DNA of 63,958 bases, the filler included, from Reclinomonas americana ATCC 50394 (lineage: Eukaryota): assembly GCA_048213135.1 (NCBI GenBank). It is 7 parts of 3 records of this genome, joined end to end, with 100 filler letters (N's around TTAATTAATTAA, not from the genome) between each part and the next. Parts side by side here need not be neighbours in the genome. Positions count along the whole stretch, not along the records: positions 9,215 to 24,978 come from PS015169.1; 6 more parts are not named here. One strand, written 5' to 3'. Position 1 is the stretch's first letter. Each line of letters starts with the position of its first letter. Below the pieces are notes generated by a model. That model was not told the origin of the DNA, ran no database searches, and saw only the letters and a list, made by a program, of their open reading frames with translations. The position numbers were made by a program, and so were the translations under genes. This document shows positions 1 to 63,958 of the stretch, one piece after another.

Positions 1-3000
1 AAAACAGAGTATCGCCGTGAATTTGTGCTTCGCCAAGATCACCGGCATGTGCTGCTGGTGGGCCACATGATGTCGACCAACTTGAAAGAGTTCTTCAGAG
101 AGTTCTTCCACTCGGCGCACGTGGTGGAGAACGTGCAAATCGCCGTGCTGAATCCTGAACCTCCATCCACCGAAGTGCTGGCGGTGAGTGACGAACTTGC
201 GGTGCTGGACTCGTTGCTCCTTCCTTTCTCACTCCCACCTCCCCGCAGCTGATGCGCTCGTCGGAGGTGGCCGGCCGTGTGCAATACATATCAGGCTATG
301 CACTGCTGCGCGATGATCTTGTACGTGCCAAGGCCGCGGCGGCCACCGGCGCATTTGTGTTGGCCGATCGCCTGGCAGAGGACGGTGATAAGCAAGACGC
401 CACGACTTTCCTGCGAGTGGCCTCCATTCGCGGAAATAACGACTGGTGTCCTATTTACGCGCAAGTGATTCGACCGGAAAACAAGGTGCAGCAGCTGCGG
501 CGCGAGTATGATGATGGGCTCTGTGTTCGTGTGTGCTGACTGTCAGTGTCCGCAGAAACATCTCGAGTCGGCTGGCGCGACGCACGTGGTGTGCACGACA
601 ACGATGAAACTGGTGCGCANNNNNNNNNNNNNNNNNNNNNNNNNNNNNNNNNNNNNNNNNNNNNNNNNNNNNNNNNNNNNNNNNNNNNNNNNNNNNNNNN
701 NNNNNNNNNNNNNNNNNNNNNNNNNNNNNNNNNNNNNNNNNNNNNNNNNNNNNNNNNNNNNNNNNNNNNNNNNNNNNNNNNNNNNNNNNNNNNNNNNNNN
801 NNNNNNNNNNNNNNNNNNNNNNNNNNNNNNNNNNNNNNNNNNNNNNNNNNNNNNNNNNNNNNNNNNNNNNNNNNNNNNNNNNNNNNNNNNNNNNNNNNNN
901 NNNNNNNNNNNNNNNNNNNNNNNNNNNNNNNTTAGTTCACGAATCGAGCGTGCCTGATGGCCATGCTACTCACTGTTGCGAAAACCACACAGAATGTGCT
1001 GGCACGCAGCTGCTTGGTTCCTGGGTTTGCCGTCTTCCTCAACAACCTCATGCGCAACGAGCTTCCGTTCAAGTCGTTCACCATGGAAGAGTGGCCTGCC
1101 GAATACTGTTGCGTCCATATGACACCGTCGTGCACACACACTGGCGACTCACCGCTGCGTCTCGGCAGGTCACGGTGCCGCGCATGAAATCTACACAACC
1201 GTTCTACCAAAGACCATGGAGGGCGTCACTTTTGCCGAGGCTGCTGCTGTTGCGTGTGTGTATGTTTGCGTGCACAAGTCTCTGAGTGCCTCATATTCGT
1301 GTGTGCCAGTACGTGTATGACAAGTTCAACGCCATTCTGTTCGGCGTGAAAGGCTCCATTCAGGATCCGCGCACTGGCGTCGTGGCCGAGGTACGCGCTG
1401 TGATGCACTTGCAGTTTCACGAATTCAATGGTCACCTGTGTGTGTGTCCTTGCTGCAGCGATCGTTGATTGCACCACCGCCCAAGCTAATTGTGCGAGCT
1501 GGGTTCAAGGCCGTGCTGATCGCGCCCGATGTGACGATTGCTTTGCAGTTGGCTTTCGATTCCGATGCTGAGTGGCTGGCCAGTACGACTACTCGCGTCC
1601 GTGCTCTCGCCAGAAAACTGCGACATGTCACAGCGGATTTGGAGCGGAGACGACAACCGGATCGCGATCGGCGGCAATCTCTTATTCGTCGACCGTCACT
1701 CGACCGGTTGCGGGAGGATGCCAGCGGGGCGTCTGCAGTTTTGCAAACGTCAATGTCGGCCCCACCCCCACTGCCGCCACCGCCTTTGCCACCAAGTGAC
1801 GGTCGGCCTTCGCTTGTGTCACTGGTGTGTCAACGGTGTGCTCCTCCCTACTGTACACCCGGTGCTTATAGTTCACTGCCAGCTGTCGGAGGACAACCTG
1901 AGTGTGCAGAGTCTACAGTCTCGCGAGCCGAGCGAAATCACAGGTTGGACTTTTCCGTGCCTGTGCGCGTACTCACAAGCTCGTTTCGTGCTGAACCGGT
2001 GGACTCGTAGATGCCAACCGCCCACAGTACCTTCAGGTCGCCCACATGTTGCAGCGACATGCCAAGTTTGCCTCGAGGTGCGCTTTCGCGAATTCGTGAG
2101 ATGCTGCACATTCACACTGTTCATTGACAACAACCGAGCAGCGCCGAGTCGGTGCTTTCACGGTATTACATTGGATGTCAGACGCGGTCTCTGGAGAGTG
2201 CCATTCTCGATCGAGTACCTGCCGACATCTCTGGACACATTGTGGTGCGCCTTTCCTGTTTCTCACTGTACATGTCGTCTTGCTTTGTTCTGAAACGATG
2301 CGACCAGGTGTGTGGCCCGTTTGCTGATCTCACCTTCTTTGTCATGCCATTGCGAGCGCGGTACCTGGGGTCCGCCGAGTCTCTCATGGACATTGTGGTT
2401 CTGTATGACCGTGCTCCTACAGGTCAGCCTCGCTGTTCTCCACAGAGTTTCGTGCGCGTTGCTTGCTCACCTGCGTTGTGTGTGTGTGCGTGCGCGCGCG
2501 CAGCCGACGAGTGGGCACCGCTGTCCGCGTTCGAGCGCGTGTGGGTTGTGGTCGGCGACGCTCGCGGTAAGTGTGACGTGGTCACTCGTTGTTGTGCCCG
2601 TGAAGAGTGCCCACGTCGAAATGTGTGCGATGCAGAGCTTGTACACTTGGATCGATGCAATTCACGCTCCGCGCGCACTGTCGTGGTTCGTCGATGCTGT
2701 GCTGCGACTCGGTTATTTCACGGAACGATACTCATTGGTGTGTGCATCAGATTCTCCAACACTCCAAGCGAAGCGTCAGCGACAGTGATGCCGCGGACAC
2801 GACGCTTGACGATTACATGGCCATCATGATCCAGCTGCAGGCGGTGCAGTCGTACTCCAACAAGGTGTCTGTAATAACTGACATTGGTGAGGACCTATGC
2901 AGTGCGTTGTGCTCTCTCCTGCCACTCGCCTCGCTAACAATGAGTGCACAGTTCACGAGTCGAGTTTGGTGTTTCTGCGCCCGCGCTCGCGCCTGGCCAA

Positions 3001-4059
3001 CACTGCTGAAGAGTTTTGTGTGCATTAACTGAGCGTCTGCGTGCGCATGCATGACACGCACTCATCTTTACTGCGAACGCCCTCAGTTACACGTATGCAC
3101 TGCCGGTGGTGGCCTCGGGTCGCGCGTACACGAACGACACGCTGGACAACTTGTTGTGCATGGTGTGTCTGTCACCATGCGTTTCTGTTTTTTGGTCGTT
3201 TATTCTGACCCTGAGCTCCCTCAGTCGTACTACACACCCGCTCTCCCGGGACTTGTGGAGCATCTGGTCGGCGCTGTGGACTCGGGCATGCGAGAATTCT
3301 CCATTCCACAGGGTCAAGTGTACTCCATGATGTGCCCCGCATCCCTCGCCGTTGCGTGGTGCCGTTTGTGTGCACAAGCTGGTGAATTGTCCACGGCACA
3401 CTCACGTCGAGTGCAGGGTCGTGAGTTCCGCGACGTGTTCTCCAATTTGCTGCACGGCTTTGGCATCCTCGTGCTGTCGCTGTACAGACATCCGTCGGTG
3501 AAGGGTGCCGACTTGCCGTACGTGTACACTTGCCCGCCACCACATGCGGTGAGTGCGCATGCGACCGTCTAGCTTGTTCGAGCAGTTTTTTTCGCGACTC
3601 ACCGTCTTCACGCAGGAGGTGAACGCGCTGGACAAGTTCATTGTGCTCTCGCAGCGTGATCCGGCCACCATTCAGCTCGGCGACATGAACTTCGACGCCA
3701 TGTCAATAGCGACGCCGGCTGCCAGTCTTGCCAACACTGTGCACGTGGACTGGAACTCACCGTCGCCACCGGGGTCGGTCGTGCGACCATTTTTAGCCGG
3801 GTACGCATGCACAGACTTCTTTGTTGGTTGGTTGCTAGTCGCGTGACTTACCTCTTCCCCGGTCAGTCGAGACGCGACGAGCGTGGAGCTGCCGGGAAGC
3901 CCCGACGTCGAGATGAGCAGCTTACCGGTAGCGTCGCGAATGTCGTCTGTGCGGGTACTGGCGAATGGAGTGGTGCGTGGAACAGAAACTCTCCCGAGTG
4001 CTTTGCTGATACTGACTCACGCTTTCCTGCAGACGGTGATTGGAAGATCGCCTGGGTAA
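1..4059 (+). CDS. Slo/BK-family (KCNMA/KCNT-like) potassium channel, cytosolic RCK1-RCK2 region; 5' truncated, multi-exon, one gap
   Basis: Spliced exons give HVLLVGH..FFREFFH, VQYISG..DLVRAK, LARSCLVPGFAVFLNNL, EYCHGAAHEIY, GHIVVCG..FVMPLRA, ASGRAYTNDTLDNLLCMSYYTP and YVYTCPP, all typical Slo RCK motifs. GT-AG introns throughout. The exact 3' end (TAA 4057-4059) is tentative. Confidence 0.85.
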
Positions 4060-4203
4060 GATGATGTAAATAATAAAGTCCTGTTAGTATGAAGTGCGTG
4101 TCTGCGTTTGTTATTAGGAGAGGCGTGGCGATCAGAGAGTGAGACGGGAACGCCGGCCACTGCCTTCTGTGTGTGTGTGTGTGTGCAAGTGTGTGAGACT
4201 TGG

Positions 4204-5240
4204 ATGGCGTCGAGATCCAACTCGGCCAAGAGCAATGGATCGAGCAACGCCTATCTCGTGAAGGGTGGGATGCACACACACACTCACTCACTCACACACA
4301 ACGAAGCTCACACACACCTGCGTTGTTTCTCTCTCTGTGCTCTGTGTGTATCTCTCTTCCTCCTCTCTCTTGTGTGTGTGCGTGCGTGAATCAGTGGTGC
4401 TGCTTGGCGACAAGGCCGTCGGCAAGAGCTCATTGTTGTTGAGATACACGCGGAATGAGTTCAATCTGGAGTCACGCATGACCATTGGCGTTGAGTTCTC
4501 CACCAAGGAGGTGGTGTTGGCGAGTGGCTTGCGAGTGTCGGTGCAGCTGTGGGATACCGCTGGACAGGAGAGGTTTCGCTCAATCAGTCAATTGTTGCGT
4601 CGCGTGCCCTCCATCACCACACACACAACGAAGCACGTATGCTTTCCTTGAGAGAGCACAGTGTTGTTGGAGCTCCTCCTCCTCCTCTACCTTGTCTCCC
4701 TCGTCCGTTCACTCGCTGTATGTGTGTGTGTGTCGCACAGTTATTACAATGGAGCCAAGGGCGCGATGTTGGTGTACGACATATCAAACGCGGAGACCTT
4801 TGTCAACGTGCAGTACTGGCTGGAGGAGCTCAAGGCCAAGAGTTCACAAATGCCCGTGTGCCTCCTGGTCGGCAACAAGGTCTTTCCTCATTCATCGTAC
4901 TCGATCGCTTGTTGCTCTTCTTGTTGCTCACTCCCTGCACACACAGAACGACCTGGAGCACCTGCGCGAAGTACCTACGTCTGAGGGAGCGGCACTGGCA
5001 CGACGCGAGGGCTTCATGTTTATCGAGGCCTCGGCGCTGGCCAGTGCCAATGTGGAGCTGGCGTTCACCCACCTCCTGGAGGAGGTGATGTCGAGAGAGA
5101 CCACGCGGAAACTGAATCGCAGCGGTGACAGCGATGCCGGTGACGAGGGCGCACAAGGCGGCGCAGAGACACCGACCAGGGTCGACTTGTCGCGACGTAA
5201 CACACTCGAAATACCAAGGCCCAAAAAACCATGTTGTTGA
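4204..5240 (+). CDS. Rab GTPase, Rab11-like (4 exons)
   Basis: KVVLLGDKAVGKS, TIGVEF, QLWDTAGQERFRSI, YYNGAKGAMLVYD, GNKNDLEHLREV, FIEASA and a C-terminal CC prenylation motif. Confidence 0.92.
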
Positions 5241-5360
5241 CCGAAGAATAGGAAGTACGCACGCTCAAGAGGGGGAAAGTGGGGCACCTAGTGTATCTGG
5301 CTGTATGATCGCCTTGCGTCCTGCAGATCATCGTTTTCATTGATTAGATCGCTGACTAAA

Positions 5361-7181
5361 ATGGCAACGCAGCAACACCCCTCGCCCTCATCGCCCTCGT
5401 CTGAGGCGGAGGACGATGTGAGTCTTGGCCCACTGCCAGCCTCGTGCTTGCAATACGTCTTTGCGTTCCTCGTGGTCGAGGACTTGGAGCGACAGTGGAC
5501 CACCAGTCGAGCATTCTGCAAGGCGTTTGGTGCGACAACAGAGAGCACGCGTCTCTATGCTCTCCCTCCTCTCTCTCTCTCTCATGCAGCCCTCCCTCTC
5601 CCGCACAGAGCGATTTGTCGGCTGTGTCCGCATTCGCGGATTTCAGGCGGCTGCAGTGCTGTCGCGCGGACTCGACTTGTTCCCCCGTCTGTGCAACATT
5701 GAGCTGAAGGATGCCGATCTGCCGGCACAAGGCGCAGCGGCGGTGATCTGTCGAGTGTTGCGTGAGCGGCCTCTGCTCACGCACTTGTCGTTGAAACGTG
5801 CGTCATTGTGTCACAAGAGAAGCGAGTTGTCTCTCGTCGGCTGATGGTGACTGGCTGCGTGCAGACGTGGAGCTGCAGGACGAGTTCATGGCGTCGATTG
5901 CGGAGGGCCTGGTGGCGAACACGAGTCTGGTGGTGTTGCGACTGGAGAGTTGCGCGTCGCCGCTCTCCTGCGAGAGTGCAAGCGGAACACTGACGACGCT
6001 TTTTTTCTTTGCCATACGCACAGGCAACCGCATTGGCTGCGATGGCGCCGAGGTGTTGGCCACCAGCCTCGAGCAGCATCCGTGCCTGAGAGTGCTCTCG
6101 TTGCAGGGCAATCGCGTTGGTGAGCGCGGGGTGGCGGCCCTCGGCAAGCAGGTGCTGGCGCGTGTGCACAGTGTCAATCTGCAGTCGAATCGTCTGGGTG
6201 CTGGTGGTGCCGCCAACATTGCTGCGTCTCTTGTGCAACACGCGCGAGGTTCATTACGTTCCATCAATCTGTGTGGATGCCGTCTGGAGAATGCCGGCGT
6301 GGAGCACTTGGCGGCTGCGCTGCGCGTCAACAGCACACTCACCTCGTTGAATGTGCAATCGAATCGCCTCACGGACGCCTCGGCGCTGGTGCTCTCCGAC
6401 GCCCTCTGCAGCAACCAGGCGGTACGAAAGCTGGACCTCTTCTGGAACGGCATCACGGCAGAGGGTGCGCGGCACTTGGCGCACCTGCTCACGCGACCCG
6501 GCTCGTGTCTCGAGTACCTGAATCTGGCGCGGAACAAGATCGGGCCACTCGGTGCGAGGGCACTGGCCGAGGCGCTTGTGGACAAGCACTGCGTCCTCCA
6601 AGTGCTGCATTTGGCCTCCAACGACATTGGCGCCGGCGAAGGCTGTGAGGCGCTGTGCGACGCCCTGCGCGCCAACCCCGTTCTGCAGCACCTGCACGTT
6701 CCTGGCAATCGATGTATGTTGTCTCTTTCTGCCGGGCCGCTGAAAAGAAGCAGCTCAACTCGTGATCATGCGCAGTTGGCGACCAGGGAATGCTTCAGGT
6801 GGCCGAGGCTCTGACGCACAACACGCATCTCGAGTCAATCAGTCTGCAGTCGAACGGCATCAGCGACGAGTGCGCGGAGCAGGTGGCGAACACGTGGACA
6901 AGTGCCATGGGTGAGGTCGTTGCCGGCGATGGACTCGTGCTGCACTTGCGGCGTCTGCGGTTGCAGAGTGCGTATCCATCCACACGCCCCCCACTCCCTT
7001 TCACCTCCTCATCACCGCCTCACTTCTCGGTCGTGCAGGCAACCAGCTGACGCCTGTCGGAGTGGATCTGATTGCTCGAGCGTGCAACGCGCCGACTTCA
7101 CGCTGCTCCTTCGATCTCGACCCCGCAGCGGCGACGTCGTTCGGTGCCGATGCCATCGACGCGACAGACGACCACGAATAA
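5361..7181 (+). CDS. F-box-like + ribonuclease-inhibitor-type LRR protein
   Basis: N-terminal LPASCLQYVFAFLVVEDL resembles an F-box. Many LxxLxLxxNxIgxxGaxxLa repeats follow. Introns restore the frames, with the stop TAA at 7179-7181. Confidence 0.8.
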
Positions 7182-7471
7182 TAATTGTAGTAGAATTATC
7201 ACCGATAGAAAGAGGAATCGGGAGGAGGGAGGAAAGTCTGCGCTTCAATTATAGGTCACGGGAGCAGCAGTGAGCAAGGAAGGGGGAAAATGAGAGTCGA
7301 GCAAAGGGCAGTCTGGCTAACAAAATACACACATACAACACGCACAACAGTCGCAATAATGAGGTGAGTGTCATTGCCACGCACAAAAATCCTGTACATC
7401 AAGGTCTATCAGAGGGAAGAGGAGGGGGAGAAAGTCAAGGATGAAACTAGAGCCACACACACACACAAAAA

Positions 7472-7722
7472 CTAGACCGGCACGGGTGGCGGGGGGACAT
7501 AGTCCGCACGTCGACTCAATCTCATCACAATCTCATACAGCGTGGAGGTCAGCGAAGACAGCGGCACGGAGACCATGAGTCGCGGGAAGAGGCCCTTGGC
7601 TAACGCAATGGCGCCTTCCCTTTGCACGACCCGTTTGAGAATGGCGAAGACATTGGTGCCGCCATACGTCCCTATTCGTGTTTGCAGGCGAGACTTGGCG
7701 AGGTCCAGAGGATTCGTAAGCA
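7472..7722 (-). CDS. Mitochondrial carrier (SLC25), last exon
   Basis: LTNPLDLAKSRLQ (Px[DE]xx[KR] signature) and EGAIALAKGLFPRL. The phase-1 acceptor matches the phase-1 donor at 9106/9107. Confidence 0.85.
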
Positions 7723-8604
7723 CTGCCGTAGACACAGACTGGCTGTGAGTCGTCTGTGGAGGGGGTGCGTATATGGGCACACGTNNNNNNNNNNNNNNNN
7801 NNNNNNNNNNNNNNNNNNNNNNNNNNNNNNNNNNNNNNNNNNNNNNNNNNNNNNNNNNNNNNNNNNNNNNNNNNNNNNNNNNNNNNNNNNNNNNNNNNNN
7901 NNNNNNNNNNNNNNNNNNNNNNNNNNNNNNNNNNNNNNNNNNNNNNNNNNNNNNNNNNNNNNNNNNNNNNNNNNNNNNNNNNNNNNNNNNNNNNNNNNNN
8001 NNNNNNNNNNNNNNNNNNNNNNNNNNNNNNNNNNNNNNNNNNNNNNNNNNNNNNNNNNNNNNNNNNNNNNNNNNNNNNNNNNNNNNNNNNNNNNNNNNNN
8101 NNNNNNNNNNNNNNNNNNNNNNNNNNNNNNNNNNNNNNNNNNNNNNNNNNNNNNNNNNNNNNNNNNNNNNNNNNNNNNNNNNNNNNNNNNNNNNNNNNNN
8201 NNNNNNNNNNNNNNNNNNNNNNNNNNNNNNNNNNNNNNNNNNNNNNNNNNNNNNNNNNNNNNNNNNNNNNNNNNNNNNNNNNNNNNNNNNNNNNNNNNNN
8301 NNNNNNNNNNNNNNNNNNNNNNNNNNNNNNNNNNNNNNNNNNNNNNNNNNNNNNNNNNNNNNNNNNNNNNNNNNNNNNNNNNNNNNNNNNNNNNNNNNNN
8401 NNNNNNNNNNNNNNNNNNNNNNNNNNNNNNNNNNNNNNNNNNNNNNNNNNNNNNNNNNNNNNNNNNNNNNNNNNNNNNNNNNNNNNNNNNNNNNNNNNNN
8501 NNNNNNNNNNNNNNNNNNNNNNNNNNNNNNNNNNNNNNNNNNNNNNNNNNNNNNNNNNNNNNNNNNNNNNNNNNNNNNNNNNNNNNNNNNNNNNNNNNNN
8601 NNNN

Positions 8605-9106
8605 GTGTGGCGACGAGATGGCATTCGCGGTCTGTACCGCGGCATGGCCTACTCCACCGTGGTCTCGTTTCCGTGTCAGGCAATCTACATTTCCACCTAC
8701 AACATCACCAAGCATCACCTCGAGAAGCTGAATGGAGGTCGCGCGGAGCAGGGTCGTGGGCACGTGGTGCCTCCCGCGGTGGTCCCCATGGTGGCGGGTG
8801 TGGTGGCCGATGTGGCGTCGATGACGGTGTGGGTGCCGCAGGAGGTGGTGACGCAAAATGTGCAAGTGCAAAATCGCGAACCCGGTGCGCGGCCTGTCGG
8901 CGCCACCACCATCATTCGCAGAATCGTCAAGCAGGAGGGTGTGTTGGGTCTCTACCGTGGCATCGGCGCGTCCATCATGACATACGCACCGGCATCCGGC
9001 ATCTGGTGGGGAGCCTACGAGGGCACCAAGAGAGCACTTACTGGGGCCAACATGGGCCCCGCGTGGCACTGGATCGCAGGTGCGGTGGCTGGCGTCACCA
9101 CCTCAG
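8605..9106 (+). CDS. Mitochondrial carrier, middle exon (contig apparently mis-oriented in the assembly)
   Basis: DGIRGLYRG, VPQEVVTQNVQ, EGVLGLYRG and PASGIWWGAYE. It fits between the minus-strand N- and C-terminal pieces. Confidence 0.85.
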
Positions 9107-9158
9107 GTACGCGCNNNNNNNNNNNNNNNNNNNNNNNNNNNNNNNNNNNNNNNNNNNN

Positions 9159-9170
9159 TTAATTAATTAA
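9159..9170. other. Artificial scaffold linker TTAATTAATTAA (also at 25023, 33918, 52596, 57777, 62793)
   Basis: An identical six-frame-stop 12-mer flanked by 44 N on each side. Confidence 0.97.
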
Positions 9171-9214
9171 NNNNNNNNNNNNNNNNNNNNNNNNNNNNNN
9201 NNNNNNNNNNNNNN

Positions 9215-9685
9215 ATCAGCTATCTCCCGGCGATAGGCCGTCCAGAAGGCAGCCGAGCGCAAGTTGGTGTGCAGGCGCGTCTTTTTTTTTTACTACAGTG
9301 GTGGTGTGAGTGATGAGAAAGAGAGAGAGGGAGAAACTGCACAGCGCGACACACCTGAATCAGATCGTGTGGGTACATCAGCAGGTTCTCGCCGACTGCA
9401 AACAGCGCGCCTGTGACAACACACAGTGTGAGCCAAACTGCACAGCGAATCTTGACCACGAGCGCACAGAGAGAGAGAGAGAGAGAGAGCACATTGCACG
9501 CCTCTCTATCTCTCACTGTGCACACACGCACCATAGGCGAGGAACTTGGGCACCGACACCTCCGGCCACAGTTCTTTCGTGAATGCATCGACTCGTTGCG
9601 AGAATGTCGGCTTCTTCTGCTGTGCAGAGGGTGGTGGTGGCGATGATGCACCCTCCACTCCCGCATGTGCGCCGTCCTCCACCAT
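9215..9685 (-). CDS. Mitochondrial carrier, N-terminal exons
   Basis: MVEDGAH...KFLAY|GALFAVGENLLMYPHDLIQ|TRLH carries the first carrier signature and runs into a gap. Confidence 0.75.
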
Positions 9686-9802
9686 ACCACACCTTCTTCG
9701 CTCACAGAGACACAAGAGAGAGCGAGATTGATGATTGGTCACATCGATCCGTCCGTCTTCGTCGTGTTTATTAATAGTGCGGATCGGAGAGTTGTCTTTG
9801 TG

Positions 9803-11024
9803 ATGAACGCGTCGGTGCTGGAGGATCTGAGCGAGTTCGCCGTGCATCACAACCTGCGCCTGTTGCGTAAGCGTGTGGGCGAGTGGATCCGATCGGGCGA
9901 CGAGGAAGCATCCGCGTGGAGCGATGAGGAGGTGGAGGCGATCCTCAGAGATCGCGATCGCGTGGCGGCGAGACTGGCGGCGATGCCGCGAGAGGCGTGC
10001 GTGTTGGTGACGACAGGTACGTTGTGTGGGGTGTGATGTGTGTGTGTATGCGTCTCTGTGGTGCCGACGAGCCAACAGGATCGTTCTGCCCGCCGCATCG
10101 GAGCCATTTCAAGGTTGGTGTGCGTCGTCTGTCGTCCACTGACAACTCCCGCTGACGGTAGACGCAGTTGTTTCGTGCGGCCAAGAAGCACTTGGAGGCG
10201 GAGCCGCGCAACCTGCACGTGCTGGCCGGACTGATGTCGCCGAGTCATGATGTGTACACGTCGTCGAAGCTGCGGCACGAACGCGGTCACATTCCGTCGA
10301 TGCATCGCTTGCGCATGCTGCAACGGGCGCTCGATGGTGAAGAGGAGCTGGCCGACCTGCGCGAGTGGGTCACGGTGGATCCGTGGGAGTCGTGTCAGGA
10401 GGGTTTCGTCAACTTTCCCAGCGTGGTGCGCCACCTGCAGGCGGAAATCGACGAAATGTTCCCCGGGCTGCGCACACTCTACCTGTGTGGGGAGGATCTG
10501 TGTCGCAACTGCAACCTCTGGTTCTATCCGTTGCGTGGGGGGTGGAGATGGGCCCGCAAAGAATGTCGTGTCAAGGTAATAATATCTTTGTCGCGTGGCA
10601 GGCACGTGGTGTGTGTTCGTCGACGCGAGTCGGATGCAGACGGTGATGATGACGACGATGACGATGACGACGACGACGACGACTTCTACCGCCAGAGGAG
10701 AAAGGTGCCGGCCAACACCAAGTGTTACGTGGTGGACGCGGACCACGCCGAACCCGACACGCTGAGCAGCACCACAGTTCGGAATCGCGTTCGCCAAGTT
10801 GCGTGGCTCCTGTATCACCAATGCTGCTGGGAATGCACTCACCAGTGTGATCCTCTCCCGTGTGCGCAGGGTTGGTTATCGCAGCTGCAGAGATTCCAAC
10901 ACATCTGCTTCCTTGTTCTGACTCCTACACAGGCAAGGGCGTGTCGCACATCACCTTTCCGTCCGTCGAAGAGTACTTGGTCGAACATCAGCTGCTGACC
11001 TCGTCGAGACGGCATGACAAGTAA
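9803..11024 (+). CDS. NMNAT/NadD-like cytidylyltransferase-superfamily nucleotidyltransferase (includes a 1-nt exon at 10870)
   Basis: VTTGSFCPPHRSH (HxGH-like), SPSHDVY, HRLRML, VDPWES, YLCGEDL, HVVCVRR and LSSTTVRNRVRQGKGVSHITFPSVEEYLVEHQL. The start may instead be the upstream ATG at 9731. Confidence 0.85.
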
Positions 11025-11126
11025 GCAGGAGGGCACACACAACACAGCCTGTAACCTAGTAAATTCGTGACAACAGATTCTAGAGAGAGATGAAGAGAGA
11101 GAGAGAGAGTCAAACGGTCGGCGGTG

Positions 11127-12488
11127 TCACCGCAGCTCCACGTGCAGTCGGTCGCGAGTGAGACACCGCACGTCCTCCTGGATGTCGTCGACCTCCTCGT
11201 TGGTCATGCTCCGTTCCATGCTGCGGTATGTGATGCGGTAGCACAGGCTGCGACGGCCAGTCTTCGGGTGTTTAAAGTCGTCGATGCGCTTGACAGTTTC
11301 CACCAGGTCACCGGCACGTTCGCGCACCAACTCCATGAGGTCGTTCTCCACAAACGGCGCCGCGGCACTCTCCCAGAAACTCATGTCCTTGAAACATGGC
11401 GGGTACTTGCTGAAGGGTCGGAACTTGACAATCTCGCCACGACGGAATTGCGAGGTGAATCGCTCGTCTGCGCACATACTCAGCAAAGGCGAGGCAGGAT
11501 GAGGGGTGCTGTCACCGGCGCCTCACCATCAGACCAAAACAGACGAATGTCGGTGATCTCGAACAGAATCATGGCCAGTCGATCAAGACCGAGACCAAAG
11601 GCCCAGCCGTTGTCGCGGTCGGGTACGCCACACTGCTGCAAAATCTTGCGTGCCACCACGCCACACCCCAGCACCTCCATCCACTTGTCGTTGTAGTAGA
11701 TCTCCAACTCCAACGACGGATCCGTGAACGGGAAGTACGCCTCCACCCAGCGCATCTCCACGTTGCCAAACAGACTGCGCGTCACCGACTCGAGACGCGC
11801 CTTCAAATCGGCCTCCACCAGTGCCGTGGCCACTGGAGCGTCGGGTGAACTTCCGGGCAACTCGCCCGGTGAAAAGATCCGCACACCCTCCATCTGGTGA
11901 AACACCGGGTAGTGATGGCTGTCGACTTCGTCGCGGCGGTACACATCGCCGGAGCACAAAAAGGCACGATGACCGGCACGAATCAACTGCGACAGCAGAG
12001 GGAGGTCAGCGCAAGAGTGTGTGGCGAAGGGGAGACGGGCCAACCTGATTCTGATGTGCCGATGTGTGCGTGCGCAGCAGTGTCTGCGAGTCGTAGTAGT
12101 ATGTGTCGTGAGGCGATCGACTGACGTGGTCGGTGGGGATGAGCAGCTCGTCAAAGTTCTGCTGCACGGTCACCCGAGGCGGCAGCGAGTCGGCAAACTG
12201 TGCATGCATGCAGGCATGCGACAAATGTCAATCATCAGCATGCACAAAATGCATGCATTCTGCACACACACACACACACACACGCGCGCGCGCAACGTGG
12301 TACACGCCGGGAAACGCTTGCTCAAACTGCTTCTCAATGTGCCGCTTGATGATGCCAATGGGATGTGCGGGCAGTCGGTGCAGTGAGCGACCGACTTTGG
12401 CCTGCACGGAGGCTGGAATGTTGCAGGTGATGGTGCTGGCAGTGGGTGCGTTGGACAGCCATGCCCGCGAGATGCGTGTGCTCCACAT
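11127..12488 (-). CDS. FARS2: Mitochondrial phenylalanyl-tRNA synthetase
   Basis: [86 protein letters not shown] and the C-terminal FDX-ACB domain ([14 protein letters not shown]). Confidence 0.95.
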
Positions 12489-12537
12489 GGTGTGCACGAC
12501 AACAAAGGAAGGACAAATACACATAAAATGCCGACGT

Positions 12538-14556
12538 TCACTCAACAGCAATGCAGTGTCGCATATCAAACTGCACCACGCGTGGACGAAGCGACAAGCG
12601 ACGTCCAGCGGTGCTGGCTGTGGGTGGCGAAGGCGCGTTACTGACCACCTGGTCAATGTCGAAACCAAAGGAGCAATCCTTGCGCGTCAACACAATCGGT
12701 GGCAACGACGTCGCCGACGACAGCGAAGACGACGACGGAACCACTGGTGGAGTTGGCGGCTGCTGCTGCTGCTGTTGTTGTTGTTGTTGCTGCTGTTGTT
12801 GCCGCTGCTGCTGCTGTTTCAGTCGCGCGACGGCGGCCGGGCTGCGAGGCCACGACGCCGCACTGCGAACGAGAATGCCGGTTTTTGGAGGATCGGGAAG
12901 CGGTGGCATTGCCATCGAGGTCATTGCCGCTGCTCCGCTAGCAGCACCTCTCCTCGCTCCACCTTCACCGTCGACTGAGCCGTGCGCCTCGCTAGAGGTC
13001 ACGGAGCTTGTGGCGGCAGAAGAAGCAGACGTGTTGTGCGAATCGGTTCGTGCTGCAGTTGCCGTCTCTGCTTCCTGGTACGCGCCATCATCTGCGTCCT
13101 CGGTCGACATGGCATCCTCCGAGAACGACGACGTCCCTGACTCGGTGGACGACAGGGACGGCGATCGCCGCACCAGCAGATTCAACTTGCCGCCACCATC
13201 GAGAACGGCCAGATCCTGCGGCGACAGCGAACACATGCCGCCAATCAACGACGCCAACAGTGGCGACGGTAATCGGCGGGTGGGTGATCCGGATGCAGCA
13301 GCCAGACCGCTGTCCACCGACGGTGCTCGCGTGGCGTGCGGAAGCGAGGCCGAGCGACGCGATCGTCTGTGAGCACCACCGCACACGGTCATGATTGTCA
13401 GCGCACATCGAGGAGTTGGAACTGCAGGATGCACATCCTACTCGGTCTTCGTTTCTTTCCCAACTACTCTCCCTCTTCCCTCTCGTCCTCCCCCTCCCCC
13501 ACCCAGCGGCATGACAAACCTGGGTGGTGACTTGACACCTTCGATGAGCGGCGACGACCCTCCAGCGGTCGGCGCAGGCGCCGTCTCCGGCGATCGCACC
13601 CTCCGACGCTCCCGGTCCGCATCCTCACCCGACGACGACGACATGGCACCACTGCTCGGCGACGACGACGACGCCGACCAGGCGGCATGACTGCCGCCAC
13701 CGACGGCGGCAGTTGCGGCCGACACTTGCAATTGACCAAACGAAACTCTCGGACCCGCCGTCGGTCTCCGCACCCCAATGCCCCCGCCCGCATTCGTCCC
13801 AAAGATGAGCTCGTCGCCACCCCCTAACCGACCATCATCGTCATCGTCATCGTCATCATCATCATCATCATCATCATCGTCGTCGCCATTCCCACGAGGC
13901 TTATCACCACCAACACCGCCATGACGATTCGTTGACAGCGGTCCAAACGTCGGCGGCGACAGCAACGCCGGTGGCGACGACGAGTCCGACAGCATCGACA
14001 ATGGTGTAGTCGGCGACGACATGGACGACACCGTGGTGCTGCCGGAGCCCGCCGACTTGATGCGTAATTGGACACTGGCCACGGTGTTGCCACCACTCGA
14101 CGATAGCGACGACGGCGTGGAGTTCACCGTCGGCGTCGTAACCGCAGTGCCAGTGCTGGCACGACGAGCGCCCACAATACCACTGTTGCTGCTATTGCTG
14201 TTGCTGTTGCTGAGTGCGTTGTGGTGGCGGCGCGACATGACGCTGGCCGAACTGCCGGCACGTTTCAGACCGCGAGACACAACTGGTGGTGGCTGCTGTT
14301 GTGTGTCACTGGCAGCCTTCAGTCCCCCTCCCCCTCCTGCTCCTGCTCCATGTGGCAATGAGGGCAACATGGAGTCGATGCCCCACACGAGCTGCGCCGT
14401 GACCAGCATCGCGTCGCTGCTCTGTGGTGTGCTTGCGTGATTGGCCACTTGGTACTTGCGTGCTGCGCGGCGGCGACTTCCTCCTCCTCCGCCGCCGCCT
14501 CCGCCACCTCCGCTGCTGCGACCAGAGGCGGCCGACACACTCGTGCGGCACCCCAT
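12538..14556 (-). CDS. Low-complexity S/G/D/Q-rich hypothetical protein with MGC N-terminus
   Basis: Two long ORFs joinable by a GT-AG intron at about 13424-13502. It has poly-D and poly-Q tracts, a PRVSFG motif and no recognisable domain. Confidence 0.55.
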
Positions 14557-14810
14557 CGAGTCAATCAATAAATCACAATCAGACAATGTTTAATGGACAG
14601 ACGTGCGGACTATCGAGCTCGCAGGTGAACGTTACGACTGCAACGTTTTTTCTGGTTTTGTGGTGGGAGAAGAACAGAAGCGCGCCGCGTCCTCTCTCTC
14701 TCTCTCTTTGTGTGTTTGTTTGCTGTGTTGTGTTTGTTTGTTGTGTCTGTTACGTCCGTTTGTGACTGTGAGAGAAGACAAGAGAGATTGTATAATTTTT
14801 TCGAGAAGCA

Positions 14811-17800
14811 ATGACCGAGGTGGAATCGACCTTGTTTGGCAACGTGATCGTGCTGTCGCGCGCTGGCACCGAGGGTGCGGCGTTTCCGCTGGAGGACCGC
14901 GAGTGCACGTTTGGCCGGTACGCTTGTTTGTCTGTGTGCGTGTGTATGTGTGAGTGTGAGTGTTTGTTGACGACTTGGCGGGCTGCAGTGGCCCATCGAG
15001 CGACATTCGCATTCAGCTGTCGACCGTGTCGCGGCAACATGCGCGCATCTATGTTGACGAGAAGGAACAAGTTACGGCGCATGCTGCCCGTTTGCGGCGG
15101 GGCAGCACACACTGAAAGACACATGTGACACACAGGTGTGGATTGAGAACTGCAGCTCCACGCAAGAGACCATTGTCAACGACGAGGTAATTCAAGGCCC
15201 AGTGCTGCTGAGCAACCTGGATGTCATCACCATCGCCGATCGCATGTTCCGCTTTGAAGGTGTGTCCCCACTGCTGACCGCCGCTGCTCGCATGCGCATC
15301 GCCTCACACACATGTCAGCTGCACTCAAGAGCAAGTTGACGCCTGGTTCTGGCAAGAAGCTGGCAGTCGCCAAGCGCTCTCCATTTGCCGACAGCACCAA
15401 CATTGCGGCAAAGAGCGTGAACCCGGTGAATCGCATGGCCAGCGACGACACCCTGACCATGCCGCCGAAGAAGAGCCCGGCTCCCTCCAAGGCTCCTGCG
15501 GCCGAGGACCGCGAGAACGCCCGACCGGCCTCTGCCAAGAAGTCGGTGAGTGATGTCGCAAGCATGCCACCTCATGTCCCCCGACCCATTCTCAAATGTT
15601 GTTGTGTGCCTCGCGAAGTTGGCCACTCCGTTGCGACAGGCGCTCGCGAATCGCCGCCGAGTCATTGAGGGTCACGACAGCAGCGTCGATATGTCGAAGA
15701 GTTGCGTCGCTGCCTCCCCACGCTTTCTGTCCGTGTTCACTGGCTCACGCACTGTGTGCGCGCGCGTGTGTGTAGGTTCCCAGGAGGAAGATTTTGACAA
15801 GCCAGAGCCGATGGTTGAGGAAGTGGCCGTCGTTGAGCCCGTGCCGCAGGCCGTTGCTCCAGTGCCAGTGCCAGAGTCGGTAATGGAGGAGAAGGAAGAG
15901 GAGAAGGAGGAGGAGGAGGAGAAGTTTGTCGTTGAGCGCGTTCCGCCTCCCTCTCGCCTGATGACCCCGCTGCGCCGCGATATTGAGGCGCGACGCTTGC
16001 CGAGCGCTCAAAAGTCACGCGCGGTTGCCGCCTTTGTGGCGCCGCAGTTTGAGGAGCGCGAGGCCGACCTGTTGCCAGTGGACGAGGACAATGACGATGA
16101 TGACGAGGAGATGGACCTCGTGCCTATTGCGGCAACGGCCAAGCCGCTGATGGAGGAGGACACGAACGGTGCAGCCTCTCATCTCAAGTCTACGAGTCTT
16201 ATTTTGTGATGCTCATCGTGTTCATTCACCCAGATTTCTCGTCGGTCATTCGACGCCTGTCCATGGACCTCGACGGCAGCTTTGCCGCCAATGAGGGTGT
16301 GTGCATGCATGTGCATTGCCTTGTCAACGTGTTGTCTACCTGCACTCACAAGCATGCGATGTAGAAATCGAGTCTGTGCGCGTGGAGGCCCCCAAGAGCC
16401 TGTTTGCCAAGATCAAGAAGCGCCGCATGACCGCCTCGGCCCTGCCCACTGCCTCTGTCACTCCGTCGGCATCCATCAAGAAGCCGAAGAAGTCGGCGGC
16501 CAGCACCGACCGCAAGAAGGCGAAGAAAGTGAAGAAGATCAAGCGCAGCAAGTCCGCCGCCGGCGCCGCCGACGAGGAGGACGAGGAGGCCGTGGCCGGT
16601 GCGTTAAACCATGATAACGAACTGTCTCTTCCTCTACTGACTCACCTGTTAACGTCTGTTGTGTGCAGTTGGCGACGACTCCTTCACCCAGCGCGTGATC
16701 AATGCCAACCCCTCGTGCAGCATCACCCCGATGAAGCGATCGTCGGAGAAGCAGCCGCCGCCAGAGTCGATTCTGCTCCGTTCTGCTGCCTCGGCTGCCG
16801 CCGCCGCCGCCATCATCACCCCTGGTCGCTTCAGCGAGAGTGGCAAGACGCCGCGAGAGCGCCGCAAGAGCGTGCAGTGGTCGGAGCGCCTCGAGCGCAC
16901 CTCGCCGACTGTCCCCTGCGGCCGTCTCTCCGCCGTCTCCATCCTCGACGAGTCTGGCAACAGCCGCCTCTCGGTGGGTCAGCTGAGCTCCAGCGCTCCC
17001 GACCAGTCCATGGTTTGTAAGAATCGATGCTGCGCTGTGCCTCTATTGATCTGACATGACGGTGCGCAGGCGACGCCTGGACACTTTGTCGAGGGCGAGA
17101 TTCCGGAGACCGACGAGCATGACTCCGAGGTGGAGGACGAGGAAGACGCTGAGCAGGCAACTGACGGTCCGACGGCCATGGAGACGGAAAGGTATACCAA
17201 CGTGTCGTGCATGCATGTGGTGGTGGTTCTTTAAGTGTCCTCAATTCCACGGGCCTGCCACAGCGTGGAACCCCAGCGCCGCCTCAACACGCCGTTCAAG
17301 AATGAGCTGATGGCCGCGGCTACCAGCAAGACGCAGAGTCGGTACGTGTGTTTGTCGCAAGAGCAGAGTGTGAGAGACTCGGGTTTTCTCACTCGCTGCT
17401 ATCTCAGTGCCAAGCGCCTGCAAACTCCACTGAAGAATGAGCTGTTGGCTCTGGTGGCTCGCAAGCAGACAACAGTTGTTGCGACCGCCGAGCCCACCGC
17501 TACCCCGTCGCCCGCGCCCAAGGCAGCAAAGGAGGAGGAGATCAAGTGAGTCGTCACCTGCGACTCGAATGCGTTGCTTTGCCTGCTCACTTCTTCCATC
17601 AGGCCACGACGGCTGCAGACGCCTCTGAAGAACGAGTTGGCCAATGCTGTGGCCAACAAGCGCAAGGCTGTTGTGCCGGCTCCTGCGGAAGCCGTCATGT
17701 GAGTGTTCTCTCTTGCATCTCCCTCCCTCTCGCTTCAACGTACTCACTCGAAAATGACAGCAGCCAGCCACGCCTGCAGACTCCCATGAAGAAGGAGATC

Positions 17801-20262
17801 GCCGATAAGGCGGCCATGCGACAGCAGCAGCGCGAAGCCAAGCAGCAGCAGCGCCTGACCACTCCGGTCAAGGCGGAGCTGCAGGCCAAGGCAGCGGCGC
17901 TGGGTGAGAAGAAGCGTGCCCAGCAGGAGCCTGTGCAACGACTGGCCACCCCCATGAAGCGAGAGATTGTGGCTGCTTCCGGACGCGTGCAGCAGAGCAT
18001 TGCAGAGAAGCAGCAGGCGGCCGAGTTTCGTGGTGCACGGAACGCATGAGATCCACGCGCATTTCCTGTTCTCACTGCGTGCTTGTTGTTAGTCACCGTC
18101 TGCAGACTCCGCTGAAGCAGGAGCTGGCGAAGAAGAGCGCCGAAGTCAACAAGCAGCTGGCCGAGAAGAAGTTGCCGAACAAGCACATTGGCACGCCGCT
18201 CAAGTCGGAGCTCAAGAGTCGTAGCCAGGAAGTGCGCGAGGCACTGGACGAGAAGCGCATGTGCGTGTGTGTTTGACAGCGAAACTGCGTTCTTGCCCAT
18301 GTACTTTCTGACACAAATGGCACACTGCGCAGTGACGGCAAGCACATGTCGACCCCATTGAAGCGCGAGCTCATGCAGCGCAGCGAGCAGTTTGTCGGCG
18401 AGACGACGTACGTGACTTCCACGGCCAAGACCCTGGCGACGCCGCTGAAGCGCGAGATTGCCGAGTCGAGCAACCGCATGCGCGAGAATCGGTGAGTGTG
18501 TCCGTGGCTCCTCTTATCTAAATGCTTTTTTGCGCTCACGTGTGCGTGCAGGCCACAACCGGCACCGAAGGTGCTTTCCACCCCTGTGCGCTCGGAGCTG
18601 GTCGCATCGGCTCAGGCTCGTGCCATGGCCCGCCGACCAGTCACCGCTCTGCCATCGCCGCTGCGCGAGGAGTTGAAGCGCGGCCAGTTTGCTCTTGCAC
18701 CAGCGCCAAAGGTGAGAATGTGATGACGTGGCTTTTTATGTCGCCCCCGTGGAAACTCAAAGAAACCCAATGCACAGCCACAGGAAGCTGTGCAGGAGAA
18801 GGTGGAGGAAGAGGTCGCCGTTGTGCCATCGTCGCCCGAGGCTGCGAGCAACCAAGAGAATGAGGTCGCGGCTGACGATGAGGACGGTGAGGTGTTCTTC
18901 CGAGTCCGCAACAAGCGCAACTATGCGGATGTTGGTGAGGAACCGTCACTGTGTCTGCTGTTCATCGGTGTTTACTAATTCCTGCTTGCAGAGGAGGATC
19001 TCGACGACATCATGTCGCCGCCTGTCAAGAGCCCCGGCCGCAAGCGCCGTCGTCTGGGCACGCCGTCGGCCAAGTCGGCACCTGTCGCAATCAGAACAGC
19101 GCAGGGCAAGGTTCCGTCTTTCTTCCCACTCCCCACTCTTGCATCGCGCAGACGTCGCTGACGTACTGTTCTACGCAGCGCCTGACTGCACGCCGACGCA
19201 AGCTGGACGCTGCACCGGTGGCGGTGCCGCTGGCCAAGTTCGATCCCAGCCTGTTTGAGAATCTGCGCAATGGCGCCGCAGCGTCGGCTCGCGCCGCCTG
19301 GGTGCAGTCGCAAATGTCAAACGGCAGCAACGTGTTGCGTGAACTGGTTATAGTGTGTTCAGTTCCCCCTTCTAGTGATGCTCACCCCCGTGCACAGAGA
19401 ACCGCGCTCCGCGGCCTTTACATTTGCCGAGCTGAAGGCTCTGAAGGCGGCAGCCGATGCCGCCGCCATGGCGCCACCGGCCCCGCAGATGGCTCGCAAG
19501 TCGGCCACCCCACTGAAGAGTGCCACCCCGCTGAAGAGCGCCACCCCACTGAAGAGTGCCACTCCGCTGAAGAGTGCGTCGACGCCGACTCGTCCACCAT
19601 CGACCAGCAAGCGCACTCGTGTCGCTCGCGGTGTGCAGCAGACTGTTCCCTCGGTGGTCGTGGTGCCCCTCGGCTCCCACGCGCGCCTGCTGACGCCAAT
19701 GGCCGACGATGCGTTCCAGGTGGAGTTCGACGAGCCCCCAATGCCACAGCCGGTGTTCGAGGCCGCCGAGCCGGAGCCGGTGGCTGAGGAGAAGCCGGCT
19801 CGCAAGGGTCGCCGCGCAACCATCTCCACCAAGAAGCAGGAGCAACCGGAGGAGGTGGAAGACGAGGAGGTGGAGCCGGCACCACGCAAGCGCGGAGGTC
19901 GCCGTGTCACTCAAGTGCCCGAGGAGCCAGAGGCGGTCAAGCCCAAGAGCCGTCGTGGCGCCGCTCGCCAGCCAGTGGTGGAGGAGGAGGAGGCGGAGCC
20001 TGTCGCCGAGCCGATTGAGATTGTCGAGGAGCCACCGAAGAAGCGCGGCACCAAGGTCAGCGTGTATGTGTGTGTCTTCGATGCCCACTACTCTGTCTGA
20101 CGCGCATGCTCCTTGTACCACCAGCGCTCTGCGGTCGCTGAGCCCGAGCCAGTCGAAGCGACAGAAGAGCCCGCATCCAAGCGCGCCTCTCGACGCCGCA
20201 CCGTGGCTCCCGCCGAGGTGCCCGCACCCGCCGCACGAAGCACTCGCTCCCGTCGCGCATAA
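14811..20262 (+). CDS. Ki-67-like protein: N-terminal FHA, PP1-docking motif, repeated TPxK CDK sites, basic/acidic tail
   Basis: The spliced FHA reads VIVLSRAGTEGAAFPLEDRECTFGRGPSSDIRIQLSTVSRQHARI...ENCSSTQETIVNDEVIQGPVLLSNLDVITIADRMFRFE. It also has RRKSVQW, about 14 RLxTPLKxEL-type units and KSATPL repeats across roughly 20 exons. Confidence 0.8.
19498..19578 (+). repeat. 18-bp coding tandem repeat (KSATPL x4+)
   Basis: aagtcggccaccccactg / aagagtgccaccccgctg / aagagcgccaccccactg / aagagtgccactccgctg. Confidence 0.9.
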
Positions 20263-20576
20263 TCAACTTTCATCAACCAACAATCAGCCTCACAATCACC
20301 ACTCTCTCTCTCTGTTGTTTCATCCGGTGTCTGTCTCTGTTCTCCCTCTCTCTGCCTCTCGCTGGTCGTTTTTTTCTCCTCGAAAGCAGACAACATCGCA
20401 ATCCGCGCCCCTCAACGAGCGCCAATACAAACACACACACTCATCATGAACATTACGACGATTGTACAATGAATGAGAAGCTTCTCGCAGTGCAAGAAAC
20501 TTTCTCATTTCTCTCTCACACACTCACACTCACACACGCACGCACGTCTGATGTGCATCACTGCACGACCTCTCTC

Positions 20577-20735
20577 TCAGTACTCCATGTCTGGCGGCAT
20601 CTCAGTGGTCAAGTTGTAAATCAAAATGGGATCGCCATTCTCGCATGTGGGCGCCTCCGCCTGCTTGTATGAGCAGTCCAGTGATGCGCATGCGCCGTCG
20701 CCAACAGCCTCTTCCACTTCGCTTCCAAAGTCCAT
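20577..20735 (-). CDS. Possible 52-aa microprotein divergent from RAD51C
   Basis: ATG-initiated ORF MDFGSEVEEAVGDGACASLDCSYKQ... with coding-like GC3. No homology recognised. Confidence 0.25.
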   Translation of the reverse strand: MDFGSEVEEAVGDGACASLDCSYKQAEAPTCENGDPILIYNLTTEMPPDMEY

Positions 20736-20826
20736 GATTGATGTTGGTGAGTGGACAGTCGCGGACAGTTTCCGCGCGCATGACGTGTCGGTTTCCCGCA
20801 TTGAAGTTTGCATTCGAAGCACTTTG

Positions 20827-22568
20827 ATGGAGCTGTCGGTGCTTGACTTGCCGCCTCAAGTGCGCGCGCGTCTGCAGGCAGCAGGGTTTCAGAGTGTGGA
20901 GGATCTGCGGTGTGTGTCCTCTTTTGTGCACTCTCTCTCTGTGTGCACTCTGACTGTCGTGTGTTGCAGCAATGTCAGTGCGCGAGATGTGGCGAAAGGT
21001 GTGTGTGTGTGAGAGAAGAACAAGTAGAGAGAGAAGAGCAAGAAAGAGAGAAGAAGAAGGAGAGAAGAAGGAGAGGAGAGAAGAGAGAGAGAGAGAGATC
21101 AACGCTCACCGTGCCTTGCCTGCGTGATGGGGACTGCTCACTGTCTCTGTTCTATGTGTGTGCAGAGTCGGGCGTCAACATGCGACAGGCGCAGAGTGTG
21201 GTGAGTGCTGTGGCGACTGTGCTTGGCACGGTGACAGCAGCCGCTGCTCCATCGGCTGCGTCGGAGAGTGGAAGTGGGTCGGCGTTGTTTGGCACCAGTG
21301 CGTTGGAGTTGTTTGAGGTGAGCTCGTGGAGAGAGAAGGAGACAATGCATTGATGATGATGATTTTCGTCGCGTGTGCCAGAGGCAGAAGAGCCGCAACC
21401 CCATCATCACCTTCTGCAAGGAGCTTGATGATATGCTTGGTGGCGGTGTGCAGTTGGCCAGTGTCACCGAATTCTGTTGCGTTGTGCTTCTCCTTTGTGC
21501 ATCGCCTTCTGTGCATCGCTCATAATGGAGCAGGCGGCATTCCCGGCATTGGCAAGACACAGCTGGCCATTCAGCTGGCTGTCAACGTGTGCATTCCGGC
21601 CGCCTTTGGTGGCGTCGAAGGAGAGGCCGTGTACATTGGTTTGTGTACAAGGGCGCGTTTGTGTTGGTGTGGCAGTTGTCTAAACGTGGCGATGCAGACA
21701 CCGAGGGCAGCTTCACTGTCGACCGCTGCGAGGAGATGGCGACGGTCGTGGTGAAGCACTTGCGCAGTGTTCGTGCACGGTCACCGCAAATCCAGGTGCG
21801 TCGCTTCCATCCCTTGCTTTCTTGTCGTTCCCGCGTGCCGATCCGCGCCGCGCCAGATCACGGACGAGGAGTTTGAGAGCAAGTGCAACGTCGACCACAT
21901 CCTCGGCAGCATCCACTACTTTCGCGTGCACGACCATGCCGAACAGGTATATACAAGGAGTCTTTTCCCCTGCTTCACTGTTTCCTTGTCTCACCACCTC
22001 GGCGACCCAGATTGCCACCATCAACACCCTGGCGCATTTCATCGCCACCCGTGCGCCGCGCGTCAAGCTGGTGGTGCTCGACTCCATCACCTTTCACTTT
22101 CGACACGAGTTCTCCAACTTTTCCGCACGCTCGCGTCTCCTGCACGGCATTGCACAGTCGCTCTCCGAGTTGGCCAACGAGCGCGAACTGGCCGCCGTCA
22201 TTATCAATCAGGTGGCGTCGCGCTGTTGCTTTTTGCGTCACCCACCTCTGTGCCTCACCCTCATCATTGCACGTCTCCCGCAGGTCACCACACGCTTCCT
22301 CTCCGCCACATCGGCGCCGTATCTCGCACCCGCCTTGGGTGAGAGTTGGGCGCACGCCACCACGCACCGTGTGGTGCTCTCCTTTGCGGAGGGCGCGCAC
22401 GACGACGAGGGTGGCGTGCTCGCTTCCGCGAGCGTGCGCACAAGGCGGGCCGAGTTGCACAAGAGCCCCTCGCAGGCCGCCGGTGTCGCCAGATACGTGG
22501 TCACCAGTGATGGAATCCGCGGTGTCTCGTCAGCTGCCGCTAGAAGAGAAGGCAGTGGTGGGTCATGA
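20827..22568 (+). CDS. RAD51C: DNA repair protein RAD51 paralog C
   Basis: [85 protein letters not shown] and [10 protein letters not shown]. Confidence 0.93.
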
Positions 22569-22607
22569 TGTACAAAGAAGAAGGCATTCATGAAGATCTT
22601 GTTATTG

Positions 22608-24690
22608 TTATAATTGCTGTGCACGCTTCCGTATCGCTGTCACGCCGTCGCGCATGGGTAGCAGAATGACGTCGCACGCACCGGCTTCGGCTTCGGCAAG
22701 CAGGCGCCGGTTGAATGCCCGCAAGTAGACGGCGCGCTTCTTGTCGTTGCTGTTGGACCACGGCGGCCACGTGTTGATCGACTCGTCGACGACGAGGCCA
22801 CGGAATAGCGTGTTGTCGAACACGGCCAGACCACCGTCACGCAGCAGCGGTGTGCGCAGCAAGGCGTCCAAGTAATCGCCATACGACTGCTTGTCGGCGT
22901 CCACAAAGGCAAAGTCGAACGACGGTCCCGTGTACGACTTGACGAATGCGCGTGCGTCTGTGTGATGCACGTCCACCTGGCAGCGCGGACCGACCACCGC
23001 GTTCAGCTCGCGCAACGACTGGCGCACGATTTCTGCATGCTCCGCCGACGACTCCAGCGCCACGAGCGCACTCTCGGCACCCTCCAGCGCGCTGGCCATC
23101 CACAACGTCGAGTAGCCGGTGAAGGAGCCAACCTCTAGCACCCGTCGCGCGCCAATCGACAAGCACAGGAAGCGCAACAGACCGCCCACGATGGGACCGC
23201 ACATCTGCGCGCAGTCGATGAGCAATCCTGCATGTGTCTCTCATCTATATCACACCACCACCTCATCGTACCATGTGAGCCTCGTCGGGGTATGCCGCCA
23301 CGGTGCGCTTCTCCACCTTTTCCAACAGGGGCCGGAGGTACGCGGGTGCCGAACTGTGCAGCTGCGCGTACATTTCCAACCTGCGCGGCTGTCAACAAAT
23401 GATAATGCAACACGAGACCGCGCGCATCGAGAAACGCACCGGTGTACGTCGCTAGCGAGGTTTCGTGTGGCGTGCTTGCCACAGTCGACCGTCCTCGCCG
23501 GCGGAGAAGCGGGAGAGTCCTGCGACGACATGAACCGCGTCGAAAAGTTCGCGTTCCACGGACTCGGTGCCTTGTTGCGATCTGCATCGCACTCAGCACG
23601 CACGCACGCGCGCCAGCGGATGAGAGTGCACGACGAGTCACATACCATCAAACACAAAATTCTCGCCGTGGAACAGGGATCGCACCGAGCGACCCGATCG
23701 TCGCACCCAGTGCAGGTAATTGTCAATGCCACCGTCGAGACGCCGCACATCGGAGAACCCCTGCATAACACTCGTCAGCCTCCTTCTCCTCCTTTTCTGT
23801 TCGCCTGTACAACGCAACCATCTCCTTCAGGTAGGCACCGGCCTTGATGCACCGAATGCCGCCAGTGCAATACATGTACACTGGCTTGTCGCGCGGCAAC
23901 GCCGCCGCCAGTCGCGGCAACGCATGCGTAAACGTCTCCCGAAACGTGTCCGTCTGCAACGGCGTGGCGTTCTCAAAGCGACCAGTCTCCGACTCATACC
24001 TGCACTCGCATCAACAAAAGAGGCCACCACGGACGTAACCAAACCCCCCCCCCCCCACCCTGCGCATGCAAAACGCACCAGTTGCGAACATCCAACACCA
24101 CCGGTCGCTGCTGCGGCTGCTCCAGTGCATAATGCCACTCCTCTGGAGGCAGCGCGCGTCCACACAAGTCGTCCAAGTTGGCCGGAATCGCTCTCGAGCT
24201 CAACAACCGCTGATTCACCACATGCGTCGCCTCCAGCCCATCATTGACCAGCCGCTGCTTCAAGCGCACCACCAACGAGCGAAACGGAAGCTCCTCTTCT
24301 CCACACTGCTCCCATTCATCGTCATCACTCAGCACGAGCACGCGCACAGAAGACATTGATTGTATCATTTACCTGCTCGCCCAGTCGCACCACTGCCTGC
24401 TCACAGCGCACCCACTCCCGCAAGAGCGCGCTCACTGCCGACACGTGCTCCACAGGCACACACAACTGCGCATTGACACCCTCGTGCATCGAGAGGAACA
24501 CGCGACCGACGGCCGAGTGTGCGCCGAGCGCGCGCGTCCACTGCGCACGCACGCCCTCTGCACGCTCCTCATATGATGATGATGATTCTTGTGAGGTAGT
24601 GCACGGGAGGAGAGGTGTGTAGTGGTAAAACGTGAAGAGCTGGTGAGTGGCGGGGAGGGCGCGACGAGCAAGGAGCGCAGTCGCCAGCAT
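22608..24690 (-). CDS. TrhO (YceA-type rhodanese tRNA U34 hydroxylase) fused to a CCoAOMT/TrmR-family O-methyltransferase; putative mitochondrial presequence
   Basis: TrhO part: FYHY, GRVFLSMHEGVNAQL, LDVRNWYESETGRFENA, MYCTGGIRCIKAGAYL, RLDGGIDNY and FHGENFVFDDR. It splices in frame to MMCGPIVGGLL..VLEVGSFTGYS..FDFAFVDADK..DNTLFRG..PMRDGV. The N-terminus is MLATALLARRAL. Confidence 0.85.
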
Positions 24691-25103
24691 ATGAAAGAGA
24701 AACTGTGGGACAACTTGGCTCTCATAGGCTCCTCCCATTCTACACTCTCGTGCAGTTGAATTAACATGGGAGAGGGAGGCGCATATGAGGAGGAGAGGAG
24801 AAAAAAACAAGAGAGAGAAAAAGTGAGGGAGACAACTGCACTGTGCAGTTGCAAGTCTCTCTCGATTGCTGCGCGGGAAAATGGTAAAGGAATAAGCAGC
24901 GAACTGGTAAAGGAGGGTTGTGTGTCTGGGCGTAACAAACAAACAAACAAAAAAACAAAAAAAGCGGCGGGGCGGAAGNNNNNNNNNNNNNNNNNNNNNN
25001 NNNNNNNNNNNNNNNNNNNNNNTTAATTAATTAANNNNNNNNNNNNNNNNNNNNNNNNNNNNNNNNNNNNNNNNNNNNTGTTTTTTTAGGTCCGCGGAGA
25101 TGC

Positions 25104-30805
<5,702 letters not shown>

Positions 30806-30869
30806 GAGTGCGAGAGTGGGGGAGAGAAACGAATGGAAAAAGCTGTATCAATCAATGCGCGGACATGCG

Positions 30870-31442
30870 GACGTTTGTATTCGGTGCGTTCTCTCTGTCT
30901 TTGTAACGCTCTGTGCTCAATGTATGGTGTGCGTCGCAGGTCACTTGAGTGTCATGCACTCGAGTTGTGAGAAACCAATGAGAAACGGGGAATGTCATGA
31001 ATACCGCGACGTCGCGATCGAAGCTTGTTTTTTGCGCGTTCTGTGCCTTTGCAACACACTACGGTTCCTATATGGTGCGAGGTCGCAGGCCACTATTGCA
31101 GTACGCACTCGCGCCGTGAGAAACAAACTAGAAACGGGGGAATATCGGTGAATTCGGCAAACGTCGACGTGTGTTTGGCTCGTTCTCTCTGTCCTTGTAA
31201 CGCTCTGTGGTCCCTATGCGGTGTGAACTGCGAGCGGCTATTGTAATACACACTACCCGTGAAGATCCGATGAGAAACGGGGGAATATCGATATCCAAGA
31301 ATACGGCGACGTCGATATTCGTTCCGTGCATTCTCTCTGTCGCTGCAACGTTCTGTGCTCATTGCATGGTGGTGTCTGGCACGAGTCGCTATTGCCATAC
31401 ATACTCGCCCAGTGATTACGTGGAGAAACCCGGGAATATCAA
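30870..31442. repeat. Four diverged ~148-bp tandem repeats upstream of the NCL gene
   Basis: The anchor gttctctctgtc..tgyaacg occurs at 30888, 31038, 31182 and 31330. The anchor agaaac(g/c)gggaat occurs at 30981, 31130, 31273 and 31424. Confidence 0.8.
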
Positions 31443-31991
31443 TTGATCAATGAAAGGGCTTCGATGCTTGTTCTGTGCTTTCTCTCCATTGCATTATCGC
31501 GTCGCCCACTGGCTTCCGAGGCGTAGGCCACCATAGTCTCACACGCTTGTTCCACCGGAAAACCAACGAGAAATCAAGAGAAGAACGACCTATCGATTTG
31601 CTCTCGTCTCTGTGTGCATCATTTCGTCGCGATCGCTCTGTGGTCTCTGTAGTGTGTGAGTCGCAGACTACAATAGCAACACACGCTTGTTCCATGCATC
31701 ACCTCCTCGCTCTGTAGTCTCTGCAATGTGTAAATCGCAGAGCACGAGAGCAACACACACTTGTCGAACACACTCGACGTCTGGATCAAAATAAGTTTTG
31801 TGCTTCCGCTTCGTCTTTGCATCTCCCTCTCTGCACAGTGTGCAACACAGATCACCATAGCCATACACACAAGCATGAGAAACAACGAGAAACAAGGAAC
31901 TATCAATGAACACGCTCGACGCTGCAATGTACTCTCGCCTCATCTTCACGTCGCTCTATGATCTCTATGTGGCTTACTTTCCATTGCTGGC

Positions 31992-34179
31992 TCATGATGA
32001 TTTCGCTGCCTTTTGCGCGGCATCGCTGTCGGCCTTGGCTTTCCGCACGTGCTTCACGATGCGATCGGCAATCTCCTCGGCGTTGAAGTTCTTGCCAAAG
32101 TAGTCGATGAAGCGGCCGTCGGGGCCCATGAAGTACATGATGATCGAGTGGTCGATCAGGAAGTCCTGTATGTAAGTGTGGTGAGCACAACGGAGAACTG
32201 GGGAATTAACGGGGAGACGCAACATTGGTCTTCACATCTTCGTCGGCGGGGATGCTAAAGTAGACACGGTAGGCCTTGGTGACGCTCTTCAGTTCCTCCA
32301 TGGTGCCGGTGAGACCGACCATGCGCGGGTGATAACCTGCACACGAGTGTCACCACCACTCGTCTCGCGCACCATCGGATTGCGAGGAAGGACGCAACGA
32401 GTGACGTAATCCTTGACACGTTCGGGGGTGTCGCGCACGGGGTCCACGCTGATAAACACCGGCTGTACCACGGGTCCAATGGTGGCATCCACGCGGTCAA
32501 TGACATGTCGCATCTTGTTCATTTCGGCGGGGCAAATGTCGGGGCATGCCGCTGGTCAAGGAAAAAGGGGAAGGGAGAGGGAAGAGGGGAAGGGTTAGGG
32601 GGCAAGAGAAAGGAGAAGGCGATGGGGGAAGGAGAAGGGGGAAGGAGAAGGGGAAGGAGAAGGGGAAGGAGAAGGGGGAAGGAGAAGGAGAAGATGAAGG
32701 AGAAGAAGGAGGAGGAAGGGGAAAGAACAAGAACAAAACAAGAAAGAGTAAAGAAGAACAAAAACCAAGAACAAGAAAAAGACAGAGAAGGAGAAAGAGA
32801 ATGAGAAACATGCACGAGAATGCACAGGAGAGAATGAGCAAGGGGCANNNNNNNNNNNNNNNNNNNNACCGAAGGGGGAAGACCGAAGGGGAAAGGAGAT
32901 GGGCAAGACGATGGGGGGAAGACCGAAGGGGGGAAGACGATGGGGGAAGACGATGAGGGGAAGACGGAAGGGGGAAGACGGAAGGGGGAAGACGGAAGGG
33001 GGGAAGACGGAAGGGGGAGACGGAAGGAGGGGAAGACGATTGGGGGAAGACGATGGGGGGAAGACGATGGGGGAAGACGATGGGGGGAAGACAGAAGGAG
33101 GAAGACAGAAGGAGGAAGACGGAAGGGGGAAGACCAAGGGAGGAGACAGAGGGCGGAAGACGGAGGGCGGAAGACGGAGAGCGGAACACGCAAGAGGAAG
33201 ACACAAGGAGAAGAAGCATGGGGAAGACGAAGGGGGCCGACAAAGGGGGGAGACAAAGGGGGAAGAACATGGGGGAGCCTGGGGGAAGACAGAAGCGAGA
33301 AGAGAAAGAGAAGAAGGCGATCGTGGAAGACGAAGGGGTGCAAGTGACTGTCGGTGCTCCTTCCCTCCCGGAGCAGCGCGCAACTAAAACCAAAGTAGAT
33401 CAGCGTGAAACGACCGTGAAAGTCCGTGTCAGTGCGTCGCTTGCCGTCTTGATCGATGAGCGAGAAGGCACCTCCGAGAGTCGGAGTTCCCACAGTCTCC
33501 ACCACAGCTGTCACACACAAGAGACTGTGAGCACACTGAGAGACACAGACACAGAGAGAAAGAGAGAGAGACGCAACCCTCTTGCTTCTTGCTCTCCTTC
33601 TCGTTCTGGAAGTACCAGTAGAGACCACCGCCAAGCACAGTCAGCGCGACAGCTTGCACAGTCACACCTCGCCAGTCAAATGCCTGTGAGAGAGAGAGAG
33701 AAGAGAGAATGAGAGACTGAGAGAGACTGCGAGAGGCAGAGAGAGGCAGAGAGAGAAAATGAGAGACAGCGTGAGAGAGAGAAGGGCAAGAGACAGAGTG
33801 AGAGACAGACAGACATCAGCGCGGAGTGAGGTGGAGAGTCAGAGAGGCAGAGAGAGAGAGAGAGAGAGAGAGANNNNNNNNNNNNNNNNNNNNNNNNNNN
33901 NNNNNNNNNNNNNNNNNTTAATTAATTAANNNNNNNNNNNNNNNNNNNNNNNNNNNNNNNNNNNNNNNNNNNNGAGAGAGAGAGAGAGAGAGAGAGCGCA
34001 CAGAGAGAGAAGAGACAACAGACCTTCCACGATGACTCCGAGGGCGGAGGCGGAGGAGGAGGTGATGAGTCAGGCGAGGAGGCAGAGGAAGACCATGCAC
34101 ATTGCATGCTGCTGAGTGGCGCCCACGGAGAGCGACGAGCCGCGCAGAGAGAACGAGTCACTTGTCGCAGCAGCAGCAT
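31992..34179 (-). CDS. SCO1: Cytochrome c oxidase copper chaperone SCO1/SCO2
   Basis: Presequence, TM segment, [28 protein letters not shown] (CxxxC), [20 protein letters not shown] and [13 protein letters not shown]. The gene spans the linker at 33918. Confidence 0.92.
32869..33300. repeat. Purine-rich 13-14-bp minisatellite (GGGGGAAGACG[GAA/AT]) in a SCO intron
   Basis: Direct tandem copies of gggggaagacggaa / gggggaagacgat are visible. Confidence 0.8.
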
Positions 34180-34297
34180 CTCTTGATTGAATCTAGCAGA
34201 GAGGACGCAGGATGATGCGGACAGACGACCCTTACGTTGTTTATAATCAGTGGGTTGTCAATAAAAGAAAGGAAGGGAGGTGAGAGTGCAAGAGTTT

Positions 34298-36561
34298 TTA
34301 AAGGGCGCCTGGTGTGTTGCCGAGCTGCTCGTGGAACTGGCGATACACGGTAATGTCGTCGACGTTGTCGAATGCGCGTTTTCTGGGCGTGGCCGAGCCG
34401 CTGGCGCCACTGGCGGAGGAGGCGACGGAGGGTCGGTTGCCGGGTGGACCCGAGATGCCGACGGCGTAGGAGAGGCGGTCAAAGGCGTTGCGGCGGGAGA
34501 TGGAGAGGTTTTCGAGTTTGCGCAGGTTGGTGAAGAGCTCCGTGGCGCCCAGTGGGTCCACGCTGCAGCCTGCGCGTGACTGTGAGACGCCGATGAAGAA
34601 CAACTTGCGTGAGGAGGCAGGGTACGTGCCGTCAATGTAGAGCTCTTGCAGGTCGGTCAACTGCGCAATCCAGTGCGCGCCCTCGTTGCCGAGGGTGTTG
34701 TTGCTGATGGTGAGGATGCGCAACGCTCGCATGGACTGCGAAAGAGCGCGTGCGCCGTCCTCCGTTATCCGATTGTCTGCCGAGTGGTGTGAGCGAGCGA
34801 CGAGAAGAAGGATGACACGCAAAGACACACCAGAAATGTCGAGGTACGCCAGTGTGTCGCCCAGCTTCTCGGCAATGGCCGAGGCGCCCTCATCGCGCAC
34901 CTCGTTGCCGCGGATGCTGAGGCGCTCCAGTCGCCTCAGGTTGTCGACAATGAGCCGCACGCCGGCCACGCCGATTCCGTTCTCGTCCAGCTCGAGAATG
35001 CGCAGGCCGCGCAGGTTGGCGCAAATGACTCGCACGCCCTCGACGCCCACGTCGCACACGTTGAGGCGGAGGACTTGCAGGGAGCGGCATAGCTCGGCAA
35101 TGTGTCGTGTGCCGCCTGCACAAAGGAAAGGGTGAGTGGGAGTGGGAGGGTGGGTGGTGATTGATTTGGTGGTGAGTGAGCGAGCGCACCAACGTGCAGG
35201 AGGTTGTGCGAGGCGTCGAGGGTCTCTAATCGAGGTGCCAGGCGCTCGCACAGGGGTCGGAGGCCGTCGGCGGAGAGCTCGTTGCCTGGGGGGAGAGAGG
35301 GTGAGAGGGAGGGAGGGGGGAGGGGAGAAGGAGAGGGGGAGGGTGAGAGGGAGGGACGGGGAGAGAAGAGAGAGGGCGAGGAAGGGGGAGGGAGAGAGGG
35401 AGGGGAGAACGAGAGAGGGAGGGACGGGGGAGAGGGAATGAGTGAAGGAGTAAGTGTGTGTGTGTGTGTGAGAGAGACTGTGTGTGTGTGACTGTGTGTG
35501 AGTCACTGTNNNNNNNNNNNNNNNNNNNNNNNNNNNNNNNNNNNNNNNNNNNNNNNNNNNNNNNNNNNNNNNNNNNNNNNNNNNNNNNNNNNNNNNNNNN
35601 NNNNNNNNNNNNNNNNNNNNNNNNNNNNNNNNNNNNNNNNNNNNNNNNNNNNNNNNNNNNNNNNNNNNNNNNNNNNNNNNNNNNNNNNNNNNNNNNNNNN
35701 NNNNNNNNNNNNNNNNNNNNNNNNNNNNNNNNNNNNNNNNNNNNNNNNNNNNNNNNNNNNNNNNNNNNNNNNNNNNNNNNNNNNNNNNNNNNNNNNNNNN
35801 NNNNNNNNNNNNNNNNNNNNNNNNNNNNNNNNNNNNNNNNNNNNNNNNNNAGTGAGTGAGTGAGTGAGTGAGTGAGTGAGTGAGTGAGTGAGTGAGTGAG
35901 TGAGTGAGTGAGTGAGTGAGTGAGTGAGTGAGTGAGTGGTGAGAGAGAGAGAGAGTGAGAGAGTGAGTGAGAGAGTGAGTGGGAGAGTGAGTGAGTGAGT
36001 GAGTGAGTGAGTGAGTGAGTGAGTGAGTGAGTGAGTGAGTGAGTGAGTGAGTGAGTGAGTGAGTGAGTGAGTGAGTGAGTGAGTGAGTGAGTGAGTGAGT
36101 GAGTGAGTGAGTGTGAGTGAGTGAAGGGAGTGAGTGAGTGAGTGAGTGAGCGAATGAGTGAGTGAGCGAGTGAGAGAGAGTGAGTGAGTGTGTGAGTGAA
36201 AGAGTGAGTGAGTGTGTGTGTGTGTGTATGCGTGTGTGTGTGTGTGTGTGTGTGTGGTTGTTGACGCAACGAGAGACATCGAGCTCGGTGATGAGAGGCA
36301 ATGGAGGCAGGCTTGCGGTGATCACTGCCACATCGGCATCGATCAGTCGTCGGCCGAGGCAATCAACGCCACCGTTGGTGCCGTTGGGGCGGATTACGGA
36401 GGGGAGGAGGAGCTGCATGAGTCGTGTGTGTGTGTGAGAGAGTGAGGATCTTGTGTTTGGTGTTTCAAACATGCCTGTGTGGGATGGTTGGTGAGTTGGG
36501 TGGCCAGTTCGTCTTGCAGGAGCTCGTCGGGCGATGCTTCTTTGCCACACGAACAGCCCAT
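34298..36561 (-). CDS. N-acylated (MGCSCGK) LRR protein; two GC-AG introns and a microsatellite-expanded intron
   Basis: ATG at 36561. LRR units include LELDENGIG, LSIRGNEV, LDISDNRI, LTISNNTL and LYIDGCSV. Confidence 0.8.
35851..36255. repeat. (GAGT)n tetranucleotide microsatellite grading into (GT)n, intronic
   Basis: Long perfect gagt run adjacent to a gap. Confidence 0.95.
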
Positions 36562-36761
36562 GGTGAACGCGTGTGAAGTGTTATGTCTGTGATCGTGGTC
36601 GGCCGTCGATTCATCAAACGGCCGATTGCTTCGAGTGCGCGAGTGTCGTCATTGATCGTACGCGAGCGTATCCAAGTGCGCATCCAAGGTGAAAGACCTT
36701 GTAATAGACTTTCTGCATCACTGGTGAAAAGGATCCGGACTCTTCAGTGCAGAACGCGCAG

Positions 36762-37430
36762 AATGCGAATCCAGTCGCTGATATTGCATCAATTGAACTT
36801 GCACTCGGTACCGCAGCGGTTTATGCGCAGTGTTTCAAGCAGTCTCCAGCCGGCGTGTGCAACAATTGTCAGCAGGACGTACCACTGCAAAGACAGACTC
36901 GATCCAGAACTTCAAGAAACGCTTGCGATTGTAGCGTCAATTGACGACGATAGCCACATCGGTATGCTCGTTCTTGCGTTGAACGCCTTCGTCGGTCGGA
37001 AATATATCATGCTCTCTGAGCTGACATTTCTTGCTGCAGCGTGCTTGACTTCACTTGTCCGATCGCAATATCGACAGCAATACGCCGATCCCAGTCACCG
37101 TCGCCACCACCTCCGCGACGCACAACTCTTGCAGATGCACTTCGAACAGACTCTCGTATCCCCCCTGTGCGTATCACATCTGTCCCTCCTGTCTCCCCAT
37201 GAATATTGAATCGATGTCCGATTGCCATCAGCACCAAGTATTTCACTCTCTCCCCACCTCCCACTCCCTCCTCCCCACCCACCTTCCCACCCTCAGCCTC
37301 CCCCACCACCACCACCCACCCTCCCCCACCCACCCACCCCTCCACAACCACCGGGCCCTCCACGCCCCCTCCTCCCTCACCTTCGAATTTCATGCAAGGT
37401 GCGCGCAAATTTGAAACCGGACCAATGCTT
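36762..37430 (+). CDS. Possible small hypothetical spliced gene; boundaries uncertain
   Basis: An open frame with a plausible GTATGC..CTGAC..CAG intron (about 36962-37039) and a donor after QMHFEQTL. No homology recognised. Confidence 0.3.
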
Positions 37431-37716
37431 TCCGTGTCCGACTCCCTCTCCATTCCTCCCCCCTTCCCTCCCTCCCTCCATCCCTGCCACACCTCGCGAT
37501 TCGCATGCATCAGAGCAGCCACATACTGCACAACTTCAGCCGATTTTGTGCAGTCAAGCGCGCGGACATCCGCGAATTCACGCCGAAATCGAGCGGGCCC
37601 GCACGCGAAATCGAGATCCACACCGCAATTTGAGTCGTGAGTCGCCAAGCATGTGAACGCCAATGCAGTGTGTGTCTCCCTGCTGAGACAAGACCACCAC
37701 CTAACTCCAACAAACC

Positions 37717-38785
37717 ATGTGCCCCAAGTTGACTCCTGCTGAGCGACAACGACGCGAGAAGGTGCGACAGGCACTGAAGAAGCGCAAGCGCGGCCTGCAA
37801 AAGAAATGTGTTGCGTCTCTCTGCTCCCTCTTCCACGCACACACACTCTCTCTGTGTGTGCTGACATTATAACCTCGCGTGCAGACAGAGCTGGTCGACA
37901 AGTGCGGCGTGGAACTGCTGCTGATGATGAAGGATTACGGCGGTCGTCTCTTCATGTACTCGTCAAACAGTGATCCTCGTCGGTGCGCGCGCACTCTCTC
38001 TCGCCCTCTCTCACTTTCCCGCGCACTGTAATAGCTCACACACACATGCGCGCAGGTTAATCCACGAGGTGCTGCAGGCGCCACCTGGTGTCGTGTTTCC
38101 GTTTGATGGTCGTGTGCGGCCGACTCGCCGACACACCGCCGCGGCGATTGGCGAGGATGCAGAGGAGGAGGAGGAGGGGCAAGAGGAGGAAGAGGAAGAG
38201 GAGGAGGAGGACGATGAGGAGGAGGCGAGCGAGGAGACGGAGGAAAGCGGGGGCTGGGAGCAATGTGGCGAACCGATGGCGACGAGGAGTAGCCGTCTGC
38301 GTGCGCCGCCTGCTCCTCCGACTCGCATGGCGCAGTTTGATGGCAGTCTGGTCGTCACTGTGGTGCCGTTGAAAGCCGAGTCGCCGCCTGCGCCGCCACA
38401 ACCACAACCTCTAATGTCGTCGTACATGCCGGCGGCTGGATGGGCACCACCACACCTGCCGCTCGCCCTGCCGCCGCTGCCGCAATCGTCGGGCCCTCTG
38501 CCGCCCCTTCCTCTCCTGTCGTTGCCTCCGCCGCCGCCACTGCCATCTCAGTCACAAGAGTTGGGGTACCCGTCGTCGGCGAATGCACCAAACTTCTCGT
38601 CGGTGTTTGCTCCGTGCGCCTGCCACAGCAGCGGGGACTCGCTGGCATCTTCACTCATGTCGTCCCCGCTGTCCTCCACCGCGGACAGCATTGTGAACGA
38701 CGACGGCGTGGTGATGGAGTTTAGCGATTGCTGGCCACCAGTTGACGGCGCCATGTACAGCAGCTCGTCAACAACATTAATGTAG
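37717..38785 (+). CDS. Divergent MADS-box transcription factor
   Basis: The spliced N-terminus RQALKKRKRGLQKKCTELVDKCGVELLLMMKDYGGRLFMYSSN matches the MADS pattern KRxxGLxKKxxELxxLCxxxxxLxxxxxxGxxxxY. Acidic and Pro-rich tails follow. Confidence 0.7.
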
Positions 38786-38794
38786 TACCCCATT

Positions 38795-40560
38795 ATTATT
38801 ATTGTACGTGGCGTGGAGGTGCCCTCTCCCGCCTTTCTCTTCTTTTTTTTTTCGTCTGTCGTGTTGCCTTGTACACCTGAGTGCGTGTGGATATGCCGTC
38901 TTGCCTGCGCACAATTACTGTATGTGGCGTGGAGATCCTGTCTTGCTCTTCTTCCTCTTCTGCCACCGTGGACACAATGGGAGGTCAGCTGCACAATTAT
39001 TGTAAGTGGCATGGAGACGCCATCCCGCCTGCGTTGCTCTTTCCCCATCTGTCGTGCCGCCGTGGCACACTTAGAGGTCGGTTTCACACTATCTTAATAT
39101 CGTCCCGCGTGCCTTGGTCTTCCTCTTCTTTTTGTCTGTCGTGCTGTCGTGGACACACTAAGAGGTCAGCTGCATATTTTTTGTTGTGTGGCGTAGAGAT
39201 CCTGTCTTGCTCTTCTCTGTTCTTCGTCTGCCGTGCCGTTGTAGACGCGCCACCAGGCGAGGTCACTTCCATATTATTATTGTACGTGGCGTGGAGGTGC
39301 CCTCCCGCCTTCCTTTCTTTTTCTTCGTCTGTCGTGCCGCCATGTACACACTGAGAGGTCAGTTGTGCGTGGATATGCCCCCGCGCCTGTCTTGCTCCAC
39401 CGTGGTCACACTGAGAGGTGGTGCACACTGCTGTGTGAATATGCCCTCTCGCCTGCCTTGCTCTTCTTCCTCTTCTGCCGTGACACCGTGGACACAATGG
39501 GAGGTCAGCTGCACTTTTTTTGTTGTTTGGCATGGAGATGCCATTCCGCCTTACTTGCTCTCCTTTGTCTTCTTCGTCTGTCGTGCCCCCGCGCTTGCCT
39601 TACTGTTGTGCATGCCCTTCCCTCTTCTTTTCGTCTGTCGTGTCGTCGTGGACACACTGAGACGTGAGTTGCACTGTATTATTGTTGTGTGCCCTCTCTT
39701 CTTTTCTTCATCTGTCGTGCCTGAGAGGTCAGCTGCACAGTATTAATGTATGTGGCCCTCCTGCCTTTCTCTTCTTTTTCTTCATCTATCATGCCGCCTT
39801 GTACACCGGAGAGGTCTGTTGCACATTGTTGTGTGTGGATATGCTGTTTCGCATGCCTTGCTCTTCGAATTCTTCCTCTTCTGCCGTGCCACCGTGGACA
39901 CACTGAAGAGGTGTTGCACAATTATTGTATGTGGCATGGAGATGCCATCCCGCCTGTCTTGCTCTCCTTTGTCTTCTTCATTGTCGTGCCCCCGCGCCTG
40001 CCTTACTCTTCCCTCTTATTGTTATTCATGTGCGTGGCGTGGAGATACCCTCCCCCTGTCGTGCCCTTCCCTCTTTTTCTTCGTCTGTCGTGCCGTCGTG
40101 AACACTGAGAGGTCTGCTACACATTATTTCTATTGTGCGTGGCCCTCTCGCCTGCCTTGCTCTTCCCTCTTCTTCTTCGTCTGTCGCGCCGCCGCGGCTG
40201 ATAGGTCAGCTGCACAGTTTTGATGTACGTGGCTTCCTCTTCCCCTTCTTCTTCATCTGTCGTGTCGCCGTGGTTGTGAGAGGTCAGCTGCACAGTTTTA
40301 ATGTTCGTGGCCCTCTCGCCTTCCTCTTCTTTTCCTCATCTGTCGTGCCGTCGTGGACACACAGAGAGGTCTCCTGCACTGTATTATTGTACGTGGCCCT
40401 CCCGCCTGCCTTGCTCTTCGTCTGTCGTGCCGTCGTGAGCACTGAGAGGTCTATTACAGATTGTTATTATTGTGTGTGACGTGGGGATGCCCTCCAGCTC
40501 TTCCCTCTTCTTCTTCGTCTGTCGCACCGCCGCGGCTGATAGGTCTGCAGCACAGACCCT
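38795..40560. repeat. Degenerate ~80-95-bp tandem array (about 20 units) between convergent genes
   Basis: The unit tcttcgtctgtcgtgccgccgtggacacactgagaggtcagctgcaca..tattgtaygtggcrtggagrtgccctcccgcctgccttgctc recurs. gaggt anchors lie at about 38981, 39074, 39162, 39259, 39355, 39501, 39724, 39811, 39908, 40109, 40280, 40366 and 40445. Confidence 0.85.
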
Positions 40561-40630
40561 CGCAGCTTCCTCCCCTTCTCCCTTTCGTAGTTCTGACCCA
40601 CTCCTTGTTGGTCACCTCGAGTCAGCGCAA

Positions 40631-41627
40631 TCATCGCTCCTCGCTTCCCTCTCCCGCATCGCCGTCTTCCTCGTCGCCATCATCATCCTCGTCGACCTTG
40701 TAGTGCGTGAATCTATTCTGCAGCTCCGTCAACAAGTGGAACGGGCGCAGCAACAACTATGCACGCAAGTCAGGTGGGAGTACACGGCGCTCGTCTCCCT
40801 CCCCACACCACACACACTCACCGGCTCCACCGCCGCATCCTCGTCTAGAATGCGCAGTGCGACAGCCACCGCCTCAATCGTGGACCTATGACCCGCCGTC
40901 GGCTGCTTGCGATAATGAAAGCGCGACTCTGGCAACATCTCCGCCGCCGGCAGCTTCACCGCCTGCACCCCGGACTCGGCAAACAGCGCCCCGCCTCTCG
41001 TGTACAGATTACGCGCCTGCGTCCACGTTCCATCCAGCACAATCAGCGTCCGCGCAAAGGGTTGCTCCGATGATGATGAAGAAGATGAGGATGCTTCGCT
41101 GGCATCCGTGGTGGACTCTTGCAGTGCACGTGAGCTGGGCACATCGCTAATGTCGACCGCCCTTGCCGTCGGGAAGAGCAGGAGAGTGTGCGGAGAGGCG
41201 AGCGCAGTCGTCAGCTCATCATCAATGTGGGCGTGGAATGATCGCCGATTGATGACCACACACGCCTCCGGTTGCAAGCACGACTGAATGAGTGGCAGTG
41301 TGCGGAGTGGGCGCTTGAGCTCGCGAGGCTGTTGTCACGCGCACAAATGAGCAACCTGTGTGAGAGAGATGCCTGTTCCGCTGTTGACGCAACATGCTGT
41401 ATGACCAACACGCGAGTCAGTGGGCGGTATCGTTGCGCCGGCAGTGCAGCACACAGGCACACAGTCACCGGTCGACTGCGCAAGAGAGAGAATGAGCACA
41501 AAAATCGAACACACACACACACACTTGCGCGCAACAAGCAGTGGTGGTACCTGCACTGTGCACACACTGCGCGTCGGCGTGCTCTTGCAGTGCTGCTGTC
41601 GTCTTCGCCCTCGCTGGTACTTGCCAT
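40631..41627 (-). CDS. DTW-domain tRNA aminocarboxypropyltransferase (DTWD2/TapT-like)
   Basis: CxxCxRPxxxCLC, VIQHPRE, LLLFP, IVLDGTWTQA, YRKQP and STIEAV. Confidence 0.9.
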
Positions 41628-42005
41628 CTTCTTTGAAACAGCACACACCGTCGACCGTTACCTTAATATGCCCCTTATTCGTTGTCCCACACAATCAATC
41701 AATTGCTCTTGCGTTCGTCATCAGCCTCCGCTTTCGCTCATCATTGCTCTCCACGTTCACATAATGCCTCTCTAACACGCACAGATGCACGCGCGTGCTT
41801 GAGTATAATGGCATGCGTTGCGCTGCGGTATTTTATATGCAGAGGCAGATTCTTCGCCAGAAGATTCGGAGGCGACGGTTGCATGATTGGCCTCTGCTGT
41901 TTCGCTGTTGTGCGCGTGTTGTGTGCGCAGTGATCGTGCACATTGGGCGATCAACTCTGTTGTGTGTGTTTTTTCCTCACACGCGTCGTCGACGTTTCGT
42001 GACTC

Positions 42006-42798
42006 ATGCTGGCGCCCTCCGGAACAAGCAGCTGGCGATCCACCAACAACGCCACCACCACCACCAAAGACAACAACAATAACACCAAAGGAGCATCGTT
42101 GTTGCCACAAAAGCAACCGCGTGGAGTCGGATGGGAGCGCTTCTGTGGCCACCTTGCCCACCAGCGACCGACAGTGAGTCAACGTCGTCTTTTCTCGTCG
42201 CAAGCACGAAAGAACATTGAAACCAATCATCGTTGTGTGTGTGCGTGTGCAGCTGGGTCCTGTGTGGCTCCAATGGCTGCTTGCTGTGTTTGCGCGAGTG
42301 CAGCTGCTGGCAGTGGTGTTGAGCCCGCTGCTGTTCAGTCTCGGAGGAGCATCTGCGGCCTCTCAGTCGCTGACCACAAGAGTGCTACAATACCTGTACT
42401 ATGTAGCCTCGTGGACGCCATCGGTGCGTGTATATATGTGAATGTCGCCGCAGGTCGACAACTGAGTACTGATTGTGGTGTGGATTACTGCTATATGCAG
42501 ACAATGGGTTCCGGACTGATGCTGTCAGTGTCGATTGCCGTGTGCATTACAATCGCGTTGGTAATTGCACAGCTGGCGTTTGCGTATCGCCGATTGCGGC
42601 TTGTTCCGTTGCTGCAATCGTCGCGCAACNNNNNNNNNNNNNNNNNNNNNNNNNNNNNNNNNNNNNNNNNNNNNNNNNNNNNNNNNNNNNNNNNNNNNNN
42701 NNNNNNNNNNNNNNNNNNNNNNNNNNNNNNNNNNNNNNNNNNNNNNNNNNNNNNNNNNNNNNNNNNNNNNNNNNNNNNNNNNNNNNNNNNNNNNNNNN

Positions 42799-42878
<80 letters not shown>

Positions 42879-45800
42879 ATGAAAGTCTGTGCTGCGCCCG
42901 ACTGATTCTCACCGTACGCTCTACAGTTGAGTCGCAAAAAGTCCGCCATTGACAAGACGCCGGCACTTCGGTTTGCTACTGAATCCTCGTCTGCTCGCCT
43001 GACGGCCGGCATCCAGCGCCATGCCAGCGCGCGGAGTGCGACGAGTGCAGTCGGCAGGAAATCCGAGTGCGGCGATGCGTCCTCCGCTGGATCGTGAGTG
43101 ATCTGCCACTCACCACCGCTTCATCGTCGCTCAAGTTTATCGATTCACAAATTATCCTCCTCCTCCTCCTCCTTACCTCGTGCAGACCGACTGGCTCGAG
43201 TGTGTCGGGACTGTCGAGCTCCACCTCTGGTTTCAGTGCCACCTCCAGCGCCATGTCAGCGTATCGCGATCTCATTCGCGGCGACAAGGTGCTCTCTCCA
43301 CGCGCGCACCATACAACAATGTTCTTGGTGTTTGCACACTAATTCGTTGTTGACGAACAGGATCCAGTTTCCGTACGCGCAACCTGGGGAGCGATCGTGT
43401 TTACCTTGTTCACGCTGGCCGCTGTCTCCACGTGCTACGTCTTTGTCCTGCAGACCACCGACGACATGACGGTGCTGACTGTGCGGACGGATGCTCTCAT
43501 GGCGGTCCAGTTGCGTGGTTCACCATTGTTTGCCTGACTGTCGGATGCTGTACCGACTCAGAGTTTTTGCTTTTGTGTGCAGAGTCGGTCTCACGGGATC
43601 CCTGTACGCGTCTCGTTCACTGCAGCGCACCGCCGCACTTTCTACTGCTGCTGATAAGGATCAGGCGGTTGCGACACTGCGGCATCAGCTCATAGCCAAT
43701 GCAACAATGGCGGCAAGTGGACTGCGAAGTGTGACCACCGCCTCGATTGACGAGCTGGTGCATTTGTCGGGTTTGGTTGAACTCAAGGTGCTCTCGAGTC
43801 AGCCGACCGGCGGCTCTGTGGTGTACTCGGATNNNNNNNNNNNNNNNNNNNNNNNNNNNNNNNNNNNNNNNNNNNNNNNNNNNNNNNNNNNNNNNNNNNN
43901 NNNNNNNNNNNNNNNNNNNNNNNNNNNNNNNNNNNNNNNNNNNNNNNNNNNNNNNNNNNNNNNNNNNNNNNNNNNNNNNNNNNNNNNNNNNNNNNNNNNN
44001 NNNNNNNNNNNNNNNNNNNNNNNNNNNNNNNNNNNNNNNNNNNNNNNNNNNNNNNNNNNNNNNNNNNNNNNNNNNNNNNNNNNNNNNNNNNNNNNNNNNN
44101 NNNNNNNNNNNNNNNNNNNNNNNNNNNNNNNNNNNNNNNNNNNNNNNNNNNNNNNNNNNNNNNNNNNNNNNNNNNNNNNNNNNNNNNNNNNNNNNNNNNN
44201 NNNNNNNNNNNNNNNNNNNNNNNNNNNNNNNNNNNNNNNNNNNNNNNNNNNNNNNNNNNNNNNNNNNNNNNNNNNNNNNNNNNNNNNNNNNNNNNNNNNN
44301 NNNNNNNNNNNNNNNNNNNNNNNNNNNNNNNNNNNNNNNNNNNNNNNNNNNNNNNNNNNNNNNNNNNNNNNNNNNNNNNNNNNNNNNNNNNNNNNNNNNN
44401 NNNNNNNNNNNNNNNNNNNNNNNNNNNNNNNNNNNNNNNNNNNNNNNNNNNNNNNNNNNNNNNNNNNNNNNNNNNNNNNNNNNNNNNNNNNNNNNNNNNN
44501 NNNNNNNNNNNNNNNNNNNNNNNNNNNNNNNNNNNNNNNNNNNNNNGGGTGCTGCTTCTGCTGTCGTTGTTGTCCTTCTCCATTTCCCCGTTCACCTCCT
44601 TCGTCTACGACATCTTCTTCTTTCTCCCATTCGTCTCTTTCCCATTTCCTTCTTCCACCCTTTCCCACTCCAACGGTGAGAGCACGAGGCTCCTGTTTCT
44701 GTTGTTGTCGTTGTCCTTCTCCCTTTTCTGCCTACGTCTTCTACATCTTTCTTCTTTCTCCCATTCCCATTTCCTTCTCCTCCCCCCTTCCCATTTCCTT
44801 CTCCTCCCTGCAGTCATATTCGCACAAGTCGACGGACCTGCTGCTGGCGGCTGGCATGGCTGCTCCTGATTACTTTTTCATGGCGGCCAACACGGCCAAG
44901 GTCATTGCACCGGCGCTGCGCGACGCGACAAGTCACCACGTGGTGGATTCAAAGGACGCTGTCACCGCGGGTCAGCGACTGTTGTGGATCCAGTGTGGGG
45001 CCGCCGTGGGGTGCGTTGTGCTTCGTTTCTTCAGCGAGTTGCCGACGTACTAACAATCCTCTCGTCTCTTGCAGAGCCCTGCTGCTGTTCTTCCTGGCAG
45101 TTTTTGTGCCCAGCATTCGCATGTTGTTTAGGAAAACGCGTACTGGCGTGGAGGCCTTGCTCACATTGCCGAAGAAGAATGTGCGGAGTATGGCGCAGGA
45201 TACGCGAGCCAAGCTGATTGATTACATGCAACACCACAGCGATGGCGCGATGGTACGTGTTGCACGTTGCACAATCGACTGTTCCTACCTCACGCCTCAT
45301 TCATGCAGCCTTCGACACTCGCCACTCGACAACGGTACTCGCCTGCCGCGTGCTCTCGGCTGGACTGGCAGTTCCTGTCATCTGTGTCCTTTCGCATGTT
45401 TGTCACGGTCTCGGTGGCTGCGATTGTCATGATTTTGTTGTGGTACGTCGATAGCAGGGCGGCAACCACACGACAGCGCAGTGTGTGCTTATCGCCAGCT
45501 TGTCGCAGTGTGACGGCATTTATTGCGATTCGCGAGTCCGGCAACTACGTGACGATCATGAGAGCGGCACGAGATCGGCAGGTGGCCATGAGCATGGCTG
45601 TGCAAGCAGCGGGTGACTTGCTGGACGGAACTGCACTGCAGGCGACTCCGGCCGAAGTCGCCCAACTCATCGAGTCGTCGGCTGCACTGGTGTGTGTCTC
45701 TCTGTGTGCAGCAGACTCCTTCTTCTCTTGCGCTGAACCATTATCTGTGCGCAGCTCGTCAGTGCACACCAGCAAGCCGCACGGAATTTGGTGGGCACGC

Positions 45801-48800
45801 GATGGAGTGCCGACGCGGACCTTCAACAGTCCCGCATGCTCTTTGAAGACCGCTGTCCGGTGTCCAATGCCGACCAGACTCTCTCGCTAGTGCACTGCTG
45901 GTCAATTAGCACCGTGGTATGTCGACCTCACCGCCTGTCTCTGGTGAAATCAGTCGCTGACGCGTGCGTGTAGATTTCACGCAGTGCGGAGCAGGCCGTT
46001 CGGCTGTCGACACTGGCCTACCAGACGCCCTCGGCTGCAGACTTGAGTTCGCTGGCATTCCTGCGTGCCGCCATGTCGGAGACAGAGTCGTACTTTGATG
46101 CCAGCGCACAGCTGCTGGCGTCGACATATGTTGCCTACCGCGACAAGCTTCTTGTGGCCACTCAGGTATGCTGATAGTGTTGCAAACGCCCGTTCACCAT
46201 CTCGTCGCAGAGCTGTTCACCACGTTGTGTATGGGGCAAAGGTTCTGTTCGGCTTTGCCATTTGTGCCGTGTGCCTGCTGTCGTGGCTGTGGGTGTGGCC
46301 GCTGTTGCGCGTGTGTGATGAAGAGGTGAGTGGCAAAGGGTGTTTTTTTTCTTCTTGACATGCACCTCCTCACAAAACATCACCGCCGTGTTGCAGTCGT
46401 CCTTCCTCAAGTCGCTCATCTTGTTCATGCCGATGGACCTGCTGACGTCGGACGAAACGCTCCAGCAGTACCTCTTGTCGGGTCAGATGATTGACTCGAT
46501 GGACGTTCAGCGTGCGGCGAAGGAGTCGCAGGAGAAGATCAAGACCGTGTTGCAGTCGTCGGGTTTGTCGAGTGTTTCGTCTTGTCGCGGGGAATGTCAC
46601 CGTAGCTCACGTTCCTCTGTACCGAATGCAGACAAGGCCATTGCGATCACCACCGACCAGTTGCGTTATTCAGCTGTGGTGCACTCATTGCGATTCTTAC
46701 ATCTAACGTGGATGGAGCGACGTGCGCAGTGGCATCATCGAGTCTGTGAATCGCAGCTTTACCAGAGTACTCGGTTACTCACAAGAGGAGGCCCTGGTGC
46801 GTGATTGCTGTCGTGCCGTACGATCTTCAAGGTAGTTGTTACTCACCTGCTGCTGGCACAAACAGGGAGCCAACATCAAGATGGTTTGTGAAAAGCATCG
46901 CTGCCGCCGTCTGTGCTGAGCGTACACTCATGAGCGTGCATGCACAGGTGGTTCCACCAGAGATTCGCGATCGCCACGATCAGCTCATTCAGGTATGCAG
47001 AGCCATCGTTATATCACGCACACGCCCGTACTCAGGAATGAAATGCATGCAGGACTATCTCGAGCGCGGTACGAGTCGCCTGGTTGGTCGCTCTCTCGAG
47101 GCCCTCGCCTGCCATCGAGACGGCTCTCATGTCCCCGGTAATTCTGGCTTTTTGCGCGCATGCTGGTCATGTGCTGCCACTGGTCTCACGTGTGTGTGCA
47201 CTGCGCAGTCATTGTCACTGTCACCGAGGGACGCATCCGAGGCAAGCGATTCTTCGCCGCCACCATGCACGACCGGACGGCGGAGTGTGAGGAGGTTGCT
47301 CGGCGTGAGAGCGTAACCAAAAGAGTGCGTCTTCCCGTTTCCATTCGTGTTGTCTCCCCAAGCTCTCTCTCATTCGGTCCACAGAACGAGACTGTGCTGT
47401 GGGGCATCAAGGTTTTAAAGGAGATCACTGTGCGCCAGTCTTACCTACCCTGATGCTGACACCGTCTCCGCCACCTCTTGCAGGACGGTTGGGTTATCAC
47501 TGACGAGTTCGGCATCATCGAACAAGTGCACCCCAACGTGCTGGCGACTTTTGGTTACTCTCCATGTGATGTTGCGTGTCTTATGTGTCTATTTACACTT
47601 GGGCACTTGCGTGCTCGCCATCTCACCGTTCATCCTGCAGCCGGTCGTCGGCCAGAATGTCAAAGTGCTGGTGCCTGAACCACACGCATCGCTACACGAC
47701 GAGGTGATTGAGAATGAGTGGCACGCACTGATACGTGGCCACAGCGAACTGACACACTGTACTTCCTCTCCCCATCATGCGTGCAGTACATTCGACAGTG
47801 CGTCCGATCAAGAGAGATTGCACCTGAAGAGAAACTGCGTCACTCATGACAACGCTGTGCCACAGGTACAAGGAAAATGGTCGGGGAAAGGCGTTGGCCT
47901 CCAAGTTGCGCTCGTGTTGGACCCATGTGCAATGGAGTTGCCGACATCTCACTCTTGTCATGCAGGGGTCGCGAGGTGTTTGCGCTGCACAAGTCTGGCC
48001 GCACATTCCACGTGTTTGTGTACCTTGTCGACATTGTTATCGGCAACAAACGGTGGTTTGTGGGGTTTGCCCGAAGTTTCGTTGCCACGCATGACTGTTT
48101 GTTTTTGTTCTCGGTGGTTCCGGCGAGTTAACCCTCCGCCTGACAGACACGGTGGCGGAGAACGAGCAGCGTGAAAAGATGGAGACACAGAATGACGAAC
48201 TGCGCGGCATCCTGGCCACAGCACCCGATGCTGTCCTGGTATGCGATCGGCATGGACTGGTGAAGCACGGTAACCCAGCTGTCACTCGTCTGCTTGGCTA
48301 CTCGGTGGAGGAATTGGTCAATGCCGAGGACGGTGGTGGTGCGTGATTGCGCCACTTGTGAGGCCCTCACCTCCTTCACCCACTCACCCCGTCGGTGCGC
48401 AGCTGATGTCACTCTGCAAGCCATACTCCGCGGGGCTGTCGGCGGCAACTCACACAGTCCGTCGTTGGCCGACATTGCGTCCAGTCTGTCGGGCGAAGCC
48501 GACAATCTTGTGTTGCAGACCAAGAGTGGTGCCAAGTTCTGTCACTCCCCTCCTCTGTCACTGTGCTTCTGTCAGTCTCTTACTTTCATCACCCAACAGA
48601 GTCACTGCGTCGGTTCACTTGCGGGAGGTGGTGTTGCAGGGTGTCGCGCACTGGATATGTCGTATTGGCGAACCGTCGCCACTGGACGCCCAGCTCCAGG
48701 AGTGCTCAATGACCGCGGGCGTGCTGCGCAAGGTGAGCTCCGTTGATTGCAGCTCGTTCATATGCATCTGCGGACACCAAATCTCTCTTCGTTCCCAGAT

Positions 48801-49720
48801 GCTAAATGTCAGCTTCCCGAAACCGGTTTTGGCGAAGGTGACGGAAATCATGGCGCACCCCGATCGACTCACCGACTCGCTCGTCGACTTCCATCCCGAT
48901 CTCTCGTGGTACGCTGTTTGCACGCTGTGCATTGAGTGTGTTGTCACTGTTGCTCATCTCCGACTGCGCAGTCTGTTTATCAAGTTTTGCGGCCTGGCAA
49001 AAGTCACTGGCGATGGTACGTGGTGGTGTGTGTATGTTTGTGGTGTCGTCACTCGTGAAACTCATCATCGCCTTTCACAACAAGCAGATCAAGGACCACT
49101 GGTCGGTCACCACCAGATCCACGTTCTGGGCGACCTGTTCGCTCTCATGGACACGCTGTGCAAGAAGACGCACCTGGAGCGCATCAAGACCATTGGTGCG
49201 TTGATTTTCGAAAACATCAGCAGCCACGCTCGCCGCTGCGCTCCTTTCTTTGACAGCGATCGCGACACAGGAACCGCATACATGCTGGTGGCTGGCATGT
49301 ACCGACCGCGACCGGATCATGCAGCCGCGGCCATCGATTTTGCTCTGTCGGCCATTGACACTGTCAAGGCGTACGCGCAGCGCAGAGGGCTGTCGGTGAC
49401 CATCAAATGCGGAGTCAACAGTGGCCCTGCAACAGCCGGCATTGTCGGCATCTTGACGCGATCCTTTGACATTTACGGTGGTGCGTGCACGTGGCAGTGT
49501 GCTGCAGCTGCCTCCTCTTTTCTTTGTTGTCTCACGAACGCTTGGTGCAGACACCATCAATACCGCGTCTCGCATGTCTGCGTCCGCCCCCTACGATTCA
49601 TGCCAAGTGTCAGAAGACACACACCAGCGAACGCGAGGCATGTACGTGGTGGAGACGAGTCAGACCGAGGCCAAGGGCATCGGCCTCATGACAACGTATC
49701 TCCCAAGAAAAAGAAAATAA
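42006..49720 (+). CDS. Large multi-TM sensor (TmcB/TmcC-like architecture) with three PAS domains and a C-terminal class III cyclase domain; gapped, may be more than one gene
   Basis: Hydrophobic TM exons. PAS motifs: GIIESVN..LGYSQEEALGANIKMVVP; GIIEQV..FGYS..GQNVKVLVPEPHASLHDEYI; PDAVLVCDRHGLV..LLGYSVEELV. Cyclase motifs: RIKTIGTAYM, KCGVNSGP..AGIVG, FDIYGDTINTASRM and KGIG. Confidence 0.78.
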
Positions 49721-49783
49721 TAAATCGCCAATGATGATGTGTCCTCCCTCCCTCCCTCCCACCCTAACAACAACGCCAGCTAG

Positions 49784-50232
49784 ATGGAGAGCGACGCCGA
49801 GTTCCTTGCACGCATTGGCCTGCGCTCTGCCCCTGCTGTGAGTTCGTGTGCGCGTGTGTGTGCTCACAGTCGTGCACACCCGCGTTGACAGTGCGTGAGC
49901 AGCAGCAGCAGGCTTCCGCTCCACCTCCAGCGCCCGCCGGTCGTCCCGCACCTCCTTCGCTTCACTCATCGGCACCGGTGCGCACCGTATACGAGGGAGT
50001 CGGGCAAGCACCGCGGCTCACACGCGATCAAGTGGATCCTCGCAAGTTTGTGCAAGATGATCCGGTGCGAGAGTTGCAAGTCACTGGCGACGGTCGTTTC
50101 TCCGCCGACAGCGTTCACGCTGCTGCGCAGTGTGCGTCGCCACCATCACCACCACCTGCACTAAGCTTCTGCTCTCTNNNNNNNNNNNNNNNNNNNNCGA
50201 GAAAAATATGTGCAGTCATCAGCTGGAATTGA
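49784..50232 (+). CDS. Small Pro/Gln-rich hypothetical protein
   Basis: MESDAEFLARIGLRSAPA, then a GTGAGT intron, then QQQASAPPP...DPRKFVQDDPVREL. It runs into a short gap. Confidence 0.35.
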
Positions 50233-50239
50233 AAAAGCA

Positions 50240-52540
50240 TCACGGCGTTGGTGGTCTGCGCATGGCGTCGCAGAGGAGAAAGTCAGCACAGAGCGCAACG
50301 TGAACGTTTTTTTCTCGGTTGAACTTACGCACCGACCAAATTCCGCGCTGTCGGCATACTCGCCTCGCGCTTCGCCTTCGTCGTCGTCCAGATCTGCACG
50401 GCAGCATGTGAAAAAAAAAACAAGAGACGCTAATATGGAAATGCCGAGCACTACAAACCTCTGTAAGCGTAGTCGGCGAGTGTGTCGTGTCGTGCTGCTG
50501 CGGTCATTGTTCCCGTCATCACTTGTCTCGAGGCAAAGTCCGCTGAACGACGGATGGTGACCTCGGCTTGTGGCAACGTCTGCGTAAACGCCAGTCGCGA
50601 CGACTGCGTGTGGGACATAGTGGAACCACTGGGACCGCCACCAGACTCGGCCACTGCCGGGGAGCGCTCGTGTGAGTGATGATGTGATGATGCCTATCTC
50701 ACATGACGCAGGCAGATATCAGTGACGCACTCCACACAGCCGGCTGATAGTCGACAGTGTTGGGCCGGGTGATGTGAGACGATGAGCCCGACGACAGCTG
50801 CGACACGTTGCCGCTGGCCAGCGGCAGCAGCGCTTTGACGGTGCGACCAAGCGCGCCCATATTGTCCTCGTTGAGAGTGATGCGCTGCTCCAGGATCGAG
50901 ACCGTCTGTGTCAGTACGTCCAGCTGTCGAATAATGTGCTCCAAATTCACTGCATTGCGCCGTCGTGAGACCAGACGAACAGCGAGGCACGGCGAGGAGA
51001 AGGGAGTATGCGTACCGGCAAGTGATTCGGGCAGCACGCTCAAATCCAGTGGCGGCGACCGGTACACGCGCCTGTCGCCACCATCGCGGTCGGCGGCCAA
51101 TCTGCCCTGCGACTCCGCAGCGGCACTGCCACCAGCAGCACCGGCGGCGGTGTGTGGTCGTGAGGGCGTGGATGAGCTGGTACGCATAAACAACACAAAA
51201 AGCGCGACAGGTGAGTAGGAGCAGAGAGCGACAGAGTGGATTACTTGGTTGTGGCACCTTTCGCCGGCGTGGGGTGCAGGTGAGCTTCGAGGCCGTTTCG
51301 GTGTGCTTCCGCTTGCGCGTCCCGCGGCGCTCCCAGGTCGGACTGCCGTGGCAAGGATACATATATAAAGTCAGCACGAGGCCAAACTAACAAACCGGCC
51401 ACTCACAACGCAGACGTACGGTTCGAGTCGGTGGTTCGCGGTGGCGCCGGGGTCGACAGAGCAGCGGCTGTTGCCGCGGCAGCCGAGAGTGCGGTGGCGG
51501 AGACTGTCGCCGAAGGCGCACCGCTGGCCGAGGCCAGTGAAAACACTGCGGCGCGCGATGTCAGCATGAGTCATACATACACCAATGCACCACCGCAGCC
51601 ACACGTCACCTTGTGATCGATCTTCCAACAACGCGTCAAAGTTTGTCTTCCACACAAGCACCTGGCTGTCGGCACCTCCCGTGGCGAAAAAGTCACCGGC
51701 CGGAGAGAACGCACACGCGTTCACTGGACCCTCGTGGGCCTGGATGGTATAGTACAACACGCCCTCGCGCAAATCCCAGATCTGTGCTTGCCCGGCACTC
51801 CGCGTATGAGCGTTGATCAAGAGGAAACGAAAAACAACAAGAAACAAAAAGGGACCTTGATGGTGGAGTCGCTGGAGACGGAGAGCATAAAGTTGCCGGT
51901 CGGGTGCACGGCAAGGTCGTTGATCACATCGGTGTGTGCGTCGTAGTGCTGCAGCAGCTTGTTGGTGCGAATATCCCAAATGTTAATGGTCCGATCGGCA
52001 CCGGCGGCCGCAATGCACGTGCCGTCCGGCAAAAACGTGGCCTTGTGTAGCGTTCTGTCTCGAAGGGAAAGCAATGAGCTGACCATGCACGTTGACCACA
52101 AAGAGAGGGAGGGAGAAAGACAGCCAGACCCAGTGTGCTCGAAGAAGGTGTGGACACACTCGCCACTCGTCTCATCCCACAGGCGCACAGTCTTGTCGTC
52201 TCCGCCCGACACGATGAGGCGGCAGTCGGGACTGAACTCGGCACTCCGCACCCAGTTCATGTGGCCCGTCAACGACACACTGAACTTGTGCCGCGGCACA
52301 CTCCACACCTACCAACGCCGCAGGAGATATGAGTCGACGGAGAGCGGGCGGACTGGAGGCGGAGTGCACACAACCTTGATGCTCTTGTCATCCGACGCCG
52401 TCAACAGCTTCTTGCCGTCGGCCGCGAAGCGCACACACCGAATCGGTGCAGTGTGAGCGCGCAGAATGGTCGACTCGCCCTTGCTGCACGTGGTGCGAGA
52501 CAACTTTTTCAACACGAAAGACACACACACGCACACACAC
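50240..52540 (-). CDS. POC1: Centriolar WD40 protein POC1; 5' truncated
   Basis: WD40 repeats [43 protein letters not shown] and IWDLREG. The POC1 coiled coil is [27 protein letters not shown]. Further exons lead to TGA at 50240-50242. Confidence 0.9.
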
Positions 52541-52651
52541 CTATGCACACANNNNNNNNNNNNNNNNNNNNNNNNNNNNNNNNNNNNNNNNNNNNTTAAT
52601 TAATTAANNNNNNNNNNNNNNNNNNNNNNNNNNNNNNNNNNNNNNNNNNNN

Positions 52652-55600
52652 GTCGGAATTCGGCGTCCCTCCGGCAGCGTCGGCGCATTGGACTCGGAGA
52701 GACCGAGTGACAGCATGTTGGTCGACAGCACAGTCATGTTGTCAGTGTAAAAGTTGACGTTCGGAATGCGGTAACCGGGGACATTGAACGGCGTCTGCTC
52801 GCCGAAGCTCGCACTGGTGTACGCCTTGAGGAGGAAATCATTTGAGTGAATTTCCACTGTTGCCACGCGGAGCGGTTCCGTGGCCACCACAGCTGCGGTC
52901 GACGGGTTGCCGATGCGGAAGCGGGTGGTGGTCAGGAAATCGACATTGTCGGTGTACCAGTAGACGTTGGGGATGCGGTTGTTGGCACCAAGAGCGTTGA
53001 CACCGAATGTGACGCTCGTGTAGGCTTCCACCAGAAGCTGATTGAGGTGGAACTCGACAAGCGGAATGCGCAGCGGCTCCACTGCCGACACTGGGTTCGG
53101 ATCGCGAACGCCGAATCGCAGTCGGTTCGTCGAAAACAGATCAAACTGGTCCGTGTACCAGCTCACGAGCGGTATGCGGTTGCCGTTGTTGGCGCCACCC
53201 GTGTTAAGAGCGTTGACGCCGAACGTGGCCGACGTGTAAGCCTGCGCAAGGAGGGAAGGGTAATGAGAGAGACACGAAGCCAACGACAGGTTAAGAGCGA
53301 GGGAGACGACACTTAAATACACACCGTCACCAAGAAATCGTTGCTGTAGATGGAAACGGTCGGCACCCGGTTCGGCTCGTTGGGTGGTGCGGTGAGCACA
53401 GCATTGGAGAAGCGACCGATTTGCACCGTGTCCGTGGCCAACAGCAGCCAGCGGTCCGTGTACGACTTGACGTCGGGGATGCGGTTGCCCGCACCCAGAG
53501 CATCGACGCCATATGTAACGCTGGTGTACGCCTCTAGCAGCAGATCGTTGACGTGTACTTGCATGGTCGGCACACGATTCGGCTCCACACCCGACGCGGG
53601 AATGACCGAATTGTCAGGGCGTCCAATGTACAACGTCTGAGACGCCAGCAAAAGGTAGTTGTCGGTGAACCACTGCACAGTCTTGATCCGATTGCTGTCG
53701 GTCTTGAGTGGAAGCCCGCTATTGATGTTGAGGTCGTCGACGCCGAAGCGGGCTGTGGTAAACACCTCCATGACAAAGTCGTTGGCATACATCGACAGTG
53801 ACCGGATGCGGTTCGGCTCAACGCCAGACACGGCAATCGCGCTCTTGTCCTGCCGACCCAATGTCATGGTTTGCGTGGCATACACGCTAAAGTTGTCGGT
53901 GAACCAGTTGACCGTCGGAATTCGATTGCCGTCAGTCGGATTGCCGGCGTTCTTGTTCAAACCATCGACGCCAAAGTTGGCGCTGGTGAACACCTCGACC
54001 AGCAGAGTGTTGGTGTGCAGTTGCGTCGCACCAATACGCAGCGGCTCAATGGCCGGAGTCGGAATGTCGACGTTAGACGGCTGACCCAGCTGCAGCGTCT
54101 GAGTGGCAAGCAGCTGGAAGTTGTCCGTGTACCAGTTGACATTAGGGAATGCGGTTGCTGTCGGTGGTGCCAATGATCCCGCTGTTCGTGTTGAGGGCGT
54201 TGTATCCAAAGTTGGCCGTCGAGAACACGTCCATCTGCAGCGTCGTCGTGTGCACCTCCGTCAGCGTGATGCGGTCGGGATCCACGCCACTGCCTGGTAC
54301 CGCTCCGGTGGCACGGCGGCCAAGCTGCACCTTCTGCGTCGCCAGCAGCAGGAAATTGTCCGTGTACCAGTTGACGTTTGGAATGCGGTTGCCGTCCACC
54401 NNNNNNNNNNNNNNNNNNNNNNNNNNNNNNNNNNNNNNNNNNNNNNNNNNNNNNNNNNNNNNNNNNNNNNNNNNNNNNNNNNNNNNNNNNNNNNNNNNNN
54501 NNNNNNNNNGTGTTGCCACCGTTGATGTTCAGCGCGTCCACGCCAAACGAGGCCGATGTAAAGGCTTCCAACAGGAACGTGTTGGCATGCATCTGCAGGA
54601 AGTTGATACGCAGAGGCTCCGGCGTCTGCAGCGGCGCATTTGATGGCAAACCAAACGACGCAGTTCCAGACGCCAGCAGCGTAAAGTCTGCAGCGTTGAT
54701 GGTCACAGACGGAACACGGCCAACGCCCGTGCCAGTCTGACCGATGGTGAGCGTGGCGTACGACAAAATGGTGATGTTGTCGGCGTGAATCTGGAAATCG
54801 TAGATGCGCAGCGGCTCAAAAGTGTTGGCGGGAATGGCCGCAACCGACGGCTGTCCGAGATACAGCTTCTGCGAGGCATACACGTAGAAGTTGTCCGTGT
54901 ACCACGTGGTGGTCGGGATGCGACTGCCGTCAGCGGGGCCGCCTGCGTTGGTGTTCAGAGGTGCGAATCCAAAAGTGGCGCTGGTGTAGGCCTGCATCTG
55001 GAAAGCGTCCGCGTTGATTTCGACAGTGGGCACACGGTTGTCGGCAGGCGCAGCCACCGACGACTGACGACCGATTCGCACTCGACTACTGGCCAGCAAC
55101 AAGAAATCATCCGTGTACCAGCTCACGTTCTGCACAAAACGTGAGTCAGGGCACGAACACACACGCAAACACACGTGCGCGGTGGCAACGCAACAGGAAT
55201 TCGATATCCGGCACCAAGAGTATCGAAACCAAAAGTGGCGGAAGCGTAGGCTCTCACAGAGAGCGTATCCACATGCACCTGCATGTCCGGAACACGGCTC
55301 TCTTCAAGCCCCGGAGCGAGCGTGGCAGTTGTCTTCAATCGACCAATGTAGAAAGTCTTGCTCGCCAGAATCTGGTAGTCGTCAGCGTACCACGCGACCG
55401 TTGGAATGCGGTTGCCGGCACCGATGGCGTCAACACCAAAGGTGGCTGAGGTGAATGCCTGTGTGTGCAGATCACGGTGAGCGGTGGGAATTCCTCTCTA
55501 TGACACACACACACTCTCTCTCAAACTGCGCCACACAAATCACTAACCTCTACCAACAGCGTATTCACGTGTACTTGCATGGTTGGGATGCGCAGTGGCT

Positions 55601-55754
55601 CAGGTGACACAATGGCAGCATTCGACGGCATACCAAGGAACAGCGAATTCGACGCCAGAATCAAAAAGTCGTCACTGTACCAGCTGACATTCTTGATGCG
55701 GTTGCTGTTACCCAAGGCACTGATACCAAAGTCCGCGCTCGTATACGCGTGCAT
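52652..55754 (-). CDS. Giant novel tandem-repeat protein (~70-aa NRIPxVxWYTD...EPLRI...AYTSAxFG units); fragment
   Basis: About 12 or more repeat units across spliced exons. There is a +1 frameshift at about 54145, and both ends are open. Confidence 0.75.
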
Positions 55755-55774
55755 NNNNNNNNNNNNNNNNNNNN

Positions 55775-57016
55775 TTGCACGCGTATACGAGCGCGGACTT
55801 TGGTATCAGTGCCTTGGGTAACAGTAACCGCATCAAGAATGTCAGCTGGTACAGTGACGACTTTTTGATTCTGGCGTCGAATTCGCTGTTCCTTGGTATG
55901 CCGTCGAATGCTGCCATTGTGTCACCTGAGCCACTGCGCATCCCAACCATGCAAGTACACGTGAATACGCTGTTGGTAGAGGTTAGTGATTTGTGTGGCG
56001 CAGTGTGAGAGAGAGTGTGTGTGTGTCATAGAGAGGAATTCCCACCGCTCACCGTGATCTGCACACACAGGCATTCACCTCAGCCACCTTTGGTGTTGAC
56101 GCCATCGGTGCCGGCAACCGCATTCCAACGGTCGCGTGGTACGCTGACGACTACCAGATTCTGGCGAGCAAAACTTTATACATTGGTCGATTGAAGACAA
56201 CTGCCACGCTCGCTCCGGGGCTTGAAGAGAGCCGTGTTCCGGACATGCAGGTGCATGTGGATACGCTCTCTGTGAGAGCCTACACCTCCGCCACTTTTGG
56301 TTTCGATACCCTTGGTGCCGGATATCGAATTCCTGTTGCGTTGCCGCGCACGTGTGTTTGCGTGTGTGTTCGTGCCCTGACTCACGTTTTGTGCAGAACG
56401 TGAGCTGGTACACGGATGATTTCTTGTTGCTGGCCAGTAGTCGAGTGCGAATCGGTCGTCAGTCGTCGGTGGCTGCGCCTGCCGACAACCGTGTGCCCAC
56501 TGTCGAAATCAACGCGGACGCTTTCCAAATGCAGGCCTACACCAGCGCCACTTTTGGATTCGCACCTCTGAACACCAACGCAGGCGGCCCCGCTGACGGC
56601 AGTCGCATCCCGACCACCACGTGGTACACGGACAACTTCTATGTGTATGCCTCGCAGAAGCTGTATCTCGGACAGCCATCAGTTGCGGCCATTCCCGCCA
56701 ACACGTTTGAGCCGCTGCGCATCTACGATTTCCAGATTCACGCCGACAACATCACCATTTTGTCGTACGCCACACTCGCCATCGGTCAGACTGGCACGGG
56801 CGTTGGCCGCGTTCCGTCTGTGACCATCAACGCTGCAGACTTTACGCTGCTGGCGTCTGGAACTGCGTCGTTTGGTTTGCCATCAAATGCGCCGCTGCAG
56901 ACGCCGGAGCCTCTGCGCATCAACTTCCTGCAGATGCATGCCAACACGTTCCTGTTGGAAGCCTTTACATCGGCCTCGTTTGGAGTGGACGCGCTGAACA
57001 TCAACGGTGGCAACAT
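55775..57016 (+). repeat. Near-identical inverted copy of 54530-55754 (same repeat-protein exons and introns)
   Basis: Reverse-complement match with scattered SNPs and a 3-bp intronic indel. Both copies have the same endpoints, and a 20-N gap lies at the centre. Confidence 0.9.
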
Positions 57017-57116
57017 NNNNNNNNNNNNNNNNNNNNNNNNNNNNNNNNNNNNNNNNNNNNNNNNNNNNNNNNNNNNNNNNNNNNNNNNNNNNNNNNNNNN
57101 NNNNNNNNNNNNNNNN

Positions 57117-57732
57117 GGTGGCCAGCGTCAGCACATTGTCCGTGTACCAGTTAACATTCTTGATACGATTGTTGGCCGGCGTGCCAGACGGATCGTTCAG
57201 TGCATTGACACCAAACGTGGCCGACGTGTACGNNNNNNNNNNNNNNNNNNNNNNNNNNNNNNNNNNNNNNNNNNNNNNNNNNNNNNNNNNNNNNNNNNNN
57301 NNNNNNNNNNNNNNNNNNNNNNNNNNNNNNNNNNNNNNNNNNNNNNNNNNNNNNNNNNNNNNNNNNNNNNNNNNNNNNNNNNNNNNNNNNNNNNNNNNNN
57401 NNNNNNNNNNNNNNNNNNNNNNNNNNNNNNNNNNNNNNNNNNNNNNNNNNNNNNNNNNNNNNNNNNNNNNNNNNNNNNNNNNNNNNNNNNNNNNNNNNNN
57501 NNNNNNNNNNNNNNNNNNNNNNNNNNNNNNNNNNNNNNNNNNNNNNNNNNNNNNNNNNNNNNNNNNNNNNNNNNNNNNNNNNNNNNNNNNNNNNNNNNNN
57601 NNNTGGACGTGTTGGCTTCGCGTCGTCTGTACCTTGGTCGACGGTCGGCGAATGGGTCACTGGTGGCCGCCGGCTCGGAGCCGGATCGCATCCCCGATAT
57701 GCAAGTGCACACGGAGGTGTTCTTGATGACGG
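57117..57732. other. Two short additional fragments of the WYTD-repeat gene in opposite orientations
   Basis: Minus strand 57117-57232 reads NRIKNVNWYTDNV. Plus strand 57604-57732 reads LYLGRRS..EPDRIPDMQVHTE. Confidence 0.65.
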
Positions 57733-57832
57733 NNNNNNNNNNNNNNNNNNNNNNNNNNNNNNNNNNNNNNNNNNNNTTAATTAATTAANNNNNNNNNNNN
57801 NNNNNNNNNNNNNNNNNNNNNNNNNNNNNNNN

Positions 57833-58113
57833 CCGCTGGCTGTCACCACGCCAGTGACCGCGAGAGAAGAAGCGGCCGTAACAGCACCCGACACATTCAG
57901 CGTGCTGTTCACAGTAACTGCGGCCGACGCCGTGGTCGGTGACGCCAGAGTCAGCGCGGACGATGGATTGCCGACAATGATGGGAGCCGACAGAGTGGTG
58001 CCAATATTAATGCCACTGCCACCGGCCAGCGAAATGGTCGCTGCGCTGACTTGAACCTGCACAACACACCAGATACAAGTAAATCAATGGTGCTCCATGA
58101 CGTGCAGAACTCG

Positions 58114-58171
<58 letters not shown>

Positions 58172-61100
58172 TGCGTACCAGCACGTCAGCAGAGTTGCCG
58201 ACGAAAACAGAGCCGCGGGTTGCCGCAGTGCCACCCTGGATGTATACGGCGCCGCCCATTGTAATGGCGTCACCGCCGATGATGCGAACATTCCCGCCGG
58301 TGGCACCACCTGCGTTGAGCGCACCGACCAACCAGATTTCCCCGCCAGCCGCCGCCACAGTAGCAGTTCGTCGCAGTTTGAAAGTGGTGGTGTCTGCGGG
58401 TCCCAGGTTGAGCGTATCACCACCGCTGACGGCCAATTTGTTGGTCGCAGCCAGCACCAAATCGGCGTTCAGCTGCGCAGTGGTTGCATTCACGGTGACA
58501 GTCTGTGTCGCTGACTTGCCAATCACCACCTGCAGAACGAGAATTGGGGGGAGCAACAGTGAACACATAGAATACGTGATTGACAACGGGCGGGACAGTG
58601 AAACACACCTGTCGTCCCACAAGCGTGCCGATCAGCACACTGCCTTCGAGCGCGGTGCTGGACGCGGAACCGGCGTCAATAAACATGTCGCCGCCTTGCA
58701 GACCTGTAGCACCGCCCTGCCCGCTGAATCGTGTGTCGCTACCGGCGCTCGTGGTACTCGCTGGTCGAGCCAAGAACAGCGGAGCGGAACTGGAGCCCAG
58801 CGAAATCGTATTGCTGGTGGACTGCAGTGACAGGTCGGTGCTGGGAGTTGGTGAAATCACCGCAGGCGTCACCAGGCTCTGCCCACTGAACTGGAAGCCG
58901 TTGATGACATTCAACTGTGACACGAAGGTCGTGCGTTGAGCTACACGTTTGCAATCACATCGAGACACATAGGAAGGTTCGATACGCACCGTGCCGTCAA
59001 TAGTCACAGTCGTGCCTGCATTGCCCAGGTTCACGTACTGCGCCGACGAGGTGCCAATGGACACGCGATTGCTGGCGTCCATCTGCACATTGGTTCCACT
59101 GATACTGACCAGGCTCGTCTGGAAGGTCGAGGCACCGACATACACCGCTCCCGACGTGCCGGGATTGGCCGTCAGGGCGCCTTGCAGACGAATNNNNNNN
59201 NNNNNNNNNNNNNNNNNNNNNNNNNNNNNNNNNNNNNNNNNNNNNNNNNNNNNNNNNNNNNNNNNNNNNNNNNNNNNNNNNNNNNNNNNNNNNNNNNNNN
59301 NNNNNNNNNNNNNNNNNNNNNNNNNNNNNNNNNNNNNNNNNNNNNNNNNNNNNNNNNNNNNNNNNNNNNNNNNNNNNNNNNNNNNNNNNNNNNNNNNNNN
59401 NNNNNNNNNNNNNNNNNNNNNNNNNNNNNNNNNNNNNNNNNNNNNNNNNNNNNNNNNNNNNNNNNNNNNNNNNNNNNNNNNNNNNNNNNNNNNNNNNNNN
59501 NNNNNNNNNNNNNNNNNNNNNNNNNNNNNNNNNNNNNNNNNNNNNNNNNNNNNNNNNNNNNNNNNNNNNNNNNNNNNNNNNNNNNNNNNNNNNNNNNNNN
59601 NNNNNNNNNNNNNNNNNNNNNNNNNNNNNNNNNNNNNNNNNNNNNNNNNNNNNNNNNNNNNNNNNNNNNNNNNNNNNNNNNNNNNNNNNNNNNNNNNNNN
59701 NNNNNNNNNNNNNNNNNNNNNNNNNNNNNNNNNNNNNNNNNNNNNNNNNNNNNNNNNNNNNNNNNNNNNNNNNNNNNNNNNNNNNNNNNNNNNNNNNNNN
59801 NNNNNNNNNNNNNNNNNNNNNNNNNNNNNNNNNNNNNNNNNNNNNNNNNNNNNNNNNNNNNNNNNNNNNNNNNNNNNNNNNNNNNNNNNNNNNNNNNNNN
59901 NNNNNNNNNNNNNNNNNNNNNNNNNNNNNNNNNNNNNNNNNNNNNNNNNNNNNNNNNNNNNNNNNNNNNNNNNNNNNNNNNNNNNNNNNNNNNNNNNNNA
60001 GCACCGCCTGCACCACTGGCGGGCGCCGTCCGACCAATCACAAATTCGGCATTGTCGTTGGCACCCATGCGAATGGTGTTGCCCGATGACGCTAGCAAAT
60101 TGGCGAGCGTGACGGGAGAGGAGAAAGTGGTCGAGGAAGCGTTGACTTGAAGCGCGGCGGAGGCGCTGCCGAGCACGACTTGTTGTGCGTTGCTGACGCC
60201 AAGATAGAGGCTGCCGCCGCTTCCGCTGCCCTTTCCAGCGTCGACATACCTGCGAAGATCGGGTGTTGAAGAGTCAGCGAGAAATCTCATCAGAGAGCGA
60301 GAGCACGCAGACAGCAGCGCAACATGTCGCCTGCCACGAATCCGCCGGTGGTATCTTGGCCAAGAAGGCGTGTGGCAGCTGCGCTAACGTTGACGCGCGA
60401 TGGCCGCCGCAAAATAAAGTCAGCAGACGAGGAGGTGGTGCCAAGTAGAATGTTCGACGACTGCGGGGTGAGGCTGAGATCACCACCGCCAGACGTTGTA
60501 ATAATGGACGCGGTGAGCGAGCCGGTAATTGTTGCTCCGTTGGTTGCAGCGAGCTGTGGCCAGACACACTCCGGTCAGCTCGACCACGCACAATGATAGG
60601 GCGACAAACGCAACTGCTCCATCAACCACCACCGGAATGCCAGCACGACCGACATAGACACCAGTGGAAACCGAGGTGCCGAGACGCACTGCTCCGAGAG
60701 GCGATACATACACATCTGTAATGGCCTCGAGTGTCACCTGCGGTCAAGTGCATCAGGCTAACCGATACCACGACAAGATCAACCAGAAAAAAAGAAAAGA
60801 TAACTAACCGTCTGCGCATTTGTTGTTGAGCCTACAAACACAGAGCCGACGGTGCCAGCACCCACGGCTGGCGACGACGTCAGCCGGATGCTGCCGCCGT
60901 TGGTGGAGCCAAAGACCGGTGTCGGACGCGTCAGCACCAACTCCATGCCGTCCGTGTCGCCAAACATTACTTGATTGGACAGCGAGCGAATGGACGAGGT
61001 TGACGAGAGCGTCATGCCGCCGTTGACTTGGAGGGAGGATGAGGTGGCCACAGAGCCCACAAAGGTTGTGGCCGCACCCATAGTGATGGCACTAGTATTC

Positions 61101-62748
61101 AGCGTGCCAATCGAAATTCGTCCATGAGGACCTCCGCTGCCGGCATTCAGTAGCCTGTAGTACACAATCACAACGGGTGAGATGAGCAGCGGGAGTAAGA
61201 GATTCGGGAGACGGGGGAAAAGCGCAACAGATCGCCGCCCGCCGCCGTTCCATTGGGATTGTTCTGACCGGACAGCGTGGTCGACATGGCACCACCACTG
61301 CCAGCGTATGGCACTCGCGCAAATTCAAAGCCGGCCGAGCCCGAGCCAAATTGCACAACGTTACTGGCCGACGACACCAGCAACGACCCACTTGGAGCAA
61401 CCAGCGACGAGGTTTGTACGACCGAATTGACCAGCTGCAAAAACCAATAAAAGGGGGGCGTGAGACTGGGGTAAGTCCGCAAAGATCCACGCACGCGTGT
61501 ACGCAACGGCGCCCAGGATGGTGGTGGTCGACATGGCGGAGCCAATGGTGACAGTGGTCGCCGTGCCGCCAATGACTACAGTGCCTGCCGAATCCACCGT
61601 GGTTTGCACACGAGACAACGAATCAGTGCGATCCGTGTCGGTGAACGAGCCGAGCGTCAGCCTGCCATGAGAGGCGTTGCCGCGACCAGCACGAATGGTC
61701 AGGTCGGAACCGACTGTGCCGACGGCGGTTTGATCCGGGCGGCGCAGCACAAACGAGGCATCGGTGGGATTGCCGAGCATGAGCTGGAAGTGAAGAACTG
61801 ATGAGTGCGTGGAGAGAGAGAGAGCGTGAGAGAGCGAAATGACAACAAGGCGCGAACCTGAGTCGCAGATCCGACAACGGTCAGCGGCACATCGGCATTG
61901 AGTTGCACACTCGACCCGAACGTGACCGCCTGCGAAAACGAGGCCGACCGCGAGAACGCACTGGGTGCGTCGACCGCTACAGCGCCGGTAGCTACACCAA
62001 GTCGAATCTGCAGTGCGGTTGCGGGGGGCACGCGTGTGAGTCAGCATTCTGCGTGTGTCCAATCAGTGCACACGTGGCAACAAACCGTGCCCGCGGTGTT
62101 CACGGCCAGGCGTACTTCGCCCGTCGTGGTGCCCGCACCACCGTCAATCTCACTGTGAGTGGATGAGGGAAAAAAACGAAATGCGGTCAGCCACCAACGT
62201 GACGCGCTCAACAGCGGTAGGCCGTCATACGAAACATGGAGCCGCCGGCGCTGCCGATCGCACCCTGTCCAATGAAGCGTGTGGCAGTACCCGCCAAATT
62301 GTCGGTTCGTCCGGGGCGAGCCACGATAATTGGTGTCGTGGTGATGCCCAGCACAAGCTGATTGTTGGCAGGCTGCAAACTGATGCCAGACAGGGACGCC
62401 GAGGTCACCGTGGACACTTGTAGCGTACCGGGGACCTGTGTATACGATGCACGCAATGAGTGTACTGCACGATACTGTAGTGGCGGCGGCGGCGGCGGCG
62501 AATCAGCACACCTGCACAGAGTTGGACGCCGATGTTTCCAGCGAGAGTGGACCGCCGGTTGCCGACAGCGTCAACTTGGTTGTGCTGAGCGACAAACTCG
62601 CAGAGGACAGTGGCGTGGTCAGCTGCACCTTGGCAACGTGCACTGCAACAAGGAAGTGAGTAACACTCAAGCGCGGGCGCGCAGCAAAAAGCACAACACA
62701 CACGAACTTGAATCGGTGGTGGCGGCGGAGAAGACGGCATCATTGGAA
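57833..62748 (-). CDS. Giant G/S/T/V-rich beta-repeat (fibre/adhesin-like) protein; fragment, many introns
   Basis: The recurring module LG..P...RP....G....GQ....GG.(I/M).I(D/Q)(A/G)G....G.V.IG....V.IG spans GT-AG-bounded exons. No start or stop is seen. Confidence 0.72.
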
Positions 62749-62848
62749 NNNNNNNNNNNNNNNNNNNNNNNNNNNNNNNNNNNNNNNNNNNNTTAATTAA
62801 TTAANNNNNNNNNNNNNNNNNNNNNNNNNNNNNNNNNNNNNNNNNNNN

Positions 62849-63667
62849 CGAGGCCGAGGCGATTGCGCGGCGTGCGGTGGCCGCCTGTGAGCGGACCCTT
62901 GGCGTCGATCACCCAGACACCGTCACCAGTCGCCACAACCTCGCGGTAATCTCTGGTCCGCTGGCAAGTTCGCCGACGCCGTGGAGATCGAGAGACGCGT
63001 GGTGGCCGATCGTGAGCGGATCCTGGGCGTCGACCACCCAGACACCAACGACAGTCGTCGCAACTTGGCGTCGACACTCGACTCGCTTGGCGAGAATGCC
63101 GAGGCCGAGGCGATTGCGCGGCGTGCGGTGGCCGCCTGTGAGCGGACCCTTGGCGTCGATCACCCAGACATTGTCGCCAGTTGCAACATCTTGGCGTCCA
63201 CTCTCTACTCACAGGAAAAGTTTATGGAGGCCGAGGAGCTGGGGCGGCGTGTGGTGGCCGACTGTGAGCGGATTTTTGGAGCCGACGATCCGCACACGCT
63301 TGCCAGTCGCGGGAACTTGGCTTCGACACTCCAGTCGCTGGACAAGCATGAAGAGGCCGAGCAGATTCTACGGGATGTGGTGGCCGACAGCAAGCGCTTC
63401 CTTGGTGACCATAATCTGGACACCATCACCTACCGCCACAACTTGGCTTCGACACTCCAGTCGCTGGACAAGCATGAAGAGGCCGAGCAGATTCTGCGGG
63501 ATGTGGTGGCCGACAGCGAGCGCTTCCTTGGTGACCATAATTCGGACACCATCATCAGTCGCCAGAGCTTGGTGATGACGCTCAAGTCTCTCGGCAAGCA
63601 TGCTGAGGCCGAGGAGATTGAGCGACGTGCGGAGTCTGTTAACGTTAACAAACACCAGTCTCCGTAA
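62849..63667 (+). CDS. Intronless 42-aa TPR array (kinesin-light-chain/NLR-type, LGxDHPDTxxSxxNLA); 5' truncated, one frameshift
   Basis: 126-bp repeat units, with 63313-63438 nearly identical to 63439-63564. One nucleotide is missing at about 62951. Confidence 0.8.
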
Positions 63668-63811
63668 CTCAGTGAACACCTATCTGTGATAGATAGTGAA
63701 CTGCGAATTGCGATGGCTTCTGCAGTCTGAGTGATCATGAGTACCAAGTAGCTATAGCAGCTAGTAGACTGTCTCGATCTCGACCAGCGTTCATGTTGAT
63801 CAGCACTACGT

Positions 63812-63945
63812 ACGCCGAGGCCGTGGAGTTGGGACGACGCGTGGTGACCGACTGCGAGCGAGTCCTTGGAGTCGACCATCCAGATACCATCGAAAGACGC
63901 AACGACTTGGCGGACGCACTCCAGTCGCGCCCGCGTCGCGAGTAA
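63812..63945 (+). pseudogene. Orphan TPR unit downstream of the array stop codon
   Basis: AEAVELGRRVVTDCERVLGVDHPDTIERRNDLA follows non-coding sequence. Confidence 0.55.
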
Positions 63946-63958
63946 AGTGAAGCACCCC

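Follow-up and report, generated by a model that had tools for sequence, protein, structure and literature searches.

Can a single nucleotide serve as an exon? The question is raised by a gene of Reclinomonas americana ATCC 50394 within the stretch of DNA analysed here (63,958 nucleotides, filler included; hereafter the window). Towards its 3' end, what looks like one intron of 135 nt can be divided, base for base as an earlier note on this DNA had claimed, into stretches of 72 and 62 nt with the appearance of introns, on either side of one G at position 10870. This single base abuts an acceptor AG and a donor GT (CAG-G-GTTGGT at 10867-10876). The same note had claimed that skipping the G gives a non-homologous tail and that including it gives the conserved C-terminus of the protein family. 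Both statements hold: without any of the 135 nt the frame changes and translation stops at the end of a 22-residue tail, and frame and C-terminus are restored when G10870 is kept. We describe below the gene, the intron signals of the window and the fit of alternative splice products to the protein family, and then weigh the ways in which the locus may be read.

Gene model and protein family

The gene model was rebuilt from the window sequence and from homology. Its features are as follows.

9731..10016, plus strand: exon 1, with its ATG at 9731; from frame translation, the profile alignment starting at model residue 68
10017..10078, plus strand: intron 1, 62 nt, GTACGT...CAACAG; its excision leads to a gapless profile alignment over the TG/SF junction
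10079..10113, plus strand: exon 2, 35 nt, encoding the GxFxPxHxxH nucleotidyltransferase motif; from translation and profile
10114..10167, plus strand: intron 2, 54 nt, GTTGGT...CTGAC...CGCAG; from signal pattern and profile
10168..10529, plus strand: exon 3, core of the adenylyltransferase domain; from homologue matches
10530..10601, plus strand: intron 3, 72 nt, donor GTTGCGTGG; from the profile, the donor being that of 10798 over 9 nt
10602..10797, plus strand: exon 4, with a poly-Asp insert and the SSTxxR motif; last codon CAA (10795-10797)
10798..10869, plus strand: candidate intron 4a, 72 nt, GTTGCG...CTCAC...GCGCAG; from the enriched intron pattern and composition
10870..10870, plus strand: candidate 1-nt exon, G, the start of a Gly codon in the top splice model of 262
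10871..10932, plus strand: candidate intron 4b, 62 nt, GTTGGT...CTGAC...ACACAG; from signal pattern and length
10933..11024, plus strand: exon 5, starting GCAAGG, with the conserved C-terminal helix region and a TAA stop at 11022-11024

Introns 1-3 (62, 54 and 72 nt, with donors GTACGT, GTTGGT and GTTGCG) each give a gapless alignment of the product to the profile. In the candidate mRNA, G10870 is the first base of the Gly codon, and positions 10933-10934 complete it. Exon 2 (10079-10113, plus strand) is another short exon flanked by short introns, and holds the whole catalytic GxFxPxHxxH motif within its 35 nt. Within exon 4, about 13 consecutive Asp residues (10630-10680, plus strand) are treated as an insert by the family profile.

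Exon 3 alone matched 381 proteins at E<=0.001 in a representative protein library, the best at 52% identity; with this as the closest match, neither a close relative nor the organism's own annotated protein was found in that library, and a search among longer proteins gave no match. Scanned alone against Pfam, exon 3 hit CTP_transf_like (PF01467) weakly, at 13.3 bits (cut-off 21; E 0.096), and exons 4 and 5 scanned singly gave no Pfam matches. Four homologues that we looked up (P0002, P0003, P0004 and P0029) exceed the Pfam cut-off for CTP_transf_like. One of them, P0004, matches solved NMNAT structures at E 3e-22, and P0029, the sole one of the four to carry a name, is called nicotinate/nicotinamide nucleotide adenylyltransferase by its source. 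Both NMNAT-type motifs are present in the gene, GxFxPxHxxH in exon 2 and SSTxxR, of the SxTxxR type, in exon 4; in the latter, the two S and the R are invariant in all 100 profile homologues and the T is found in 96 of 100. Taken together, the two motifs, the Pfam-passing homologues, the name of P0029 and the structure matches of P0004 justify the label 'NMNAT-like' for the predicted gene. A metagenome scan for related DNA with a single protein yielded 136 pattern matches, with none confirmed; the single locus obtained from the scan with P0001 (L001) had a bacterial-looking, unrelated translation and was dropped.

The NMNAT-like gene converges with a neighbour on the minus strand (11127-12300) that encodes a phenylalanyl-tRNA synthetase alpha-type core (Pfam tRNA-synt_2d, E 2e-37). 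The 3' end of this neighbour lies about 100 nt from the NMNAT-like stop codon, with a (GA)n tract in between. Open frames at 4482-5237, 5795-6811 and 21684-22565 (plus strand) have Ras, leucine-rich-repeat and Rad51 Pfam matches respectively, which marks the window as gene-dense eukaryotic sequence.

Many of the gaps in the window consist of [44N]TTAATTAATTAA[44N], a contig-joining linker with stops in all six frames (for example at 9115-9214, 24979-25078, 33874-33973 and 52552-52651). These linkers show that the window is a concatenated draft and not a continuous sequence. A different gap, of 20 Ns (55755-55774), lies in a region (55100-56430) whose flanks are near-perfect reverse complements reading outward from the gap, with 581 of 655 positions matching gaplessly. 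The same two introns occur there on both strands around the gap (55972-56070 and 55557-55459; 56335-56396 and 55194-55130). A genuine inverted repeat would explain this symmetry, as would a fold-back in the assembly.

Intron signals in the window

Introns were characterised from the window itself. Discovery by joining open reading frames returned about 30,000 candidates in this GC-rich sequence and proved too noisy; signal patterns and shuffles were used instead. The pattern consisted of a donor hexamer, 20-70 nt, CTSAC, 3-30 nt and YAG, and was compared with 40 shuffles that kept base composition only, within 300-nt blocks. The donor hexamers were preselected and the pattern is self-defined, with a length ceiling of about 111 nt, so that longer introns fall outside its reach.

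With GTTGCG as donor, the pattern occurs 26 times in the window against 1.95 +/- 1.6 in shuffles; the corresponding figures are 9 against 1.3 for GTTGGT, and 5 against 1.25 for GTACGT. The distance of CTSAC from GTTGCG sites provides a check that is independent of the full pattern: after the 72 such sites, 25 CTSAC motifs lie at 41-60 nt (13 and 12 in the two 10-nt bins), while most other bins hold 1-7. GTTGCG(T/C), with C at +5 in place of the usual G, thus appears to be the dominant 5' splice site, followed by GTTGGT and GTACGT. Examples among the pattern matches lie at 1108, 3351, 19334 and 47571 on the plus strand and at 61507, 32223 and 28125 on the minus strand. A full-text search of the literature for GTTGCG or GUUGCG as a splice donor, judged on titles and abstracts, gave no relevant paper among the matches listed.

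The 40 signal-defined introns measure 50-99 nt (median 71), with the branch A placed 11-32 nt before the acceptor. Candidate introns 4a and 4b fall inside these local ranges, with lengths of 72 and 62 nt and CTSAC ending 45 and 52 nt from the donor. In 4a, CTCAC stands at 10838-10842, and its branch A (10841) is 28 nt upstream of the acceptor; in 4b, CTGAC stands at 10918-10922, and its branch A (10921) is 11 nt upstream. Both donors recur within the gene: 4a shares 9 nt of donor sequence with intron 3, and 4b shares its hexamer with intron 2. Of the 35 acceptors in the training introns, 34 are CAG, within a pattern that admitted only C or T at -3. On the exon side of the donor, the same introns carry at most 0.3 bit per position, the preceding base being T in 15 of 35 and G in 5 of 35. 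A 1-nt exon would then forfeit no recognition signal, and such low exon-side information fits a recognition that works across the intron only.

Introns 4a and 4b are the sole adjacent pair among the 40 signal-defined introns in the window. From the shuffle counts, simple arithmetic gives a probability of about 4e-5, per position, that one of the three strong patterns begins there by chance, so an intron start exactly 2 nt past a given acceptor is more than chance would produce. A looser donor set, with 147 pattern hits, added one further and doubtful adjacent pair, at 4295-4167 on the minus strand in a CA-repeat region. We also considered an acceptor at 60250 (minus strand) that is followed by GTATGT, with an apparent zero-length exon, and rejected it: we read the site as a start codon, ATG, preceded by an intron in the 5' UTR.

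Fit of splice products to the protein family

Splice products were assembled by coordinates and scored against a homologue profile made from 100 of 150 homologues among the matches listed, of 190-420 residues and with an SST-type motif. The scores of the main models were the following.

1-nt exon model (G10870): 236.6 bits
Single 140-nt intron, AAG acceptor at 10937: 230.0 bits
95-nt intron ending at 10892: 223.7 bits
72 nt kept and 62-nt intron removed: 219.9 bits
All 135 nt skipped: 211.4 bits
Read-through: 209.6 bits

In an exhaustive set of 262 GT-AG models with 0-2 introns, each of at least 40 nt, the G10870 model came first (236.6 bits), and a model with T10846 as a 1-nt exon came second (233.3 bits). 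Keeping G10870 is required for the reading frame and the conserved C-terminus, at a cost of 25 bits when it is skipped.

The spacing between the T of SST and a conserved Tyr was counted in 94 of the 100 homologues, the other 6 lacking one of these anchor residues. It is 23 in 57 of the 94, and 23 also in the G10870 model; other homologues have 22 (1), 24 (8), 25 (11) or 26-33 (17). Alternative models give spacings of 21, 36 or 47, which occur in none of the 94. In the column of the lone-G codon, Gly is the commonest residue (52 of 100 homologues), and the G10870 model encodes Gly. The spacing that the earlier note gives for the NMNAT C-terminus is correct, and its consensus holds: when P0004 is aligned to human-type NMNAT structures the same spacing is seen without gaps, and it is also that of the 57 of 94 homologues mentioned above.

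Alternative readings of the locus

The alternative that deserves most attention, unlikely as we hold it to be, is that only 10871-10932 is spliced, with 10798-10869 either translated, so that 24 residues would be inserted behind the SSTxxR helix, or kept in a considerable fraction of the transcripts. The length of the 72-nt stretch is divisible by three, no stop codon interrupts its frame, the sites used are canonical throughout, and some homologues have up to 10 extra residues in the same loop. An open frame of this kind means little, since 71 of 120 intron frames are stop-free in this genome. Retention costs 16.7 bits against the family profile, and its spacing of 47 exceeds the maximum of 33 across the 94 homologues. 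The stretch also carries a complete intron signal, of a pattern enriched about 13-fold over chance, and its interior 60 nt score -8.05 bits in a Markov comparison of coding with intron sequence, where intron pieces average -5.3 +/- 5.3 and just 5.2% of 77 coding pieces score as low. Cys, Trp and His would together make up 37.5% of the translated insert, compared with 9.2% of the coding sequence nearby. As a minor isoform, retention of 10798-10869 is conceivable. A single GT-AG intron of 140 nt (10798-10937), using an AAG acceptor five bases downstream, is a very unlikely competitor. Its product, two residues shorter, is in frame with the conserved tail intact and scores 230.0 bits, 6.6 below the best, but its spacing of 21 is found in 0 of 94 homologues, where the minimum is 22, in one. 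The intron would be about twice the local median length, its AAG acceptor is preceded by a good CAG, the form taken by 34 of 35 training acceptors (in a pattern open to C or T at -3), and a complete internal acceptor-plus-donor pair would be left unexplained. Removal of all 135 nt, with the G skipped or the gene decaying, would make use of an outer donor and an outer acceptor that are both strong sites. This reading is highly improbable, as it leads to the frameshifted 22-residue tail, with a loss of 25 bits and of the entire conserved C-terminal helix in a gene whose other motifs and junctions are all intact.

An error in the draft assembly, with one consensus base missing near an exon edge, would turn the locus into a real gene with an ordinary intron or another edge. 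With its 26 gaps and its linkers that carry stops in all six frames, the window is indeed a draft of low continuity. Such an error would, however, have to affect one particular base and coincide with a chance internal AG-G-GT with full signals (about 4e-5 per position); it would leave the precise tiling into two normal introns unexplained, and the frame is kept at the gene's other four exon junctions. We give it no better prospects than the 140-nt intron. A different micro-exon is slightly less likely still. Intron 4a contains a second such arrangement, AG-T-GT at 10844-10848 (plus strand), where T10846 is an in-frame 1-nt option between introns of 48 and 86 nt (10798-10845 and 10847-10932) with weak signals, and a 25-nt exon may also be drawn at 10846-10870 (introns 10798-10845 and 10871-10932). 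Both models are in frame and GT-AG, at 233.3 and 226.8 bits, yet both score below G10870. The 48-nt intron they share is shorter than the minimum of 50 among the 40 signal-defined introns and has its sole CTSAC 4 nt before the AG, and the donor GTGATC at 10847 lies outside the enriched donor types. Least probable of all is a single intron of 134 nt with one non-canonical boundary, either GT...CA (10798-10931) or TT...AG (10799-10932). Bases 10798, 10870 and 10932 are all G, and the resulting mature mRNA would be identical to that of the 1-nt exon model. The cDNA junction CGCCAA-G-GCAAGG is consequently the same for both. The 134-nt intron would nevertheless need a boundary other than GT or AG, would be twice the usual length, and would ignore two full internal sets of signals.

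In terms of signals, length, composition and homology, the earlier note's claim of an exon at G10870 with a complete intron on either side stands as the best-supported reading, with the amendment that the note had overlooked canonical alternatives. G10870 is a base flanked by AG and GT, it lies between introns of normal length with complete signals, and the frame needs it. We conclude that it is probably a 1-nt exon between two spliceosomal introns of 72 and 62 nt, the splicing being predicted from the genomic sequence.

Proposed splicing and origin of the layout

Under the 1-nt exon reading, 10798-10932 would comprise two independent introns, each recognised by its own donor, branch site and CAG acceptor. 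Most likely 4a and 4b would be removed one after the other, in either order, since the acceptor AG of 4a lies within three bases of the donor of 4b and two spliceosomes cannot plausibly fit there together; splicing factors at the 4a acceptor would overlap those at the 4b donor. Either order of removal would regenerate a usable site, in a process that would resemble recursive splicing with the difference that one base is left. The resulting mRNA would read CAA, G, GC..., giving Gln-Gly-Lys followed by a normal C-terminus of the NMNAT family. As the lone G begins the Gly codon of the loop after SSTxxR, the C-terminal helix of the enzyme would depend on it.

How may such a layout arise? The likeliest origin, as we infer it, is the gain of an intron a single base from an older one. 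This is suggested by both halves being full-size and by the absence of similarity between the halves or to the rest of the window: a search for introner-like copies of 4a or 4b with blastn-short against the window gave only matches of <=15 nt.

The earlier note went further and proposed intron definition throughout the organism with essentially no minimum exon size. This is plausible in view of the exon side of the donor, with its <=0.3 bit, and as a generalisation it extends from one case in one window. We would give a slight preference to the broader proposal that G10870 is a constitutive exon in a eukaryote that relies mainly on GTTGCG(T/C) as its 5' splice site, has a nearly uninformative exon side and chooses its splice sites by purely intronic signals.

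Comparison with known systems

The closest parallel is CYP621A of Fusarium, where a validated AG-G-GT 1-nt exon lies in a '139-nt intron', more than twice the median of 56 nt (PMC12940212); it is backed by 18 SRA reads and conserved across 24 genes (PMC12940212). The two cases share the AG-G-GT arrangement, a lone G in a Gly codon of a conserved motif and an organism with short introns, and both were inferred from a phase mismatch and homology within an apparent intron of double length (PMC12940212). Unlike CYP621A, which encodes a P450, our candidate lies in an NMNAT-like gene, has GTTGCG and GTTGGT donors, and is predicted from genomic sequence and homology.

In Arabidopsis, a constitutive 1-nt exon of APC11 was proven by base mutation and cDNA reading (PMC4674806), and 1-nt microexons of APC11 and VPS55 occur across land plants (PMC8831610). 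As in these genes, the base of our candidate is needed for the reading frame (PMC4674806, PMC8831610). The APC11 authors propose intron definition with one-by-one removal of introns (PMC4674806). The plant exon of APC11 differs in being an A and in lying between much longer introns, at 333 nt within a stretch of 422 nt. The long-read annotation of Coprinopsis cinerea, a short-intron and intron-rich genome like the one considered here, lists 13 exons of 1 nt, 57 of 2 nt and 27 of 3 nt (PMC12230235), counts which suggest that 1-nt exons recur where introns are short. With 13 in Coprinopsis alone, the description of such exons as 'extremely rare' in the earlier note was overstated (PMC12230235). 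That catalogue differs from our case in being genome-wide and built from full-length transcripts, and the accessible part of the report makes no link to NMNAT or GTTGCG (PMC12230235). A phrase search for single- or one-nucleotide exons found none in an NMNAT gene among the matches listed. This kind of exon is thus already documented in plants and fungi, and the NMNAT-like case is probably a further example of it.

Two other arrangements of closely spaced splice sites were considered and rejected for this locus. At a ratchet point no base remains in the mRNA, and the introns divided in this way are very long, whereas G10870 stands between AG and GT as a base predicted to stay in the mRNA, and both halves have the size of ordinary short introns. 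What the locus would have in common with the ratchet points of recursive splicing in Drosophila is an acceptor and a donor side by side within an intron, with stepwise removal (PMC8605326). With fungal stwintrons it would share two spliceosomal introns in direct contact that are removed in sequence (PMC5587772). The inner intron of a stwintron splits one of the splice signals of the outer intron (PMC5587772), whereas the donor, branch motif and acceptor of both 4a and 4b are intact and non-overlapping before splicing.

Implications

If G10870 is indeed an exon, gene finders will mis-predict the NMNAT-like gene, with either a frameshifted tail or a 24-residue insert, and the same error may be expected at any other 'intron' of roughly double the usual length. 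Another lineage and another gene family would join the few documented cases of 1-nt exons, and introns gained one base apart would be seen to remain functional. The case would also support the view that exons have no lower size limit where short introns are recognised from inside. Far from being a plant or fungal curiosity, one-nucleotide exons would then arise regularly as a consequence of densely placed short introns.

What the first reader, a model, noticed from the sequence alone, without database searches (positions are those of the whole stretch)
14811..20262. Ki-67-like architecture in a probable unicellular eukaryote
Seen: the N-terminal FHA closely matches the Ki-67 FHA as remembered (G..FPL....C.FGRG...DIRIQL..VS.QH..I...N.SST..T.VN..VI..PV.L...DVITI.DR.FR.E). 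It is followed by an RVxF/W-type PP1 motif (RRKSVQW), about 14 dispersed RLxTP[LM]KxE[LI] units, KSATPL repeats (full CDK consensus TPxK) and a charged tail. Known: vertebrate Ki-67 has FHA + PP1 site + CDK-phosphorylated repeats and coats mitotic chromosomes. Inference: an ancient or convergent perichromosomal surfactant protein with its own repeat unit. Several repeat units begin right after phase-2 introns, hinting at exon duplication.
Basis: partly seen in the sequence, partly recalled or inferred. Interest (0 to 1): 0.72.

Follow-up and report, generated by a model that had tools for sequence, protein, structure and literature searches.

The report
Protist member of Ki-67 family
This is a real, intron-rich gene of an unidentified microbial eukaryote that encodes a relative of the cell-division protein Ki-67; such relatives outside animals are already published, so it is a further example, with its own repeat unit and two introns shared with animal Ki-67 genes.

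Summary
Observation confirmed; novelty low. Window 14811-20262 models as one gene of 22 exons, 21 GT-AG introns (57-75 nt) and 1355 aa. No RNA run was available. FHA exons 2 and 3 match only Ki-67 among solved structures. FHA introns 1 and 2 sit at the same nucleotides as in animal-type Ki-67 loci: acceptor 9 of 9, donor 6 of 8. This points to common descent, not convergence. Fourteen LxTP[LMVF][KR]xx[LI] units are far above chance; seven follow consecutive phase-2 introns. The RVxF site is chance-level by pattern and lacks the KiR-SLiM. Ki-67-like proteins of this layout are already published for fungi, Dictyostelium, Capsaspora, Monosiga, Thecamonas and Hondaea (bridgin 2021; 2026 preprint). 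The scan noted such genes before on other genomes and on another piece of this genome. Most likely a CDK-switched, chromatin-binding disordered scaffold. A chromosome-surface or nucleolar-rim role is about 50% likely and a bridgin-like kinetochore role about 20%; neither was tested. Lineage not placed.

The parts
14811..20262 (+). Whole gene model: 22 exons, 21 GT-AG introns of 57-75 nt, 4068-nt CDS, 1355 aa, pI 9.1
   Evidence: (exons chosen by hand, checked by script); no RNA support
14811..14917 (+). Exon 1: start and first FHA strands, ending inside the Arg codon of Phe-Gly-Arg
14918..14988 (+). Intron 1, phase 2 in the FHA Arg codon; same position as in animal-type Ki-67 loci
14989..15070 (+). 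Exon 2 (82 nt): DIRIQL strand and Ser-x-x-His phosphothreonine loop; same length as in 6 of 8 assessable genomic loci
15071..15135 (+). Intron 2, phase 0; same position as in animal-type Ki-67 loci
15136..15259 (+). Exon 3: C-terminal half of the FHA domain; Gln in place of human Asn67
15619..15645 (+). Outlying TP-helix unit 1 (aa 181)
15958..15984 (+). Outlying TP-helix unit 2 (aa 269), inside the acidic block aa 201-365
16365..16598 (+). Exon 8: lysine-rich basic block (aa 366-430, net +16), candidate nuclear or nucleolar targeting
   Evidence: function inferred
16860..16880 (+). RRKSVQW, candidate RVxF-type PP1 docking site without KiR-SLiM
17264..18711 (+). Exons 11-17: array of 12 LxTP[LMVF][KR]xx[LI] units, about 29-aa period, pI 10.7, net +35; six symmetric phase 2-2 exons (11-16), seven phase-2 introns
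18992..19713 (+). Approximate span of the basic block aa 1011-1195 (pI 12.0), candidate DNA/chromatin-binding region
   Evidence: function inferred from bridgin and Ki-67
19498..19569 (+). Four tandem KSATPL hexapeptides (18-nt period), each a full CDK site
19714..20262 (+). Tail aa 1196-1355: alternating acidic and basic patches, net -3

Best explanation
The gene is a descendant of the same ancestral gene as animal Ki-67 (family membership about 0.9). It most likely works as Ki-67 does. (1) The FHA head binds a phosphothreonine partner, probably NIFK: the domain is shown, the partner inferred. (2) The basic block at aa 1011-1195 and the basic patches of the tail hold the protein on chromatin by charge: charge shown, binding inferred. 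(3) In mitosis CDK1 phosphorylates the TP-x-K sites, one per repeat; 35 sites would turn net +16 into a negative charge and bring the repeat array from +35 to about +7, so the chain stretches into a repelling brush or changes phase: sites shown, phosphorylation inferred. (4) PP1 docked at RRKSVQW reverses this at mitotic exit: weakest step. The working place is most likely the chromosome surface in mitosis and the nucleolar or heterochromatin rim in interphase. The repeat array grew by duplication of symmetric phase-2 exons and by duplication inside exons.
For: Exons 2 and 3 each return only the two Ki-67 FHA chains among 177635 PDB sequences at E up to 10. Among 1.84 billion representatives exon 3 gave 3 hits: a fish Ki-67, an unnamed 77-aa fragment and a repeat artefact. 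Introns 1 and 2 coincide with those of animal-type Ki-67 loci. All six 'general features' of the 2026 preprint are met or plausible: N-terminal FHA, large low-complexity body, RVxF, pI 9.1, repeats, one S/TP per 39 aa against one per 35 in human. The repeat array is basic, unlike bridgin's acidic repeat region. Ciona Ki-67, with no alignable disordered part, goes to the perichromosomal layer in HeLa cells. Phosphorylation-driven charge change of Ki-67 repeats is published (abstract).
Against: No RNA, no genome, no NIFK search and no localisation. No tree was built and no bridgin or protist homologue was retrieved: the 120 listed of 269 profile hits were named fish Ki-67 or unnamed near-identical proteins. 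The KiR-SLiM and Pfam PP1_bind are absent, although found in 3 of 3 animal-type proteins tested. R/K is 1.1, whereas the preprint reports a low R/K in all its homologues. The last 160 aa are not basic. Gln replaces human Asn67 in the FHA loop. Fungal bridgin has the same layout and acts at kinetochores, and Drosophila Ki-67 did not go to nucleoli. Many protists have closed mitosis (established knowledge), where a chromosome coat may be dispensable.
Confidence: 0.5

Rival explanations
1. Same family, but it works like fungal bridgin: FHA and repeats dock on the outer kinetochore (KMN) and the basic region grips centromeric chromatin.
For: Similar size (1355 against 1295 aa) and repeat count (14 against 13), same order of parts, and an atypical PP1 site in both. 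Bridgin is the only unicellular member found tested in its own cell, and Dictyostelium and Rozella proteins are listed as its homologues. The C-terminal 345 aa have pI 10.5.
Against: The region matching bridgin's acidic USD (pI 4.65) has pI 8.4 here and its repeat array 10.7. The FHA is 41-52% identical per exon to fish Ki-67 and to L007. Bridgin's repeat consensus could not be seen, so repeat homology is untested.
Confidence: 0.2
2. Same family, but an interphase chromatin or nucleolar organiser only, with no mitotic coat (for example under closed mitosis).
For: Ki-67 organises heterochromatin and nucleolar shape in interphase (listing). Lysine-rich block at aa 366-430. The preprint raises closed mitosis as a reason a coat may be unneeded.
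Against: 22 full CDK sites, one in every repeat, and an RVxW site point to a mitotic switch.
Confidence: 0.17
3. The repeats are specific helical ligands (for actin, microtubules or a partner such as PP1, PP2A or its own FHA) switched by phosphorylation at the TP helix start, so the protein is a multivalent cross-linker more than a charge brush.
For: Leu, TP, hydrophobic, basic and Glu-hydrophobic positions are kept while DNA identity of the cores averages 59%, which suggests selection on the motif itself. A single-sequence model of three units is helical, pLDDT 73. An earlier scan note proposed WH2-like repeats in another protist Ki-67.
Against: The repeat profile matches no WH2 or other Pfam family and nothing in PDB below E 0.5. 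The model has pTM 0.30 and runs one helix through two TP sites, so it is unreliable. Only the last unit has a WH2-like Gly-x-x-x-Leu ending (WH2 consensus recalled).
Confidence: 0.08
4. Convergent assembly from an unrelated FHA domain, or two adjacent genes joined by my model.
For: Only the FHA is alignable; the PP1 region, repeats and tail give no significant match to animal-type Ki-67. No RNA confirms the junctions.
Against: Ki-67-only PDB hits, two shared introns, and no gap longer than 75 nt between exons over 5.4 kb with an unbroken frame.
Confidence: 0.05

Closest known systems
Non-vertebrate Ki-67 homologues (Haider et al., bioRxiv 10.64898/2026.06.18.733134; seen: abstract, parts 1-4 of 11, sections 12 and 13, passages; Table 1 and supplements not seen)
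   Same: N-terminal Ki-67-type FHA, large disordered body, one RVxF, basic pI, lineage-specific repeats, dense S/TP. Their set includes Capsaspora, Monosiga, Thecamonas, Dictyostelium, Hondaea and fungi.
   Different: R/K of 1.1 is not low. The text holds no mention of intron, exon, bridgin, kinetochore or WH2, so the intron evidence is not in its main text. Whether any of their protist proteins carries this repeat was not seen.
Bridgin (Bgi1) of Cryptococcus neoformans (Sridhar et al. 2021, PMC7794384; seen: abstract, sections 12 and 16, passages, Supplementary Data 4)
   Same: FHA, PP1 site, unstructured middle with 13 repeats, basic C-terminal region, about 1300 aa; homologues listed in Dictyostelium, Tieghemostelium, Rozella, a chytrid, aphid and vertebrates.
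   Different: Bridgin's middle is acidic and its PP1 site is at aa 161-164; here the repeat array is basic, the site is at aa 502-508 and the last 160 aa are neutral. No bridgin sequence was compared directly.
Vertebrate Ki-67 (MKI67; PDB 1R21, 2AFF; fish proteins P0003-P0123; review PMC8354752 and PMC5005033, passages)
   Same: FHA subfamily, Arg31, Ser45 and His48 positions kept, introns 1 and 2 (fish-type locus L002), order of parts, CDK-site density.
   Different: No PF15276 or KiR-SLiM, no PF08065 repeat, repeats spread over seven exons where vertebrate repeats lie in one exon, intron 3 at a different position, smaller size.

Membership tests
Ki-67-like family, broad sense (Haider 2026; filed here) | N-terminal FHA of the Ki-67 subfamily | tested here: met
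   no tree built
Ki-67-like family, broad sense (Haider 2026; filed here) | Large, mostly disordered protein | tested here: inconclusive
   1355 aa, 2.5% aromatic residues, 9.2% Pro, no Pfam domain above cut-off outside the FHA; no disorder predictor run; repeats modelled as helix
Ki-67-like family, broad sense (Haider 2026; filed here) | PP1 motif [RK]x0-1[VI]{P}[FW] downstream of the FHA | tested here: met
   one match, aa 504-508; pattern alone is chance-level
Ki-67-like family, broad sense (Haider 2026; filed here) | Basic isoelectric point | tested here: met
   pI 9.12, net +16
Ki-67-like family, broad sense (Haider 2026; filed here) | Repeats in the disordered part | tested here: met
   14 units plus 4 hexapeptides
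Ki-67-like family, broad sense (Haider 2026; filed here) | Many S/TP sites, enough to reverse net charge | tested here: met
   35 sites against net +16 (hand arithmetic)
Ki-67-like family, broad sense (Haider 2026; filed here) | Low R/K ratio (a trend in their set, not in their list of defining features) | tested here: not met
   R 8.5%, K 7.7% over the whole protein; their metric is relative to the human IDRome and was not reproduced
Ki-67-like family, broad sense (Haider 2026; filed here) | FHA binds NIFK (variable across species in their models) | not testable with these tools
   no genome held; NIFK not available
Vertebrate-type MKI67 (not filed) | PP1 domain with KiR-SLiM (PF15276) | tested here: not met
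   exon 9 has no hit at E up to 10; L005, L007 and P0004 all hit; motif text
Vertebrate-type MKI67 (not filed) | Ki-67 repeats (PF08065), encoded in one exon | tested here: not met
   no PF08065 hit on 19 exon translations or 14 units; repeats span exons 11-17; single-exon rule
Vertebrate-type MKI67 (not filed) | Perichromosomal localisation in mitosis | not testable with these tools
   needs cells
Bridgin, strict sense (not filed) | FHA, unstructured middle and basic C-terminal region | tested here: inconclusive
   aa 1011-1355 pI 10.5, but aa 1196-1355 net -3
Bridgin, strict sense (not filed) | Acidic middle region (pI 4.65 in C. neoformans) | tested here: not met
   aa 105-1010 pI 8.36
Bridgin, strict sense (not filed) | Bridgin consensus repeat | not testable with these tools
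   supplementary figure file too large or unanswered
Bridgin, strict sense (not filed) | KMN-dependent kinetochore localisation | not testable with these tools
   needs cells
WH2 repeat proteins (not filed) | Match to the WH2 profile or to solved WH2 peptides | tested here: not met
   short degenerate motifs can be missed

The most novel reading that the evidence does not exclude
The organism lies outside the lineages sampled so far, so the two FHA introns shared with animals date a Ki-67 gene to or near the last eukaryotic common ancestor. The TP-plus-helix unit is the ancient repeat of that gene: a CDK-switched helical docking module, multiplied here by exon shuffling and replaced in vertebrates by single-exon charge-brush repeats. 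That would make the ancestral job of Ki-67 (kinetochore linker or chromosome coat) testable by repeat swaps.
Probability: 0.2. Interest if true: 0.55.

Novelty: new member of a known kind. Interest (0 to 1): 0.25.

Why it matters
It matters modestly. It adds one well-delimited protist gene to a family whose reach outside animals is already reported. It also adds intron position as evidence of common descent, independent of protein similarity and absent from the main text of the 2026 preprint. The repeat shows a second route to the Ki-67 layout: exon duplication in place of slippage within one exon. If the lineage were placed and the protein localised, it would help decide whether the ancestral protein coated chromosomes or linked kinetochores.

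Tried and rejected
No whole genome is held, so NIFK, CCAN/KMN genes and paralogues could not be sought. No RNA holder was listed. Word-based homologue searches with exon 3 (5 candidates) and repeat exon 14 (372 candidates) gave none at E up to 10; both are weak tests. The FHA profile search was swamped by fish Ki-67; 120 of 269 hits were listed and 149 unseen. PDB searches with profiles A2 and A5 and hhalign are circular, since those profiles contain Ki-67 rows or the query, and are not used as evidence. P0001 is a sum over many weak repeats and was dropped. Of 15 pattern loci, L001, L006, L008 and L009 are chance matches in non-coding frames and were dropped before the intron count; L005 and L007 lack introns and served as transcript-like controls. 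ESM Atlas: exon 3 gave generic FHA clusters, exon 14 no usable hit. The repeat was not found in 15 of 15 loci, though most cover only the FHA exons; it does not match L007's own repeats. No Rfam hit in the window. The long antisense frame 19372-20262 has no Pfam family. One search was in the wrong frame and was repeated. Planned script work (fish FHA profile against the model, motif counts in fish proteins, a tree) never ran because the script machine was lost. Lineage: scan notes searched for 'amoebozoan' and kinetochore words gave nothing; not placed. Paper searches with no or no useful result.
Full report
Observation. The region 13500-21500 is gap-free. I chose splice sites by hand from three-frame translations and checked them by script: 22 exons from ATG 14811 to TAA 20262, 21 introns, all GT-AG and 57-75 nt long, a 4068-nt frame and 1355 aa with no internal stop. 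No inter-exon gap exceeds 75 nt, which leaves no room for a gene boundary. The least certain junctions are intron 4 (AAG acceptor), intron 5 (75 nt, in frame, no stop, could be retained), intron 14 and intron 20. No RNA run was listed and no genome is held, so splicing is inferred.

FHA class. Exons 2 and 3 hit Pfam FHA. Searched alone against 177635 PDB sequences at E up to 10, each returned only the two human Ki-67 FHA chains (E 7e-6 and 7.5e-3). None of the other FHA structures in the bank appeared, though it holds many (one search lists them). Exon 1 returned nothing but aligns pairwise to the start of a Ki-67-type protein at E 9e-9. Against 1.84 billion representatives, exon 3 gave three hits: a Coregonus protein that is a Ki-67 by its domains, an unnamed 77-aa fragment and a repeat artefact. 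Gly-Arg, Ser-x-x-His and the second Asn are kept; Gln stands where human Ki-67 has Asn67. No tree was built.

Common descent. A degenerate DNA pattern for the exon-2 peptide found 14 metagenome loci and 1 viral locus. Four were chance matches, two were intronless full-length Ki-67-type frames with FHA and PP1_bind (L005, L007), and nine were genomic. In 9 of 9 genomic loci the acceptor lies at the same nucleotide as here, inside the Arg codon of Phe-Gly-Arg; L012 and L014 are near-identical, so 8 are independent. The donor falls 82 nt later in 6 of 8 assessable loci; L010 is 6 nt later, L013 unclear, L012 cut off. The flanking AG and GT also occur in the spliced message, so position alone could mislead. 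However, L011 and L015 show the upstream exon and donor, and L002 and L015 the downstream acceptor and exon 3. Intron 3 is not shared. By hand, two exact matches among three introns in about 300 nt have a chance of about 7e-5, or about 0.007 if only 30 sites were favoured. The loci are unnamed; L002 is fish-like by peptide and the rest are presumed animal. I recall the human gene having the same two boundaries, untested. Non-Ki-67 FHA genes were not examined as a control.

Repeats and motifs. Twelve lie in aa 600-935 with a period near 29 aa. Introns 10-16 are all phase 2, each 3-8 codons before a unit, against 2 of the other 14 introns (hand Fisher test about 3e-4, region chosen after the fact). 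Exons 11-13 carry one unit each and exons 14-17 two or three, so both exon duplication and duplication within exons are indicated. Core DNA identity averages 59%, so the events are old. Vertebrate repeats, by contrast, lie in one exon (PMC8354752, passages). The unit matches no Pfam family, no PDB chain below E 0.5 and not the repeats of L007. A single-sequence model is one long helix of low global confidence. RRKSVQW is the only RVxF match, but the pattern is expected about once by chance. The KiR-SLiM of Ki-67 and RepoMan (PMC5005033, passages) and PF15276 are absent. Charge runs in blocks: repeat array +35, aa 1011-1195 +24, last 160 aa -3, whole protein +16.

Mechanism. Shown: the domain, motifs, charge pattern and exon structure. 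Inferred from the family: phosphothreonine binding by the FHA, chromatin binding by the basic region (in bridgin the basic domain can be replaced by that of human Ki-67), CDK1 phosphorylation that changes charge pattern and phase behaviour (PMC9106583, abstract), and PP1 reversal. I put a Ki-67-like chromosome-surface and nucleolar-rim role at 0.5, a bridgin-like kinetochore role at 0.2, an interphase-only role at 0.17, specific helical ligand repeats at 0.08, and convergence or a wrong model at 0.05.

Prior work. Sridhar et al. 2021 (PMC7794384; abstract, sections 12 and 16, passages, Supplementary Data 4) describe bridgin with this layout and list homologues in Dictyostelium, Tieghemostelium, Rozella and animals. 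Its preprint (10.1101/816199, passages) and a review (PMC9252888, passages) say the same; 10.1101/2025.11.28.691167 (passages) only cites it. Haider et al. 2026 (abstract, parts 1-4 of 11, sections 12-13, passages) name Ki-67 homologues in Capsaspora, Monosiga, Thecamonas, Dictyostelium, Hondaea and fungi, and show Ciona Ki-67 at the perichromosomal layer. Unseen material that may bear on novelty: bridgin's repeat consensus (Supplementary Fig. 5a, Table 1) and the preprint's Table 1 and supplements; either might already show this repeat. I found no paper on shared Ki-67 intron positions in one search plus a term search in the preprint, which is a thin basis. Earlier scan notes report such genes in three other genomes and once on another piece of this genome; whether that piece is the same gene or a paralogue is unknown.

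Verdict. Real gene and correct family call, but a new member of a known kind. The remaining value lies in the intron evidence, the exon-built repeat and the unplaced lineage. Interest 0.25.

Noticed in passing
   Followed up: partly
window 15701-15775: Intron 5 is 75 nt, in frame and free of stops, so it could be retained.
   Followed up: no
window about 20829-22570 +: RAD51C-like gene starts about 570 nt downstream (PDB RAD51C E 4.5e-17; Pfam Rad51).
   Followed up: partly
window 12538-14556 -: Low-complexity gene running away from this one, its likely ATG about 255 nt from 14811, so possibly a shared promoter; no Pfam family above cut-off.
   Followed up: partly
window 11480-12500 -: Phenylalanyl-tRNA synthetase core domain (PF01409).
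   Followed up: partly
window 52600-61600 -: Large repetitive beta-rich protein gene broken by N gaps; frames 53957-55303 and 56226-57788 are near-duplicates, either a real repeat or an assembly duplication. Not scanned against Pfam.
   Followed up: no
window 62891-63667 +: TPR_10/TPR_12 repeat frame; LRR_6 frame at 5795-6814.
   Followed up: partly
P0003 (Coregonus): Carries two FHA copies, at its start and near aa 1030-1120; P0004 likewise by Pfam. Probably two gene copies merged in annotation.
   Followed up: no
L013 547-660: The exon-2 frame runs into a stop near the expected donor; a different donor or a broken copy.
   Followed up: no
P0002: Unnamed 77-aa fragment that begins its match at the same point as exon 3 and also has Gln at the Asn67 position; possibly a closer relative.
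   Followed up: no

Follow-up and report, generated by a model that had tools for sequence, protein, structure and literature searches.

A candidate TrhO-O-methyltransferase fusion protein, a probable wobble-uridine enzyme, encoded by a predicted seven-exon gene of Reclinomonas americana

The window analysed here is a stretch of 63,958 nucleotides from Reclinomonas americana ATCC 50394 (GCA_048213135.1), made of seven parts of three records joined end to end with filler letters. In the part that comes from PS015169.1 (positions 9,215 to 24,978), a gene predicted on the minus strand at 24690-22608 comprises seven exons and six GT-AG introns and gives one open frame of 563 codons (1692 nt). Its ATG (24690-24688) and TAA (22610-22608) lie exactly at the limits given for the gene in the preliminary description. 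Stops interrupt the region if it is left unspliced, and the intron lengths range from 58 to 79 nt (64, 79, 58, 64, 59 and 67 nt, 5′ to 3′; Table 1). The predicted protein is laid out as a TrhO-like region (residues 1-281; UPF0176_N and a rhodanese domain with CTGGIRC), a linker (282-328) and a Methyltransf_3 (PF01596) O-methyltransferase, hereafter OMT (~329-563). The initial claim that one spliced frame joins TrhO to an O-methyltransferase is thus borne out by the predicted frame, in which both Pfam domains were found.

A second in-frame ATG can be read at 24738, 16 codons upstream of the start at 24690. With 288 bp between the ATG and the scaffold end on that side, a further 5′ exon may be missing. 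On the other side, a convergent Rad51-like gene has its stop at 22566-22568, 39 nt from that of the fusion gene, and the genome is compact. Rfam, run over the whole window at the gathering threshold, gave no match.

Table 1. Exons, introns and active-site codons of the predicted fusion gene (positions along the window; aa, residues of the predicted protein)
Feature	Position	Strand	Description
Exon 1	24373..24690	-	aa 1-106; start ATG and UPF0176_N (acylphosphatase-like); PF17773 E=1.6e-7, 32.1 bits; NF001133 profile 13-70
Intron 1	24309..24372	-	64 nt, GTAAAT...GGGAG; read-through meets TGA at 24327-24325
Exon 2	24079..24308	-	aa 107-183; basic beta-strand (R121, K123) and rhodanese start; NF001133 profile 75-129
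Intron 2	24000..24078	-	79 nt, GTGCGT...GTGCAG; run of ~13 G inside
Exon 3	23819..23999	-	aa 183-243; rhodanese core, active-site loop CTGGIRC; NF001133 53.8 bits, profile 131-187
CTGGIRC codons	23869-23849	-	within exon 3
Intron 3	23761..23818	-	58 nt, GTTGCG...TATGCAG
Exon 4	23646..23760	-	aa 244-282; rhodanese end (GGI.NY ... NFVFD); NF001133 28.1 bits, profile 189-222; phase 1 end at donor G/GTATGT
Intron 4	23582..23645	-	64 nt, GTATGT...GATGCAG
Exon 5	23440..23581	-	aa 282-329; linker, degenerate Rhodanese_C remnant; its 142 nt put the two halves back in frame
Intron 5	23381..23439	-	59 nt, GTGCGT...CGCGCAG
Exon 6	23272..23380	-	aa 329-365; N-terminal OMT helices, end ...AHM; matched in alignment by the first OMT segment of homologues
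Intron 6	23205..23271	-	67 nt, GTACGA...CGCGCAG
Exon 7	22608..23204	-	aa 366-563 and TAA; Methyltransf_3 core; PF01596 E=1.7e-27

Splicing of this predicted gene model is supported indirectly, by collinearity with homologues, by the best 120 matches of a profile built from fusions and by the GC3 of the linker exon. In an end-to-end alignment, the splice model is collinear with 13 fused homologues. The GC3 of exon 5 is 0.76 in the model frame vs 0.53 and 0.62 in the other two, the other exons ranging from 0.66 to 0.84, and the exon phases indicate that skipping of exon 5 would shift the frame. The junction had been placed at 23230-23560, which is roughly right, the junction introns being introns 4, 5 and 6. 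For intron 6, the 67-nt form leaves 18 residues from AHM to ARRVLEVG, the same spacing as in two homologues (P0003 and P0004), and AHM-MCGP of the model aligns with AHM-VCGP and similar segments in fusions. An in-frame 34-nt form (acceptor 23238) was dropped: it would add 11 residues without counterpart in homologues and is far below the other intron lengths. At intron 1, which ends in a NAGNAG, use of the acceptor 3 nt further downstream would start the exon at 24305 and keep the frame equally well.

In the TrhO half, exon 1 scores above the Pfam cut-off for UPF0176_N (26.2 bits), and the four N-terminal exons match the NCBIfam TrhO profile NF001133 (229 positions) collinearly. Taken singly, these exons score 19.8, 16.7, 53.8 and 28.1 bits, a sum of ~118 bits, to be read against an equivalog cut-off of 170 bits that is set for a whole protein and that the fusions of Plasmodiophora and Pythium exceed. 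MYCTGGIRC occupies residues 225-233 (CTGGIRC, 227-233). Aligned column by column, C227, T228, G230 and R232 match C200, T201, G203 and R205 of E. coli TrhO, which were reported to be essential (Sakai et al. 2019, PMC6599085), and R121/K123 take the places of K112/R114, the order being swapped and both residues basic. The family-wide D.R motif ahead of LP.RDG is absent from the window protein. E. coli TrhO (YceA), the oxygen-dependent tRNA U34 hydroxylase, and its solved relatives 9j5o and 4f67 share with the window protein UPF0176_N and rhodanese domains, an identical CTGGIRC, the C/T/G/R residues and the basic pair, while the window protein differs by the lack of Rhodanese_C, the fused OMT, the introns of its gene and the summed NF001133 score of ~118 bits, set against the cut-off of 170 bits. 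A word-based search of longer proteins with exon 1 returned 856 candidates, none at E<=0.001.

This region had first been called a full TrhO domain. While UPF0176_N and the rhodanese domain with MYCTGGIRC are indeed in place, all that is left of the Cys-rich Rhodanese_C (PF12368) is a linker of 47 residues, one of them a Cys. Pfam finds neither PF12368 nor any other domain on the open frames that span this linker; in alignments, exon 5 corresponds to the first part of Rhodanese_C in E. coli TrhO and in fused homologues. Rhodanese_C was found in 12 of the 13 fused representatives and is listed for 119 of the best 120 fusion-profile matches; another fusion, P0129, is likewise devoid of it. By these sequence comparisons, the predicted protein has lost the Cys-rich Rhodanese_C, the module being missing or degenerate.

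The N-terminus was initially seen as an Arg/Ala/Leu-rich presequence, of which the composition stands and the extension does not. Indeed, the conserved strand FY lies at residues 21-22 vs 29-30 in E. coli TrhO; as it starts 8 residues earlier, the N-terminus is not an extension added to a bacterial TrhO. Diatom and red-algal fusions differ in having an N-terminal extension of ~170-250 residues, which the window protein lacks. Since the bacterial N-terminus is at least as long as its own, the claim of a mitochondrial site of action is weak; such a site is plausible but unproven.

In the OMT half, Pfam Methyltransf_3 (PF01596) matches the last ORF with 96.5 bits (cut-off 22). Exon 7 carries the SAM motif LEVGSFTGYS, a DADK that provides the metal Asp and the Lys, and a DN that supplies metal ligands, and the invariant columns of our alignment A2 (E24, G26, G30, D102, K105, D130 and N131 of P0016) are kept. 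The preliminary description assigned this domain to the family of TrmR. This holds for the Pfam family, PF01596 being common to both, while by score B. subtilis TrmR is among the PDB members least like the window OMT: the best match is 5lhm (93.5 bits, rank 1/46), and the TrmR entries 8k1f (42.2 bits, rank 43/46), B. subtilis 5zw3 (40.4 bits, rank 45/46) and S. aureus TrmR-like 3ntv (rank 46/46) come at the end. The profile of the fusions gives 188 bits to 5lhm, 120 to 8k1f and 113 to 5zw3, and with a Bacteroidota homologue as the PDB query TrmR ranks 21st. By sequence, the OMT is much closer to O-methyltransferases of the 5lhm/3cbg type than to Bacillus TrmR. B. subtilis TrmR (YrrM; 5zw3/5zw4) nonetheless shares with the window OMT PF01596, the SAM motif and the Asp/Asp/Asn metal triad, which was described for TrmR together with its methylation of ho5U to mo5U (Ryu et al. 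2018, PMC6158493). The fusion would imply for the OMT half the place that TrmR takes, that of the step following TrhO.

Among solved structures, the OMT half scores best with those of the 5lhm/3cbg/3tr6/3r3h type, which are stand-alone proteins of ~220 residues, unlike the fused window OMT; 5lhm, 2hnk and 3dul are deposited only as "(putative) O-methyltransferase". 5lhm is a Myxococcus SafC-like catechol OMT and 3cbg is Synechocystis SynOMT. OMTs of this type have been characterised in vitro on catechols and hydroxycinnamates and are not known to act on tRNA. In cyanobacteria, related genes adjoin trhO: in 8 of the 28 sampled genomes with trhO, it lies less than 3 kb from a PF01596 gene. All eight pairs are convergent and none is co-oriented, and they may reflect shared ancestry. 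At the bacterial loci of the closest OMT relatives, trhO was present in the fetched flanks of only 2 of 80.

The search for the same architecture elsewhere, which the preliminary description had called for, found the TrhO-then-OMT order in hundreds of eukaryotic proteins. Among the best 150 OMT representatives, 36 have at least 364 aa; 34 of these were scanned with Pfam, and 13 proved to be rhodanese/UPF0176 and Methyltransf_3 fusions. Run against 8000 scored candidates, the profile built from fusions retrieved 689 proteins at E<=1e-20, and each of the best 120 carries PF01596 and TrhO-type domains. Sources that bear a name range over red algae, diatoms, Triparma, an ochromonad, Phaeothamnion, the oomycete Pythium insidiosum and MMETSP/Trinity transcript assemblies; the plasmodiophorid Plasmodiophora brassicae also has a TrhO-OMT fusion. 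Subject proteins matched by one half of the window gene are matched by the other half too, in unchanged order, with BLAST identities to fused homologues of 31-40% per half and 48% at most in any alignment. A word-based search of longer proteins with the OMT exon gave 13 matches, none with TrhO domains, whereas the full HMMER scan did recover fusions.

The position of the window protein within this family varied with the tree. In the full-length FastTree, the model groups with three fusions (P0070, P0023 and P0065) at a support of 97*, with long-branch warnings and a branch length of 1.38 for the window protein. The window domain lies outside the fused group and in no well-supported set in a 223-row OMT-only FastTree, and fusions are its nearest rows in a 78-row IQ-TREE. 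A single clade of window, fused and multi-OMT eukaryotic sequences was not rejected by the AU test (p=0.933). By domain order and collinearity, the window gene would be a divergent, long-branch and intron-rich member of a known eukaryotic TrhO-OMT fusion family.

The Rosetta-stone reading, a fusion of two consecutive steps, is sound, because the predicted spliced frame holds both domains and their order is found again in hundreds of eukaryotic proteins. Its novelty is gone: yceA (trhO)-trmR fusions were reported in 2019 for Phytophthora sojae, P. ramorum and Phaeodactylum tricornutum (Sakai et al. 2019, Nat Commun, PMC6599085). According to the same paper, the fusion served as a clue for identifying TrhO, and the presence of trhO homologues in eukaryotes points to xo5U-type modification there. 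These published fusions resemble the window protein in having TrhO followed by a PF01596 OMT in one eukaryotic protein and in the same inferred consecutive xo5U steps; the window protein differs from them in lacking Rhodanese_C and in its low identity to fused relatives. It would thus add a divergent, intron-rich member without Rhodanese_C to the family, not a new kind of enzyme, and the 689 matches make the architecture far wider than the three species named in 2019. A eukaryotic stand-alone TrhO orthologue is human TSTD2, with UPF0176 and a rhodanese with a CX4R loop, whose function is described as still unknown (PMC10135228); likened here by its published description, it has no OMT domain, unlike the window protein.

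We consider it likely, from domains and conserved residues, that the seven exons of this nuclear gene specify a bifunctional enzyme of 563 residues that acts on the wobble uridine of tRNA, converting U34 to ho5U and then to mo5U, and that belongs to the eukaryotic TrhO-OMT family. The TrhO module (UPF0176_N and rhodanese, CTGGIRC) would carry out the O2-dependent hydroxylation of U34 at C5 in tRNAs reading four-codon NYN boxes. The C-terminal SAM- and metal-dependent class I OMT (PF01596) would then methylate the 5-hydroxyl, both steps taking place on one polypeptide. The tRNA substrate, the product and the organellar site are what we infer for the fusion protein.

Beside this reading, it is conceivable, though unlikely, that the fusion is real and performs another chemistry: the OMT would act on a small catechol or on another RNA hydroxyl, or the rhodanese would be a sulfurtransferase, and the product would not be mo5U34. 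The PDB ranking agrees with another substrate, in that the best solved relatives of the window OMT are deposited as "(putative) O-methyltransferase" and the TrmR-type entries come near the end. Arg86 and Arg90 of TrmR are perhaps not conserved in the window OMT, a tentative presumption from coordinate offsets of the PDB matches. TrmR orthologues are reported to represent about 3% of PF01596, with specific Arg86/Arg90/Arg178 (Ryu et al. 2018, PMC6158493), and M. tuberculosis is described as having a TrmR homologue without any known hydroxylase. However, it would be difficult to account for a fusion fixed across many lineages unless its two domains had a substrate in common, and U34 hydroxylation is the only activity known to have been demonstrated for TrhO (Sakai et al. 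2019, PMC6599085). An RNA substrate is also indicated by P0125, in which an OMT of the same clade is fused to a SpoU-type RNA methylase, and mo5U has been reported in Synechocystis RNA.

Because the TrhO part would terminate after FDGM if intron 4 were read through, with Met codons further on, the sequence by itself also allows two adjacent same-strand genes: a truncated TrhO with intron 4 retained and a separate OMT starting at an internal Met. The stop is a TGA two codons past the exon 4 donor, the Met codons are M299 (exon 5) and M332 (exon 6), and the closeness of the Rad51-like gene in a compact genome would fit such an arrangement. We nevertheless hold it to be quite improbable. Introns 4 and 5 are canonical GT-AG introns of 64 and 59 nt, within the range of the other four, and exon 5 has coding GC3 only in the joining frame and aligns to the start of Rhodanese_C. 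Moreover, the best 120 family matches are all fused in the same order, and an OMT starting at M332 would be short of the ~10 residues that normally precede the first conserved Tyr in the A2 consensus. That the gene is a decaying or inactive fusion copy, its function being lost in this lineage, fits with the loss of Rhodanese_C and of the D.R motif, the long terminal branch, the summed TrhO score below the cut-off and the low identity to fused homologues, but has little probability given an intact frame over 563 codons and seven exons, the conservation of every tested catalytic residue, a strongly coding GC3 in each exon and the existence of P0129, another fusion likewise without Rhodanese_C.

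Beyond the proposed bifunctional enzyme, a wider reading is tentative and in our view rather doubtful: a one-protein TrhO-OMT synthase would place mo5U34 on organellar tRNAs of many eukaryotes, the 5lhm/3cbg-type bacterial OMTs would include ho5U methyltransferases and Rhodanese_C would be dispensable. The organelles meant are the mitochondria of heterotrophic stramenopile- or rhizarian-type lineages and red-lineage plastids. Such a modification would go against current reviews, according to which four-way decoding in mitochondria and chloroplasts relies on a U34 that is left unmodified. At the level of titles and abstracts, the literature held no report of ho5U or mo5U in eukaryotic organellar tRNA, nor an assay of a fused enzyme; the accessible portions of Sakai 2019, Ryu 2018 and related papers contain no ho5U/mo5U chemistry for any eukaryote, and the terms ho5U, mo5U, cmo5U and TrhO do not occur in a preprint on Arabidopsis chloroplasts.

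The fusion ties together two consecutive wobble-uridine modification steps, and it was a published clue to TrhO. If organellar mo5U34 were confirmed, the picture of superwobble by an unmodified U34 would have to be revised for some organelles. Since the fused OMT resembles 5lhm/3cbg and not TrmR, the real ho5U methyltransferases of cyanobacteria and of further Gram-negative phyla would then lie unrecognised within the large bacterial clade of catechol/caffeoyl-CoA-like OMTs, many bacterial "catechol" O-methyltransferases would need a new annotation, and the window copy would show that Rhodanese_C is dispensable. The closest bacterial OMT clusters bear generic names, such as "O-methyltransferase", "predicted O-methyltransferase YrrM" and "caffeoyl-CoA O-methyltransferase".

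The candidate TrhO-O-methyltransferase (OMT) gene belongs, as a new and divergent member, to a eukaryotic family of TrhO-OMT fusions that is already known and widespread. Three points deserve attention: the loss of Rhodanese_C, the affinity of the OMT for enzymes other than TrmR, and the trhO-OMT neighbourhood in Cyanobacteria. The gene lies in a 15.8-kb scaffold piece (9215-24978) of GC about 0.6, whose end is 288 bp upstream of its 5′ side, and the minus strand from 24690 to 22608 offers a chain of open segments but no long ORF across its whole length. Reading this strand and assembling the exons by coordinates, we obtained seven exons linked by six GT-AG introns (64, 79, 58, 64, 59 and 67 nt), giving a spliced frame of 1692 nt, or 563 codons, that ends with TAA. 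As proposed in the preliminary description, TrhO and OMT are joined in one spliced frame in this model, which carries both domains and is collinear with the 13 fused homologues (13/13 in the alignment). Intron 1 has an equally good second acceptor 3 nt downstream (NAGNAG), and a run of about 13 G is found on the minus strand of intron 2 (24040-24060). For intron 6, a 34-nt alternative, also in frame, was set aside because the 67-nt version exactly matches the homologues: it yields 18 residues from AHM to ARRVLEVG, as in the tandem OMTs P0003 and P0004, and AHM-MCGP opposite AHM-VCGP and similar sequences in fused homologues.

The splice model and the coding signal argue for one gene. That two separate genes stand in its place is improbable in our view, even if reading through intron 4 meets a stop after two codons, with Met codons downstream, and the genome is compact, the stop of a convergent Rad51-like gene lying 39 nt from that of the fusion gene. 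Indeed, both junction introns resemble the other four; the 142-nt exon 5 exactly preserves the frame between exon 4, whose end is in phase 1, and exon 6, which requires phase 2. The GC3 of exon 5 is 0.76 in the model frame versus 0.53 and 0.62 in the other two, in line with the other exons (0.66-0.84; intron GC 0.47-0.64), and exon 5 still aligns with the stretch where the Cys-rich Rhodanese_C begins in E. coli TrhO and in the fused homologues. The convergent gene is of the Rad51 family (paralogue-like) and contains introns; given the distance between the stops, the 3′ UTRs of both genes overlap or are very short.

Positions in the window of the exons of the fusion gene and of other features, with profile matches
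Feature	Positions	Strand	Match	Bits
Exon 1	24690-24373	minus	NF001133, 13-70 of 229	19.8
Exon 2	24308-24079	minus	NF001133, 75-129 of 229	16.7
Exon 3	23999-23819	minus	NF001133, 131-187 of 229	53.8
Exon 4	23760-23646	minus	NF001133, 189-222 of 229	28.1
Exon 5	23581-23440	minus		
Exon 6	23380-23272	minus		
Exon 7	23204-22608	minus		
Rad51-like gene	21684-22568	plus		
Cyclase open frame	48274-49734	plus	adenylate/guanylate cyclase catalytic domain	67
Leucine-rich repeat open frame	5795-6814	plus	LRR_6	92.8
N44-TTAATTAATTAA-N44 linkers	9115-9214, 24979-25078, 33874-33973, 52552-52651, 57733-57832, 62749-62848			

In the TrhO half, Pfam recognised UPF0176_N on exon 1 (32.1 bits) and a rhodanese on the exon 3 ORF alone (15.6 bits), below threshold because introns split the domain. 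The NCBIfam TrhO equivalog NF001133 is matched in order by exons 1-4, the single-exon scores adding up roughly to 118 bits, less than the 170-bit cut-off exceeded by the Plasmodiophora (186.1 bits) and Pythium (179.4 bits) fusions. Solved TrhO structures are matched by the N-terminal half of A1, the profile of the 13 fused homologues (9j5o, 216.6 bits; 4f67, 174.8 bits). The CTGGIRC loop is identical to that of E. coli TrhO (locus L086), whose C200, T201, G203 and R205, reported as essential (Sakai et al. 2019, PMC6599085), correspond to C227, T228, G230 and R232; the counterparts of its K112 and R114 are R121 and K123. In contrast to TrhO, the window protein has lost the Cys-rich Rhodanese_C.

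The OMT half (a Methyltransf_3 match of 96.5 bits on the last ORF) retains every column invariant among 22 relatives, including Glu/Gly of the SAM motif, Asp and Lys of DADK and both residues of DN. It had been described as of the same OMT family as TrmR; this holds for the Pfam family but not for the subfamily. Among 46 solved-structure matches, 5lhm is best (93.5 bits), the TrmR entries 8k1f (42.2 bits) and 5zw3 (40.4 bits) rank 43rd and 45th, and 3ntv is last (29.5 bits). With A1, 5lhm (188.5 bits), 3cbg (187.5), 3tr6 (185.5) and 3r3h (183.1) precede the CCoAOMTs (about 152), 8k1f (120.5), 5zw3 (113.3) and 3ntv (101.9). These low TrmR scores place the OMT, by sequence, in a different subfamily. 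TrmR orthologues make up about 3% of PF01596, with specific Arg86, Arg90 and Arg178 (Ryu et al., PMC6158493).

Scanning 1.84 billion representatives with the 198-residue OMT exon (HMMER, E ≤ 0.001) gave 6035 matches; among the best 150, identity reached 48% and 36 had at least 364 aa. Two of these are P0003 and P0004; in a Pfam scan of the other 34, 13 were fusions of TrhO-type and Methyltransf_3 domains (Rhodanese_C in 12/13), which the two halves of the window protein match in unchanged order, with 31-40% identity. The remainder were tandem double OMTs, one WD40 with two OMTs (P0017, 685 aa) and one SpoU_methylase with OMT (P0125, 769 aa); the tandem type is seen in P0003/P0004/P0018-P0021. 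In these close OMT relatives, the fusion to a SpoU-type RNA 2′-O-methylase points to RNA as substrate. When 8000 candidates were scored with A1, 689 of them reached E ≤ 1e-20. The best 120 all contain PF01596 and TrhO-type domains (Rhodanese_C in 119); named sources are red algae (Gracilaria, Gracilariopsis, Chondrus, Porphyridium, Pyropia, Rhodosorus), diatoms (Cylindrotheca, Nitzschia, Fistulifera, Pseudo-nitzschia, Amphora), Triparma, an ochromonad, Phaeothamnion and the oomycete Pythium insidiosum; Plasmodiophora brassicae has one fusion. The same fusion, sought in other protists, is therefore widely found, and several of the matched entries come from transcript assemblies (MMETSP, Trinity). 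Fusions from diatoms and red algae, and related ones (such as P0105, P0129, P0152 and P0038), bear an N-terminal extension of about 170-250 residues, with conserved stretches but no Pfam match, longer than a transit peptide would need.

In a full-length FastTree (129 rows), a long branch (1.38) leads to the window protein, which forms with P0070, P0023 and P0065 a set (support 97*) that adjoins Plasmodiophora and Pythium with weak support, the program warning of long-branch joins; all these lack the N-terminal extension. With the OMT only (223 rows), FastTree leaves it without a resolved position and outside a loosely supported fused group. Fusions are its nearest rows in IQ-TREE (78 rows), and a single clade uniting the window with the fused and multi-OMT eukaryotic rows was not rejected in an AU test (p = 0.933), the constrained tree being better by 55.85 lnL.

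The reading of the fusion as two consecutive steps is right in its logic and already published: Sakai et al. (2019, PMC6599085) reported yceA-trmR fusions in Phytophthora sojae, P. ramorum and Phaeodactylum tricornutum, a clue behind yceA as candidate, and noted that trhO homologues in eukaryotes point to modification of the xo5U type there. As the fused OMT falls outside the TrmR subfamily, their "TrmR" probably denotes a member of the YrrM orthologous group, in agreement with a JGI label among fused homologues ([quoted passage not shown]). The human orthologue TSTD2 is described as uncharacterised (2023 review, PMC10135228), and a 2024 paper restates four-way decoding by unmodified U34 in mitochondria and chloroplasts. 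In titles and abstracts, our literature search found neither ho5U nor mo5U reported for an organelle of a eukaryote, and no fused enzyme that had been assayed. The likely function inferred for the fusion protein is to make mo5U34 (or a related xo5U) on organellar tRNA, with both steps in one protein.

Of the proposed mitochondrial presequence, the basic character stands: residues 1-34 contain two Arg but lack Asp and Glu, a composition that fits, and the Plasmodiophora and Pythium fusions of the same tree neighbourhood have Arg-rich N-termini. The N-terminus is, however, not longer than that of E. coli TrhO, where the conserved first strand begins 8 residues later, leaving little room for a cleavable extension; use of an in-frame upstream ATG at 24738 would provide it. 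We regard a mitochondrial location as possible, leaning slightly against it.

In Bacteria, a TrhO gene was present in the fetched flanks of 2 of 80 loci with the closest OMT relatives (Calothrix L048, Zooshikella L050). Around Calothrix, UPF0176_N occurs in 28 of 61 sampled cyanobacterial genomes, and each of the 28 also carries a PF01596 gene (E ≤ 1e-20); in eight (G001, G009, G012, G015, G021, G036, G048, G051; e.g. L048:4001-5446) the two genes are less than 3 kb apart and convergent, as compared by hand from coordinates. Related genomes share synteny, so these are not eight independent events. Genomes lacking a UPF0176_N match have PF01596 in 30/33, only 9 reaching at least 190 bits. Together with the mo5U reported in Synechocystis RNA (2026 paper), this neighbourhood hints that PF01596 enzymes not of the TrmR type may act as ho5U methyltransferases outside Bacillota.

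Elsewhere, the window encodes a cyclase catalytic domain and leucine-rich repeats. Its six linkers, which are six-frame stop spacers, make it a concatenation of separate scaffolds, and it holds 5945 N in total, with many further N runs.
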